Origin: Sminthopsis crassicaudata
Taxonomy: Eukaryota
Length of the DNA: 64,000 nt
Direction: 5' to 3'
NCBI RefSeq assembly: GCF_048593235.1
Contig: NC_133618.1
Span: 498,499,675-498,563,674 of the forward strand
The notes under the pieces were generated by a model, which made no database searches, had not been told where the DNA came from, and saw only the letters and a list, made by a program, of their open reading frames with translations. This document shows, piece by piece, positions 1-64,000 of this stretch (the stretch's first letter is position 1; every line of letters begins with the position of its first letter). A program made the position numbers and the translations under genes.

Positions 1-599
1 AGCAATTATATTGAAAAATGTATTTAAATATGTAAAGTAAAATGTGTAGTTTTACAAAGGAAAACAATCTTATTACAAAAGTCATCAAAATATTTTGAAA
101 AAAAATCACAAAACAAGTTCACAGAACCCCTGCCGGGTTGAAATGGCAGCCAGTACTTACAAGCTGAGTTACTCTTTCTGGATGCAGTTCCTTCTCTAAA
201 ATTAATGCTTGGCCTGGCTGGTCTCTAAGACCCTTTCTCATTCTCAGTTCCCTCAACCCCTTAACTATTAGGATGACTGAAACAGCAGCAAAAGGAGATC
301 AGAGGGAGGGCAGAAAGGGGAGTTTTTGCTAAGCCAAATTCTGCCTTAGTGACTAGAAGAAATAGGATGAGGACTCCTTGGATTTTACAACGACGAGCCT
401 CACATCAGTTTTTTTTAGCATCAGCTGACAGATCTCTCCCCTTCCCCCCCAATCCTCACGCTCCCGTCCGAGTGCTGGGACAATCCCACAATCCCTACAC
501 CTCACTCCATCCCTAGCTGCTGAAGGAAGGGGACAGGTTTGGCCGAGTCCAGTCAGGCCGGCTCTTCCCTGAGAAGGTCCTGGGGCCCCCTCCGTGTTT

Positions 600-2150
600 A
601 GGCACTTTAAGCCCTGAAAGAAGTGGAGATCAATCCAACCCCCTAGTTTTGCGGAAGGGACTCACCCAGAGGCACTCACGCAGCGAGGTGGTGCACAGGA
701 CTCAGGTGTCCCGACCCCGAGCCGTGCCTTGCAAAACACAGATGGAACCTGGCGCCCGGCTGGGCTTCTCCTAGGAAAACCTCCCCCTGCACCCGAAGGC
801 GCTTCCGGGGGCCAGGTGGAGGGCAGGGAGAAGCTGATGGGCAGTTCCGGGGCTCAGAGCTCGAGGCGAGATAGGGCCCCCCCTCCCCGCCTGCCCGAGA
901 GCCTGCCCCCACCCGTCTCACCTGGGGGTCCCCACTGCCCCACCCTCTCCCTCGCGGTGGGGGTCCTCCTCCTGACCCCCCCCAGCTCTCTCACCTGGGG
1001 GACCGCCAGCTCGGCCAGCTGTTCCTGGGACTTCAGGTGGCCCCACACCGTGTGGCCGATCCCCAAGGCGCCCCCCAGGGCCAACGCCGCCACCCCCAGC
1101 AGTCTCGGAGTCCCCTTGGACGCCGCCCCGGGCCAGCGCCCCGCCGCTCCGGAGAGCCCGGCCCGGCTTTGGCTCGGGCAGCAGCCCAGTTTCCAGCCCA
1201 CCGGCCTCGCATAGCGCCAGCCCGCCCGGACCACTGCTACGGCCACAGCCATCTTGACTGCGCATGGGCTACAAACTGGAGGCGGGCGGGCTCGAGAAAC
1301 AAAGGAATCTTTGACCTTAAAGGGGCACCGTCTCCAGGCACCGCCTTGGTCCTCTAAAAGTGCATCGGAAACGCCCGGGAAGGAGTAGAGGCCGGCAGTG
1401 CTTCCGAATCCTCTGGGTTCCAGACCTGCTCCTGCAGCTACCAGAGCGGCTGCCGAGCGGAACCCCGCCCCCCGGCCCAGCCACGCGGCGTCCTCTCGCG
1501 CTGAACGAGCGGAGCACTCTGGGATCTCCAGGCCCGTCCTGCGCCGGGAATGACCGCCTGGAATTAAGGACTGCAGTGGGGGTGAGCGAGCGCAGGGCCT
1601 CGCTCCGGGGCACTCCCCGGCCACTCCTGCAGTAGAGCCAGAGTGGACTCCGAGGCGGGGCACTCTTCCCGGGAACGTGCGCTCCAAGGTCACCAACAGA
1701 GGTCATCGCGGTTCCCGCCTCGGACCAACCTGACACCAAACCAAGTCCTACTTTGCTGAGTGACTGGAGCCGCCGAGGCGCGTCCCGGGCGCGCCGGCTT
1801 TGCGGTGTCCGGGTCCGGATCTGGATCTGTGAAACACTAAGCGTTAGCCGATCTGAAACACCCTCGGGTCCTAAAATGGGGGGAGGGGCTGGCCTCCTGT
1901 TAGCCATCCAGATGACGGCAGTTAGAGCATTTTACCTACACTACCGATCTTCACGGCCGACCAGGGGAGGGGCGCTGTCACCCATCCCCCTCTTACACAG
2001 GGTCAAAGCAAGGAAAACGGGTCCCAAAGACCAGCTCAGGGTCAGGCAGCTGCTACCTGATTCCGCGTCTGACGTCAGTCTTCGGGACTGCAAGCTCGGT
2101 GCCCCGCTTGTGCTGCCTGGTTAAATATGCCTGAATATTTGTGGTCCCAT
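600..2150 (-). promoter_or_regulatory. PTGES2 CpG island/promoter with full CRE (TGACGTCA 2070-2077) and NRF1-like TGCGCATG (1259-1266)
   Basis: GC/CpG-rich block around exon 1; motifs read directly. Confidence 0.75.
995..1252 (-). CDS. PTGES2: PTGES2 exon 1 (86 codons; remaining exons lie left of the window)
   Basis: aagATGg at 1252. MAVAVAVVRAGWRYARPVGWKLG...QSRAGLSGAAG...KGTPRLLGVAALALGGALGIGHTVWGHLKSQEQLAELAVPQ matches the PTGES2 N-terminus (QSRAGFAGAAG...KGSPRLLGAAALALGGALG). CAG|GTGAGA donor, phase 0. Confidence 0.93.
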
Positions 2151-2189
2151 TCGGGGTTTTCTTGGCAGAGACACTGGAGTGATTTCCTT

Positions 2190-2545
2190 TCCTTTTTTTT
2201 TTTTTTTTTTTTTAAAGCTTTTTATTTTCAAAATATATACAGGGATAATTTTTTACATTCCCCCTACAAAACCCCGCGTTCTAAATTTTCCCCTACATTC
2301 CCCTCTCCCTCTCCCCCAGCGGGCATATGATCCAATTTATGTTAAACGTGTGAAATCCCTCTATACATATTTCTACAAATATGATGCTGCACAAGAAAAA
2401 ACAGGTCAAAAAGGGGAAAAATGAGAAAACAATACAAAAAAAACACAGAAAGAGCGGGAATGCTACGTTGTGGTCCGCACTCAGTTCCCACAGTCCTCTC
2501 TCTGGGTGTAAATGCTCTCTCCATCACAAGACTGACGGGAGTGAA
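2190..2545 (-). mobile_element. L1 3' end fragment (poly-A appears as a T-run at ~2192-2212)
   Basis: Same sequence family as the 3' UTR of the ORF2-bearing L1 at 49551-50635, in reverse orientation. Confidence 0.75.
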
Positions 2546-2549
2546 ACTG

Positions 2550-2960
2550 TGCCCCCTTTAATCTGTAAAAGAAGGGAGATTGGGGTCTCAGGCCCTCCCC
2601 TCGGAAAAGCATACCCTCCCAGACAAAGCTAAGTGGCTTTAATGAGGTAAAGGAAAGGGGGAACCCAATTTCTCAGCGCAAAGATCCCATGAGGCGCAGT
2701 GTCCCCTGTAAATGAATTTACAGGCCCGAAAACCCTAGATTGATAAAAAAAAAAAAAAAAAAAAAGGTTTATTGTAGGAATTTGGAAGTAAAGCTCAGTT
2801 AGAAAGACGCCAGGGCCAGAGGTGGCTGCAGGGCGGGCAGGGACCCTTACATGGCCGGAAGGATACCATGTGTTGGCTGGGAGGGCTCCTGCAAAGAGGG
2901 CGTTCTGACTCACCTCTTTTATACCTAGATGATGATGGGCGGTACCCCCAAGTTCTCTGC
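2550..2960 (-). mobile_element. LTR-like element fragment (TATA 2916-2923, AATAAA 2768-2773 on minus)
   Basis: TATA - R - AATAAA - U5-like order; homologous to the plus-strand copy at ~4405-4640. Confidence 0.55.
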
Positions 2961-3419
2961 GGGCTTTTCAGTTAGCTCAGATCAGGTGAGGGCTGGGGAA
3001 GCTGAGCAGATAGTGGGGCTGGGCCCGATATTCCAAAGGGTGCTTTTGACCAGGATTTGTGAATCGAGGTCAGCCATGGGCAGAGAGGAGTCTTAAAGGG
3101 ACCTCAACCCCCATCAGCTTCATTCAATGTGATGGGGTTCTAGTGGCAGAGAGTTGTGGGAATCCCTTTTGGTCTGGTCCAAGGTTAAAGAATTCAGGAA
3201 CCTGAAATGTTAGACTGACAAAAGGAAGTTCATTGGCACTGAGAAGTCAGCTTTAGCTAGGAGACTGACTTCTTCAGTGGCAAGGTTCTGACCGAGAGAG
3301 AAAGAGGGGTTAACGCTGAGAAGAGAATGTGAACAGCAGGCAGGGGCCCTGGCAAATAGCTGTGCCAAACAGAGGTCCCTTGGCATGGCATGATTCTGGC
3401 TTTTAGATCTCTGCAAAGA

Positions 3420-4790
3420 AAGGAGCCCCAAAATTGCCCTTTAATAGATCTGAGACTGAAATTTCAATCTAATGAAATGACTTCCCTCAGGCCTAGATTT
3501 CCAGTAGAATGAGCTTAGAATGTAAATTCTAGCTAAGCAGGAGTGGTCCTGGACTAATTTTCAGCTCTATAGAGGGTGCAGGTACTCAATAGAAATATCA
3601 GGTCCAGATCTCCAGCTAAATGATACCACTTAAGTTTGAGCTAAATAGGGAGTGCTCCTGGGCCTATCTTGATGAAGCCACTTAACTGCCCCCAGGGTGG
3701 ATCCCTGTCAGGAGAGTTTCAGGGCTCACCCCAAAAGTTAAGGACAGTTTCAAGGAGGAGAGTTTCAGGATTCCCCCTGTCAAATTGGAGATCTAGGTCA
3801 AATCATCCTCCGTTGATCTTTTGGGGATGGCCCAGATCCCCTTCAGGGAATTCCCAGCCTCTGGGAAAAAGCCTTCAAAATTATTTCATTCAATCGAAAA
3901 TCTCTGTCTGATTGTCCTTTATTGATTAGCTTCCAACCCCAGGCCAAGATGTATCTCATATAACCAAGGATCTGTTAAACACACCTTTGCCTAACTTCTA
4001 ATGAGAAGTTTTGCCCACTAAGAAAGCCTCCTTCTTAGTGAACAATAAAAGTCCTTTTTTGCCACAGATTTCAGGGTTCATAAATTATTTCGCATTGGAC
4101 CTGCATCTTCTAGCACAAGGAATCTCTCCCCCTATTCCCACAGCTCAACATTCCATTGGAACTGGCCTTGATGTGAGTTGTGGTCCCTTTAAGAAACTAA
4201 TCCTTTCAGATTGATTTATTCCTTTCTGATTCCCAGCCCCTCCTAGCTGATGCATTATCAATTCTAGAAGCTAGGATCTTTGATTCACAAATCCTGGTCA
4301 AAAGCACCCCTTTGAATTCCAATAGAAGATCCGGACCCTCCCAACCCCCCTTGGACCTGAGCCAACTTGGGACTTCATCCACAGGCCCCTTTAGCTAAAT
4401 CTCTCATTGTAAAAGAGCCAAGCTGAAGTCCTCTCTTTGCAGAGATTCCAAACATGCAGCCTTACGCCTGGAATGCCAAGGATCTCTGCCCACTGGAACA
4501 TTGTTTCTGGTGCCCTCTTATTTCTACCTTCACCTTTTACTAACTAGACTTTAACCTTACTTCCAAACCCCATAATAAATCTCTTTTATCAATCTAGGTT
4601 TTTGGATCTGTAGATTCCTTTACAGGGGACTCTTGCACAATTAGACCTCATTTAACTCCGTATCCTTGCACCAAATCCAAAGAGGTTGCAGGGGAGCTCT
4701 ATTTGATTTCCTATACTCTGAATCTGCCACTAGACCTCAATTAAACCCTAATTTCATTCAGGTACCCCAATTCTAGACCTCATCAGCCTC
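3420..4790 (+). mobile_element. LTR-like element (AATAAA 4574-4579)
   Basis: Internal short repeats (ggagagtttcagg twice); shares tttatcaatctagg..ctgta.attc.tttacaggggac with the minus copy at ~2700-2790. Confidence 0.5.
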
Positions 4791-4802
4791 AATTATCTCA
4801 TT

Positions 4803-5172
4803 GTTTTTTGTTTTAGCTTTTTATTTACAAAACATATGCATGGGTAATTTTTCAACACTGACCCTTGCAAAAACTTTTGTTCCAAATTTTCCTCTCCTCC
4901 CCACCCTATCTCCTAGATGACAGGTACAATACATGTTAAATATGTTAAAGTATATGTTAAATACAACATATTTGTACAGTTATTTACAGCACAAGAAAAA
5001 TCAGATCTAGAAAGAAAAAAACCTGAGAAGGAAAACAAAAATGCAAGCAAACATCAACAAAGTGTGAAAATGCTATGTTGTGGTCCACACTCAGTTCCCA
5101 CAGTTCTCTCTCTGGGTGTAGATGGCTCTCTTCACCATTTCACAAGTGGAACTGGTTTGAATCATCTCACCC
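4803..5172 (-). mobile_element. L1 3' end fragment
   Basis: tttttatttacaaaacatatgcatgggtaatttttcaac... is the same family as 2190, 48576 and 57590. Confidence 0.75.
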
Positions 5173-7980
5173 TTTCTTTGGGAGGAGGTTTCTTTTCTCT
5201 GTGAATCTTTTTCTCTGTCCTCTTCTTCCCCTCCAAAAGTATGGGATTGCTGGACTTGCGAATCCACAGGACGTCTTCTCTTTGACCCAATCCAGAACTG
5301 ACTTTCCAGACTCTAACTTCTTTTATCCTCCCAGAGAATGGGTGATTAGCAAACTAATGAGTTTTCCTGTTTTGAAAGCATTCAACTGAGTTGGGAAAAT
5401 TATAAACATGAACAATTATATTGCTCATTTTAAAAAATAACCTCTTATTAAAACATATACTTTTGGAGGTTATTTTTTTTTACTTATTTGTTTTGCTTTT
5501 TGGGTAAGGCAATTAGGTTTAAGTGACTTGCTGAGGGTCACAAAGCTAACTGTCTGAGGATGGATTGGAATTCAGTTCCTCCAGACTTCAGAACTGGTGC
5601 TTATCTCAATATACCACATAACTGCCTCCCCTCCCCCCCCCCCAGTTCATTCTTAATGTTTTGGGTTTTTTAAATTTTCATTTGGAAAATTTTGAGTTTT
5701 AAATTCTCCACTTCTTTAAAATGCTTCCCTTACCAATGAGAAGGCAAGAAATATGATATCCATTATACATATGAAGTCAATCAAAACATATTTCTATATT
5801 AAACATGTAAAAAACAGTAGGAAAAAATTAAGAAAACAGGGGAAATATGCTTTAATCAGCATTCAGAGATCATTAGTTCTTTCCCTGCAGGTGGATAAAA
5901 TTTTTCATCATGAGTTGTTTGGAATTGTCATGGATCATTGTATTGCTCAGAGTAGCTAAGTATAAATGTTTATTTTATTTATAGTTTTACCAAAATAAAA
6001 GAAAACAAAAGTCTCAACAACGATTTATCTAAGTAACTTTTCAAAGTCATCAGTGAGAAGAGGAATTTTTAAAATATTTTTCTTGGGGAGAATGGGTGTG
6101 GAATAACTCAGGGGCTTGTGGGAGAAATACTTCAACCAATGAACTTGCTCCTCTTAAACATGTAAGCTCCTTCCCAGAAGTTCAAAGGGGTAAAACTCCC
6201 CTTAAAGTCCAGAACTAGAGAATTGTTAAGTACCGACTTAGCACTTAGTAAGAACCTTATATCTCATTATCTCATTAGCACTTAGTAAGAACCTAACACA
6301 ACTCCACCAATAATATATAAGCATCCCAGTTTTCCCACATCCCCTCCAACATTCATCATTATCTTTTTCTGTCATTTTGTGATTTGCTATTTTCTTCTCC
6401 AGCTCCTGTTACAGATGAGGAAACTGAGGCAGACAGGGTAAAGTGATTTGCTCAGGGTCACATAGCTAGTGTCTGATGCTGGATTTGAATTCAAAGAGAG
6501 GAGCCTTCCCGATTCCAAGCCTGGGGAAGGGATGTAAAAGAGGTACCAGATGTGGGGATATGATTTAAGAGAGTAATAGATTGGGAAAGCATAATTGTAA
6601 AAGAGTATTACACAAAGAGTATAATATTCTGTTACAATTCAATGCACCTGAAGAAATCAAGTCAGACATCCATCACAGGTAACAAAGGTTTGCTATGTTA
6701 TTTATGTGAAAATAGCTTCATTGGCTCAAGTGAATGCAATTTGATAAGGCAGTCATACTGAATGAGCGATTTCCATTTCAGGAAAAGCTTTTAAAGTCTC
6801 AGGTGAGCAGGGACAGGAACTGGGAAGTAAAGGAAGGAACCAGGGAGGAGTATGGAGAGAGAAAACCATGATCAAGGAGGAGCCAGGTGGAATCTGATGA
6901 TGTCCCAGACCTAAAAATGTGCCAATCAAGATCTCTGAGATAGTAACTTTTTTAAATTATTGTTTTATTTTTTTTTCTGGTTATACATGTGCATTAACTA
7001 TTTAAAATACACATTTCTTTATGAATCATGTTGGGGTAACTGTCTTTAAAGATGCTAACTATACAATCCCAGAGATTGGAGTTCTAGATAAAGGATAGCT
7101 GGCTGATTAAAAGTTTCAGAGTTTCCCTCACTTTATTGTATACAAACAGGATAGTCTGGGAGAACTAACTTCCTTTTTGTGCCCTTTAGTTTTGTTGATT
7201 ATGGTTGATAATAACAGGATGGACTCCTTTTAACACTTCCAGATTAAAGTAGAGAATATGCTGATTTTAGAATTCCCATCAGTGGTATTCTCTCCACTCT
7301 TCCACATCTGCCCAAAAGAATTAGGATTATAAAAAAAGAAAGTTACTTCAACTGCCTCTGATCTAATGTCACTTTTAAGTGCCTAGGCCTTGCCCCTGAA
7401 ACATTGGTCTAAAACTGAATATGAATACAGAGAGGTTTTTAATTTTTAAAAATTTTTTTATTTTACCACCTGTCTCAAACTCTTTTAAGTCTGTTTCCTC
7501 ACCTGAAAAATATAAGTTGGTCTAAATGACCCATATGATACTTTCTAGCTCCAAATCCTTGAAATTATGGATAATAAATGTGAAACTCATACACCTACAT
7601 TAGTGTTATTACCACTTGATGCAATTGGTGCAATTATTGTCTCCCCATATTAAGGTCAATCCTAGGGACATTGATGCTGGTTAAAGTCAGACTCCAACAC
7701 CAAATGAAGGAGAATATTAAATCCAATTCCTTTGATTCCTGGGCCCCAACCCATTGAATCAGCTTCTGGCAGTAACTTCAGAAGGGGCAACTTTGAGCTT
7801 TATCTAGCAACAGATTTCCAGCCTCTTAAGATTTCTGGGCAGAGAAGTTGGGGGAGGGGAGAAGGAATGCTTAATCTAGTGAGGTTTATAAGATAACAGG
7901 GTCAACAGGAAGATTTAGGAAACAGAGTTTGTCCTTCAAATAATCTCCTGGACCTGGGAGAAAAGGCCAAGTGCCATGCT

Positions 7981-8225
7981 GGGGCAGCTAGGTGGTGCAG
8001 TGGAGAGTGCTGGGCCTGGAGTCAAGAAGATACATCTTCCTGAGTTCAATTCCAATTTCAGATACTTACTTAGCTGTGTGATCCTAGGGGAGTCACTTAA
8101 CCCTGTTTGTTTCATCTGTAAAATGAGCAGAAGGAAATGGGGAACTCACTCCAGTATCTCTGCTAAAGCAAAAACAACCCAAGATGAAGTCACAAAAGTC
8201 AGACTTGACTGAAATAACAACAAAA
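7981..8225 (+). mobile_element. CORE-SINE with RTE-like tail (MAR1-type), TSD tgccatgct
   Basis: tRNA-like head ggggcagctaggtggtgcagtgg, CORE, and tail gaaggaaatgg..ctccagtatc..gactgaaataacaac. 9-bp direct repeats at 7972-7980 and 8226-8234. Confidence 0.8.
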
Positions 8226-8535
8226 TGCCATGCTAGTTAGAACATTCCTTCTTACACTCACACATTTGTTCACAAGCTTGTATTAAGCTCCTACTGGTTA
8301 GTTGCCAGTGGAGATACAAAAAAGAAAAAATAAATTTTTTTTTTTTTAATTTTTTGCCCTCATGAAGCTTACATTCTCCTGGGTAAACAGATAAATATAA
8401 ATACAAGCTGTGTACATAATAAATACATCATGCTGGAAGGAGGACACTGATATAGAATAGGCCTCCTGTACAAAGTAGAAACTGACTTGAGTCTTGTGGG
8501 ATTCTATATTCTACAACTGAGATGAATAATAGGGC

Positions 8536-9241
8536 TGTAAGGCACCAAATAATGTGATTTAGGAAAGAATCAAATGTTGAGATTGATGAAGGCACCAAAT
8601 GGGGTTTTATTACATGAAGAATTCACAATGGCCACACTCTTTGGCAAAAGATGGGTTTATTTAGAAGAAGGGATTACAGACAAAATGAAGATACAATAAA
8701 CACCAAGAGTGGTAAATATGAAAGAGTTGGGAAAGCATATAATTAGTTATAAAAATGAAAAAGACACCATGAGATATGATGGGCTAAGGAGAGAGATACC
8801 ACATGACATGAGGGAAAGGTGAGGGGAAAGATGCTATCAGACAGAGTGTTATAGTGGACTATAGCCCCAAGAGGGATTCTGCAAAAATGGTGTGAGTCAT
8901 TGATAGATTTATAGGGAAAATTTGACTTCAGGACTTTGCCATAACTAGATTTCTTGGCTGGATACAGCAAAGGGCGAGGGATAGAAGGGGAATGGGACCG
9001 TGGGACTATGAGGTATTCCTATCAGTGCCCTTTCCTGTCTATTCCAGGGGACAATTCCATCAATATTTCATTTTTTTTCTGCCAATGTCACTCAGGATCT
9101 TATCAGTGAAGGTGGAATATAACCCAATGCAAGATCTCAAAGCCCTATATTCAGCCCTGCCATCTATTTCCCAAGAAATATCTAACCCTCTCTCTAAGCC
9201 GCAGTTTCCCCCCCTGTCTCCTTCCCCATAGAGCTCATACA
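8536..9241 (-). mobile_element. Solo-LTR-like element (TG...CA)
   Basis: Minus strand ends TGGTGCCTTACA. Its aataaacccatcttttgccaaagag..gccattgtgaattcttca region is homologous to 49420-49465 (+). No TSD found. Confidence 0.55.
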
Positions 9242-10099
9242 AAACTATTGCCTAGGTGAGGCAGAACCTCATATTCATGGTGGTGACTCTCCCTCTGTCT
9301 CCCAATATCTTTCAGCAGTCCCCTGGCTTCTGTAGCCAGGTAGCTGACCTTAGAAATTCTCCCCCGAAACTGAGCCTGTGCTATGGAGAGGGGTTGCAGA
9401 GAAGGACTAGGAAGCCCTCAGAAGCCACAATGCTGGTTTCCAAATTTTGCGTTTTATGATCTTTTTTTTTTTTTTTTTTTTTGTGGAGGGGGGGGGGAGA
9501 AGAGCAATCGTGGTTAAGTGACTTGCTCAGGGTCACAGCTGATACCTGTCTGAGGTCAAATTTGAACTCAGGTCCTCCTGACCCCAGATTCATTATCTCC
9601 TTTACTGATTTTTGATTGGAGATAGCTAAGAGACAGACAGGCAGAGCTTTGCTGGAGAGGAAGCTCTGGTCTACAGTAGATCTCCCAGGGATCACCACAA
9701 GGCAGGAGCTATTTCCATATTTACCCATATCAGACCGGCACCAGCCATCTCCAACCCACACCGCTAGGGGGCCTGGGAATGGAGCACAATGGAAGCCTCC
9801 CTCCTCCATTCCACTCACCACCAAACCTATTTAAGAAAGAACATCACTCCATGACTGCCAGCCCTGCAGCGCTGAGGGGGGGAAGGAGGGGTACTCAGAC
9901 TGTGCCGCTCCTGCCGAGAGCCTGAGCGGGGGCCATCCAGATCGATGTCAGCTGCTGGAGCGTCACCACAGGATTTCTCTAGCTTCAAAGGAGGGCTGAC
10001 ATCCATGGGCAGAAGCCCTGAAGTGAGTGGGAAATGTTTAGGTTTCCTAGGCGACAAGCCTCTGACTTTCGGGGAAGGAGGCCGGCTGCGACTTCATGT

Positions 10100-11400
10100 C
10101 CAAAAAGTAGATGGAGGCGCCCGCGACGCCAAACCCGGCCTTAAAATGACTGCTTTCTAAGGGCCCTGCGTGCCTCCTTCCCAAATAAAAGGAGGAAAAA
10201 GTCCACTCGCCACCTGGCTCCAGGTAAGGGCGACAGCTACCTAGTCCCACACTCTCCCGCCCGCGGCTCATCTCCTTCCTTTCTGAGTCTAGAAACAGAG
10301 ACTTTATTCCTACACTGAGCCGGGGACCTTGAGAAACCCAATCCGTATGGATTAAGACCTCCGGGAGCACTAACTAGAGCTCGCCTGGCCGATAGCCCTC
10401 CGGGGTGCGTACCCGTCAACGCCTTCGTTACCTATTGCAGAAGGCCGGAGACCTCATTCCCTCCCCAGAGTGACGACGGGTCCTCGGATTTCCAAGGCTT
10501 GCCAGAAGACAGCCCGGACCCTGGCCCCGCCCCTCACCCGTCGCCCCGCCCTGTCCCGGAGGGGGCGGGGCTCAGGGTTGATAGCGTTCGATTTGTAATC
10601 CGCAGGATTCTGTCGATTGTCTCTGCTTTCTGCGGCTCCGCGATCTGTGGTAGCCGCGGACCTCAGGATGTCCGGCCCCAACGGGGACCTGCCCATGCCA
10701 GTGGAGCCTGGCGTCGGAGAAGAGGACGACTGCTTCGGGGAAGCAGGTAGCTACCTGGGTGGGACGCGAGTCTGCAGCCCCTCCGTGGGAAGGACACTTG
10801 CTGGGAGAGGGAGTCCGGAAGTGCCCGTTTCAGCTCCCACGCCTCCTGCCCTGATACCCCGGGTGTCATCCCTCTTCCTCCAGGGAGAACAAGGCCGCGG
10901 GCTCCTCTGCTCCCTCTGCCAGCAGCCCGGCCCACCCCCACTCTTAAGAGCCCGGGGTTCTCCGTCTAAGCTGGAGGCGCTGCCGACTCCGGGTGGAAAG
11001 ACTGGGGAATCCCCGAGTGGGGCTCCGACCCTTCTCCTTTGGACCGGTCCCCAGCCAGGGCATAAAGAATGGAGCCCAGGGGCTCCGAAGGGGCACAAGG
11101 TGAGCGTAGATCTGCCGGGGCGTGGGCAAGGCTGAGTCAGCTTTATCGAAGCCCCGGCGTGCAGACCCTCCCCCAGCCGCCCGGGTCCTGCGGTGTTAAA
11201 TGTAGGAGCGTCGGTCGCAGACCTTTAGCACTTTTAGTCTTCAGGCGGGTAGTGAAGGCTCTGATTTTCCTGTGGAGGGGGACAGCACACGCGCGAAACA
11301 AGCCGCAGCCCCGGACCCCAGCGGCGCGGTGAGGAATCCTGGGGCTGGCTGAAATGCTTCCTGGAAAAAGTCGCTAGCGCTTAGCCGCAGGGAAGGGGGG
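10100..11400 (+). promoter_or_regulatory. BBLN CpG island/promoter with GC boxes (~10523-10532, ~10561-10570)
   Basis: CpG-rich block spanning exon 1. Confidence 0.75.
10668..10746 (+). CDS. BBLN: BBLN (C9orf16, bublin) coding exon 1
   Basis: MSGPNGDLPMPVEPGVGEEDDCFGEA matches human MSGPNGDLGMPVEAGAEGEEDGFGEA; G|GTAGCT donor, phase 1. Confidence 0.93.
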
Positions 11401-12741
11401 AAGTGCAGCAAAGCACCTTCCTTCATTGTTCATTCCAGGAACACTTGTTTTAGCTCCTATGTGCCAGGCACTGGACATGTAGACGTAGACCCTGCCTTCA
11501 AGGGGGCTTGCCATCTCACTGGAGTTGGGGGGGGAATTAGAGAATTATGATTCAAAGAGTTAAGTTGGAAGAGGTATTTGAAGAAGGAAAGAGCTTATTG
11601 AAGAGCAAGCACCTGAATATCGACTTGAAAGTGGGAGGGGGCTTCCACAGCTCGACCACGGGGGTGAGCAGATTCTAGGCAACCAAGAGTTTGGGTTTGA
11701 TTTGGAATGGGAAAGTCCTGTGTTCAAGTTCAGCTTCGTGTGAACAAGCTGCGCAATCCTGTAAACACGTGTCCTATTTCTGCCTCAGGTTACCCGTTTG
11801 TGAAGTGGAGACAAGAATCTCCCAGGGTTACTGTGAGGATAAAATGAGAGAATATTTGCAAACTTGAAATTGCTCTAAAAAACGTTAGCTATGCCCTGTT
11901 ACTTTGGGCAGAGATGACAATGTCATGAGACTGGAGAGCCCGACAAGTAGTGTGTTTTAGGCGAGGACATAGAAAGTCAGGATGGGAGCCGGATTGTGGC
12001 AGGCTTCAAATGCCTGGTTCAGAAGTTAATCTCTTATTAGGCATCAAGGAACTAATGATGGCTTTTGAGTAGAAAAATGACATGATCCTGGAGGCACATT
12101 CCAGTTCATTTGGAAGCTGGAGATAGAGCAACTATTAAAGTAGGGGGGGGGGGGAGAAGCAATCGGGACCTGAAGTGGTGGATGTTACAGGCGGAAGCAA
12201 AAAGGAAAGGCCTATTTGGAAGGTAGAATTAATTGGATTTGACAGCTCCATGGAGGTATAGAAGATTAAAGGTGGTAGTGAGATGTCATCCCATCTGATC
12301 TCCATTGGAGCAGATAGCAATATGTTTAAATGCCCAAACCCAGGATAATTGGAGACTAAGTCACATCTCCTTCCAAAAGTTTGTATTCTGATTTCAAAAT
12401 CTCACCAAACCCCTCTAGAATCGTCAAAAGCCAACATTTTCTTGGGAATTAAGAGTAGGGCAAGTTATTTAAAGACTGATTAACTCTAAGAGACCAGCTG
12501 TTAAGAGGTCTGATGCTGAAGCCCATGAAACTGTGAACTGTAACTACAGAACAGGCACGTAATTTCCATTTTGGCCAGCTTGTTGATTTTTCTTGACCAT
12601 ACTTGTCATAAAGAAGGGTTGGAGGGATGAGGAGTCATTGGGAAGTGAGTGATTTGAGGAGATTAAGGGGAAGGAGAAGAGCATCAATAAAATGCACAAA
12701 AAAGAATAGAACAGGAAATCCAATGGTGGTCAGGAATAGTC

Positions 12742-12887
12742 TTTTTTCTTTTTTCCCTGAGGCTGGGGTTAAGCGACTTGCCCAGGGTCACACAGCTAGG
12801 AAGTTTTAAGTATCTGAGACCAGATTTTAACTCGGGTCCTCCTGAATTCAAGGCTGGTGCTCTATCCACTTCGCCACCTAGCGGCCC
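12742..12887 (-). mobile_element. Short CORE-SINE (WSINE1-like)
   Basis: Reverse tRNA head and CORE with T-tail; imperfect TSD tggtcaggaa(ta)gtc on both sides. Confidence 0.8.
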
Positions 12888-13466
12888 TGGTCAGGAAGTC
12901 TTGGCTGGAGCTAGGGAGAGGGCCTTATTTGAACAGCACTAAGTGAGGGAAGTGGTAATGGTGAGTTTTTCTTGACTCTCTGAGACCCTGGAGGCTTGCT
13001 TTTGTGCTTTGTTGGGAGCACACATGATCCTTTTTTCTTGTAGTGTGAAACATCAAAGTTTATGAACTTGGTGTTATGGAATAGGCCATCCTTCATTCAG
13101 CCACTCTAGATGAGGCTGATCCACGGCCATGTTTCTAGACCTAGCTCTGACTTGGGAAGTCACTTAACCTTCACTGGGCCTTGATTTCTCATCCTCTTCC
13201 ATGAAATTCTTTCAATCTGTTCATGGTAAAAAAAAAATAATAATAAATGAATTAAGTGTTGGAGAAGAAGTGAATGAGGACTTTTTGTATTTTGAAAGGG
13301 GATAAAGAACAGCAGGAGATACAGTCAGAAGACTAGCCACTTACTGTTCATGTGAGCCCTTAGGTCTTGCCATGGGACCATGGAATCTGTGTTATCCTGA
13401 TTATTTGTCATTTTTATTGACCAATTTTGTTAATCGTTTTCATTTCCAAAAACATTCTTCCAGAAC

Positions 13467-13623
13467 NNNNNNNNNNNNNNNNNNNNNNNNNNNNNNNNNN
13501 NNNNNNNNNNNNNNNNNNNNNNNNNNNNNNNNNNNNNNNNNNNNNNNNNNNNNNNNNNNNNNNNNNNNNNNNNNNNNNNNNNNNNNNNNNNNNNNNNNNN
13601 NNNNNNNNNNNNNNNNNNNNNNN
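13467..13623. other. Assembly gap (157 N) inside the BBLN intron
   Basis: Run of N. Confidence 0.99.
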
Positions 13624-15388
13624 GCAGTTCAGTAATACTAACCAAGACATCAATGAAATCTCAAACAATATTTCAGACCCATGGTGATAAATTTGCTGCT
13701 GCTTCTTCTCCAAGCTTGACTGGCATCATTACACAGTATTCATTTCCTAAATTTGTGGTCACCGTGCTTTCTTTTTACACTGTTTTCATATTACATTAGG
13801 ATGAGATACAATCTTCTTATTGTTTCTTCTTTTAAAAGAGACTTTGTTGCCTGAGAAGGAACTTGTTTGAGAGATGCTAAAGAGCTGGGAGCCAGGTTGG
13901 GGCTGACTTAGAATCACAAATTTGTATAATGGGAAAGGTCTAAGTCTAGGCTCCAAATCTGGGAGGAGGTGGGGAAGGAAGATATATAATAAAACAATAG
14001 AACTCAATCCCTCGATGGAAAGTCATTCAACAAGGAAAGCATCTTGGGTTTTTGAGAAATAGCAGCTAGGTGGTACCGTGGATAGAATGCTAACTTGTAG
14101 TCTAGAAGATTTGTATTTAAATCTGGTCATAGATACTTAGTAGCTTGTGATCTTGGGCAAATCACTTAACTTTTCACTCTACTTTTCTCATCTGTGAAAT
14201 GGAGATAATAGCACCTATATCCAAAAATTGTAAAGTATGTGTTCAGCATATAATTAAGCAGAAAATAAATGTTAGCTGTTTATTCTAGAGGAAGGAATGA
14301 GAGTCCTATCAAAGTAAAATGTGTTTCCTCAGAAAACAGTGACATCTATCCAGTTATCACTGAGGTTCATAAGGATCATAGACTTAAAGCTAGAAAAGAC
14401 ATTTAGAAGCTGTCTTGTCCTTGTCCTTTATTTTACTCTATTGCCACTTAGGTCAAATTTACTGATCTATAAAGAGCTAAATGAGTATTATAGATCACCT
14501 AGAATCACAGAATTTTTGGAACTTGAAGGGATTTTTTAAAAAAAATGCAGTCATATTAAGCATATTTCTACATTAGTTATAAAAGAATCAGAACAGAAGG
14601 AAAAAAATGTAAGACAGAAAAACAAAGTGAAAATATTTTTGTTTCAATCTACATTCAGACTCCATAGTTCTCTCTCTGGATATGAATGGCATTTTCCATC
14701 ACAAATCTTTTGGAATTGCTTTGGATCACAATATTGCTGAGAAGAGCTAACTAAGTCAGTCGAGGTTGATCATTATACGATGTTAACTGTATACAATGTT
14801 CTCCTGTATCAGCTCATATAAATCTTCCTGAGCTTTTCTGAAATCTGCCTGCTCCTCACTTTTAGCATGTTTGCTCAACCATCCCCTTAATTTCCAATTC
14901 TTTGTCACCCCCAAAAGAGCTGCCTAAGTATTTTTGCACACATGGGTTTTCTTTCCCTTTTTCTGATCTCATTGGGATACGAGTCAAGTAGCCAGCTCTC
15001 TCATTTTAAAAGTGAAGAAACACTGGCTGAGGTTAGATAATTTTTCCCAAGGTGACACGGGTAGGAAGTAGCAGGGAAGGATACAAACTCAGTTTTTTGA
15101 TTCCAATTCTTTTGTTCCGCTATACTACACGAGTCATCATACATTTTCAAAAGAATAAGTATATTGATAATTTCATTTGATGCTCACCAGTAAATGTTTG
15201 AATTAATAGTCCTTTGCAGGCTGGATAGGGGGCGACATAGGCCTCATTTTACAGGTCTAGACTGCAGACGGTGAGAGGGAAGGCATGGGATGATGGGAAG
15301 GTCTCCGGTTAAGCTTGAGGGTGCTCTGGGGCTGGGGGTTGGCAGGCAGACCATAGTATTCACCCTCAGCCCTCCCTTCTCCTCTCAG

Positions 15389-15612
15389 AATATGCAGCCA
15401 TTAACTCCATGCTGGACCAGATCAATACTTGCTTGGATCATCTGGAGGAGAAGAATGACCATCTTCACGCCCGCCTCCAAGAGCTGCTAGAATCCAACCG
15501 GCAAACAAGAGTGGAGTTCCAGCAGCAGCAGCAGGAGCAGCAGCAGCAGCAGCAGGAGCAGCAGCAGCAGCAGCTCCGTGAGGGTCCGCCTGCCGCTCAG
15601 CCTCACTCATAG
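15389..15612 (+). CDS. BBLN: BBLN coding exon 2 with stop
   Basis: cttctcctctcag|AA acceptor. (E)YAAINSMLDQINTCLDHLEEKNDHLHARLQELLESNRQTRVEF + Q5EQ6EQ5 + LREGPPAAQPHS*. 79+224 = 303 nt, 100 aa. Confidence 0.95.
15520..15573 (+). repeat. Coding (CAG)5 GAG (CAG)6 GAG (CAG)5 trinucleotide repeat
   Basis: Read directly; in frame in BBLN exon 2. Confidence 0.97.
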
Positions 15613-15945
15613 GCCCTAGGGGACATCATCCCCTTATCCTTCCCTTTCCACAGCAGCCTCAGGAGCTCCTGCCCTGGAGGAGGCATTTGCTGGGTGAGTC
15701 AGTGACTCTTAAGTCTCTTCTTAAAGGGGCAAGGATGGTCCCCCAGCCACAGGCTGTGAACACCATTTGAGAGGCTGCAGAGACCCTGTTAAGCTTGGGT
15801 CCTAGTCTATTGTTTCCCTCATTTATAGATCCTGATCCCCAGGCCCAGCTGTCTGCATTTACTTCCAGAGGACCACCAAGGACTGTAGTAACTGCCAACC
15901 CAACCTGAGGGTAGGAGATTGACAGAATCTAGTCCCTCCAACCCC

Positions 15946-15951
15946 AATAAA
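15946..15951 (+). terminator. Proximal BBLN poly(A) signal AATAAA
   Basis: First canonical hexamer after the stop codon (~335 nt downstream). Confidence 0.55.
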
Positions 15952-16647
15952 ATTAAGCACCTCAGACCTAGGATCAGTTTGGGAGTGAGACAGGGATTCA
16001 TTGTCATTAAACAGATGTCTTTCACTGTGTCTTGTCTATTTTGCCCATCATATTCCAGATCTCATGACCTTATTTATTCCTTAAGAGGCTCTAATTCTGA
16101 TTCTAGCCCTTAGATCCATGGGTTATAATGAAGCCTTTTGAGCTGGAATCCACCTTAAATATCATGATGTCCAACTCCACCGTTTTACAGATGAGTAAAG
16201 TGAGTTCCATGTGACTTAGATGAGTTGAAAGAACTGCAATCATAGCTTCAACTAGTCAAGATGGTTAGTTACATTTTCCTTAGTTCCCAGAGGTAAGAAC
16301 TAGGAGTAATCGGATTGTGAAGGGACAAAAATACAGACTCCATTGGAGAAAAGACTTCTTAAGGAGAAGAGCTGTCCAGATGCTTTTAAGTGTTTTCCCA
16401 TCTCTATTGCCAGTCATAAGCTAGATGGCTCCAGGTCTGGAGCGTTGGATCGGGGATTCCTGCTCATGGCTGGCTGGCCTCTCGGGATCCTTTTAACTCA
16501 GATACTGTGATAGAAGTTGGTCCCTGGCTTCCCATCCGGTGAACTCTCCCTGTAGATAACACTATTGGTTACACTTTCTGCTCCAGGTTGGGCAGGTTGG
16601 GCCTAAAGAACAATTCATACCACAATGAAAACACTAAACCACAATCC

Positions 16648-16653
16648 TTTATT
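16648..16653 (-). terminator. CIZ1 poly(A) signal AATAAA (minus)
   Basis: ~100 nt after the CIZ1 stop; first canonical hexamer on that strand. Confidence 0.7.
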
Positions 16654-16750
16654 GGTTTCTGAATAAAAACAGCATCTCTTTTTCTACTGATCTAACAAAA
16701 TGTGCCCCTCCCCAATTGTCTGCTGCCCAGCTGGCTACCCCAGGGCCCTC

Positions 16751-17077
16751 CTATCTTGGCTTGTGACGAGCAGAACGGCGGCAGGGCTCAGGGGCCGACC
16801 CTCTACCTTTGGCTGTCGTGACCACCTCCTCCAGCTTCGTGGTGCCGGACTTCTCCCCACCCCTGGCTTCAGTGGGGGTCTGGGCCCCATCTGGATTGTC
16901 AGCATCATCATGGGTGTCGGTGCCCCCTGACTTACACTCAGCTCCTAGAAACTGGGCTGGCTCCTCCTGTTGCTCTGAACCTGGGGCTCTTGTCCCTTCC
17001 CCTGTCAGGGTGCTGAGAAGCTCAGGTTTTAATTTGGACTCTAGGGCTGGCCCAGGGTTCCTGGCTGCTTTGTATCT
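16751..17077 (-). CDS. CIZ1: CIZ1 last coding exon (equivalent of human exon 17), 108 aa + TAG
   Basis: tctctcttcctag| acceptor; RYKAARNPGP...EPCRRSARHKPR*, compared with human KYKAAKNPSP...PRRSTRLKT; 327 nt. Confidence 0.85.
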   Translation of the reverse strand, partial: RYKAARNPGPALESKLKPELLSTLTGEGTRAPGSEQQEEPAQFLGAECKSGGTDTHDDADNPDGAQTPTEARGGEKSGTTKLEEVVTTAKGRGSAPEPCRRSARHKPR

Positions 17078-18385
17078 CTAGGAAGAGAGAAATGGGCATT
17101 ATTATTAGGCTGAGCCATTCTTTCCTATGTGGGACATCTGGAAGCTTTGAGTTTCTACCTTTGGACCTCAAGGACAGAGAGAAGGTAGAGACAGCTGTGG
17201 AGAGAGATAGAAACCTGTCTTTTGGGCCTGATTTGACCTCAGACATGGCATGTGAACCTCGCTTACTCATTTTAACTTTGGGGAGCCTCAGGTGTCCCAT
17301 TCCTATCTCCTAGACATCCATAGGCTAAGTTGTTGGGGTACCATAGTCACTTCTAGGGAATGAAAGGATCGCAGGTTCATACATACAGAGCCCAAGAATG
17401 TGGAGCTAGTGTTGGGCTTGGAAGTCAGAAAGATTAATCTGAATCTTGCCCCCAGCACTTACTGAGCTGTGTTATCCTGGACAAGTCAGTCCTGATCTTC
17501 AGTTTACTTATGGCAACAAAAGTATCTACCTCAAACAGCTATGGTAAGGATCAAATAAAATAACGTGAAAGTACTTGGCAAACTTCATAGCAGCATATGA
17601 AATACTAGCCATCTTCATTCAAAGCCTACCTTCATACCAGTGAGGAAAGAGAGGCATAGAGACCAAAAGCTCCCCGTGACCAAGTCCAGTTTTAGGCAGC
17701 TGTCACCTAGGCCTGGGACCAAAAGCCATCTAGCACCAAAGGCCAGGTGGATCAGAGAAAAGGGGGTAACTTGCTTGTCCAGAATACTCTGTTGCTGGAT
17801 TTGATGGACTAGACTAAACTGCATTAAGGCGATGAAGCTGTTGGCTATAGGCCCTCCTTTCCACTGTTCACCTCTCTACTCTGATCTAGAAAATGAGGAA
17901 ATTTTGGCAAACCAGGTAGAAATCTCCCTTCTGCCAATGTCCCCAGAATCATAGGGCTCCAGTCCTTGGGTTTTTTGTTCCTCAGTTCCTGCTTAAAGCT
18001 AAAGCACCTGGGCTTAGTCCCTGTCTCATCATTTACTCAACTCCTGATGCCTTTGAAGCCAGGGCTAGCAACTAGCCACTGCAGAAGCTGGAGCAGCCCC
18101 TGTGGGGCTCATCCCTCAGTTGGTTGTCCCATGGCCAGGAGCAAAGTCTGGCACTGTTGCTGAATCTGAGGGAATGGGGTAGAATAGGGCTCAGGATGAT
18201 GAAGGTACTGGTCTGGAATAAGATCTTTGTGTGGGATCACAGGAGCCCATCCCTAATCACCAGGCCTGATAGATGGGGGTGAGAAGAAAAGAAGGCCAAA
18301 AGACATTCAAACCCAGGGGCAGGATGAAGTTGGGGAAAGGCAGGAGGGGGAGAGGATTGTCTGGGCAGCTAGTAGAGGCTCTAAC

Positions 18386-18507
18386 CTGAACGTTCTCAAA
18401 ATGCATCAAGGACTTGCAGTGGGCAAGCCGGGCTCCTGAGCTGCTATGGTAGAATTTATGGCACAGCCGGCAAAGATACCCCACCACAGGTACCAGAAAA
18501 TCCAGGC
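18386..18507 (-). CDS. CIZ1: CIZ1 exon (16-equivalent), matrin-type zinc finger
   Basis: (G)LDFLVPVVGYLCRLCHKFYHSSSGARLAHCKSLMHFENVQ; AG/GT boundaries; 122 nt. Confidence 0.95.
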
Positions 18508-18986
18508 CTGCAAAAGAGGGGGTATGGGAAGCAACACTGACTCTGCTCAGTGAGATCAGTGTTTCCTCCCCTGTTCCACAACGGTCAGTCTGTCTCTGGG
18601 CATCCTGTGCGAGTGGTGGCTGGGAAGGGAGGGGTCTCCCAATGTGCTTCAAACATCCCAGGGGTGTAAGATGACAGCATACAGGAGAGGATCAAAGAAA
18701 GCTAGACAGGTCACTTTCAGTCTTCCTGAACCAGCAGAAGTGACCTAGAGATTTGGGCTTGGCCACATTGGGGAAACCTGAAAAATCTCTGCATTTGAGT
18801 GAGAAGGGCTGACATTTGGCTTGAAGATCAGTGCTTTCCCACAGACAATACGGTACGCTCGGCTCCCAGAACTTCACCCAGGCTCATACTTTACTTTCCA
18901 GAACAAAGCCCAGAGGGCAGGCCTGGCTCATGGACCTGCTAAGCTGAGAGCAGAAGCTCACTATTGGCACTGGGAGAATGACTTAC

Positions 18987-19056
18987 CATATGTCTTGTCA
19001 GGAGAATACTCCTCCAGGCCTTTCCAGTCATCTGCAGACTCTTCCTTTGGTCCCAC
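18987..19056 (-). CDS. CIZ1: CIZ1 exon (15-equivalent)
   Basis: VGPKEESADDWKGLEEYSPDKTY(G), compared with human VRSRDISREEWKGSETYSPNTAYG; GTAAGT donor; 70 nt. Confidence 0.92.
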
Positions 19057-19818
19057 CTGGCAAAAATGTTTGAGTTGTAAGGGGGTGAAACCTGCCTTAG
19101 CTGGATCCCATTCACCAGTGCTCAAACTAGACCCCATTAGTCTTTAGATTTTTCTTAATCTGCACCCTGGGCCTTTGACTAAATTGATAAGCTCAGTAGC
19201 CCTTCCTTTTGCACCCGGTGATTTTTTGGGAGAGAAGGAGATGGGAAGAAGAAAAGTCAAATTTGGGTGACAGGGCATGTGTAAACACTAGGAGTTACAA
19301 TGGGGTCCCTGAAGTGTGGGTAAGAGAAAATTCACAGGGTTGCCATAGGTGAAAAGCCATCCTCTCCATCCTACCTGCTCCTTGATACTACACAGCAACC
19401 CCCTTTTCTGGGTGCTTCCATTTATCTGCATTTATCTCTACTTCAGAGGCACTCAAGCTCCTTCCTTTCAAAATAACAGCACTCTAAATTAGAGCTGAGA
19501 AAAACTTCCGATGTCACATGTAAAACAAAACTTAAACTGGGTTGTGAAATGACCTATTATCAGGAATTGTCTGATCTGTATTACTATTTTATATACCCAA
19601 GATCATGAAAAAAAAAATTTTCAAGTAAAAAGAGGTCTTAAGTGAAAAATGTGTAAGAAACCCTGCTCCATAGTCCACTACCCTTCTCATCCCCATTCCA
19701 CAGATAAAGAAAGGGAAGGTAAGGGCCTTGAAATGAGATGCCTGCCTAAGATCACATAGGTAGGAAGTGGTGGAGATTTGGATCCATATGCCCACCCTCT
19801 GGACACAACCTTGGGTAC

Positions 19819-19986
19819 CTGCTTGGTCTCCTCGCTCTCTCCAACTGCCTCGCTGCCCTCATCCTCTTCTGCATCTTCTTCCTCATCCTCTTCCTCCTCA
19901 TCCTCCTCAAAACAACCTACTGCATCCACTGTGATGAGTTCTTCTGCCTCCTCAGGACTTCCTGGCTCTTTCTCCCCAAGCCGTGC
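19819..19986 (-). CDS. CIZ1: CIZ1 exon (14-equivalent), acidic domain
   Basis: ARLGEKEPGSPEEAEELITVDAVGCFEEDEEEEDEEED...ETKQ; weak CAG|GTACCC donor; 168 nt. Confidence 0.9.
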
Positions 19987-20113
19987 CTGTCAGAAAGGAC
20001 AAGGGAGCCCTTCAGCTCTTGAGGACCCAGTACTGCTACCCCCAGCTCAACAGAAGAACACCAGTGAGTGGCCCCATCACAGGAAACAAAGAGGGGCTCT
20101 ATCCCTTTCTTAC

Positions 20114-20227
20114 CTCCTTGGCTTTTTGCTTGTGCTCCGGGGATTTCATATGCTCCACAAACTTTCGGGGGGTCTTAAAATGTCGGCTACAAGCAGTACA
20201 AAAAGGTCGGAGGGAGTGTTTGGCCAG
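20114..20227 (-). CDS. CIZ1: CIZ1 exon (13-equivalent), C2H2 zinc finger
   Basis: LAKHSLRPFCTACSRHFKTPRKFVEHMKSPEHKQKAKE; 114 nt. Confidence 0.95.
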
Positions 20228-20803
20228 CTAGGAGGGGAAAAGTAGAGGCCCTTTAATATCTCAGGCTATGAGAGGATTGATCCTTTAGCCTAAGCCTTGT
20301 CCCTCCAAGTCTACCCACACTGGTACCCGCAATCCTCTCAGCTGTTTCTTTCCTTCTTCCAAATATGTGGTCCTAGGGAGACTGCCCAAACTTAGCAGCA
20401 AGAGATTCAGATGCACATACTGTGCATCAAACTAAGCTCTTTTCATGCATTTAGACACTAAAACCTATACTTTCCACCAAGGAGACAGCCAATAAACACT
20501 ACTCAAACCTAGGACTGAATTTGGTCAGAAGGAGGGCACACAGGGTAAGGGGGAGAAAAATCCCTGAAGCAGAGACTCGAGCAACAAAGAACAAGAGACA
20601 CTGAGGTTAAAGGAATAAAGCAACTAAAACCAGCAGTGGCCCAGAGGAGTAATGGGGAGCCATCCATCTCCTCTGACAAGTGGGAGGACTCTCTTCCCCT
20701 TGCCACCTCCCCACTCCAGGCCAAGCCTGCACAGTATACAGCAGCAGTGTGCATCTGAGCCAGGCTGGCGTCTTCTTGGCAGCAGCCTCCAGAGGCCCTC
20801 TAC

Positions 20804-20891
20804 CTTATGTTCCTGGGTCCTGCGATGCTTTATCAGATCCCCCAGGAAATGGGTCTGGCAGGTATTGCACCACCGCTGGGACTGGGTTTCC
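20804..20891 (-). CDS. CIZ1: CIZ1 exon (12-equivalent), zinc finger
   Basis: ETQSQRWCNTCQTHFLGDLIKHRRTQEHK; 88 nt. Confidence 0.95.
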
Positions 20892-21471
20892 CTGAAAAGG
20901 CAAAGGCGAGTTCAGACCCAAGACAGGGTCTGACAAGACCGGCCAGGGCACTCCCCCCTTCTCGGAGTTCCCTGGCTGCCTCAGTCCCAGACCAGCTCTT
21001 TCCCCTCTCCCCTGGAAAGCAGCTTGACACTGCCTACTCCGTGTGAAACTATAAAGGCTGAGAAGGGGTCGCCATTGAGGTCTATGAATATAGTTGAGAG
21101 TAGCACTAGCATGGGAATGCTCAACAGATCCCCAGATGTCAGGGGGAGGTTGACTTAGCTGCTCCTTGGAGCTTGCTTCCTCCTCTGTGAAACTAGGGGA
21201 CTGATCTCCAAGGTCCTCCCATTGCTGGCCCAGAAGTCTAAACCAAAGGACTTGGGATCTAGTCCAACCTCATTTGACAGAAGAGGAAACTGAGGTCTCC
21301 AGAGGTGAAGTGACAAATGACTTGCTCAGAGTCAGACAGACGCACTGAAGGGGAGGAGGTCCTGGAGGGCTGGCCCTGCCTTTCTGCCTCACCTCCAATG
21401 CTTGGGCTTCTGGTTGCCTGGGACTGAACCCCGTCTCCTTCAGGAGCCTACCACAGCTGCCCTGCTCTTAC

Positions 21472-21602
21472 CCATCTCGCTCCGCAAGGGCACCCTGTTC
21501 CCGAGTCGTGGGCAGCAAAGACAGGAGGCAGGCATTACTCATGTGCTGAATCTCCCCAAGCCGCTGCTGATGCTGGAGCCCAGCCATATGGGCCTGGAAG
21601 TT
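21472..21602 (-). CDS. CIZ1: CIZ1 exon (11-equivalent)
   Basis: NFQAHMAGLQHQQRLGEIQHMSNACLLSLLPTTREQGALAERD(G); 131 nt. Confidence 0.95.
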
Positions 21603-22601
21603 CTGCGATGGGAGGGAATGCCAGCTGTGGAGTTAGGACCTGACTGTGGGCCTAAGGAAAAAGGGCAGCTGGGAGAGGGATGGGACCTCGGGAAAACTAA
21701 GGGTCACGGCTTAGGATGTATAACTGGCAGCCTGGGCTGGGACAAAGGAGGGATCCCTTAGGAGACCTTGGGATGGTTTACCTTCAAGGTCCTAAGGAGC
21801 ACGGCCTGGTGGCTGAGACTTTATCTTCTTCCAAGAGTCAGGAAATAAGGCACATTTTTCAAGGACTTTAAAATTTGCAAAATCACTTTCTTGAATAATC
21901 CTGTGCAAGATTATTTCCATTTTATAGATGAGGAAACTGAGGCTCATGAAATTAAACGCCTTGCTCCAGGTCATGTATCATAGTAAAGGACAGATGGTTA
22001 GATTGAGAGCTGAAAGGGATGGGAACTTCAAGGTTCTCTAGTCCAATCCCCTCATTTTACAGATAAGGAAGTGGACTCCAGGAAACTAGGTGACTTGCCC
22101 AGAGTCACATAAACAGTGACAGCCACAATTTGAACCCAGGTCCTCTCTCTCCATATATCAGGTATGCTTCCTTCTACACTCTGCTGGCTATTTTAGAAAG
22201 GATCCTGGCTCAGAAGAACTTGAGTATGAAATCACAGGGCTTAGACTCAGGTGGATACATAGGGGAGTAGGGAAGAGGGAGAAGAGGTGTACCCTCAGGG
22301 GAGGGTCAGAGAACCTGGTGTTAAGACTCAGGGTTAACTAGTCTCAAAACCTGAGCAAGCCATTTGGTCTCTGAACCTCAGTTTCCTCTTCTACAAAATA
22401 GGGGTAATACCGTCTACCTCCCAGTGTCATGATGAGAAATGGTGGGTGTGAAGTCCTGCTCATTGTATAGCCCTGCTGCCCCTCTGTCAGGAGCCACGGT
22501 TACTGGCTTATCCAGGCAGAGACAGAACTATTAGCCAGCTCCAGAACAGCCCCATGGGTACCTTCATCCCCATTTCTCTGGGTCCTGCCAGCAGCTCTTA
22601 C

Positions 22602-22784
22602 CTGCTGGTTGAAGCAGTTGACCTTGCAGATGTAACAGAAGAACTTGAGTCCAGGCTCTGGGCTGGAGGCGGGAGTGCCACTGTCACCCAGCCGGGGTCC
22701 AGGCTTTGAGGCTGTCGTGCTGATGGCTCGGCTCTCGCTGCTCTGCTGGATTGTCACCTTCAGAGAGCTCCCTGAGCTCACCAT
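22602..22784 (-). CDS. CIZ1: CIZ1 exon (10-equivalent)
   Basis: MVSSGSSLKVTIQQSSESRAIST...LKFFCYICKVNCFNQQ; 183 nt. Confidence 0.95.
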
Positions 22785-25099
22785 CTGGACATGAGAATCA
22801 CCGAGTGCAAAAACACAAGGGAAGAACTGAGTCCCAGAGAAGGCAGCTTGCCTGAGGTCACATACAGACCTAGTGGCCAAACTGGTATTTGAAAGCCAGT
22901 TGGAGGAAACAGAAAGAGCAAGAATACCTTGGCTGGAGAAAAAGTACATGGTTCCCCCCTCCCAAGCCTAGTCTCCTGTACCTAGTAGCAAGTCCCCCAA
23001 ATCTCATCCCCCCCATCATCCTAGGCATTTTCCTTGCTCATTTAGATAGTAGTGGTTATATGGGGAGAACTAGTTTGGGATTCAGCAACATGTCCTAGTC
23101 CTAGATCTGTCACTGACGCCCCAGTAGAGATCCCCCCTTACCACACCCAAGTATTGCCAAGCAACACAAAACAAAGCCACAGTGGTTATGTTTTAAAATG
23201 TCTGTTTGCAGCTCTCCCCCCAGTGACAGGAGGCACACTTCCCCTTCTGAAGTCCTGACTGGGCTCTAAGGCAGGTGTCTCTCTCTTCCCTGACAATCTC
23301 AGCCATCCTCAGCTCCTGCCTGTCTCTCCCTATTCACATCCAAGCGGTTGGCAAGGTTGTTAATTCCACCTTTACAAAACTCTAGCTCAGATGCTCCACC
23401 ATCCCCTCTGACCTGGCCCAGCCCATTATAGGAAACTCCTAATCCATCTCTCTGCTTCCAATCCATTCTCCACACAACTGCAGCAAGAAAAAAACGATGC
23501 AATGACACTCCCAAGGTCTCTCAATAATTTTTGACATGAGAGAGGCACAGGACCGCCCGCCATGGTATGCCCTCATCAAAGATGAGGTATTCTATAAAAA
23601 ATGCAAAATTTGATTAGCTCAAACTCTAGATGCACACGATTAGAGAATCCACCCCAAATGTTCATAGGGACTGTTGGTGTCTGACCTGTGGCAGAGGACT
23701 CTGAGCTCATATTGGTCTGATCAGCCACAGTAAGATGTGCTCTAACTTGACTCTAACAGGGATATCATTTTGGTTCTCTTTGAGAATGAAGAACAATAAT
23801 CATCCAACCAACCAGCCAAAATTGGTCTGAAAAACAGAGCTGTGATCTCCTACTGGCTCCTTAAGGCCTCTAGGATAAAATATAATCTCCTTTATTTGGC
23901 TTTTAAAATTCTGGCTCCAGCTTATCTTTCCAGACTTATAGCACATTACTCTTTCACATATCCTGCCCAAATGGCCTAGTTCCTGACTTTTTGTGCCCCC
24001 AAACATAAAATTCCACTCCCAATCTACAGGCTTTATACAGGCTTTACACTCCCCACCATTTCTCCCCATTCCTCTATTACCTCCTCTAGACCAGCTAGGT
24101 AGCACAATGGATTAAGCTCTGGGCTTGGAGTCAGGAAGACCCGAGTTCCACTCAGTGCTTCAGCCACTTAACCTCCGATCTCTTAACTGTAAAATGGGGA
24201 TAACAGCCCCTACTTCTCAGGGTTGTTATGAGAACCAGATTTGTAAAGCTTTAGCACAGTGTCTGGCACCTAACATGTACTTAATAGTTCTTTCCTTTTT
24301 TCCTCCCCCCATGTCTGTGATGCCCTCCCTGCCTCCTCATCTCTAGCAGTCATAATATCTAGTTCTTTTGTCTTTCAAAGCATACTTTTCCCCTCCTTCT
24401 GGGTTGCTAGTACCTCCTTTTTACCATTTTGTGATTCCTTCTCTGTTTTGTTTCTCTTCAATAGAAAGTACACTTCTTGAGGGCAGGGATGATTCTACTT
24501 TTGTCTGCCCCCAGCACATAGCACAATGCCGTGACATAAAATAGGTTCCTAATACTGACTGGATGAATTTCGAGTCTACTCATTCAAATCATTTCCTCAT
24601 CTCCAGGACAGAATATGACTTGTCCTGCTGACTTTCACCTCTCAAGACTAATGTAAGACTCCAATAAGAAAATGGATATGAAAGGGCTTTGAACTGCTAA
24701 AAGACCAGTAGGGATGCTCAGGACTATTTATTTTTAGTCAGGAGAACAGTTGCCAGGGATTATCATCATAAAAGCATTTCTAGCTCTTGTGGAGAAAGGT
24801 ATGGTAAAAATACCTCCCTCCCCCATCCCTCACATCTGCACAGCACCACTTCCAGATGCATGATCTTATTTGAGTTACTAACACTTCAAAAGGGAAGCAG
24901 GTCAGGTTTGTTCCCATTTTATAGAAGGAAACCAAGGCTGAGAACACGAAGACAGAGAGCTAGCTCAGCTCGCCCACATGCTGGCATTCACATCCTTTCC
25001 CCCAGGCTCACCAGGATCCTGGTGATACGCCAGCCTGGAAAGCAACAGCTTGGCACCCACCCACTCTCATTTTTTCTCAGCCTGGTTCTACCCACTCAC

Positions 25100-25173
25100 C
25101 ACTTCAAGGTTTTTGGGCTCCTCTGGGACTTTCCAATCCTTGCTGGTATCTGGTGGGTCTGCTTCAGCAGCTT
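25100..25173 (-). CDS. CIZ1: CIZ1 exon (9-equivalent, divergent)
   Basis: ctgttctacttctcag| acceptor and GTG|GTGAGT donor; (Q)AAEADPPDTSKDWKVPEEPKNLEV. Phase 1 to 0 fits its neighbours; little sequence homology. Confidence 0.7.
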
Positions 25174-25965
25174 CTGAGAAGTAGAACAGTCATCATGGCA
25201 GGAAGACTGTCCTTGCCTGTGACCAGCATCCCCCTGAACACCCCCAGAAGCATGGCCACAGGCTGTTTCCCATCTCTCCCAATCCCACACTCTGAGCAAG
25301 GTCTCCTGAGAGAATGCAGGATGCAGAGAGGGGCAATGCAGCCCAAAGACTCTGAAGCTGGGAGAGGAGGGGGTCCTTCCTGGCAGCCAATAATCTGAAC
25401 ATAGATAGAGCTTGGCACCCTTCTCCAGCAGCAAGACTGTCTGAACAAGAGCTGGGAGTGTTAATGGAATCGAACTTAGCAGGAGGCGACCATGATGTGT
25501 GGCGGCCAAAAAAGTTAGCCTAATTTAAGGCTGTTTCCAGAAAGGAATCCACGGTTCAGGCCTTGAGGTATTCATCCTACTTAGCCCGCCTCCAGAAGCA
25601 CCAGATTTTAGAAAGAATAAGGTAGAGAGCATCCAGAGAAGGATAACCAGAATGGTGAAGGGACTGAAAATACTGAGCAAAGGCCTCAGAGAGGGCATGA
25701 TGGGTATCATGGGAAAGCGGCTCGCTGGACTTGAGCTAGTGGGCTCCCAGAAGCAGAACAAGCCCAGGGGAGCTTCAAAGAGATGAATTTGGGCTTCAGG
25801 TTGAAAGTTCCTGACAATTCACCATCCCCAAAATGGACCTGGCAGCCTCAGCGGGGAGCAAGTCAGACAAAGCTAGAAGGAGCACTAGTTGGAGATTCTT
25901 GTGTAGGACAGAGCTGGACCAGATGGACTCAGAGGTTATTTCAATTCAGGGATCCTGATACTCAC

Positions 25966-26024
25966 GCTCTTCTTTTTCTGTGGTCAGGCCAGTCTCCTCC
26001 TTGGAGTCTTTGGGATCTTCCACA
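25966..26024 (-). CDS. CIZ1: CIZ1 exon 8-equivalent, 59-nt micro-exon
   Basis: ctccctttcctcccag| acceptor and C|GTGAGT donor; (S)VEDPKDSKEETGLTTEKEE resembles the human exon 8 start SSEEPTEKEPP. Read-through past the donor hits TGA within 6 codons. Confidence 0.78.
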
Positions 26025-26745
26025 CTGGGAGGAAAGGGAGGACAGTGTTGGGCCCACCAGAACAAACAACTTTGGGGGGGGAGAGAAGGGCACTAGGCTC
26101 AAGATTTCCAGGGTCCTGGAGAGATCACCAGTCAATTCCTTATCCTTGGTAGAAGACCAAATCAACATTATATCTAAGAAAATCAGTCTTCCAGAAGAGA
26201 AAAGTTTACACTTTCCTCTGGCCACCCATCTTGGAATTTATAAATAGCCTTGTTAAAAAAAATCCTCTTCATAGCCAATCTAAATTCTTCCATTGCTATT
26301 CGGAAATTGATTTTTTCAAAAATTCACTTTATTCTTATTTTAGCCCACCATGGAATCCTAGCCTATGCCATTTCAGAGCAGTACCCTTTTTATTTATTCA
26401 ATGTCAGAGGTCTGAGAAATAAAGGATCAGTTCGGTTCAGGGTTCCTTTTCCTAAAAATTCTGAACTTTCTTCTATCCCATCTTAAATCCTAAAGTCAAC
26501 CCTTTTTTGCCCCAATATTTGAGCTATGAGAGGCTGCACTGACCCCTCTTGGCCACTAGGCGGGAGCTAGACACCAGCTCAAAGAAGCCAAGGCCATATC
26601 ATAACCCGACCAAAAGCAGGTTGCCAGCTCTCTTGTTCTGGTCCAAAGGGATAGGACTAGGCTGAATACCCCTCCCTTATTATTCCAATCCCATCTGCCC
26701 TCGGGAGAAGAGAGCAGTCAATCTGATGATTTGAGCATGTGTTAC

Positions 26746-26821
26746 CTCTTGAGTCTCTTGGCCAGAGGCTCTGAGCTACCATCATCACTGAGATCATGGG
26801 GAGTCTGGGGAGTCTGTGGAT
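26746..26821 (-). CDS. CIZ1: CIZ1 exon (7-equivalent)
   Basis: (D)PQTPQTPHDLSDDGSSEPLAKRLK(S), compared with human ..EASELPAKRLRS; 76 nt. Confidence 0.85.
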
Positions 26822-27027
26822 CTGTGGAAGAAAGGGCCAGAGCCATGGGGTGGGTTGGAGAGGTAGAGCTCAACAAGGTAATCAAGTTACTTAGTCAATA
26901 AATATTTCCTGGGAAAGTATCTACTGTGCACCAGCTATCTGGCGCTAGACTCTGTGAGAAATCCAGATGGGTATCATGGCAGTCTTTGCCCAAAAGAAAG
27001 AAAAGAATGTCAATGAAACATTGTTTA

Positions 27028-27030
<3 letters not shown>

Positions 27031-27072
<42 letters not shown>
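27031..27072 (+). repeat. (AC)21 microsatellite
   Basis: Read directly. Confidence 0.95.
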
Positions 27073-27074
<2 letters not shown>

Positions 27075-27180
27075 AAGCAGAAGGATGTTGTGAAGGACAC
27101 AAAGACAAGTAGGGAAGTGTTGGCATTCCCATAATAAATTCAATATATACATTAAAAATTTTTTTCTTAAAAAAATACAA

Positions 27181-27320
27181 GGGGTAGCTAGATGGTGCAG
27201 TGGATAGAGCACCAGCCCTTAAGTCAGGACCTGAGTTCAAATATGACCTCAGGCACTTAACACTTTCTAGCTGTGTGATTCTGGGCAAGTCACTTAACCC
27301 CAACAGCCTCAACAAAAAAA
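27181..27320 (+). mobile_element. Short CORE-SINE (WSINE1-like)
   Basis: ggggtagctagatggtgcagtggatagagc...gggcaagtcacttaacccc plus A-rich tail. Confidence 0.85.
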
Positions 27321-27947
27321 AACCCAAAACCTCAAAAAAGAAACAAAAACCCTACAAAATTAGAGTTATACTATCATGCAGCCCTGTGTTTTGCTCTTTG
27401 TATATAGAAATGTTTGTGTTTATTGACATTTATCAAGTTAATTTTTTTAAGGGCAATCTTTTCTCTTAATGTTTGTGTTTGTAAAACAAAACCGATCAAC
27501 CATACAAAGTAGAGGTTTATTCAATTATCTCTTGGTTGCAGGACATCTGATTTAGTAACTGTTATTACCTTAGGATTCTGAATCTTGAGATCATAGATTT
27601 AGAACTAGAAAGGGCCTAAGAGATCAGCTAGTCTAAATCTTTCATTTTGGGGGTGAGGAAACATGCACAAAGATGTGAATCAATTGGTCCCAGGACTTTG
27701 AAGAGTTAATAGCAAAGCTAGTGTTCTAAGCCAAGTCCTACATATCTACTGTATAGTATGTCCTTTCAAACTCAGGGGTAGGTGCTGGACTAGGTAATGA
27801 GCTCCTCAAAGTTAGAGGTGCTACTTTATTCGTCATAGGGCTCCTATGCTCATCGCAGGGCATTATATATAGCAAGCATTTAATAAATGTTTGGAATCTA
27901 CTGGTGTAAGATGCTTTTGCTAGGAAGGCTGCTACCTCCCTCCTTAC

Positions 27948-28083
27948 CTTCTGGCAAGGTCGCCTGGGAGTCAGCCTCCTCCTGGGAGGACTCTGGAACA
28001 TCTATCTTCTCATCCTCACTGGGTGTCTGTGATGAGGAGCCCAACTCTGAATCTTTCTTCTGGTCAGGACCCTTCGGGGATTC
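27948..28083 (-). CDS. CIZ1: CIZ1 exon (6-equivalent)
   Basis: ESPKGPDQKKDSELGSSSQTPSEDEKIDVPESSQEEADSQATLPE contains SSSQT as in human DSSSQT; G|GTAAGG donor; 136 nt. Confidence 0.87.
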
Positions 28084-29325
28084 CTAGAAGCAATTACTCA
28101 GCCTTAAAAATAGCTGCTTGCCCAGTACCAACAATATGACCTGGGCAAGGGAAGAAAACAGCCCTGAACAACTAATTCTTGGCAGCTAAGTAGCAAAGTG
28201 GATAGATTATTGAACTTAGACTAGGAAAACCTGAATTCAAATCTGACCTCAGATGCTAATTGGCAATGTGATCCTGGGCAAGACACTTAAACTCTCTTAC
28301 TCTCAGATTCCTCAACTGTAAAGTGGGGATAATAAATAGCACTCAGCTTACAATGTTATTGTAAAGATCAAATAAGAAAATATATTAAAGTGCTATATAA
28401 ATGCTATTACTATTATATATCATTATAATGTATAGCATGTTATTATATATAAGCATATTTATTGTTATTATTATTAATCTTATAGGACTCTGACATACCT
28501 CTTCCTCAGAAGGTCTCAGGAAAGACAGAATCTTACAATTTCTAAAACTTAGACTGCCCATGATTTACATAGAAATATTTGTATGACAACATGTTATATA
28601 TAACCTATATCAAATTGCTTTCCTTCTCAATGAGAAAAAAGGGGAAGGAGGGAGAGAATCTGGAACTTAAACTTTGGAAAGGGAATGTTGAAATGGTTTT
28701 TACATGTAACTGAAGAATAAAATATTACATGAAAAATAAATAAATAAAAAATAAAAACCTAGGCTGCCCAAGATCCAGGCTGAGTGGAAAAGGTCTATAC
28801 TTTATCCTACATGAAGGGCAGAGACTAGAATTTGCTCCACAGCCTTCTGCTCCTCCTCTTTCTCTCCAACCTTCTTCACTTCCTAACCACTTCCTCACCA
28901 TTCCCTTCCAATGGCTCCTTTTTGATATGGCAAAAACTAAAGGCTCTGCCCTTGCTCTAGTCATGTATGGAGCAGGGATTTCCCTTTTAAGAGCTCTGCT
29001 GTACAAGGGAACACCTTGTCCTGGCTCATCTTAAGCTAAATCTCTAGGAGCAGGCTGTTAGAAACCTTTTCCATCATATATCTCTGAGTCCTAGGAGTCA
29101 GGATTCCAGTCCAGGGACTTCTGGGACAATGGAGTCCAACTTTCTCATTTTACAAAAGTTAAAACTGAGGCCTAGAGAGAAATGACTCAGTTCCTGGTAG
29201 ATCCAGAAACTCAAATGGCTTTACTCTCAGCTCAGTGTTCTCTTCCACTAGTAGGCATATACACTTGTGTCCCCAGCCCTCCAGGGGAAGGACTGCCCAA
29301 CACCACATCCCTGGCCTCTGCTTAC

Positions 29326-29483
29326 CTTTCGATAGCCCCGGTTCTGCCTCTGGAAAGGAAGCCCTGGGAAGCCTATGCAGGCGGGTTTGAGTGAGACACT
29401 GACGGGTGGAGGGCCTAGGAGGGAGTGTCGAGTAGCCTGGGGGAAGAAATGCTGAAGGCCAGGAGCGGTCAAGTTGAATCTGC
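29326..29483 (-). CDS. CIZ1: CIZ1 exon (5-equivalent); alternative start at 29486 via NAGNAG
   Basis: (G)RFNLTAPGLQHFFPQATRHSLLGPPPVSVSLKP...RK, compared with human LQQFFPQATRQSLLGPPPVGV; AAG|GTAAGC donor. Confidence 0.92.
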
Positions 29484-29727
29484 CTGCTGACAGAAAGGAA
29501 TCACAACCATAATTTAGGGAGACCAGGGTCTAAGAATCAGGCTCCCTGAAGGATGGGGATCCAGGACAGGCTTTTACTAGAGGCCAAGAATAAATCACTC
29601 AGATTCAATTCCTGTCCCCTGCGTGAGTCCCTCTTGTGACCAGGGCAAAAATAGTACACTACAAGTTTCTTGAAGGGTGAAAAAATAAGGAAAGAAAGAT
29701 GAAAAAGACTGAGGAGGCACTTTAAGG

Positions 29728-29897
29728 CAAAACTGCTTAAACTATGGTTCACGACCCCACATGGGGTTTTGTAACTGAATGTGGGGGTTGTGAAATTATG
29801 ATTTATGATCAGTAAATGTATGATTTGTATATCTATTATATCTAGCCATGTCTTGGGCAAAAAGGGATCACCAGTGGAAAAGGTTTAAGAAGCCCTA
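29728..29897. mobile_element. hAT/Charlie-type MITE (old)
   Basis: Degenerate terminal inverted repeats (..gcttaaact / aggtttaagaagccct) and a typical MER-like interior. Confidence 0.5.
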
Positions 29898-32083
29898 CTC
29901 TCAAGAATACAAGTAAAACCTGCATGGTGGTGCTGAGAGATCTGTGGATTGGCTCTACAACTGTAACTCTGCTAGGAAAGAAGCCACCCCTTCCACTTGC
30001 TGTCCAGTCATCTTTCTCTTAGCTATCCTAGGATAGCTCCCAAAAGCAGTTACTAAGTGACTTAACCCTGTGCCTGGAACAAAAATATTAAAAAGTCTTG
30101 CACACTAGGAGCTTTCTATCCCTAGTGATACTGAGGGAGTTACTTGCTACAGAGGCTTGTACATAGCAGTCTCATAAGAGAGATTTGTTGAAAGAATGAG
30201 ACATTCTTGTCTCCTCTATCACAAAAACACTCTGTGATCTTGTGGAAGTCACTCCCCATCTCAGAGGCCCAGTAACTATTTCTATAAAATGAGGAGGCTG
30301 AGGCAGATGATTCCGTCCAGCTCTACCATTCTTAGGGTGCAGAATTCCATGCGTGGGTTAGAAATTCCAGCTGGTCAGACACAGGCTTACCTTCCTCCGC
30401 CTTTTGTCACAGTCAATGGGTCACAGCTACACCCTGAATTTTTCATGCAGGTGTTGAAGTACACTAGGAACAGGTCACCCAGAGATCAACTTCTCAGATG
30501 GCAAGTTTCCTTCTCCACTCCCCTCCCACAGGCCAGAATTGATGAATGTAAGAGAAAACTGAGTATGAGGCGTAGACGCTGCTAAGCTCACTCCTAGACA
30601 GCTACTTGGATACAGCGCAGGCAGAGGATCAGGAAGACAAGAGTTCAAATTCAGTCTCAAATGCTTAACTAGTTGTGGGATACTAGGCAAATCACTTAAC
30701 TTCTGTCTGCCTCAATTTCCTCACTTGTAAAACGTGGATCATAACCTTCATTCCAGAGTTATTGTGAGGATCACATGAGATGATATTTGTAAAGGCACTC
30801 AATACTTACCTGACTGTAGCAGATATTTAATATATGCTTATTCTCTTTCTTCTCTTTCCTCTCTCCTGACTTCTCTACCCCCTGCCTCCTCCAGTTTCTG
30901 GAAGGCAACTATTAGGAGTTCTCCTATCTCAGTGAAAAGGACAGAGAGGGAAGGATAAGCAAGGCACAGGATGAGGCAACATGAGAAACAACTGACTCAA
31001 GAGTCTCTTGTTGAGTCTTGGCCAAAGGAACATTCAGTTTTTCCAAGGGATTTTGCCCTAAACGTGTTAACATACTATTAGGATCTCATGTAAATAAAAA
31101 GCTTTGCAAACTTTAATGCACTTAAAAAATGTCAATTCTTCTTGTTATATTCGTGACCAATTCAGGTCCCATGCATCTTTGCTCCTCTAGGCTCCCCCCC
31201 CCCCCCACCACACTGCTGACACTCTTCCCCTATCCTTTTTCATTTCCACTTCTGCCCAGCTATTCTTTCCTCTTAAGGGTTTTTTGTTTGTTTGTTTGTT
31301 TTTTACCCCTCTGCATTCTAGAGTTTTGTTTTTCTGTCTTTTGTTTTTCTACCACTCTTCTACCTTGTTGGATTCCATATCCCACTCACCCCAATTCCCT
31401 GCCCTAAGTTTTGGGTCCCACCAAAGCTCTCCCTGTTTCCTTCTACTTCTCTTTCTTGGACCCAGCAGTTTGCATGGGTTCAATGATGATCTCTGTACTG
31501 ATGGGTCCCAGCCCTAGTCTCCACATATTAGCACTTCTCTTTATATATATCTTTGGGCCTAATCTCTCTATCCACTGCGTCACCTAGCTGCCCCTGGGCC
31601 TAATCTCAAATCACAAATACTTTAAGGCTGTAGTGTTTTAGAGCTCTAAGAAGAAACCTTAGAGACCAATGAGTCTGACCCCTTCATTTTGCAGATAAGA
31701 AAACTAGGCTAGAGAAGTAACCTGTCCACAGTCACAAAAGAAGGCATTAAGTGGCAGAGCCAGGATTGGAACACAAACCCTTTGCCTCCAACTACAATGC
31801 TTTTTCCATGATACTATGCTATTCTAACTGGATGTCTCATGTTCCTTAGGCATCTCAAACTTGACAGGTCTAAAACAATTCTATATTCCTCTCAAACCAA
31901 CCCCTCTTCTTAACTTTCCTATTTCTGTTGATGGCAATGCCAATCCTTTCAGCCATCCAGATTTACCTTGAGGTCAACTATGAGTCTTCCCCTCTCATTG
32001 TCCAGATAGAATTCATTACCACGTCTTATCTAAGATAACCTCTTCAAATGTTTCCGTCTATAAAGTCAGCACTTAATCTAGGT

Positions 32084-32248
32084 CAGTGGTCCTCAAACTT
32101 TTTAAATACGGATGCAGTTCACTGTCTCTCAGACTGTTGGGAGGGCTGGACTATAGTAAAAACAAAACCTCACACTCTGTCTCCGCGGGCCACATAAAGC
32201 CCTCAGTGGGCCATATCTGGCCCTTGGCCAGTAGTTTGAAAACCCCTG
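32084..32248 (+). mobile_element. OC1 (OposCharlie1)-like hAT MITE, 165 bp
   Basis: TIRs CAGTGGTCCTCAAACT / AGTTTGAAAACCCCTG; interior aaacttttta..cagttcactgtc.ctcagactgttgg.agggc.ggactatagtaaaaac matches recalled OC1; flanks atctaggt / at--aggt. Confidence 0.72.
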
Positions 32249-34829
32249 ATAGGTCTTCTTAACTTCTGCTCTATATTTCAGTAGCTTCATTTGCTCTTTC
32301 TATATTCAGGTTTTATCCTTTTTCTTCTTCTCACTTTCTATTCCCCATCATGTTGCAAAGAGCTAGAAAATCTGTATTTCTAAGGCACAGTTCCAAATCT
32401 ATCACCCCCTGGTCAAAAAAGTCCATTGGTGTCTTGTTGAATTGAGAATAAAATTCAAACTCTCGCAGTTTGAAGCTAAATGCTTTTTTACAATCTAGCT
32501 TAGGTCGACCTTTCAGACTTGTTGTAGGTTCCTTCCTTTCATGCATTCTCCATTTCAGCCCATCTCATTGCCCCCTATATTGCCATTCTGTCCCCAAGAT
32601 CCCTGCCTCTGGATGGTTGTCACTCCTGATTTTCTCTTTTTAGAATATTTGGTTTCCCTTAAAGCTCAAATGTCACCCTGCCTTCTACTTCCAGCAGCTC
32701 TTCCCTGAGGGACCTACTTTTCCCAGATCCTTAGAATTCTTATTTATCAATTATGTATTTACTTTTCAATAGCAAGTTTCCTTTTTGGTTTTTTTTATCT
32801 GGTGCTTAGCAAAGTGATTGATAGGCTCTCAAGAAATGCTTTTTGACAGGAAGGCAATTAAGTGCTTACTACTCTGGGCTCTGGGCTAAGAATGAGGGAT
32901 AAAAATATAGACCCAAAAAAAAAAAAAAAAAAAAATCCCTGACTTCAAGGAGCTTACATTCTAGTGGAAGGTCACCAGAAAGCTGGGGAATGTGGAGGGG
33001 CATAGGAAGTACCTCATCTATACAGGAGGGATGGCAAAGCCCAGGTCTCTGAAAGTCCCAAGGATAGCTGAAAAGGTAAAGAAGCATAGATCAGCTCCCC
33101 CAAAGGCAGCACAATAGTAAGGGATATTGCTTGCCAAATACAGGCCGGGATTTGTGCCTTCAACAAATAAGTTCAATTGAACAATACCTTATTAAGCACC
33201 TCTATAATTCAGCCAAACTGGTCCTTTTGTTCCTCACACAAAACATTTCATTTCCCATCTCTATGCCTTTGCCTTGGTCTCTTCCCTTGTTGGAATGCAT
33301 TGCCTTCTTATTCCTGTTCCTTAAAATCTCTTGTTTCACATTTTAAAACTCATCTAAAGTAACTGCTCCTACATCTGGGGTGTTTAATGTGGGATCTCTA
33401 AATTTTGTTGATTAAATTTTTTCAGAAGTGTACTTTGATGAAATTAGTTTCCTTTGTAGTCTAAGGCATTTTATTACATTCATCTAAAAATACTTCTGAG
33501 AAGGGGACCACAGGTTTTATCTGACTGCCAAAGAGAATACATGATACACATAAAAAAGATGAAAAATTCTATTTTATTTGAAAACTTTGATTTATCCTCA
33601 TAGCTACTGACCTTCCCTAAACAAATTTACCTTACATTTATTTTGTATGTGTATGTATGTTGCTCCTTATAGAATTGCTTCTTGGAGATTGAGACTGTTT
33701 CTTTCTTGTCTTTTTATTTTTGGTGCTTGGCACATATCAAATCTTAATAAATGTTGATACAGCATTATAATAGTGCTGGGGACATACAAAATTCAAATAA
33801 GACATTCCCAAGTAGGGGAATATGGGGCATACATAGATAAAATGCAAAATAATACATAAAAGATACAATAGAGAAGTGCAAAGCTAAATGATTTGTGAGA
33901 CCCAAAGGGTAAAGGTCATTACAGAAAGAATGGCATACAAACTAAGAATTAAAGCATAAGCCCCTAGGACATCTAGCACAAGGCAAGACATAGCAGATTT
34001 TTTTCTGAGAGCTTCTTAAGTGCCAAACCTACAGGGTTTGATAATAAAAACATAAGACAACAATTTTAAAAGTACAGCCTGTTTTTGCTAGTCACTAACT
34101 CATTAAATTCGTGCACTTTCACCTATTTATCACAGTTGAAGACTTGATATCAAAGGCTTATCAAAGCACCAGACACTAACCACTAGGATTAGACCCCAAA
34201 TTCCATGCTTGAAAAACAAAATTAGATCTCCTAAAAGCCCTTCAGAAAATAACAATAATGCTAAGTTAACTGTGATATGTGAACAAATGAAATATTTCCG
34301 TGTCTTAAGAAACAAAAAATATTAAAAATATGGCAAAATATGAACATATTGCAAAAAACTAAGCAGATCCAAGAAAATAATATAAACAATGATTCCAACA
34401 ATGTAAAAGAAAAAAACAAAAAAAAAAATAATAAATCACATAACTGGAGTGATCAAGTTTGGCCCATAAGAGATAAAAATAGATACCTCCCTTTGGTCAT
34501 TAGGGAGGTGAGGACTATGGATTCCCAGTGCATATCCTATCAGATTCAGTTGATGTGGTGACTTTTATGCAACTGTCTTGTTTTCTTTTATAAGCTTCTT
34601 ATTAATTTTTTTGTTGCCAAAAATGCTTTCTGGGGTAGGGATAGGGAAGGATATATTTGGAAATGAAGGTCATGTAAAAACAAAAGAGAGAAATAATAAA
34701 AATTTTAAGGATAAAATATACTCGCATTTACATAGTACTTTAAGGTTTGCAAAGAACTTCCCTTATAGTAACACTATGAAGAAGATATTAACTTCATTTT
34801 ACAAAGGAAAAAAATTATAGAAATAAATC

Positions 34830-36700
34830 AACCTTCCCTTAATATAGTAAATAGTATTCTTTAAGTCCAAGAATAAACATATATGCAATGGAAAAAGATT
34901 AGAGGTTTTTCCAGTTAGACCAGAGGTAAAGTAAGGATGCCCATTATCATCACTACTATTTAGCATAGTGATAAAAATACTGACTATAGCAGTAAGACAA
35001 GTAAAAGAAATTAAAGAAACATGACAATAAGGGAATAGGCAAAGAAAAAATAAAATTGTCACTTTTGCAATTGATATGATTCTATATTTAGAGAACACGT
35101 AAGAGTTAATTGAAAATTAACAGAAATAATCTTTGGAAAATTTGTAGGATATAAGAAATCCATATAAATCATAATATTTATAACATAATAATATTTATAA
35201 CTAACTAAACTCAGTGGAAAGAGTTTCCATTCAAATTAAATACAGAAGCTATATAATTGGAAGTATATTTACTAAGATTCACTCAAGTTTATATGAATCT
35301 ATCTGCAAAACAACCTTTGCAGAAATACAAACACAAAGAAACTAATTGCTCAGACAGACTATGCAACATAATAAAAATGAGAATACTAAACAAATTATTT
35401 CCCATATTGAAACTCCCAAAAGAATATTTTATAGAGCAAAAAAATAATAATAATAATGAATTCATACAGAGGAACAAAAGGTCAAGAATCTCCAGGGTAA
35501 TTAAAAACAAATGGAAAGAAATGGGATCTACCAGTACCAGATCTTAAACTAGACTACAACAAAGTAATAATCATTAAAATCATTTGAACTTGGTTAAAAA
35601 AAAGAAAGATGTAGGTCAATGGGGCAAATGAAATATAAAATTACAAAAGCAAAGGAACCGAGTAGCTTAGTGTTCAATAAACTCAAAGATCCCAGCAAAT
35701 AGGATAAGGACTCACTATTTCTTAAAAAATTTGGGAAAACTGAACAGCAATTAGGCAGAAATTAGGCTTAGACTAGCACTTTACACCATATACCATGATA
35801 AACTCTACATGAATACATAACATACATAGATATGAAAGGTCACTTCATAAACAAATTAGATGAACAAAGAAGAAGTTAACTTTTTGGATCTATAGTGAGG
35901 GGAGTTCATGACCAAGCAAGGGTAGAAAGGATCACAGAAGATAAAAATGAACAATTTTAAGTACACAAAAAAAATATAATCTAGCTAAGATTGGAAGAAA
36001 AAAAATTTTAAGCGTTTCTCTGAAAATGATTTTCTCATTCTGAAATTACAGAAGGAATGGATTCAAATGCCTAAGGCTAAGATGGTCAGAAGATATGAGC
36101 AAGTAGTTCTCAAAGAAGCTATTTATAGCTATATTTTAAAAAATTAATTCAAATGACTAATAGTAAGAGTAAAGCAATCCTTAGGTTCTATTCTGCACCC
36201 ACCAGATTGGCAAAGTCAGAAAGAAAAATGATAAATGTTGGAGGGAAAACAGGCACATTTTTGCACTGTTTCAGGAGCTATGAATTAGTCCAGTCATTCT
36301 GAAAAGAAATTTGGAACTACTCCCCAAAACTACTAAGCTGTACCCACCTTTTGACTCAGCAATGTCACTACCACATCCATATTACAAAAAGACAAAAGAA
36401 AAAGGGTCCTATGTGTATTAAAATATGTCAGCTTCTTTTGTGATAGCCAAACACTGAAAACTAAGGCGGCTTTCTTTTATTGGGAAACAGCTAAACAAAC
36501 TATGGTATAGGAATAAAACGGAATATTATTGTGCTACAAGAAATGAAGAAATGGACAACTTCAGAGGAAACTAGAAAGACTTCCATGAAGTAAACATAAC
36601 TAGAACAACCTAGTATCTAGTAATAACAACACTTATGAAGAAAAACAACTTTGAAAGACTTGAGAACTCTGAATAACACCATGAGTACAAAAGAATAAGG
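34830..36700 (+). mobile_element. Old degraded L1 ORF2 remnant in the CIZ1 intron
   Basis: Fragments translate to ORF2-like NIIKMRIL..ILKLPKEYF..FIQRNKRSRI with many stops and frameshifts. Confidence 0.8.
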
Positions 36701-38498
36701 ATAAAACATGAAATTGACCTCCTAACAGAAGATAGTGAGAAAGGAAACATTTATTAAATACCTGTCACTTTAGGAATATTATCTCATTGATTCCCTCAAC
36801 AACTCTGAAAGGTAGGTGAGGAAACTGAGGCAAACAAAGATTAAATACCTTGCCCAAGGTCATACAGCTAATAAGCATCTGACACCAGATTTGGACTCAG
36901 GTCTTGCTGAATCCAGGTCCAGAACTCTATGCACTGTGCCACCTAGTTGCCTCTAATCATACATACTCTTATAAAGTTCCCTGCCTAGAATACCCTTCCT
37001 CCTCTTCTCTCCTTATCGCTTCCTATTTCTGTCCTTTAAGGCCAACTTCCCTTCCCTGAAGCTCTTCCAAGCAGTCTCCTCTCTCCCTACACTTCTATTC
37101 CTACCAGGGTTCAAACTCTCCACATGAAGAATATAAACAACTCTAAGGTTCAAGAAATGCTTTACGCACATTACCTCATTTAATCCTAACAATAACCTGA
37201 TAAGGAGCTCCCTACAGATATTGCTATCTCCATTTTAGAGATAAATTAACTGAGGTTCAGAAAGAATAATTGACTTGCCTTTGATCACATGGCCACAGTG
37301 TTAACAAAGGATTGAATCCAGAACCGACTCAACCATGGCACTTACAGCTAGTACCTGGACAATGGATCTCTAAGCTCAAGGATATGGGTACCTTTCTTTT
37401 TTCACATTTATTCTTCCCACCCTTCACTTCTCCACCCCTACTGAAAGTGATCTCAGTTTAGACATGGCTAAAACCAAGCTTTATTGGACTCCTCAGTCAT
37501 CTCCTCCCTTAGGACCCCCATCCCTATTACCATTTCTGGAGCCATAATCAAATCAACTATCATAATTCCGGAAAGGGTGTGTCAATATAGATGGCTTCAC
37601 TCCCCTTCCCAGTAAGTTTCCAAATGGAAAATGGTAACTGTTCTCTCTCATCAAGATTCCCCTATTAATTTCCAGATTAGCATGGCCTCCTCCTATTAGA
37701 ATTTAGTTCAAAGAAGGCTGGAATAGCCTTCCCATCTGTATTTATTTGTATCCCCAGTGCTTAGCATAGTAAGTGCTTAATAAATGCTTTGTTCATTCCT
37801 GCCAAGTGCTCACTAGACATTTAATAATACAAGGCAGGATATATCTTTTCAAATACATGGGATACCATCCCAACTAAATTGTTTGTTCCTCAAGGACAGA
37901 AAGTATTTTTTCTCTTTCTTTGTCTTTCCAGAGAAAAAGAAACAATCTTTCCAAAAGGCCCAGAAGCAACTGTAAGTTTTGACAACAATTCACAGGAAAT
38001 GATTTGCAATCTCACTAATCAATTCCTTAAATCAAACTACATCACAGAGAAACCCTCCAGAGTTGCCCATAATCAAAGCTTAGGAATCTGGTAGCAAAAA
38101 ATTAATTTCAACAATGGCTCTTGTAAAACAAAATGACTTCTGCAAGTCACTCCTATTAGACAGTGCCAGGCTACTTTTTACAATTCTTTCATCCTGTCAT
38201 CAAGCAGTAGTCCTACCTCCTTTCTTCTGCTACCAACTCCACCATCTCCACATCCATTCTCTAGGTCTTTTTAGGTTCTGAGAATTAATTCAGCATGCAA
38301 AGGATGGGCAAGGAATGTTTCTAGCTCCAGGCAGCCTGGAAACGGACTATCTAGCTACATTTTTTAAAAATTCCATGGCACTCATAGTGAGGAGGTCCTG
38401 GATTTTGCCTGGAATTGAGGCTCTACTGAAAACAGTCTAAGCAACCACCATTCCCAGAGGCCTAGGCGAGGGGCTGGCCTCAGGCAGGGGGTCTGTAC

Positions 38499-38614
38499 CT
38501 TGCATGTGTTGCATCAGCAGGGCTCTCTGCAGCATGGGGTTCGAGTTGAGAAGGTTGGCCTGGCCTGTGGCTCGGAGGTTCAAGATCTGCTGCTGCTGCT
38601 GTGGTGATAGCCCC
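38499..38614 (-). CDS. CIZ1: CIZ1 exon (3-equivalent)
   Basis: GLSPQQQQQILNLRATGQANLLNSNPMLQRALLMQHMQ(G), compared with human GLPPQQPQQPLLNL...MLQRALLLQQLQG; 116 nt. Confidence 0.93.
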
Positions 38615-39099
38615 CTATGCACAAGGAGAGAGGATAGGAAAAGCTTCTGTGTGATCCTCAACATTGAAACTCTCCCTTCTCTCCCCTAGAGCTTTTAAGG
38701 CTCCTGCCAAACCAAGAGAAAAGTGGGGCAAATACCTGGGGATAGGAATAGAAAAGTGAGGGTGGGAGCCCAGGGAGCAACTTGGGGCTGGGGAGGCAGA
38801 CTAGATTCAGATTTTTCCATCTCCTGACGAAACAGGCCCGGTAAGGCCACCCCCAAAGACCAAGAGGTCTGACAAGCAAAGGGCAGTGGTCTCTGCGCAG
38901 TAAAACTAAGATCTCTGAGGAAGGATCCAATGGGGATGTGGAGTAGAGATAAAACTTTGGGAGGCCTAGCTCAGGGGTCCAGGTTCCTAACACAAAAAAC
39001 AAAATGGATCTGGGGCTTCTGGGAACAGGCTGGGAGCACCGGCCTATCGGGCAAAACACCCATTACAGCCCCAGCCCCTGGAAGGTGACTACACGGAAC

Positions 39100-41450
39100 C
39101 AAGATGGGTCAGGGGTTTTTCAGGATAGCCCCGCCCCCTTGGGCCCGGCCAAGCCAGCCATCCCCAGCCTCAAGTGGTGGCGCTCACCGGCCTGCGGAAG
39201 GCGGCGGCGGATGCTGCTGCTGCTGCTGCTGGATGAGCTGTTGGATCTGCAGCAGTTGCTGCTGGAACTGGTGCTGTTGGCTGAACATCGCTGCAGGCCG
39301 AAAGAGGGGGGGGAAGCATCAGAACCAAGGGAGCAAGATGGGGGCTAGTATCCAGCCTAGCCCCCCCTTCAGCTTTCTGCAAAAGTACACGCCCATTCCC
39401 TATTTCCCCCGTTCCTCTTCCCTCCAGCCTCAGAAACGCTTCCCCAAATTCTTCTAACCCCTCCCCAAACTCACCATTCCTGTTCCCCCAAATTCCCAGG
39501 GGTCTAGAACCCAGGCTCCAACTTCTCAGATCCCAACTCCGAACTCTCCACCGCCCAATCCCGCCCCAGCTCAGCTCCTGGCAGCAACCCCGCCCCCACC
39601 TGCTTCCCATGGCCTCCTCCTCTCCCTCGAAGGGACAGAAACGAGCGGAAAAGGGCGAGCCCCCAGGGGCCAGCGTCCCCAAATCCCGGGCTCGACCTCA
39701 ATCTCGCTCCCTCGGCCCCCTCCCCCTCCAGGGACACACCGGCCGGGACAGCTCCCCCGCTCCGGCTCCGGGCTGCTGGGTCCTTCTCTCTCTCTCTCAG
39801 CGCCCTATTCTCTTTCCTTTCTCTCACCCTCCCTAAGGGACAACCCGCAGCGGGGGAGAAGGGGGCGGGACGACGGGGGAGGGGGACCGAGCCGCTCCTT
39901 TTGTAGGCCCGGAGGTCCTATGGCCGCCGCGGACCCTCCCCTTCCCCTCTCCCGCCCGAGAGCTCTAGGGGAGGTTGTGTGGGGAGGCGGCCGCCTCACC
40001 TACCTCCCCGGCTCCGAGAGGGTTTTCCTGCATGCTCCAGGGAGCTGGGGGGAGGGGAGGGAACGCGAAAGGAAATTAATTAAGTCAGGCCCCTAAACTC
40101 TGATCTCCGATCTACTGGCTCTCCAGATCTCTCCAGAAGCCCGTTTCCCCACCCCCACGCCCCCTCCTTGATTTGCCTCAGGGAAGGAGGAGGTAAGAGC
40201 CATCTGCTCTGGGGAGGTGCGAGAGAAGAGGGGAGGAGTAAATGGCGGAGGGGGAGCAGCAGATGGCCACGGGAGGCTCGTTCCGCTTTTCCAGAAAGCT
40301 CTCGGTACCTGGGGCAGATGGCCACGGTCTGGCCGGGGAGGAGGCAGGGCCAAGTCACGGGCCGCTCGGCCCCGCCCCGCCCCACCCTCCCGGTGACCTG
40401 CCGCGGTCAGGTGGCCCCAGGAGAAGCGCAGACCGGCTGACCGACCCGCCTCCCGTCCCCGCCCCACGCGCACGCGCAAGCACGCGCGCGCGCACGTCCG
40501 TGTCTGAGTGGGTCTCCACGTCTTTGTCCGTCTCTGCCTGACTGTCACCAGGGTCACTTTCTCTGCCGCTCTGTCTCTGTCTCTCGCCGTCCCACGCACG
40601 CGCACACACACATGCAGTCTGTCTCTTCTGCCCATCTCCGTCTCTCTGTCTCTGTTACAAGCACGGGACTGGGAGTCAGTCTCTGTTCCTGCCCGTCTCT
40701 GTCTTTTTCTCTCACCCTCACGCGCGCTCTCACATTCTGAATCTGCTTCTCTATCTGCCCCACTCACGCAGACGGAGGCAGAGAGACTGTCTCTCTGAGT
40801 GTCCCCCACGAATAATCACTCTCCGTCTCTGTCTCTGCCATCTTTCTGTGTCTCCTTGTCTTTCTCTCACACACGTGGTCACGGGCACATTTCGCTCCGA
40901 TTTCCCCTAGGGCCTCTCTAAGGGGATCTCATGCAGGCCCATCATTGCTCCTCACTACACTTTCCAGCCAGCTACCTTGCTGAGCCCGAAAATGTTACGC
41001 GTCTCCGCGTGCCTTTCTTTGCACAGGCTGTTAAGCGTCCCCTCCCTCATTCCGGAGCTCAGCTCTCACGCTATCTGTCTCTCCGACTCCCTCCCCCACC
41101 CGCAGGGAGTGTCCCCTGGAATTACTTTGTATCTCTTTGCTGCGTAGTTTAGGTTTGTTTTTCTGTGAGTGTGGGAATTTTTTTCCTTCCAAGGCTAGAA
41201 CTGCTTTCCTCTTTGTCTCAGTTATACTCGAGGCCTGGCACAGTTGTTTGTCAAACAGTAATTGATTTCTGGTTGAATGAATAAATATGATATGGAAAGA
41301 AGAGAATTGGAAGGTAAACCGGCTCCAGCTATTCACCTCTGCAAGAGTCACAAGCTCGTCAGTAAAACAAGCGTTAGCCCAAAGGACCTCGGACGGTTCT
41401 TCCACATCTAAGTCCTATGATCCCACCTGTTTCTGTAGGTGGCGAAACCG
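39100..41450 (-). promoter_or_regulatory. CIZ1 CpG island / non-coding exon 1 region
   Basis: CpG-rich; tandem minus-strand donors GAG|GTAGGT (40003) and GTGAGG (39999) are candidate ends of a 5' UTR exon. Confidence 0.65.
39188..39288 (-). CDS. CIZ1: CIZ1 first coding exon (exon 2; acceptor at 39290)
   Basis: MFSQQHQFQQQLLQIQQLIQQQQQQHPPPPSAG(R), compared with human MFSQQQQ...LLQLQQLLQQSPPQ; CG|GTGAGC donor. Confidence 0.93.
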
Positions 41451-44400
41451 AGCGGGGCTGCCTAGCTCATAGACTTATTGAAAAGATTAAATAGCAATAG
41501 ATGAGGGAACGCTTGGGAAAATGCAAAGGGCTAAACATTTGTAATAATACATTATAGGTTTTATAGTGGCCAGCTTTGTTAATATTCATTAGCCAGGGAA
41601 AGGGAACTTCAGCTGGGATCTATAGAGTAGAACATTACTTGGAATATTTCTATCACAAAGTTGTGAGAAAAGTGCTTTGAAAACCTTAAAGTACTATAGA
41701 ATGGTAATTGTTAAATTAATAGAGTCTAACGGACTGCTGACCAATAAGCCTAGTCCCCATGAGGTCCCCACAGTGCATGAGAGATGCAGATGCCTATAGC
41801 TTGAATGACTCTGAACAGCCTGTTTGAAGGAGAGTCGTGGTGGTATTAATAGAAATTCACTGGGAAGACTTTTAGATGTTTGGAGTATACCTAATCAGTG
41901 TAATTTGGATTAGATCACTCTGGACATTATAGAAGTAGAAAAGAAAGGATTTTTTTTCCTTTGCAAAAAATGGGTTTATTACACTGAGAAACAACTTCTC
42001 AGTGGGGTCTTCCAAAAGGAATTTAGCAAAGCTTTGGGATATAAAGTCATTTTTTTTATTAGCCTTCTTAAGGTTTGGGGAAAAACTTTCTTTACCTCAA
42101 TTGAAATAAGTATAGAGACTGAGTCTGCCTCCCTCCCATGCCATCTCATCTCCAAAAGAGACAGACAGATTTTATGAGTTTCTCTTTTTTACATCATCAT
42201 AGTTATCCCCAGTAACTTTGCCCTTTCCAGAGACTCATTTCTTATAATATATAGTATTTTTAAAGACAGATGAAAAAAGAAAAAGAAAAAAATCAGCACA
42301 ATTGATGAATATATTGAAAAAATCAGAAAACATCCACAAAGTGTAATACCTGTGGACCTTCCATTTCCACAAATGGGTGGGTTGGGGGGTGTCCAAAGAG
42401 ATAGATTTTTAAATTCCCAAAGGCATCGATAACTGGCTATTATCTGCAAGCCAGAGGAAGCTTAGTTTGTCTCAGTCATCTATGTACTCTGTGATCACAT
42501 ATGATTCTCATGTGGGAGATTTTTTTTCTCATTTATTTTGCTTTCATATTTGTTTCAAAGTTGGATATTTCACCAATATGTCCTCTGGTTGGCCTAAAAA
42601 AAAATAAACCTATATGTAGATGATTGTTAATGATTTAACATATGTAAAGTATTTTACAAATCTTAAAGTGATAAGTAGATAGGGCAGTTAGGAGCATCAG
42701 GTCTATCTGGCCTGGATTCAGAAAGACCGGAGTTCAAATTCAGCTCAGACACACTTACTAGCAGTGTGAGCTTGGGCAACTCAACCTGCCTCAGTTTCAT
42801 TGTTTGTAAAATGGGGATAATAATAGCACCTATCTCCCACAGTTGTTGTGAAGATCAAACTGATAGTCAAGCACTTAGAGTCCATGGCACATAGTAAGTT
42901 TAATACATATTAGTTATTATTATTGTGATTTATGGTTTTGAGTAGACACTGACCCACATATAGAGATCCATATAGCTGTATGGATGATACACTTTACGAG
43001 TGTTATTCCCTTTACTAGATAACGAGTTATCTGAAAGCAGAAACCATGTATTATCTTATTTTTATATTTCCCTAGTGTTTGTCTCTTCTCCCTTGTCAAG
43101 ATATTAGAAAACAACTTTTTTTCCAGAATTAAGGCCCAGCATGTAAGCTGTATTGTAAGCTTGGTCTAACAACAATATTTTATGCTCACCCTCTTTAAGC
43201 CACAAAAAAACCCTCATATTTGGGATTTATAATTTTAACTATTTAGTCCAGTTTTCTAGGGAATCCTGACTTGAGAGTTGGTACTGAAGGTAACATATTT
43301 CTATAGCACTTTAAGGTTTACAAAGCACTTCCCTCACAACTTTATGATATTAGTGCTTCAAGTAGTAGACTATTTTATTGACTATGATATTGAGGCTCAC
43401 CTTTATCTGGCTAATGAATGTCAACAAAACTAGCCATTGTGATAATCTTTATACATGTTTAGTCCTTTATATTTTCCCAAGTGTCTGTCACCTATTATGT
43501 TATTTAATCTTCATAACAACTCTGTAAGCTAGGCAACCTAGCTCAGTTTCTTCACTTGTAAATATGAGTAGGATGATAGGATTTAGACATGAAAGAAGCC
43601 TTGGAGATGATTTAATGTTAACACCTTTCTTTTATTGATGAACTTATGATCTCTTGTTGAACTTCATTTTAGAGGTGAATAGCTTGAGCTGTTTTTACTT
43701 CCCCATGTCTCTTCCTTCCTTATCATATTTCTTCATTCATTCAACCAGTATTTATCAATCAATTGCCACTTGCCAAACAATTGTACCAGGCCTTTAGGAT
43801 AACAAAGACAAAGAGGAAAGCAGTTCTGGCCTTCAAAGAATGGCTGCTCCATTAACAAGATACTCCATCTTTTGGCTCTGGGTATTTTTCTCTGGCTGTC
43901 TCCCATGTTTGGAGCACTCAATCTTCCCTCCTCCACTCCCGCTACTAACTTCCCTGGCTTTTTTTTAAGTCCAAATTAAAATCTCACCTTCTAGTTTTCC
44001 TTAACTTTTCTTAATTCTAGTGGCTCCCCTCTGTTAATTATTTCCATTTTCCCTGTATAGTTTGCTTTGATTATATTTGCATGTTGTTTCCACAATTAGA
44101 TTTTGCAAGCTCCTTGAGGGTAGGGACAGATTTTTGCTTCTTTTTGTATCACCAGAACTTAGTACTGTGCCTAGCACATAGTAACTTAATCAATGTTGGT
44201 TGATTGATTAATTGAGCATAGTGAATAGATTATATCTTTGTAATCAAGTTCAAATCTGATCTTAGATACTTTCTGTAAAAATTGGAACTGAACTGGGCCT
44301 CTAAAGTCCTTCGGAGTTCTAAATCTTTGATCATATGACCACAAATGAACACAGTAGCTATTTCTGAAAAACTGTCATTCTGCATCTCTGATCCATCACC

Positions 44401-46947
44401 TCTCTGCCAAAGACTAGAAGCATGCTTCAGCCTTATGCTTTGGAAGTCATCCTTCATCACTATATTGATCATGACTGTAAAGTCTTTTAGAGCAGTTTTC
44501 CTTTACATCATAATGGTCATTCCATAAATTATTCTGTTGGTTCAGCTCATTTCTTTCTTCATCAATTCATAAAAATCTTCACAAATTTATCTGTCACATC
44601 TCAAAGTACAGTAATATTCCATTCCATTCATATATTATAACTTGTTCAGTCATTGATTGAGTACAGTGAATACAGCATTATCCTTGGAATCAAGATCAAA
44701 TCTGTTCTGCCTTGAATATTTTTGTCCAAAAGAATCTTTTCCTTTTGTCTTTGACTTCTTTGGGGATTATATGTCCATCAATGATATCTGTGAGTAAAAG
44801 AGTTTGTTTAGTAAGTTAATGGCTTTGAAAGTATTGGTTCAATCCACAGATCCACAAACAGTATTTTAGTGGCTTTTCTCCTACAATCTTTTGAGTAACT
44901 GTCATTTTTTCATTTTGTTATCTTTACTAGTTTGTTGGTTGTGAGGTGAAACTTAGTTATTTTCATTTGCATTTTTCTCATTAATCATGATTTGAAGCAT
45001 GTTTTCTTTTTTCTTTTTCATTCTTAGTGAGGCATTTGGGTTTAAGTGACTTGCCCAGAGTCACATAGCTAGTAAGTGTTAAATATCTGAGACTGAATTT
45101 GAACTCAAGTCCTCCTGCTTCAGGGTCAGTGTTCTATTCACTTAGACATGTAACCTTTCTACCCCCGACTCCCCAGAGCATTCTTTAACACGCTTGTTGA
45201 TAACTGGCATTTCTTCATTTTAAAATGGCCTATTCATTTCTTTTTTATGTCTTCTTAAAATTTTTATTATTTTTCAAATCAACCCCTTCAATAGCTGTCA
45301 GTCTTTTATCACATTCAGGTTCATCAAACTTGGCTGCTGGAAACAGAAAATTGATCTAGAAGGCTAATAGATCCAGACCAATGAATTTGTGTTAGTATGT
45401 CACAATGATTTTCCAAAACTGTAATGCTAATTTCCCACTAAAGTTCAACTCATGTCTCATTATAGCACAGATATTGTTTTTTTCTAAGGGCATATGTCTT
45501 TTGGTAGCTGAATGAGATGTGACTAGAGTTTTGGGCCTGAAGTCAGGAAGACCTGAATTAAAATCCAGCCTAAAACATAGTTTCTGGCAGGTTAGACTAA
45601 CCTGAGTTTGCTAGAGTTAGGAGAAAGGCATCATTAGAGAGAAGGCACTATGAGGGAGAGAAAGAGAGAACCTCATAGTGGGCTTAGTCTTGAGAATTTA
45701 GCCAAGATCTTCATCATAAGCAGATCTTTTATAGGGGCAATGTAACACTGGGGATTTGTCAAATACAAAAGCCAGAGCTCAAGAGGGAAAGTCAGAAAGT
45801 TAGATAGAATGTATCTGGCAAACCAGGTCCCAGACCTGTCTAAAAATATACCAAACAAGATAGTCTGGAAAAACTAACTTCCTTTTTGTATCCAATCATG
45901 GTTAATAAAGTTTACAACTGTCTAAATTTATGGCAATAAGACAGTCTGAAAAAGCTAAGTTCCATCAAGGAATTCTGAAAGGTTATGAATGTCTATAAAG
46001 ATCTAGTTAAGATTGAAGACAGAGTGGATGAATCAACAATAGACTCTGACTTTACGTTATTCCAGAGGAATAGGATATTGGGCAGAGGGAGTAAGTCACA
46101 TCAATAGTACCTACCTCCAAGGATTGTTGTGGAGATCAGAGGAGATAATATTTGTACATTACCTGACACATAGTAGACACTTAAATACTTTCCTTCTTTT
46201 CTTTTAGATTTCAGCAAAGTTGAAAGTCTTAAGTATAAATGTCAGAAACAATAAGATGTTATGACAAATAGATGGGCATTTATTTGGTATCCACAGTTAT
46301 GAAAATTAAATTGGAGAAATGAAACAAATTAGAGAATAGTCAGCAATGACATCAAGGAAGAATTAAGAGTGGAGGTTCTCCTCTCCAAAGAATGTAAGAA
46401 TTTAAGCTCCGTGGGGGTAGGGTCTGGATTCTATAATCAGGGTGACCTGAGATTTGAAAAGAATCTTTTGTTCTTTGTCCCTGGCCCTCTACAGTTACCC
46501 CTTCTAGAGTGTAAGCTCTTTTGGAGCAGGGACTGCCTATGCTATAAGGGGTGGAGATTTATTTTGGATAAATTCTGTAATTTACAATTAGTGGGGAATC
46601 TGTGGAGAAATTTATGCCTTAGGATAGAAAATAAAACACTGCCTTTGGAGTTTCAAAGGTGTATCTCCTAATCTAGGCACACATTCATTGCAAGAATTAA
46701 AACAAATCTTTCCAGCATTCCTCTGTGAGTCTGTGGAGTTCTTGGTAAGATATTTTGTTTCTTACAGATATAAGATTGCTGTTTGTCCTTCATTCTTAAA
46801 GAGGACCAATCCAATAACATCAGGAGGGTGAGGTTTTCATTTGAAAGTCAAATGAATTTAAGCTAAGCAGAGCTGTGCAAAGTCATCGGCCTCCCTCTTT
46901 CCCCCAGAGTCACTTGAGTCCAGTGTCAAGACATAGACCAGGACAAA

Positions 46948-47091
46948 GGGGCAGCTAGGTGGCGCAGTGGATAGAGCACTAGCCCTGAATTCAGGAGGAC
47001 CCCAGTTCAAATGTGGTCTCAGACACTTAACACTTCCTAGCTGTGTGACCCTGGGCAAGTCACTTAACTCCAGCCTAAAAAAAACAAAAAA
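46948..47091 (+). mobile_element. Young short CORE-SINE nested in an older reverse-orientation marsupial SINE (~46775-47330)
   Basis: Perfect 17-bp direct repeats gacatagaccaggacaa at 46930-46946 and 47099-47115. Confidence 0.85.
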
Positions 47092-48502
47092 CTTTTGTGA
47101 CATAGACCAGGACAACAGGCATAGGCTGTAGATACAGTAGGACACCTTGGCCTTTTTAAACTAAAATTTTTTCCAGGTCTCAATTTGGCTAAGACAATAT
47201 AGATTGGTTAATTAGGGACTAGGTATGAATTCAAAGATGGCCCAGTGTGCCTTCACAAAATAGTTAATCTGGGAGAAGACCCTCAGAGTTTCTGGCCAGA
47301 ACAGAAACAATTGCTATTTATGCTCACTCTGAAACATCAAAACCCAATGAGCAAGTGAGGGTTGGACTAGGATCTACTATTGGCAATCAGTGAGAGTCAA
47401 AGTGATGAGGTCCTGAATGGTGTGTTGAATGGAGACCCTGAGAAGGTAATAATGGAGGTCAGTTTAGCTCCATATTCCCACCCTCTGGGGAGGTAGTCAA
47501 GTCTGAAATCCAAGTTATGTGAAACCCCTGTGACCCACTCTCTCTACAGGTATTGAGAAGTCTCACCTTGTCACTGACTTGTCCTGGCAACTGGTCACCC
47601 AACCTTTACCTTAAGACCTCCAGGGATGGGAAGCTCACTCCTTTTTGAGGAAGTCCATTCCATTTAGGGGCACCTATGATTGAAATAGTTCTGCATCTGC
47701 TGAAATCTGTCTTTTTACAATTTTTATCCAGAGCTTCTCATTCTGCCAACTGAGCAGAACAAGGCTAGTGTCTGTCTAACAGCTCCCCAAGTACTGAGGA
47801 CATGTCTTCTCCAGATCCAACATCCCTGCAGACCCTGCAGTTGATGGGGTAATCTCCACATGCCCTTACTAGTTGCCACTCTTGGATGAAGTCAAATTTG
47901 TTCCCAGGACTAAACAAAATACTTTAGAAGAGGTCTGTCTGAGGCAAAGGGCAAGCAAAACCATTCCAGACACTAGGTTTCTCTCTCAACATAAACAAAG
48001 GTAATATTAGCTTTTTTTTTTGGCTATCATGCCATATTGTTGACTCACATTGAGCTGAAAGTCCATAAACCATCCCCCAACTATACTCCAAGCTTCTGTT
48101 TTCTCAGCCTAGGACAATGGAGTCAGGGGAGATATAGAAGGAAGAAATTGGTTTCTGAGTATGACCAGGACCTAAGCAACTTGAGCTAGGCTTGTGGATT
48201 CAGTCATATCCCTGAGATTAAATTTTCTCTATAAAATCTACTTATGGGCCATCCCATCGCTGCTGCCTTCCTTTGGGTCAGTCCTCCCAGGCACTCTGCC
48301 TTCCCCTTTCCTTTCCTCTTTTCCTTCCTTTCCTCTTCTCTTTCTCCTTCCCCTTCCCTTTTCCCCATGCCATGTGGTATCTCTCCTATTCCATTATGCT
48401 TCCCAGCCTCACTCACTTCCCTTCCTTTTCAGGGTTTAGCCTGTGAATGGGATAAACTGAGTAAAGATCTCTGGGGAATGTGACCTTGAATTATACCCTG
48501 AT

Positions 48503-48505
<3 letters not shown>

Positions 48506-48575
<70 letters not shown>
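48506..48575 (+). repeat. (TC)35 microsatellite at the tail of a reverse L1 3' fragment (48576-48725)
   Basis: Read directly. Confidence 0.93.
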
Positions 48576-48579
<4 letters not shown>

Positions 48580-49239
48580 TTATTATAGCTTTTTATTTAC
48601 AAGATATATGCATAAGTAATTTTTCGGCATTGACAATTGCAAAACCTTTTGTTCCAACTTTTCCCCTCCTTTCCCCCACCTCTTCCCCAAGATGGCAGGT
48701 TGACCAATACATGTTAAATATGTTATCTAATGTCCTGATTATGACTTGAAATTTTACCACAATAAGTTGAGCTTTAACTGAAAAGCTGCAGGGGTTTGAT
48801 TGTCTTGGATAAACATTTCCCCTTCTGTTTCCCCACCCATTCCCACCTTTTAATTAGCATTTAAATATTTCTTTTAAAGGAGATGATGGCTTTGGCAATT
48901 CAAGTTACAGGATTCTCTCATCCAAGAATATCTACTTGTATAGCAGTTCTCTAGGGAAATTTAAATTAGGAGTTTGTTATTTACTAATGTTCTTTTGTTT
49001 CTAGGATAAATTTCCATATTTAGAGTATAAGTCTGGACTCCCCCAGACAATGGGAGAAAAGGTCAGGGATGGGGTGGGGGCTTCCAGTCTATAAATCTTG
49101 TGTTTTGCAGTTTGTGCTTTGCCCTCCTTTACTGACACCTTATCTGTTAGGAGTTACCCTTTCTCTCGAGACCATATTAAATCCCTTTTATTTTATTTTT
49201 TTACCTCAAGAGTCTCTGGTTTTTAATTTAGGTTAGGGA

Positions 49240-49500
49240 TCACTGTTCCACATAGCCTATCAGCAAAGGGCAGGCCCCAACCTCATGGGGTTCTCTCTTT
49301 CCACTGGGTAATTGTGAGTTCTACTGAGGAACTTGTCTTCCATATGCTCTTCCATTCTGTTTCATATTTACCATTTCCATGTCTATTTTGCCTGTAGCCT
49401 GTTCTCCTAAATAAATCCACCTTTTGCCCAAGAAAACAGCCATTGTGATTCTTCACATGACAGAACCCCAACTTTTGGAGCCTGCCATCATCTAGCATCT
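49240..49500 (+). mobile_element. LTR 3' fragment, same family as 8536-9241
   Basis: ttcatatttacca..aataaatccaccttttgccc..gccattgtgattcttca is homologous to the reverse complement of ~8610-8730. Confidence 0.55.
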
Positions 49501-49550
49501 ACATCACCAGGTCTTCTTGGTGACAAAACTCATCAAAAGTGATTTAGGTT

Positions 49551-50635
49551 ACAAACAATACTAATGCAAACAAGATTAGAAGGGAAGTAACAAATTGGGA
49601 AAATCTTTTTAAAAGTAAAGGTTCTGACAAAGGTCTCATTTCCAAAATATATAGAGAACTGACCCTGATTTATAGGAAACCAAACCATTCTCCAATTGAT
49701 AAATGGTCAAAGGATATGAACAGACAATTCTCAGATGATGAAATTGAAACTATTTCCACTCATATGAAAAAGTGTTCCAAATCACTACTGATCAGAGAAA
49801 TGCAAATTAAGACAACTCTGAGATACCACTACACACCTGTCAGATTGGCTAAGATGACAGGAACAAATAACGATGAATGTTGGAGGGGCTGTGGGAAAAC
49901 TGGGACACTGATACATTGTTGGTGGAGTTGTGAAAGAATCCAGCCATTCTGGAGAGCAATTTGGAACTATGCCCCAAAAGTTGTCAAACTGTGCATACCC
50001 TTTGACCCAGCATTGCTGTTATTGGGATTATATCCCAAAGAAATACTAAAGAGTGGAAAGGGACCTGTGTGTGCCAAAATGTTTGTGGCAGCTCTTTTTG
50101 TTGTAGCTAGAAACTGGAAGTTGAATGGATGTTCATCAATTGGAGAATGGTTGGGTAAATTGTGGTATATGAAGGTTATGGAATATTATTGCTCTGTAAG
50201 AAATGACCAGCAGGAGGAATACAGAGAGGCTTGGAAAGACTTACATCAACTGATGCTGAGTGAAATGAGCAGAACCAGAAGATCACTATACACTTCAACA
50301 ACAATACTGTATGAAGATGTATTCTGATGGAAGTGGAAATCTTCAACATAAAGAAGATCCAACTCACTTCCAGTTGATCAATGATGGACAGAAATAACTA
50401 TACCCAGAGAAGGAACACTGGGAAGCGAATGTAAATTGTTAGCACTACTGTCTATCTACCCAGGTTACTTATACCTTCGGAAGCTAATAATTAATGTGCA
50501 ACAAGAAAAATGGTATTTACACACATATATTGTATCTAGGTTATATTGTAACACATGTAAAATGTATGGGATTGCCTGCCATAGGGGGAAGGGAGTGGAG
50601 GGAGGGAGGGGATAATTTGGAAAAATGAATAAAAA
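49551..50635 (+). mobile_element. 5'-truncated young L1 (ORF2 C-terminus + 3' UTR + poly-A) with 16-bp TSD
   Basis: ORF 49716-50327 is the L1 ORF2 cysteine-rich C-terminus (CWRGCGKTGTLIHCWW) with no internal stop; TSD aaaagtgatttaggtt at 49535-49550 and 50636-50651. Confidence 0.93.
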
Positions 50636-50699
50636 AAAAGTGATTTAGGTTTAAAGACATAGTCAAGTAGCTCTATAGGAATCCAAATGGCCTCTACCA

Positions 50700-51567
50700 A
50701 AGACTGATTTTCCAGAGCCATATTTTAAGAAATATAAATGAAAACCACACGAGATGATAGAGTTAATTGAACCAGTGAAATGTAAGGGTGAAGTCCTTTA
50801 AGTTGTGATGGAACCATCAGCCTCAGTTGTATAGGACTAGGCCAGGCCCTCTCTGAGAGAGTCTCACTGAGAGAGACTAGTCCCCCAGGCATAGACGGCT
50901 TCAGCAGTTTTACTCCAATTATTTTCATACTCCCACAGATTATTGCCTGGTTGTGCCCTCTCCTGCGTTGATAAAGATTTGGGAAAGTACAGGAGTTACC
51001 ACCAGTCAGGGTGAAGTGTCTCCCTGACAAGGAAATATTGTAAAAAATAAACCCCAACCCCCCCAAAATGCTTGTTCCTTCCTCCCAGTGAGAAGATAAC
51101 AAACCCTAGAACTGAACAATTTTTCCAACTGTGCAATTTGAGTAAATGCCAATTCCTGACTGAGTCAGAAAAACACTAGTCAGAGCTCAGAAACAAAAGA
51201 GTAGGTGTACCACCCAAACGTTTAGCCCTGGAACCAAAGATCGTAGTCACCCTCTGGGGGTCCACCTCTTCCGTATGAGTTGGGGTGGAGGGGGCAGCAG
51301 TGTACCAACCTGACCACTTAGCTACAGGAAAATGACTTGTCAGAGAGGGGTTTTCAGAGCAGGTGTGAGGAGGGAATGTTTTACAGGTTCTATGCAAAGA
51401 CAAGGAGATTGGAGATTTGGAATGAAATGTTGCATGGAATGGGAGTTAAGTGGATGGAATAGCAACACAACTGGCAAGACAGCCAGCACCCTGATTGCTT
51501 AAGGACTTTGTTGGGCGCCAAACATGGAAATTTGTATTTTGTGAGAGAACAAGTCTGGTGCCTTACA
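50700..51567 (+). mobile_element. Probable LTR-derived sequence ending TGGTGCCTTACA
   Basis: The terminal 12-mer at 51556-51567 is identical to the terminus of the 8536 element; left boundary uncertain. Confidence 0.4.
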
Positions 51568-52480
51568 GCTCCCTGAGATCTCACAAATTCTGCTCTTTTC
51601 TTTGAAAACTTCTGGGGGCCTCAGGTATCCACAAATATGAAACAAAGGCCAAACAAGAAGACCAATATTTACTTTAGGAATATTAGCTTGGCAGCTTGTG
51701 GAGAATGGATTGGGGAGAGGAGAGACTGGAAGCATGGATAAGCAAGGAAGCTTACTACAAGAGTCCAAAAGAGAAGTGAAAATTTGAACTAAAGGGGTAA
51801 ATATGTGAGTGGAGGGAAAGGGACCAATGGGAGGAAGCTGTGGAAGTAGAATTGAAAATAATTATCAACTCATTGGATATGAGAGTTGGTGGGGAAAGGG
51901 AATAGGGAAGAATTCTTCTAAGATTTTTAAACCTGAGTGAGTGACCTATACATAGATGAGGAAGTGAGTGTAGAAAGACAGATGGGATTAGAAGAAAATG
52001 CCAAAAAATCACATAATGGGCAAAAGTCACCCAGCTGGTGAATTAAAGGTAGAGTCATAGCTAGCTAGCATCCAGCATGCTTGATTTTTTTTTTTTTTCG
52101 GTCATTCTGGAAAAATGAAATTTATTTTCTTGAATTCAGATATACATCTTTATATTTAATTCCATTAAATTTCATAGTATGGAATTTTCACTCAGTGTTT
52201 TAAATGTCTGTCACAACCATTCTGAATGATAATTGAACTTCCTTGTATCTTCAGAATTTAAAATTTGAGATCTATACATCCCTCTTTGGCTTTTTTTGGA
52301 AAATATAGTTTCAGAACATTCTACTATTTTGATTGACAGACATTAAATAGTCACGGTATAGTAGTTCTTGAGGCTAATGCCAGGAAATATTAGATTATAT
52401 TTGGTGATGAATAATATAAAAACACAGTACTGGAGTACATTGGGTGAGGATAACAAAAAATAAAAATAAAAACATGGCCT

Positions 52481-52735
52481 ACCAGGTATAGATCTATATA
52501 ATCCTGGCTGTTGGGGAAAACTGAAGCTGGTGGATCACTTGAACTTGGTATTCTGAGCTACAGTAGGACTAAAGCTAATCAGTCGTCTATACTAAGTTTG
52601 GAACCAATCTGGAAATGAGGGACAACCAAAATCCCTAAGGAGGCATGAATTGTCCCAAGTTGGAAATACATAAAATTAAAGTTTCTTATCAACAGTATGA
52701 TAGGGTGATGAATGATAATTGCATTGTCTCATGCT
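52481..52735 (+). pseudogene. 7SL (SRP) RNA-derived retropseudogene
   Basis: ctga.gctgg.ggatc.cttga..ttctg.gct..agt..ctaagtt.gg..caat.tgg..cctaaggagg..tgaa....ccca.gt.ggaaa follows 7SL through the S domain; heavily CpG-decayed. Confidence 0.75.
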
Positions 52736-53144
52736 TGACTTCTAATTGGGTGCTTTGACTACCATTGCCCATAATGATCCCTAGTTTTTACCAGGACTGA
52801 GGCCCTAATCCTGACCTATGAAAAAAAGATCTTGTAAGCCTTCCCAGGATGGGCATTTCAACCAGGCTCAAAAATATCAGCAAGTTCTTCTAAGTCTGCT
52901 TTCCATTATTCACTTTGATAATTATAAGAATAATAAGATAGGACCTTGCTAAGGCAACTAGTACTTGCTAGTGAGTCATTGTTAACTTTTCAGTTCTTTT
53001 TCAGTAAATTATATTCAGTATATTATAATATATATATATATAATATTCAGTAAATAATATTTACACCTTAAAAATCGGCAAATTCTACAAATCAGAATTT
53101 GATTTATTGTTTTGTTGATTGTTTCAACTTATGAAAGTGATGAA

Positions 53145-53831
53145 GGGGGCAGCTAGATGGTGCAATGGATAGAGCATCAGCCTTGGAGTCAAGAAGTCCT
53201 GGTTTTAAATCTGATCCTAAACACTTAACATTTTCTAACTGTATGATCCTGGGGAAGTCATTTAACTTTAGTTGCCTCTCAAAAAACAAAATCCCCAATT
53301 GAAAAATGATCAAAGAATATGAACAATTTTCAAATAAAGAAATTAAATCCATCTATAGTCATATGAAAAAATGTTCTAAATCACTATTGATTAAAGAAAA
53401 ACAAATTAAAGCAACTTTGAAGTACCACCTCACACCTATCAGATGGGCTAAGATGGCAGGAAAAGATAATGATAAATGTTGGAAGGGATGTGGGAAAACT
53501 GGGACACTAATGCATAGTTGGAGGAGTTGTGAAATGATCTAACTATTCTGGAGAACAATTTGGAACTATGCCCAAACTGTGAATACCCTTTGATCCAATA
53601 GTGCCACTTTGGGGTCTGAATTCCAAAGAGATCATAAAAGAGGGGAAAGAACCCACATGTGTAAAAATATTTGTAGAAACCCTTTTTTAGTGGCAGAGAA
53701 TTGGAAAATGAATAAATGGCCACCACTGGAGAATGGCTGAATAAGTTTTGGAATATGAAAGTGATGGAATATTATAGTTCTATTAAAAAACAATCAATAG
53801 GTTGATTTTAGAAAGGCCTGGAAAGATTTAC
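53145..53831 (+). mobile_element. CORE-SINE (53145-53285) directly fused to an internal L1 ORF2 fragment (53290-53831)
   Basis: SINE head and CORE, then an A-run, then ORF2-like EIKSIYSHMKKCSKSLLIKE..CWKGCGKTGTLMHSW. Confidence 0.82.
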
Positions 53832-54894
53832 ATGAAAGTGATGGACAAGATGTTAAAAATGCTGATTCATCTTTAAAGTGGGTCACTGATATATTTTCCC
53901 TCCAGTGAGTTGGTTATTAAATATTTACCAGACCAATCCTGACCTTTCCTTTCTATAGAACCTTTCCCCTTTAAACAGAGCTTCCGCATCTCAGGTAGCC
54001 CTTAACTCCACAGTTTTCTGCTATAGTAGTTAGAGCCAGGCTTTCTTAGTGGTCTTTTGGAACAGACATATTTCTGGCTTTTAGAATTTGATCCAGACCC
54101 TAGTCAGAAAGGAACTCCTTTCCTCCTACACCCCAGATTCTTCTCCATCTCCCCTTCTGCTGCCCAGTATTTGGTTCCACTTTGCAATCATTTTGAAAGT
54201 TGCACTTTCAAAGCAATTTAGATGATGGAATCTTAACCACGAGTAAATGTTTAACAACCAAGACACACAAGTTTGGTCTCCATTATCCTGAATTTTCTTC
54301 ATCAGTTTCTTAACTATAGACAATTAACAAAACAATAAATCAAACCCTGGTGTGTAGCATTTGTCCAGCAAATCAGCATCAGAAGCCTGTCATTCAAAGT
54401 CCCCCATAGTCTAGCCTTAACCTGACTTCTAGCTACTCTACTCCCTTTCACAAGTCCTCTGCTCCAGGTAGGGCTCACCTTCCTTCTTTTGAGTATGTCT
54501 TACTCTTTCCTGCTTGTTTTCCTTTACTCAAGTTGTGCCCTCTACTTATACTCTCCTACTTTTTTCTCCATCTACCCAAATCCTATGCATTCTTCTCTTA
54601 AATGTAACCTCTTCCTAGAAGCTTTCCCAGATAACCTCAACCAAAAATGATCTTTTTATCTGAGTGCTTACATCATCTGAACTATTGATACTACTTGCAT
54701 AATATTCATATCCTATGAGTGATCTTTCATTTCTGTCCCGTAACCTCCTTCAGGAGGGTATGGGAGGAGGAGACTGGAACATTAGAATATATAATCCATT
54801 AGACTATAAACTCCTAGTTGACAGAGATTGTTTAATCTTTAGCACAGTGTCTTGCATGTTTAGACATTTAATAAATGTTTATTTTTTATTTTTA

Positions 54895-54945
54895 TATGTG
54901 CATATATATGTATATGCTTATACATGTGTATATACATATATATGC

Positions 54946-54977
<32 letters not shown>

Positions 54978-55000
54978 TTATGTGTATATGTATGTATGTT
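54895..55000. repeat. Compound (TA/TG/CA)n tract; a (TAGA/TAGG)n tract follows at ~55225-55282
   Basis: Read directly. Confidence 0.85.
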
Positions 55001-57287
55001 TATGTAGCTAAATGCCATAATGGAACCAGAAATCACAAAGATCTGAGTGTAAATCCAGCCTTAGACAATTATTAAAAGTGGAACCTTATGCAAATCATTT
55101 AACCACTGTCTCCTTAAGTTTCATTATAGCACCTACTTCTTCCTGAGATTTTGAGGATAATGTCAGATAATATTTGTAAAATGCTTTGTAAACCTTAAAG
55201 CATTATATAAACATCAGCTATTACTAGACAGATAGATAAAAAGATAGATAGGTAAGTAAGTAGGTAGGTAGATAGATAGATAGTTGTTCAAGGCCTGAAA
55301 AGCTTGCTGCTATCCACACATACATTATAAAAGCAGGAATGTGGACCAACAGGAAGAAAATGACCTTGTCCTTAAAACTTAGCTTTATACTAGTGTCTGA
55401 AGGCTCTTTGGGAACCCTGGGGACAATTTAACTTTAAGCTTAAGTTCAGTCTTGTATCCCTGAGTTTCCTCCAAAAAGGAGGAATAGAAAGGTACTTAAT
55501 GTACAAGATGAGTTAGATATATGGGACAGATAATTTATTCCTATAGAAAAAAGAGGAATGCTAAATATAAAATATACACAGTACACATTGACTAAATGAT
55601 TTAAAAAATAGAATTCAGTAACTTTTAATTACTGATACAAATTTTCTGGATTGCTGATACTCAAATAGCATTAGAACATAAAGTAGTTTATCGGACTGTT
55701 ACATTTCACTTTAGTTCAGCACTGTCCAGATAACCCCAGAATATGTCTCCTGATAAAAACAGACAGGGTTAGACCAAAATTCATTAGTGATGGTCTTCTC
55801 CAAGAATACCTTTCCTTCTGATATTCATCTCCAGCCCAATGACCCTTTAGAGGTCCTGAACTCAAGATCACTTCCAAGCCTGTATACACCTGGATGGGTA
55901 CTCATTCACCTAACAAGAAATAACAAACATAACAGTGGAAAAGCAGCCAGCAGTCTAGGTAAAAGTTGGCTAGTTGAGGCAGCCTGCTTCCCTAGGACCC
56001 CTTTCCTTCCTACTTCACCATGTTGCTGGAATGGAAAAGGCCCAGTCCTTCTTCATCCTCCTTGGAAGACTCAAAGTTATAAAATGCCAGCTGGAGAATA
56101 GAAGGTAACAGTTCAACCAGAAACTTTTAACTTAACAGTTCCTTCCTGTCCTGCAAGTGTCATAAAGCCCTGCAAGGGATCAGCAAGGGCTTGTTACTTC
56201 ATGACAAAATAGCAAGTGTTTCCACTGTGGGCTAGCACATGGATGCAAACGGGCTCCAGAGCTCCCAGACGTTCAACCAGATCCAGGAAGGGCAACTAAG
56301 CACGTTCCATGGCTCCAGAGAAGAGGAACCAGACTATTCCTGTAGCCTTTAGTTAGCTGAATGACGCCTCTAATTTCCAAAGACTCTGGCTTCCAGAAAT
56401 GGCAGCTCTGGGAGCTGACAGATTCCCACACTCTATGCTGAGAAAGCAGATGAGGTTTTTTCTTCCTATTCTGGGAAGGTTCTGTCTTTCTAAAAGAGGT
56501 GTTACTTAGGCTCTGAGGGCAGAGCTATAAGAGAGCTGATTTTTCTTATGGAAGAGAAATAGCGTCTCAGAGGAAGATTCTAACTGAAACCTGGGAAAAA
56601 GGGAAGGGAAAGAAAGATGGAGAGCACCACAGACATGATGTGACGGCCAGCGTTAGGTCCAGAGAGAGCATCGTGGTTGTATCAGCGGGAGACATTGGCA
56701 GCAATGCAGCTTGATTGCCCCTCCATTTTCTTTGCCTGGTCACACATATTGCCTGTGTGTGGTCCTTGCACATGCCCACTGATTGTGTGAGTATTTATAA
56801 GCTGGCGTATCCTAGGTATAAAGGGAAGTGTTCTACTGCTAATTTTCTCACTACGCCATTTCATGAACTATCTTTGGATTGAACTTATTGTGTTCTCTGG
56901 CTAGTAATTAAATCGGTGGATTTTCCCAAGTTATAATGTTGAGTGCACATATCTGATTTTCTGGTAGGACAAGGGTCCGTGCCCCAGGGGCTGATAATGA
57001 CAACAATATAGATAATTATAATAATGATGATATGATAATAATAATAGCTACCATTTATGTATCTACCATTTGCCAGCCATTATGCTAAGTACTTAATATT
57101 ATTTCATCTGATCCTCAAAACAAGGTGATATTACTATAGCCATTTGACAGTTGAGGAACAGAGGTGAACAGAGATTAAGTTCTAATGTCTAAGCCTAATG
57201 CCAAATGGCTACAATTACCTGAAGTTGCATTTGAACTCAGGTCCAGCAGTTAGCTGCCTTTACTAACTAGTACCTTGAATGGATCGA

Positions 57288-57530
57288 CAGGTAGGTGGCG
57301 CAGTAGCAAGAGTCTTGGGCTTTGACTCAGGAAAATTCATCCATTTGACTTCAAATCTGGCCTCAAAGATGTACTAACTGTGACAAGTCACTTCACCCTT
57401 TTTGCCTCAATTTCCTCATCTGTAAAATAAATTGGAGAAGGAAATGGCAAACCATTCCAGGATCTTTGCAAAACAAAACAGAAACCTCCAAACGGGGTCA
57501 CAGTTAGAACTGAACAACTGAACAACAACT
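57288..57530 (+). mobile_element. MAR1-type CORE-SINE
   Basis: ggagaaggaaatggcaaaccattccag..gaactgaacaactgaacaacaac RTE-like tail. Confidence 0.78.
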
Positions 57531-57589
57531 TTAAATGAAATTGAATGTAAAGAGCTGGAAGGGAAGATTTTGTTTGTTTGTTTGTTTTA

Positions 57590-57870
57590 AGTTTATTTTT
57601 TTAATTTTAATTTTATTAGAGATTTTTACTTTCAAAACATGCATAGATAATTTTTCAACATTGACCCCTGCAAAACCTTGTGTTCCAAATTTCCCCTTCC
57701 TTTTCCACATCTCCTCTCCTAGATAGCTAGTAATCCAAAATATGTTAAACATGTTAAAAATATATGTTAAATCCAATATATGTATATATTTATACAATTA
57801 TCTTGCTGCACAAGAAAAATCAGATCAAAAAGGGAAAAAAAATGAGAAAGAAAGAAAGGAAGATCAAAGA
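57590..57870 (-). mobile_element. L1 3' end fragment
   Basis: Same family as 2190 and 4803. Confidence 0.75.
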
Positions 57871-58794
57871 AAGAAAGGTAGATCAACTGGCTTTGCCCAT
57901 TTATTGGTGAAAATCTACTATAGAGTTTCTATATCTCATGAATTCTTTTCTGAACAGCCTAGTACAATTTTCTTATATCCTAAGCATTTTATAAACACTG
58001 ACTAAATGAGTGCTTAAACTGATGGGCTACATACTGGGTAGATACCCACCTAATAACACAGGCTACTACTATTGAAGTTATCGCAGAAAAGGAGTAGCTT
58101 TCTCCTGTACGGATGTGCACCAGAATTTATTTTGCTTTAAAAAAGGTACAGTACAATACTTGTGAATTTAGTTTTTGACATCTTTGAGAGTTTTTCCCCA
58201 TTCTTATGTTAGTACAAAGTCAAAAGTTAAAGCCATTTTTAAAGGTAATTAGTACCTTTACCGATGTTAAAATTATACCCATGAATATCTCAAGTGGTTT
58301 GCCCCCCAGTTTGACTGGGATTTCACGCATAACCTCCCCAGGAAATGGAGTCACAAGGAAGGCAAATGGCTTCCCACACAGAAAGTTGGAAACTGTTGGA
58401 GAATAAAGCCCTGATCTCCTAGCAAACAGGTCACCCACTCCTTGGTCCTTCATTAACGCTAGCCTTTCCTTGGGACGTTGTGTTTATCTGAGGTAGGGGG
58501 TGAAGGGCCACCAGCCAACTCAGACCTCTCTCTTTCTGATGGAAAACCCTGAGAAGAAGCGCAATGGGTCCAGAAGGTTTGATCTCTGGAAAACAGAGTT
58601 GGAAGGAATAGCAGATAGCCATCTGGTCCAACACCCTTGTGGAGCGACTAACAGGCCAAACAAAACAGCCAAACCTGAGACAGATTTTCATGAAAAGAAT
58701 CTCATCTTCAAACCCTGGTTCCATCCTGGAATCCATTCATTGTGTGTGTTTGAACAAGACTCACAATCCTTCTCTGGACATTAGAGTACCTAAC

Positions 58795-59425
58795 ACTTTC
58801 CTATATACCTGGGATGAAACAGAAAGGAAAAGGACCTATGTGTACAAATATATTTACGGTGGCTCTTTTAGTGCTGACAAAAAGTTGAAAACCGAGGGGA
58901 TGCCCTTCGCCGGGGGAATGACTGAACAAGCTGTGATGTATGATTTTGAAGGAACACTAGTGTTCTATAAGAAGTGATGAACTGGATGCTTTCAGAAAAA
59001 CCTGGGAAGACTTATAGGAACTGGTGCAAAGGGAAGTCAACAGAGCTAGAAGAACATTGTGTGATGATAACTGTAAAGGACTTAGTTATTCTCAGCAATA
59101 CAATAGTGCAAGATAATTTCTGAAGGAGTTAGGATGAAAACTGTTATCGTCTCCAGAGAAAGTACTGATGGAAAGTCCTGACGAAGGCAGATCAAAGCAT
59201 ACTTTTTCTTTGCTTTATTTTCCTGGGATTTTTTTTGGCCTGTTTTCTTTCACAACATGACTAACACAGAAATATGTTTTGTATGACTGAACATTTATAA
59301 CCCATATCAAATTGCTTGCCTTCTCAGTGGGAGGGGGCGGGGAAAGCAGGGAGAGAATTTGGAACTCAATTTTTTTTTTTAAAACAAAAGTTAAAGGTTG
59401 TTTTTACATGTAATTGGGGAAAAAT
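58795..59425 (+). mobile_element. Old L1 3' end (ORF2 tail + UTR)
   Basis: ggaaaaggacctatgtgtacaaatatattta..gctctttt..gttgaaaaccgaggggatgccc is a degenerate ORF2 C-terminus. Confidence 0.7.
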
Positions 59426-60138
59426 AAAGGACTTGGAACAGATGTCCTCTGGGGCATCTTCAGCTCTAAGTCTATGCTCCTATGATGAGAAGATGGAGTG
59501 AATATGAGTAAGAAATCGGCATGCACAGTAAGTATTTTCTAGATTTTTAACTGGAAGAAGGGCTTGGGAATATGGAAAATTTCTCGTTTTATTTTCTGTG
59601 TGGTTTACCAGTCCTCCCCTGCCATTTTCTATCCATTAGCAGCCCCCGCAGATTCACTTATTCATTCATCTCCTGTGCCTAGTTCTGTGAGGGAGGCAAA
59701 GACGAATAAAATGTGGTCCCTGCTCTCAAGGAGCTCAGTCTAGTGAGGAAGAAGAGAGAGAGATAACTGACAGCTTCGGGAGGAAGATGCATGTCAGACG
59801 AGTGCAGAGATGCCTCAGAGAACGACAGCTCCCGGGGGCTGGAGAAGCCGGCAAACCTTCGCACACGGGGTGGGATCTGAGCTGATTTAAATGGTGGAAG
59901 CCTAACTGATGGGCATGGGGGTGAGGGAGGAGACGTTTAAGGTCGGTCGGGGTAGAAAGGTGTAGCACAGGACAGGGGTGTTGTGACGGGCCGCAGATTA
60001 TATAAACCAGAATCGAAGGCTTAGAGGAAGTGTCCTCTTTTCGCGCAGGCTTGGCTCTTGATGCTGGGTGTTGGCCCAGAACCCAGGTAAATAGATGGCT
60101 TTCATCGACCACGCTCTCGAAAACTACAATTCCCGTGA

Positions 60139-60642
<504 letters not shown>

Positions 60643-63600
60643 TAACCGGCCCGCCCCGGCCCCCGGTGCCCTTCCCGCAGTCCGCCCCGTCTGCGCCAGC
60701 GGGTGTGCTCTGGGCCACTGCAGCCAGTCCCCCACCCCGCTCCCTGCGCCCCGAGGGAGGGCCCCTAGCGTGGGCTCAGGTACCCCTGCAGTGGGCAGTG
60801 CCTCCCAAGGTGGGCGCCGGAGTCTTCTCCCGCCCCCTCCCCCTGCAGTGGGCAATGCCCCTTCCCCCTCTCTGCGCCGTCTGTGCGCAGCGCAGCGGAG
60901 GGGGAGGGGGAAGGCTTGGACCGCAGGCTGCGGGGGGCCAAGGATGGAGGGGGGGCAGAGCCGCTTCTTATCTTTTACTGAGCAGCGGGAAGGGAGCCCT
61001 GGGCTGCGGGCGGGTCGCTGTCAGGCGGGGGAGGGGAGAAGGCTATCTCCCATCTCTGGCAGCGGGGCCCTTTCCCCTCCCGGCTCCCCTCTGTAGCCCC
61101 CGAGAGGTGAAGGGGGGAGTGAGGGGGAGGGGCGGGCACGACCGCGAGCCGCGGCCGGGAGATGACTCAGGCAGGCGGCCCTTTGGGGAGGGGGAGGGAG
61201 GAGAGACCTGGGGAGGCTGCAGGAGCCATGGGAAGCATCCCGTCACTCATCCAAGTGCCCTTATCCCAGGAGGCCTGGGCAGACCCCAGCACTGGCAGGG
61301 GAGACTGATGACCCGCTCTCTGCCATCAGGGACGGGGAAGGAAGCTGTGACCTCCGCCCCCGCCCTCCCCCATATAGCGGGCTGCCTGAGACAAAGGGCC
61401 TGGGCTTATGTAACTGCTGGGGAGGCGAGAAGGTCGGCTCCGGGCGGCCGCCCCTCTCCTCGTGGATTACCTGTCCGTCCTGCGGAGTGGGGGCGCTAAG
61501 GGGCGACGGCAGTGCTAAGGCATTGACTGGTGATTGGACTGCCGTCAGCGGGCTCAGGGTCTCCCTTCCAGAGGATGGGGGAGGGGGCTTCTCTCCCGTC
61601 CCTCTTGCTTGGGAGACTGAGTGTGAGGGAGGTGGGGAGAATCCCAAGGAGGCTGCGGCGGTTCCTCCGGACAGGTGGACCTGGCGGCTCCCTGCTCCCT
61701 CCCCCTGCCTAAGGCTCCCTTCCGCGGCTTCTCCTCAGCATCCCTTCTCTCCCCTTTCCTCTCATCAGCCGCCCCTTGGGCTCTCGTTCTGTGGCTCCGG
61801 CTCCCAGTCACACTTCCCTTCAGATGACCTTCATGGCTAGCATAGTGTGGCCGGACTGGGGGAAGAGATACCCTCCCCACCTTTAGTCCCGTTTTTGTCC
61901 TTCCGGGACCAAGAAGGGTCAGCGCTCCTGCTAGCCCCTCTCTGGGCTCAAACAAGCCCCCTCATGGGAAGAGAGGAGGGAGGGGGAGTCTATCTGAGGG
62001 CAGGGTCCCTTCTGCAGGGGAGCCTCAGAATTCCAGAGAAGCGATTCTGGGAAAGCCCCTCCCCCTCCCCCAAAGGGGTTAACCCCAAACTAGGGTTCCT
62101 CAGCAGAGTCCCACGGCTCCTTCTGGGCTGCAGCAAGATTGACTCCTGCAGATTTCCCCCGGGCTCATGTGACTCAAGAGCTGCAGAGATATGGGCTAGA
62201 GGGAGGCACCCACAGATGATTCCGCTTGGTCCCTGGGGGGGGGGGCTGAAGGGATGGAGGAGTTATCTTACATCTTCCTCTGCCCTTCCCATCCTCATGA
62301 CTGCCCTGCCCCCCCCAAAGTATGTCATTTTCACCTTGTGGCCAAAGATTTCCAGAGAAGCCGGTGGCCCCGGTGATGTACAAGGTACAGTGAGGTAATG
62401 CTTCGAGGTCAGCATGGGGAGACATGCAGTTATATGCAGTAAATATCGGGCTGCCCACTCTGGGGTGCAGAGGGAATAATGAAAACTCATATTTAAATAG
62501 TACTCTAAACCCGTCTTCTGGGGACTCCAAGGGGGCTCCTAAGAACCCCTTTCAGGGACTCCTCAAGGTCAAAACTGTTTTCATAATAATAATAATAAGA
62601 CATTTTCATTTCTAACATGGTAAATATGGATTGCTATAACCCACATAAGCAGAAGTTCTTTGGGAGGAGTCCTCAATAATTTTTAAGAATATAAAGGGTC
62701 CTAGGACCACAAATTGCTGCTCTATTGAATAAATGTATTGCATTAATCACCACTGTGAGGTAAGTACAATTATTATTATCACCATTTTACAGATGAGTAA
62801 ACTGAGACCTGGGCTAAATGAAGAGCAGATGAGGAGAGGGAAGGAAGAAGAAAGAAACCTAAGAAATTCAAGTTTCTTGTTGATCTCTAAGCCCTTAACA
62901 CATCTTGAATCTTCCCTCTAACTCTAGGAATAACAACAATAATAGCAAATATTTATCTATCACCCACTATTTGTACTATGCTTAGCACTTTACAGTTTTC
63001 TCATTTAATCCTCATGGCAACTTCGGGAGAGGGTTAGTTGATATTATTATTCCCATTTTATAGATGAGGAAACTGAAGTTCTGTGACTTGCCCAGGATCA
63101 CCCAGTTCTGAAGGAAGACTTGATCTCGCCTCTTCCTGCCTCCAGACCCAGTGCTCTATCCGCTGCATCACTGGGCAGGGGGTGTATGGTGTATTGATCT
63201 GTCCAGGGTTAGACACCCAGAGTAGGGGGTAGCTTCTGCCCTTAGCCCATAGTTCTTGCTCCTCTGGAGGACTGGCAGCTGATGATGCTGGGTTCTGCCT
63301 TGTCCTCTCCCCTCTCTGGTTCCCAGGTCATGCCTGGATTTCCGCTCAATGTCAGCAGGCCTAGGGATGTCCCTGGGGCTGTGTGCATGGTGATGAAGGC
63401 AGGCTATGAGACTCCCTCAGGACCAGGTCTCCCTTCCTCCGTCCTCCAGGGAGGAAACGAATGATGGAGCAGAGGAAACAAGGAATTCTGGGTCTGACTG
63501 GGATCTGGGATTCTGGGACAGCAGCAAGCCGGCCTCCTTGTCAGCTCTAGAATCGCACGCATGGAACCATCCTTTTAGGGATAGAAGGGCCATTTTAGAC

Positions 63601-64000
63601 CCTTGGATATGGAAAGATATTAACTGATTTGTTCAGTCACACAGGAAGGGGCAGGGCCAGGATTTGCCCCAGGGTTCTTTGCTCCCAGAGCCAACATCCT
63701 CTCCACTCTACCACACCTTGCAGAGTTGGGGAGATGCCCGTGCTCTAAGGAGCTCATCCTCAGAAGCTTCATTCTGTAGGTAGGTAAACTGAGGCATGGA
63801 ACAGAGAAAACTTTTACCCAGCCCATCAGTGGTGAACTCCTGGCCTGACCTAAGTCTTCTAGCCTCAAGCCATCTTCCTACTGGTGATGATTGGGGCCTA
63901 CCTTCTCATGGGCTGCTTGAGATAGGAAGCAAACTTGTAGAGATCTGTGTCCTCCCCTCCCTGCACGCCTCTGTTTTGCCTTTCTTTGACCTGGGTCCAG

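What the first reader, a model, noticed from the sequence alone, without database searches (positions are those of the whole stretch)
25100..26821. Marsupial CIZ1 lacks the large Q-rich exon 8 (second prion-like domain): only a 59-nt micro-exon
Seen: the exon ending LAKRLK(S) joins in frame to a 59-nt exon (25966-26024, strong AG and GTGAGT sites, stop 6 codons past the donor), then a 74-nt exon, then the GSSLKVTI exon. No Q-rich ORF exists in 22785-26745. The whole CDS sums to 640 aa. Established (recalled): human CIZ1 is 898 aa; its exon 8 is a long QVQPQ-repeat region (PLD2); the CIZ1 prion-like domains drive assembly on Xist repeat E at the inactive X; marsupials have no Xist and use RSX. 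Inference: PLD2 is a eutherian exon extension that may have co-evolved with Xist, and this locus may show the pre-Xist state. Marsupial CIZ1 may then either not coat the Xi or engage RSX differently.
Basis: partly seen in the sequence, partly recalled or inferred. Interest (0 to 1): 0.82.

Follow-up and report, generated by a model that had tools for sequence, protein, structure and literature searches.

The report
Dunnart CIZ1 lacks eutherian Q-rich domain
The marsupial copy of the nuclear-matrix gene CIZ1 has a 59-base exon where placental mammals have a ~620-base glutamine-rich exon (the domain that helps CIZ1 assemble on the Xist-coated inactive X); platypus, echidna, reptiles, birds and amphibians share the short form, so the domain is a placental-mammal gain, not a marsupial loss.

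Summary
On the minus strand, 15 coding exons with canonical AG/GT sites splice into a 1935-nt CDS. Its 644-aa product is identical to RefSeq XP_074149863.1, CIZ1 of Sminthopsis crassicaudata. The interval holds no gap, no Q-rich ORF and no relic of the eutherian sequence.

The dugong and platypus loci have matching exons in the same phases: 59/56/623 nt and 74/71/122 nt (dunnart/platypus/dugong). The distance from the NLS motif to zinc finger 1 is:
- 53-55 aa in 65 of 66 marsupial isoforms (11 species) and 53 aa in both monotremes;
- 53-113 aa in 90 other vertebrates;
- 225-334 aa in 67 measured eutherian proteins; all four superorders carry the Q-rich exon.

PLD2 is therefore a stem-eutherian gain of about 188 codons in a pre-existing exon. 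An intronless opossum cDNA-like contig shows the same exon joins.

This architecture is already in public annotation. I found no paper in the searched library stating that PLD2 is eutherian-only. Co-evolution with Xist fits published data (PLD2 gives repeat-E specificity; CIZ1 is absent from the opossum RSX interactome) but is untested. Read-level junction evidence could not be obtained.

The parts
39188..39288 (-). CIZ1 coding exon 1 (ATG; polyQ/L tract = PLD1 equivalent, human exon 2)
   Evidence: Spliced model reproduces XP_074149863.1 exactly. 29 Q/N in the first 80 aa.
38499..38614 (-). CIZ1 coding exon 2
   Evidence: 116 nt in dunnart, platypus and dugong alike
29326..29486 (-). CIZ1 coding exon 3 (QHFFPQATRHSLLGPPPV block)
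   Evidence: The eutherian 72-nt exon that precedes it in dugong has no counterpart in the 9-kb intron.
27948..28083 (-). CIZ1 coding exon 4 (acidic/Ser-rich)
26746..26821 (-). CIZ1 coding exon 5, ends ...EPLAKRLK (homologue of human exon 7, which carries the N-terminal NLS)
   Evidence: PMC8927971 places a conserved NLS in constitutive exon 7. Equating that NLS with the KRLK motif is my inference.
25966..26024 (-). 59-nt micro-exon, (S)VEDPKDSKEETGLTTEKEE; homologue of eutherian exon 8 (623 nt in dugong, 56 nt in platypus), start phase 2
   Evidence: The peptide is conserved in 11 marsupial species.
25100..25173 (-). 74-nt exon, (Q)AAEADPPDTSKDWKVPEEPKNLEV; homologue of eutherian exon 9 (122 nt in dugong, 71 nt in platypus), start phase 1; CAG|AAG tandem acceptor
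   Evidence: One-residue isoform pairs (EQAAEA / EPAEA) in other marsupials fit use of the AAG acceptor 3 nt downstream.
22602..22784 (-). CIZ1 coding exon 8, MVSSGSSLKVTI... to first C2H2 zinc finger (FFCYICK)
   Evidence: Pfam zf-met at residues 289-313 at E 9e-4, 19.9 bits, just under the curated cutoff of 21.2
16751..21602 (-). CIZ1 coding exons 9-15 (21602-21472, 20891-20804, 20227-20114, 19986-19810, 19056-18987, 18507-18386, 17077-16751): CIZ1-like and JAZ zinc fingers, acidic domain, Matrin-type finger, C-terminal tail and stop
   Evidence: PF23330 and PF12171 above their cut-offs; Matrin-type exon 66-90% identical to vertebrate CIZ1 proteins
22785..26745 (-). Interval in which a PLD2-type exon would have to lie: two introns plus the two short exons, no Q-rich coding potential

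Best explanation
The window carries the CIZ1 orthologue of the fat-tailed dunnart (15 coding exons, 644 aa), flanked by BBLN and DNM1.

Shown: its 59-nt coding exon 6 is the true homologue of eutherian 'exon 8'. It has the same position, the same start phase, and the same neighbouring exons.

Shown: the short, acidic linker between the NLS-like KRLK motif and zinc finger 1 is about 55 aa, 20-22% D/E and 3-6% Q. It is the ancestral vertebrate condition, shared by monotremes, sauropsids, amphibians and lungfish. On the eutherian stem, about 188 codons were added inside this exon. They consist of a unique stretch followed by a Q-x-Q-x array with period 2 and DNA periods 6/12/24. Sixteen codons were also added to the next exon. 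This created the second prion-like domain (PLD2), which every eutherian superorder retains.

Inferred: the dunnart protein is a constitutive natural 'delta-PLD2' CIZ1. It keeps the PLD1-like polyQ head, the zinc fingers, the acidic domain and the Matrin-type finger. It should therefore keep the ancestral nuclear-matrix and replication roles and general RNA binding.

Inferred: by analogy with mouse delta-PLD2 constructs, it should lack the repeat-E-type selectivity and the capacity to nucleate new Xi assemblies (about 0.5). A causal link between the PLD2 gain and the origin of Xist is only a hypothesis (about 0.25).
For: - Gene model: one solution with canonical sites reproduces XP_074149863.1 exactly.
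- Exon homology: coding-exon lengths are 101,116,161,136,76,59,74,183... in dunnart; 107,116,167,133,67,56,71,177... in platypus; 158,116,72,230,94,109,623,122,198... in dugong. Phases are identical.
- Spacing from KRLK to SLKVTI: eutherians 225-334 (n=67 of the 123 retrieved proteins matched the motif pair), marsupials 53-55 (65 of 66 isoforms), monotremes 53, other vertebrates 53-113 (n=90).
- Q density upstream of zinc finger 1: 19-25 Q per 60 aa in 123 eutherian proteins, against 1-11 in marsupials.
- A search with the PLD2 region alone returned only eutherians in its top 120 hits. These included Loxodonta, Orycteropus, Choloepus and Dasypus.
- Linker alignment and composition.
- Q periodicity: z about +6 at spacing 2 and 4, with QQ depleted. 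TRF arrays of period 6/12/24.
- Spliced-transcript-derived evidence: L003 is a 2,027-nt intronless contig, 99.8% identical in protein to Monodelphis isoform X9. It aligns collinearly to all 15 window exons, with joins at the predicted boundaries.
- Function of PLD2 in mouse: (PMC8927971).
- CIZ1 is not among the opossum RSX interactors: (PMC11112854).
Against: - No read-level RNA evidence from the dunnart itself.
- L003 is from an opossum-like source. It could be a retrocopy or cDNA contamination rather than a bona fide transcript record.
- PLAAC was not run. 'No PLD2' rests on Q/N density proxies.
- The mouse PLD2 deletion removes only part of exon 8, so extrapolating to a protein with no insert at all is indirect.
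- Absence from the RSX ChIRP-MS list is weak evidence, because SPEN, MATR3 and CELF1 were also absent.
- Drosophila Ciz1 also has two prion-like domains flanking its NLS. Such domains therefore arise repeatedly, and their presence need not relate to Xist.
Confidence: 0.87

Rival explanations
1. PLD2 was gained in stem eutherians for reasons unrelated to Xist. Candidates are neutral slippage-driven growth of a disordered linker, or selection on replication, cell-cycle or general nuclear-assembly roles. Its present role at the Xi would then be a later co-option, and the marsupial state would say nothing specific about RSX.
For: - The gain is one of several eutherian expansions of the N-terminal half: polyQ +19 codons, a new 72-nt exon, exon 4 +23 codons, exon 9 +16 codons.
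- PLD2 is the fastest-evolving part of eutherian CIZ1: 57-73% identity to dugong, against 75-94% for the zinc-finger half.
- CIZ1 forms smaller assemblies in both sexes and has replication roles (abstracts).
- Drosophila Ciz1 independently has two prion-like domains.
- In wild-type mouse cells PLD2 is dispensable for joining existing Xi assemblies.
Against: - PLD2 is retained, with conserved length and composition, in all four eutherian superorders.
- In mouse it is required for de novo Xi assembly and gives selectivity for repeat E.
Confidence: 0.55
2. Marsupial-lineage loss: the therian ancestor had a long Q-rich exon 8, and marsupials deleted it.
For: None found. This reading was only a priori possible from one marsupial genome.
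Against: - Platypus and echidna have a 53-aa spacing, with 56- and 71-nt exons in platypus.
- Gecko, chicken, turtle, crocodile, tuatara, salamander, frog and lungfish all have a short acidic linker.
- The dunnart introns hold no relic of the eutherian sequence.
Confidence: 0.02
3. Annotation or assembly artefact: a long Q-rich exon exists in the dunnart but is collapsed in the assembly, or is missed because it is used only in unsampled transcripts.
For: No dunnart reads could be laid on the locus. Repeat-rich exons are prone to collapse.
Against: - The interval has no gap and no Q-rich frame.
- Eleven independently assembled marsupial genomes and two monotremes give the same spacing.
- None of the 66 annotated marsupial isoforms has an insert. 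The single outlier, an old opossum model with 71-aa spacing, contains non-Q intron-like residues.
- The intronless opossum contig L003 joins the exons directly.
Confidence: 0.03

Closest known systems
Eutherian full-length CIZ1 (mouse NP_082688.1, 845 aa; human 898 aa; here dugong KAM9207567.1, 868 aa)
   Same: Orthologous gene in conserved synteny (BBLN-CIZ1-DNM1). It shares the polyQ head (PLD1), the KRLK/KRLR motif, three C2H2/JAZ-type fingers including the CIZ1-specific PF23330, the acidic domain and the Matrin-type finger. C-terminal exon lengths are identical (88, 114, 70, 122 nt).
   Different: The dunnart protein lacks the ~188-codon Q/P-rich insert of exon 8 (PLD2) and the 72-nt exon (human alternative exon 4). 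Its polyQ is shorter (29 against 39 Q/N per 80 aa), and its exon-9 homologue is 16 codons shorter.
Mouse splice variant CIZ1-delta-2p6p8 (ECIZ1) and engineered CIZ1-delta-PLD2 (PMC8927971)
   Same: CIZ1 without PLD2. These are the only forms for which the consequence is measured: no de novo Xi assembly in Ciz1-null cells, and loss of repeat-E selectivity in EMSA.
   Different: These forms remove only part of exon 8, by alternative splicing or deletion, in a eutherian backbone. The splice variant also lacks PLD1. The dunnart form is constitutive, keeps PLD1, and never had the insert.
Monotreme and sauropsid CIZ1 (platypus XP_028919216.1, 642 aa; gecko XP_077163227.1, 717 aa)
   Same: Same architecture and the same 15 coding exons (platypus). 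The linker is short and acidic, with the conserved ...SK(D/E)(R/W)(K/N)(F/V)(S/P)EE(P/A)K... block before zinc finger 1.
   Different: Only lineage-level sequence divergence (about 60-68% identity).
Drosophila Ciz1 with two prion-like domains flanking the NLS (bioRxiv 10.64898/2026.06.21.733590)
   Same: PrLD - NLS - PrLD layout, resembling the eutherian PLD1 - NLS - PLD2.
   Different: It is very distant. Its second PrLD is 33 aa and dispensable in the wing assay. All sampled non-eutherian vertebrates lack a second domain, so the resemblance to eutherians is best read as convergent.

Membership tests
CIZ1 (CDKN1A-interacting zinc finger protein 1) orthologue | CIZ1-like C2H2 zinc finger (Pfam PF23330) followed by a JAZ-type dsRNA-binding finger (PF12171) | tested here: met
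   PF23330 scored 58.7 bits (cut-off 27) at residues 351-378. PF12171 scored 28.8 bits (cut-off 22.6) at residues 384-408. Both were scored on the protein identical to the window's product.
CIZ1 (CDKN1A-interacting zinc finger protein 1) orthologue | C-terminal Matrin-type zinc finger exon | tested here: met
   The translation of window 18386-18508 matches named vertebrate CIZ1 proteins at 66-90% identity. E-values go down to 2e-17 against 1.8 billion proteins.
CIZ1 (CDKN1A-interacting zinc finger protein 1) orthologue | N-terminal polyQ/L head (PLD1) | tested here: met
   The protein starts MFSQQHQFQQQLLQIQQL..., with 29 Q/N in the first 80 aa, against 39 in dugong and 38 in platypus. PLAAC itself was not run.
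CIZ1 (CDKN1A-interacting zinc finger protein 1) orthologue | Orthology and synteny | tested here: met
   The spliced product is 100% identical to RefSeq CIZ1 of Sminthopsis crassicaudata. BBLN lies downstream on the + strand, and the DNM1 first coding exon lies upstream on the + strand.
Eutherian-type, Xist-assembling CIZ1 (two prion-like domains) | Q-rich PLD2 encoded by a long exon 8 between the NLS exon and zinc finger 1 | tested here: not met
   The homologous exon is 59 nt and the spacing is 55 aa, against 225-334 aa in eutherians. At most 6 Q per 60 aa upstream of zinc finger 1, against 10-18 (within 120 aa) and 19-25 (within 260 aa) in eutherians.
Eutherian-type, Xist-assembling CIZ1 (two prion-like domains) | lncRNA-dependent accumulation on the inactive X | not testable with these tools
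   The only indirect evidence is that CIZ1 is absent from the opossum RSX ChIRP-MS interactome (PMC11112854).

The most novel reading that the evidence does not exclude
PLD2 arose in the eutherian stem lineage as the adaptor that turned an ancestral, promiscuous RNA-binding nuclear-matrix protein into a Xist repeat-E-selective assembly factor. On this reading marsupial CIZ1, a natural delta-PLD2, does not form RSX-dependent Xi assemblies. Grafting the eutherian exon-8 insert into dunnart or platypus CIZ1 would then be sufficient to give de novo Xist-dependent assembly in Ciz1-null mouse cells. That would be a dated, testable case of a protein domain co-originating with its lncRNA partner.
Probability: 0.25. 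Interest if true: 0.75.

Novelty: already known. Interest (0 to 1): 0.5.

Why it matters
The gene and its short product are already in RefSeq for 11 marsupials and both monotremes, so the sequence itself is not new.

What the comparison adds is a dated evolutionary statement. The CIZ1 domain that gives selectivity for Xist repeat E, and that is needed to nucleate new Xi assemblies in mouse, exists only in eutherians. Eutherians are also the only clade with Xist. I found no paper in the searched library that says this; the PLD papers compare only mouse and human.

If the link is causal, marsupial and monotreme CIZ1 are ready-made natural controls and chimera backbones. They could be used to dissect how a disordered domain creates lncRNA specificity, and to ask whether RSX uses CIZ1 at all. 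If the link is not causal, this is an ordinary example of lineage-specific growth of a disordered linker.

Tried and rejected
1. RNA-seq junction test. The look-up of sequencing runs listed 22 runs. No read-level evidence was obtained.
2. Relic search. blastn and tblastn of the dugong 623-nt exon and its peptide against the window gave only a CA-repeat and chance hits.
3. Echidna XP_038601609.1 is 845 aa, which looked like a possible long monotreme form. The excess is a 202-aa N-terminal extension upstream of MFTQQQQ, and the linker spacing is 53 aa.
4. P0020 (708 aa, unnamed) has a 187-aa spacing. The extra residues are Q-poor, low-quality sequence that looks like intron read-through, in a sauropsid-like model. 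It is not a PLD2.
5. An old opossum model, P0282, has a 71-aa spacing from 16 non-Q residues. Current opossum isoforms have 54-55 aa.
6. Longer marsupial isoforms (681-713 aa) differ by alternative 5' exons or upstream ATGs. In Dromiciops X1 the difference is an extended acceptor upstream of the NLS exon. None differs in the linker.
7. The eutherian 72-nt exon was sought in the 9-kb dunnart intron 2. No hit was found inside the gene.
8. Literature searches for CIZ1 with marsupial, eutherian, platypus, or glutamine-rich plus orthologs found no statement on the phylogenetic distribution of PLD2. The library holds open-access papers and preprints only; Sunwoo et al. 2017 could not be read.

Full report
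**What is in the window**

On the minus strand an exon ends ...EPLAKRLK at 26746, with a split AG|T Ser codon. A 59-nt exon at 26024-25966 has a pyrimidine-rich AG acceptor and a GTGAGT donor, and read-through of the donor meets TGA after six codons. A 74-nt exon lies at 25173-25100. The GSSLKVTI exon lies at 22784-22602.

The only assembly gap in the window is 13467-13623. The only Q-rich frames are the CIZ1 start exon and the neighbouring BBLN gene.

I enumerated AG/GT(GC) boundaries around the exact-match pieces. One solution emerged: 15 coding exons, all with AG acceptors and GT donors, giving 1935 nt. Its 644-aa product is identical to RefSeq XP_074149863.1, the cip1-interacting zinc finger protein of Sminthopsis crassicaudata. 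Pfam finds the CIZ1-specific finger PF23330 and the JAZ-type finger above their cut-offs. The DNM1 first coding exon lies upstream on the other strand and BBLN lies downstream.

**Is a Q-rich exon hidden in the interval?**

No. Across 22785-26745, the highest Q count per 30 aa in any stop-free stretch on either strand is 6. The dugong exon-8 peptide reaches 13. blastn and tblastn with that exon find nothing in the CIZ1 introns.

**Exon homology**

I fetched the genomic loci of dugong CIZ1 (L001) and platypus CIZ1 (L002) and solved their gene models in the same way. Coding-exon lengths are:

- dunnart: 101, 116, 161, 136, 76, 59, 74, 183, 131, 88, 114, 177, 70, 122, 327
- platypus: 107, 116, 167, 133, 67, 56, 71, 177, 131, 88, 114, 174, 70, 122, 336
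- dugong: 158, 116, 72, 230, 94, 109, 623, 122, 198, 125, 88, 114, 150, 70, 122, 216

The 59/56/623-nt exons all start in phase 2, and each length leaves remainder 2 on division by 3. The 74/71/122-nt exons all start in phase 1. Exon 1 is untranslated in mouse and human, so the 623-nt dugong exon is the 'exon 8' that carries PLD2. The extra 72-nt dugong exon corresponds to the alternatively spliced human exon 4. The dunnart micro-exon is therefore the true homologue of exon 8, not a leftover beside a missing exon.

Both ends of the exon look conserved between platypus and eutherians. It starts S-S-E-G/E... and ends ...E-x-G-G-G before the donor. This suggests the ~564 extra nucleotides sit inside the exon. 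That point rests on a few residues and is tentative.

**Phylogenetic distribution**

A search with the Matrin-type finger exon, followed by searches with gecko, dunnart and dugong proteins, gave named CIZ1 sequences from all major vertebrate groups. I measured the distance from the KRLK-type motif to the SLKVTI motif:

| Group | Spacing (aa) | n |
|---|---|---|
| Eutherians | 225-334 | 67 of the 123 retrieved proteins matched both motifs |
| Marsupials | 53-55 | 65 of 66 isoforms, 11 species |
| Platypus, echidna | 53 | 2 |
| Sauropsids, amphibians, lungfish, other fishes | 53-113 | 90 |

The marsupial species are Sminthopsis, Antechinus, Sarcophilus, Monodelphis, Gracilinanus, Vombatus, Phascolarctos, Dromiciops, Petaurus, Macrotis and Trichosurus.

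Apparent exceptions dissolve on inspection. The 845-aa echidna model only has an N-terminal extension. One old opossum model and one unnamed sauropsid-like model contain non-Q read-through residues.

Q density in the 260 aa upstream of zinc finger 1, leaving out the first 110 aa, is 19-25 per 60 aa in all 123 eutherian proteins and 1-11 in marsupials. A search with the PLD2 region alone returned only eutherians among its best 120 hits. They included Afrotheria (Loxodonta, Orycteropus, Rhynchocyon, Chrysochloris) and Xenarthra (Choloepus, Dasypus).

The short linker is acidic (20-22% D/E, 3-6% Q) and alignable from lungfish to marsupials. The eutherian insert is 17-21% Q and 13-15% P. Parsimony therefore places one gain on the eutherian stem. 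Marsupial loss is excluded.

**Nature of the insert**

In dugong the exon-8 peptide has Q at alternate positions. Q..Q spacings of 2 and 4 occur 32 times each, against about 14 in shuffles (z about 6). Adjacent QQ is depleted (2 against about 14). TRF finds arrays of period 6, 12 and 24. This is a Q-x-Q-x array, unlike the polyQ of PLD1, and it fits growth by slippage of CAG-NNN units.

The first ~50 residues of the insert are a unique sequence, well conserved across superorders. Slippage alone therefore does not explain it. I could not test a transposon or exonised-intron origin.

PLD2 is the fastest-evolving part of eutherian CIZ1, at 57-73% identity to dugong against 75-94% for the zinc-finger half. 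Its length and composition are nevertheless kept. The gain is not isolated. Eutherians also lengthened the polyQ head, acquired the 72-nt exon, and enlarged two further exons.

**Transcript-level support**

There are two indirect supports.

- All RefSeq isoforms in 11 species use these exons. They include one-residue pairs (EQAAEA / EPAEA) explained by the CAG|AAG tandem acceptor, which is also present at 25176-25171.
- L003 is a 2,027-nt contig of assembly GCA_029782595.1. It holds an intronless full-length CIZ1 ORF, 99.8% identical to Monodelphis isoform X9. It aligns collinearly to all 15 window exons, with joins at the predicted boundaries. Whether it is a retrocopy or cDNA carry-over, it derives from a spliced message without any extra exon.

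**Function and literature**

Sofi et al. 2022 (PMC8927971) show that mouse PLD1 (exon 2) and PLD2 (part of exon 8) were called by PLAAC and are alternatively spliced. In that study PLD2 is dispensable for joining existing Xi assemblies but is needed for de novo assembly in Ciz1-null cells. Its deletion removes the preference for Xist repeat E. They compare only mouse and human.

The opossum RSX interactome study states that, of SPEN, PTBP1, MATR3, CELF1 and CIZ1, only PTBP1 was recovered (PMC11112854). A preprint that used opossum and platypus CIZ1 as outgroups for selection tests does not mention the missing domain. Searches for CIZ1 with marsupial, eutherian, platypus or orthologs found no paper describing the distribution of PLD2. 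Drosophila Ciz1 has two prion-like domains around its NLS, which warns that such domains arise repeatedly.

**Verdict**

The object itself is ordinary and already annotated. The interest lies in the unreported coincidence between a eutherian-only, repeat-E-selective domain and the eutherian-only Xist. That link remains a hypothesis, and an equally plausible rival is unrelated growth of the disordered linker followed by later co-option.

Noticed in passing
L003:1-2027 (assembly GCA_029782595.1, contig JARCCX010187766.1): A 2-kb contig of a genome assembly is an intronless, full-length, open CIZ1 cDNA copy. It starts 10 nt upstream of the ATG and ends about 90 nt after the stop. Its protein is 99.8% identical to Monodelphis domestica isoform X9. 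It is either a very young retrocopy or cDNA contamination of the assembly.
   Followed up: partly
window 25170-25176 (-): There is a CAG|AAG tandem (NAGNAG) acceptor at the 74-nt exon. One-residue isoform pairs (EQAAEA / EPAEA) annotated in opossum, Gracilinanus, wombat, koala, Dromiciops and Petaurus match use of the downstream AAG.
   Followed up: partly
window 15319-15609 (+): A BBLN (C9orf16) exon carries a Q5-E-Q6-E-Q5 tract at the end of its coiled coil.
   Followed up: no
window ~60480-60645 (+), CpG-rich 60001-62000 (GC 0.67): The first coding exon of dynamin-1 ([20 protein letters not shown]...[12 protein letters not shown]) lies about 21 kb upstream of CIZ1 on the opposite strand. 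The BBLN-CIZ1-DNM1 order matches my recollection of human 9q34.11.
   Followed up: no
window 49716-50327 (+): A 203-aa ORF resembles the C-terminal part of a LINE-1 ORF2 protein. This is judged from memory and was not searched.
   Followed up: no
window ~27030-27075: A (CA)n microsatellite lies in CIZ1 intron 4. It was the only thing the dugong exon-8 DNA matched in the window. Separately, the read laying filter tripped at 27260-27301, for a reason not given.
   Followed up: no
P0349 (echidna XP_038601609.1), residues 1-202: The echidna CIZ1 model starts 202 aa upstream of the conserved MFTQQQQ start. The extension is low-complexity and rich in Ala, Pro and Cys, so it is probably translated 5' UTR rather than real protein.
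   Followed up: partly
L001 (dugong) 2880-2951 versus window 29487-38498: The eutherian 72-nt exon (human alternative exon 4) is also absent from dunnart and platypus. The parts of CIZ1 that are alternatively spliced in human and mouse (exon 4, part of exon 8) largely coincide with the eutherian-specific additions.
   Followed up: partly
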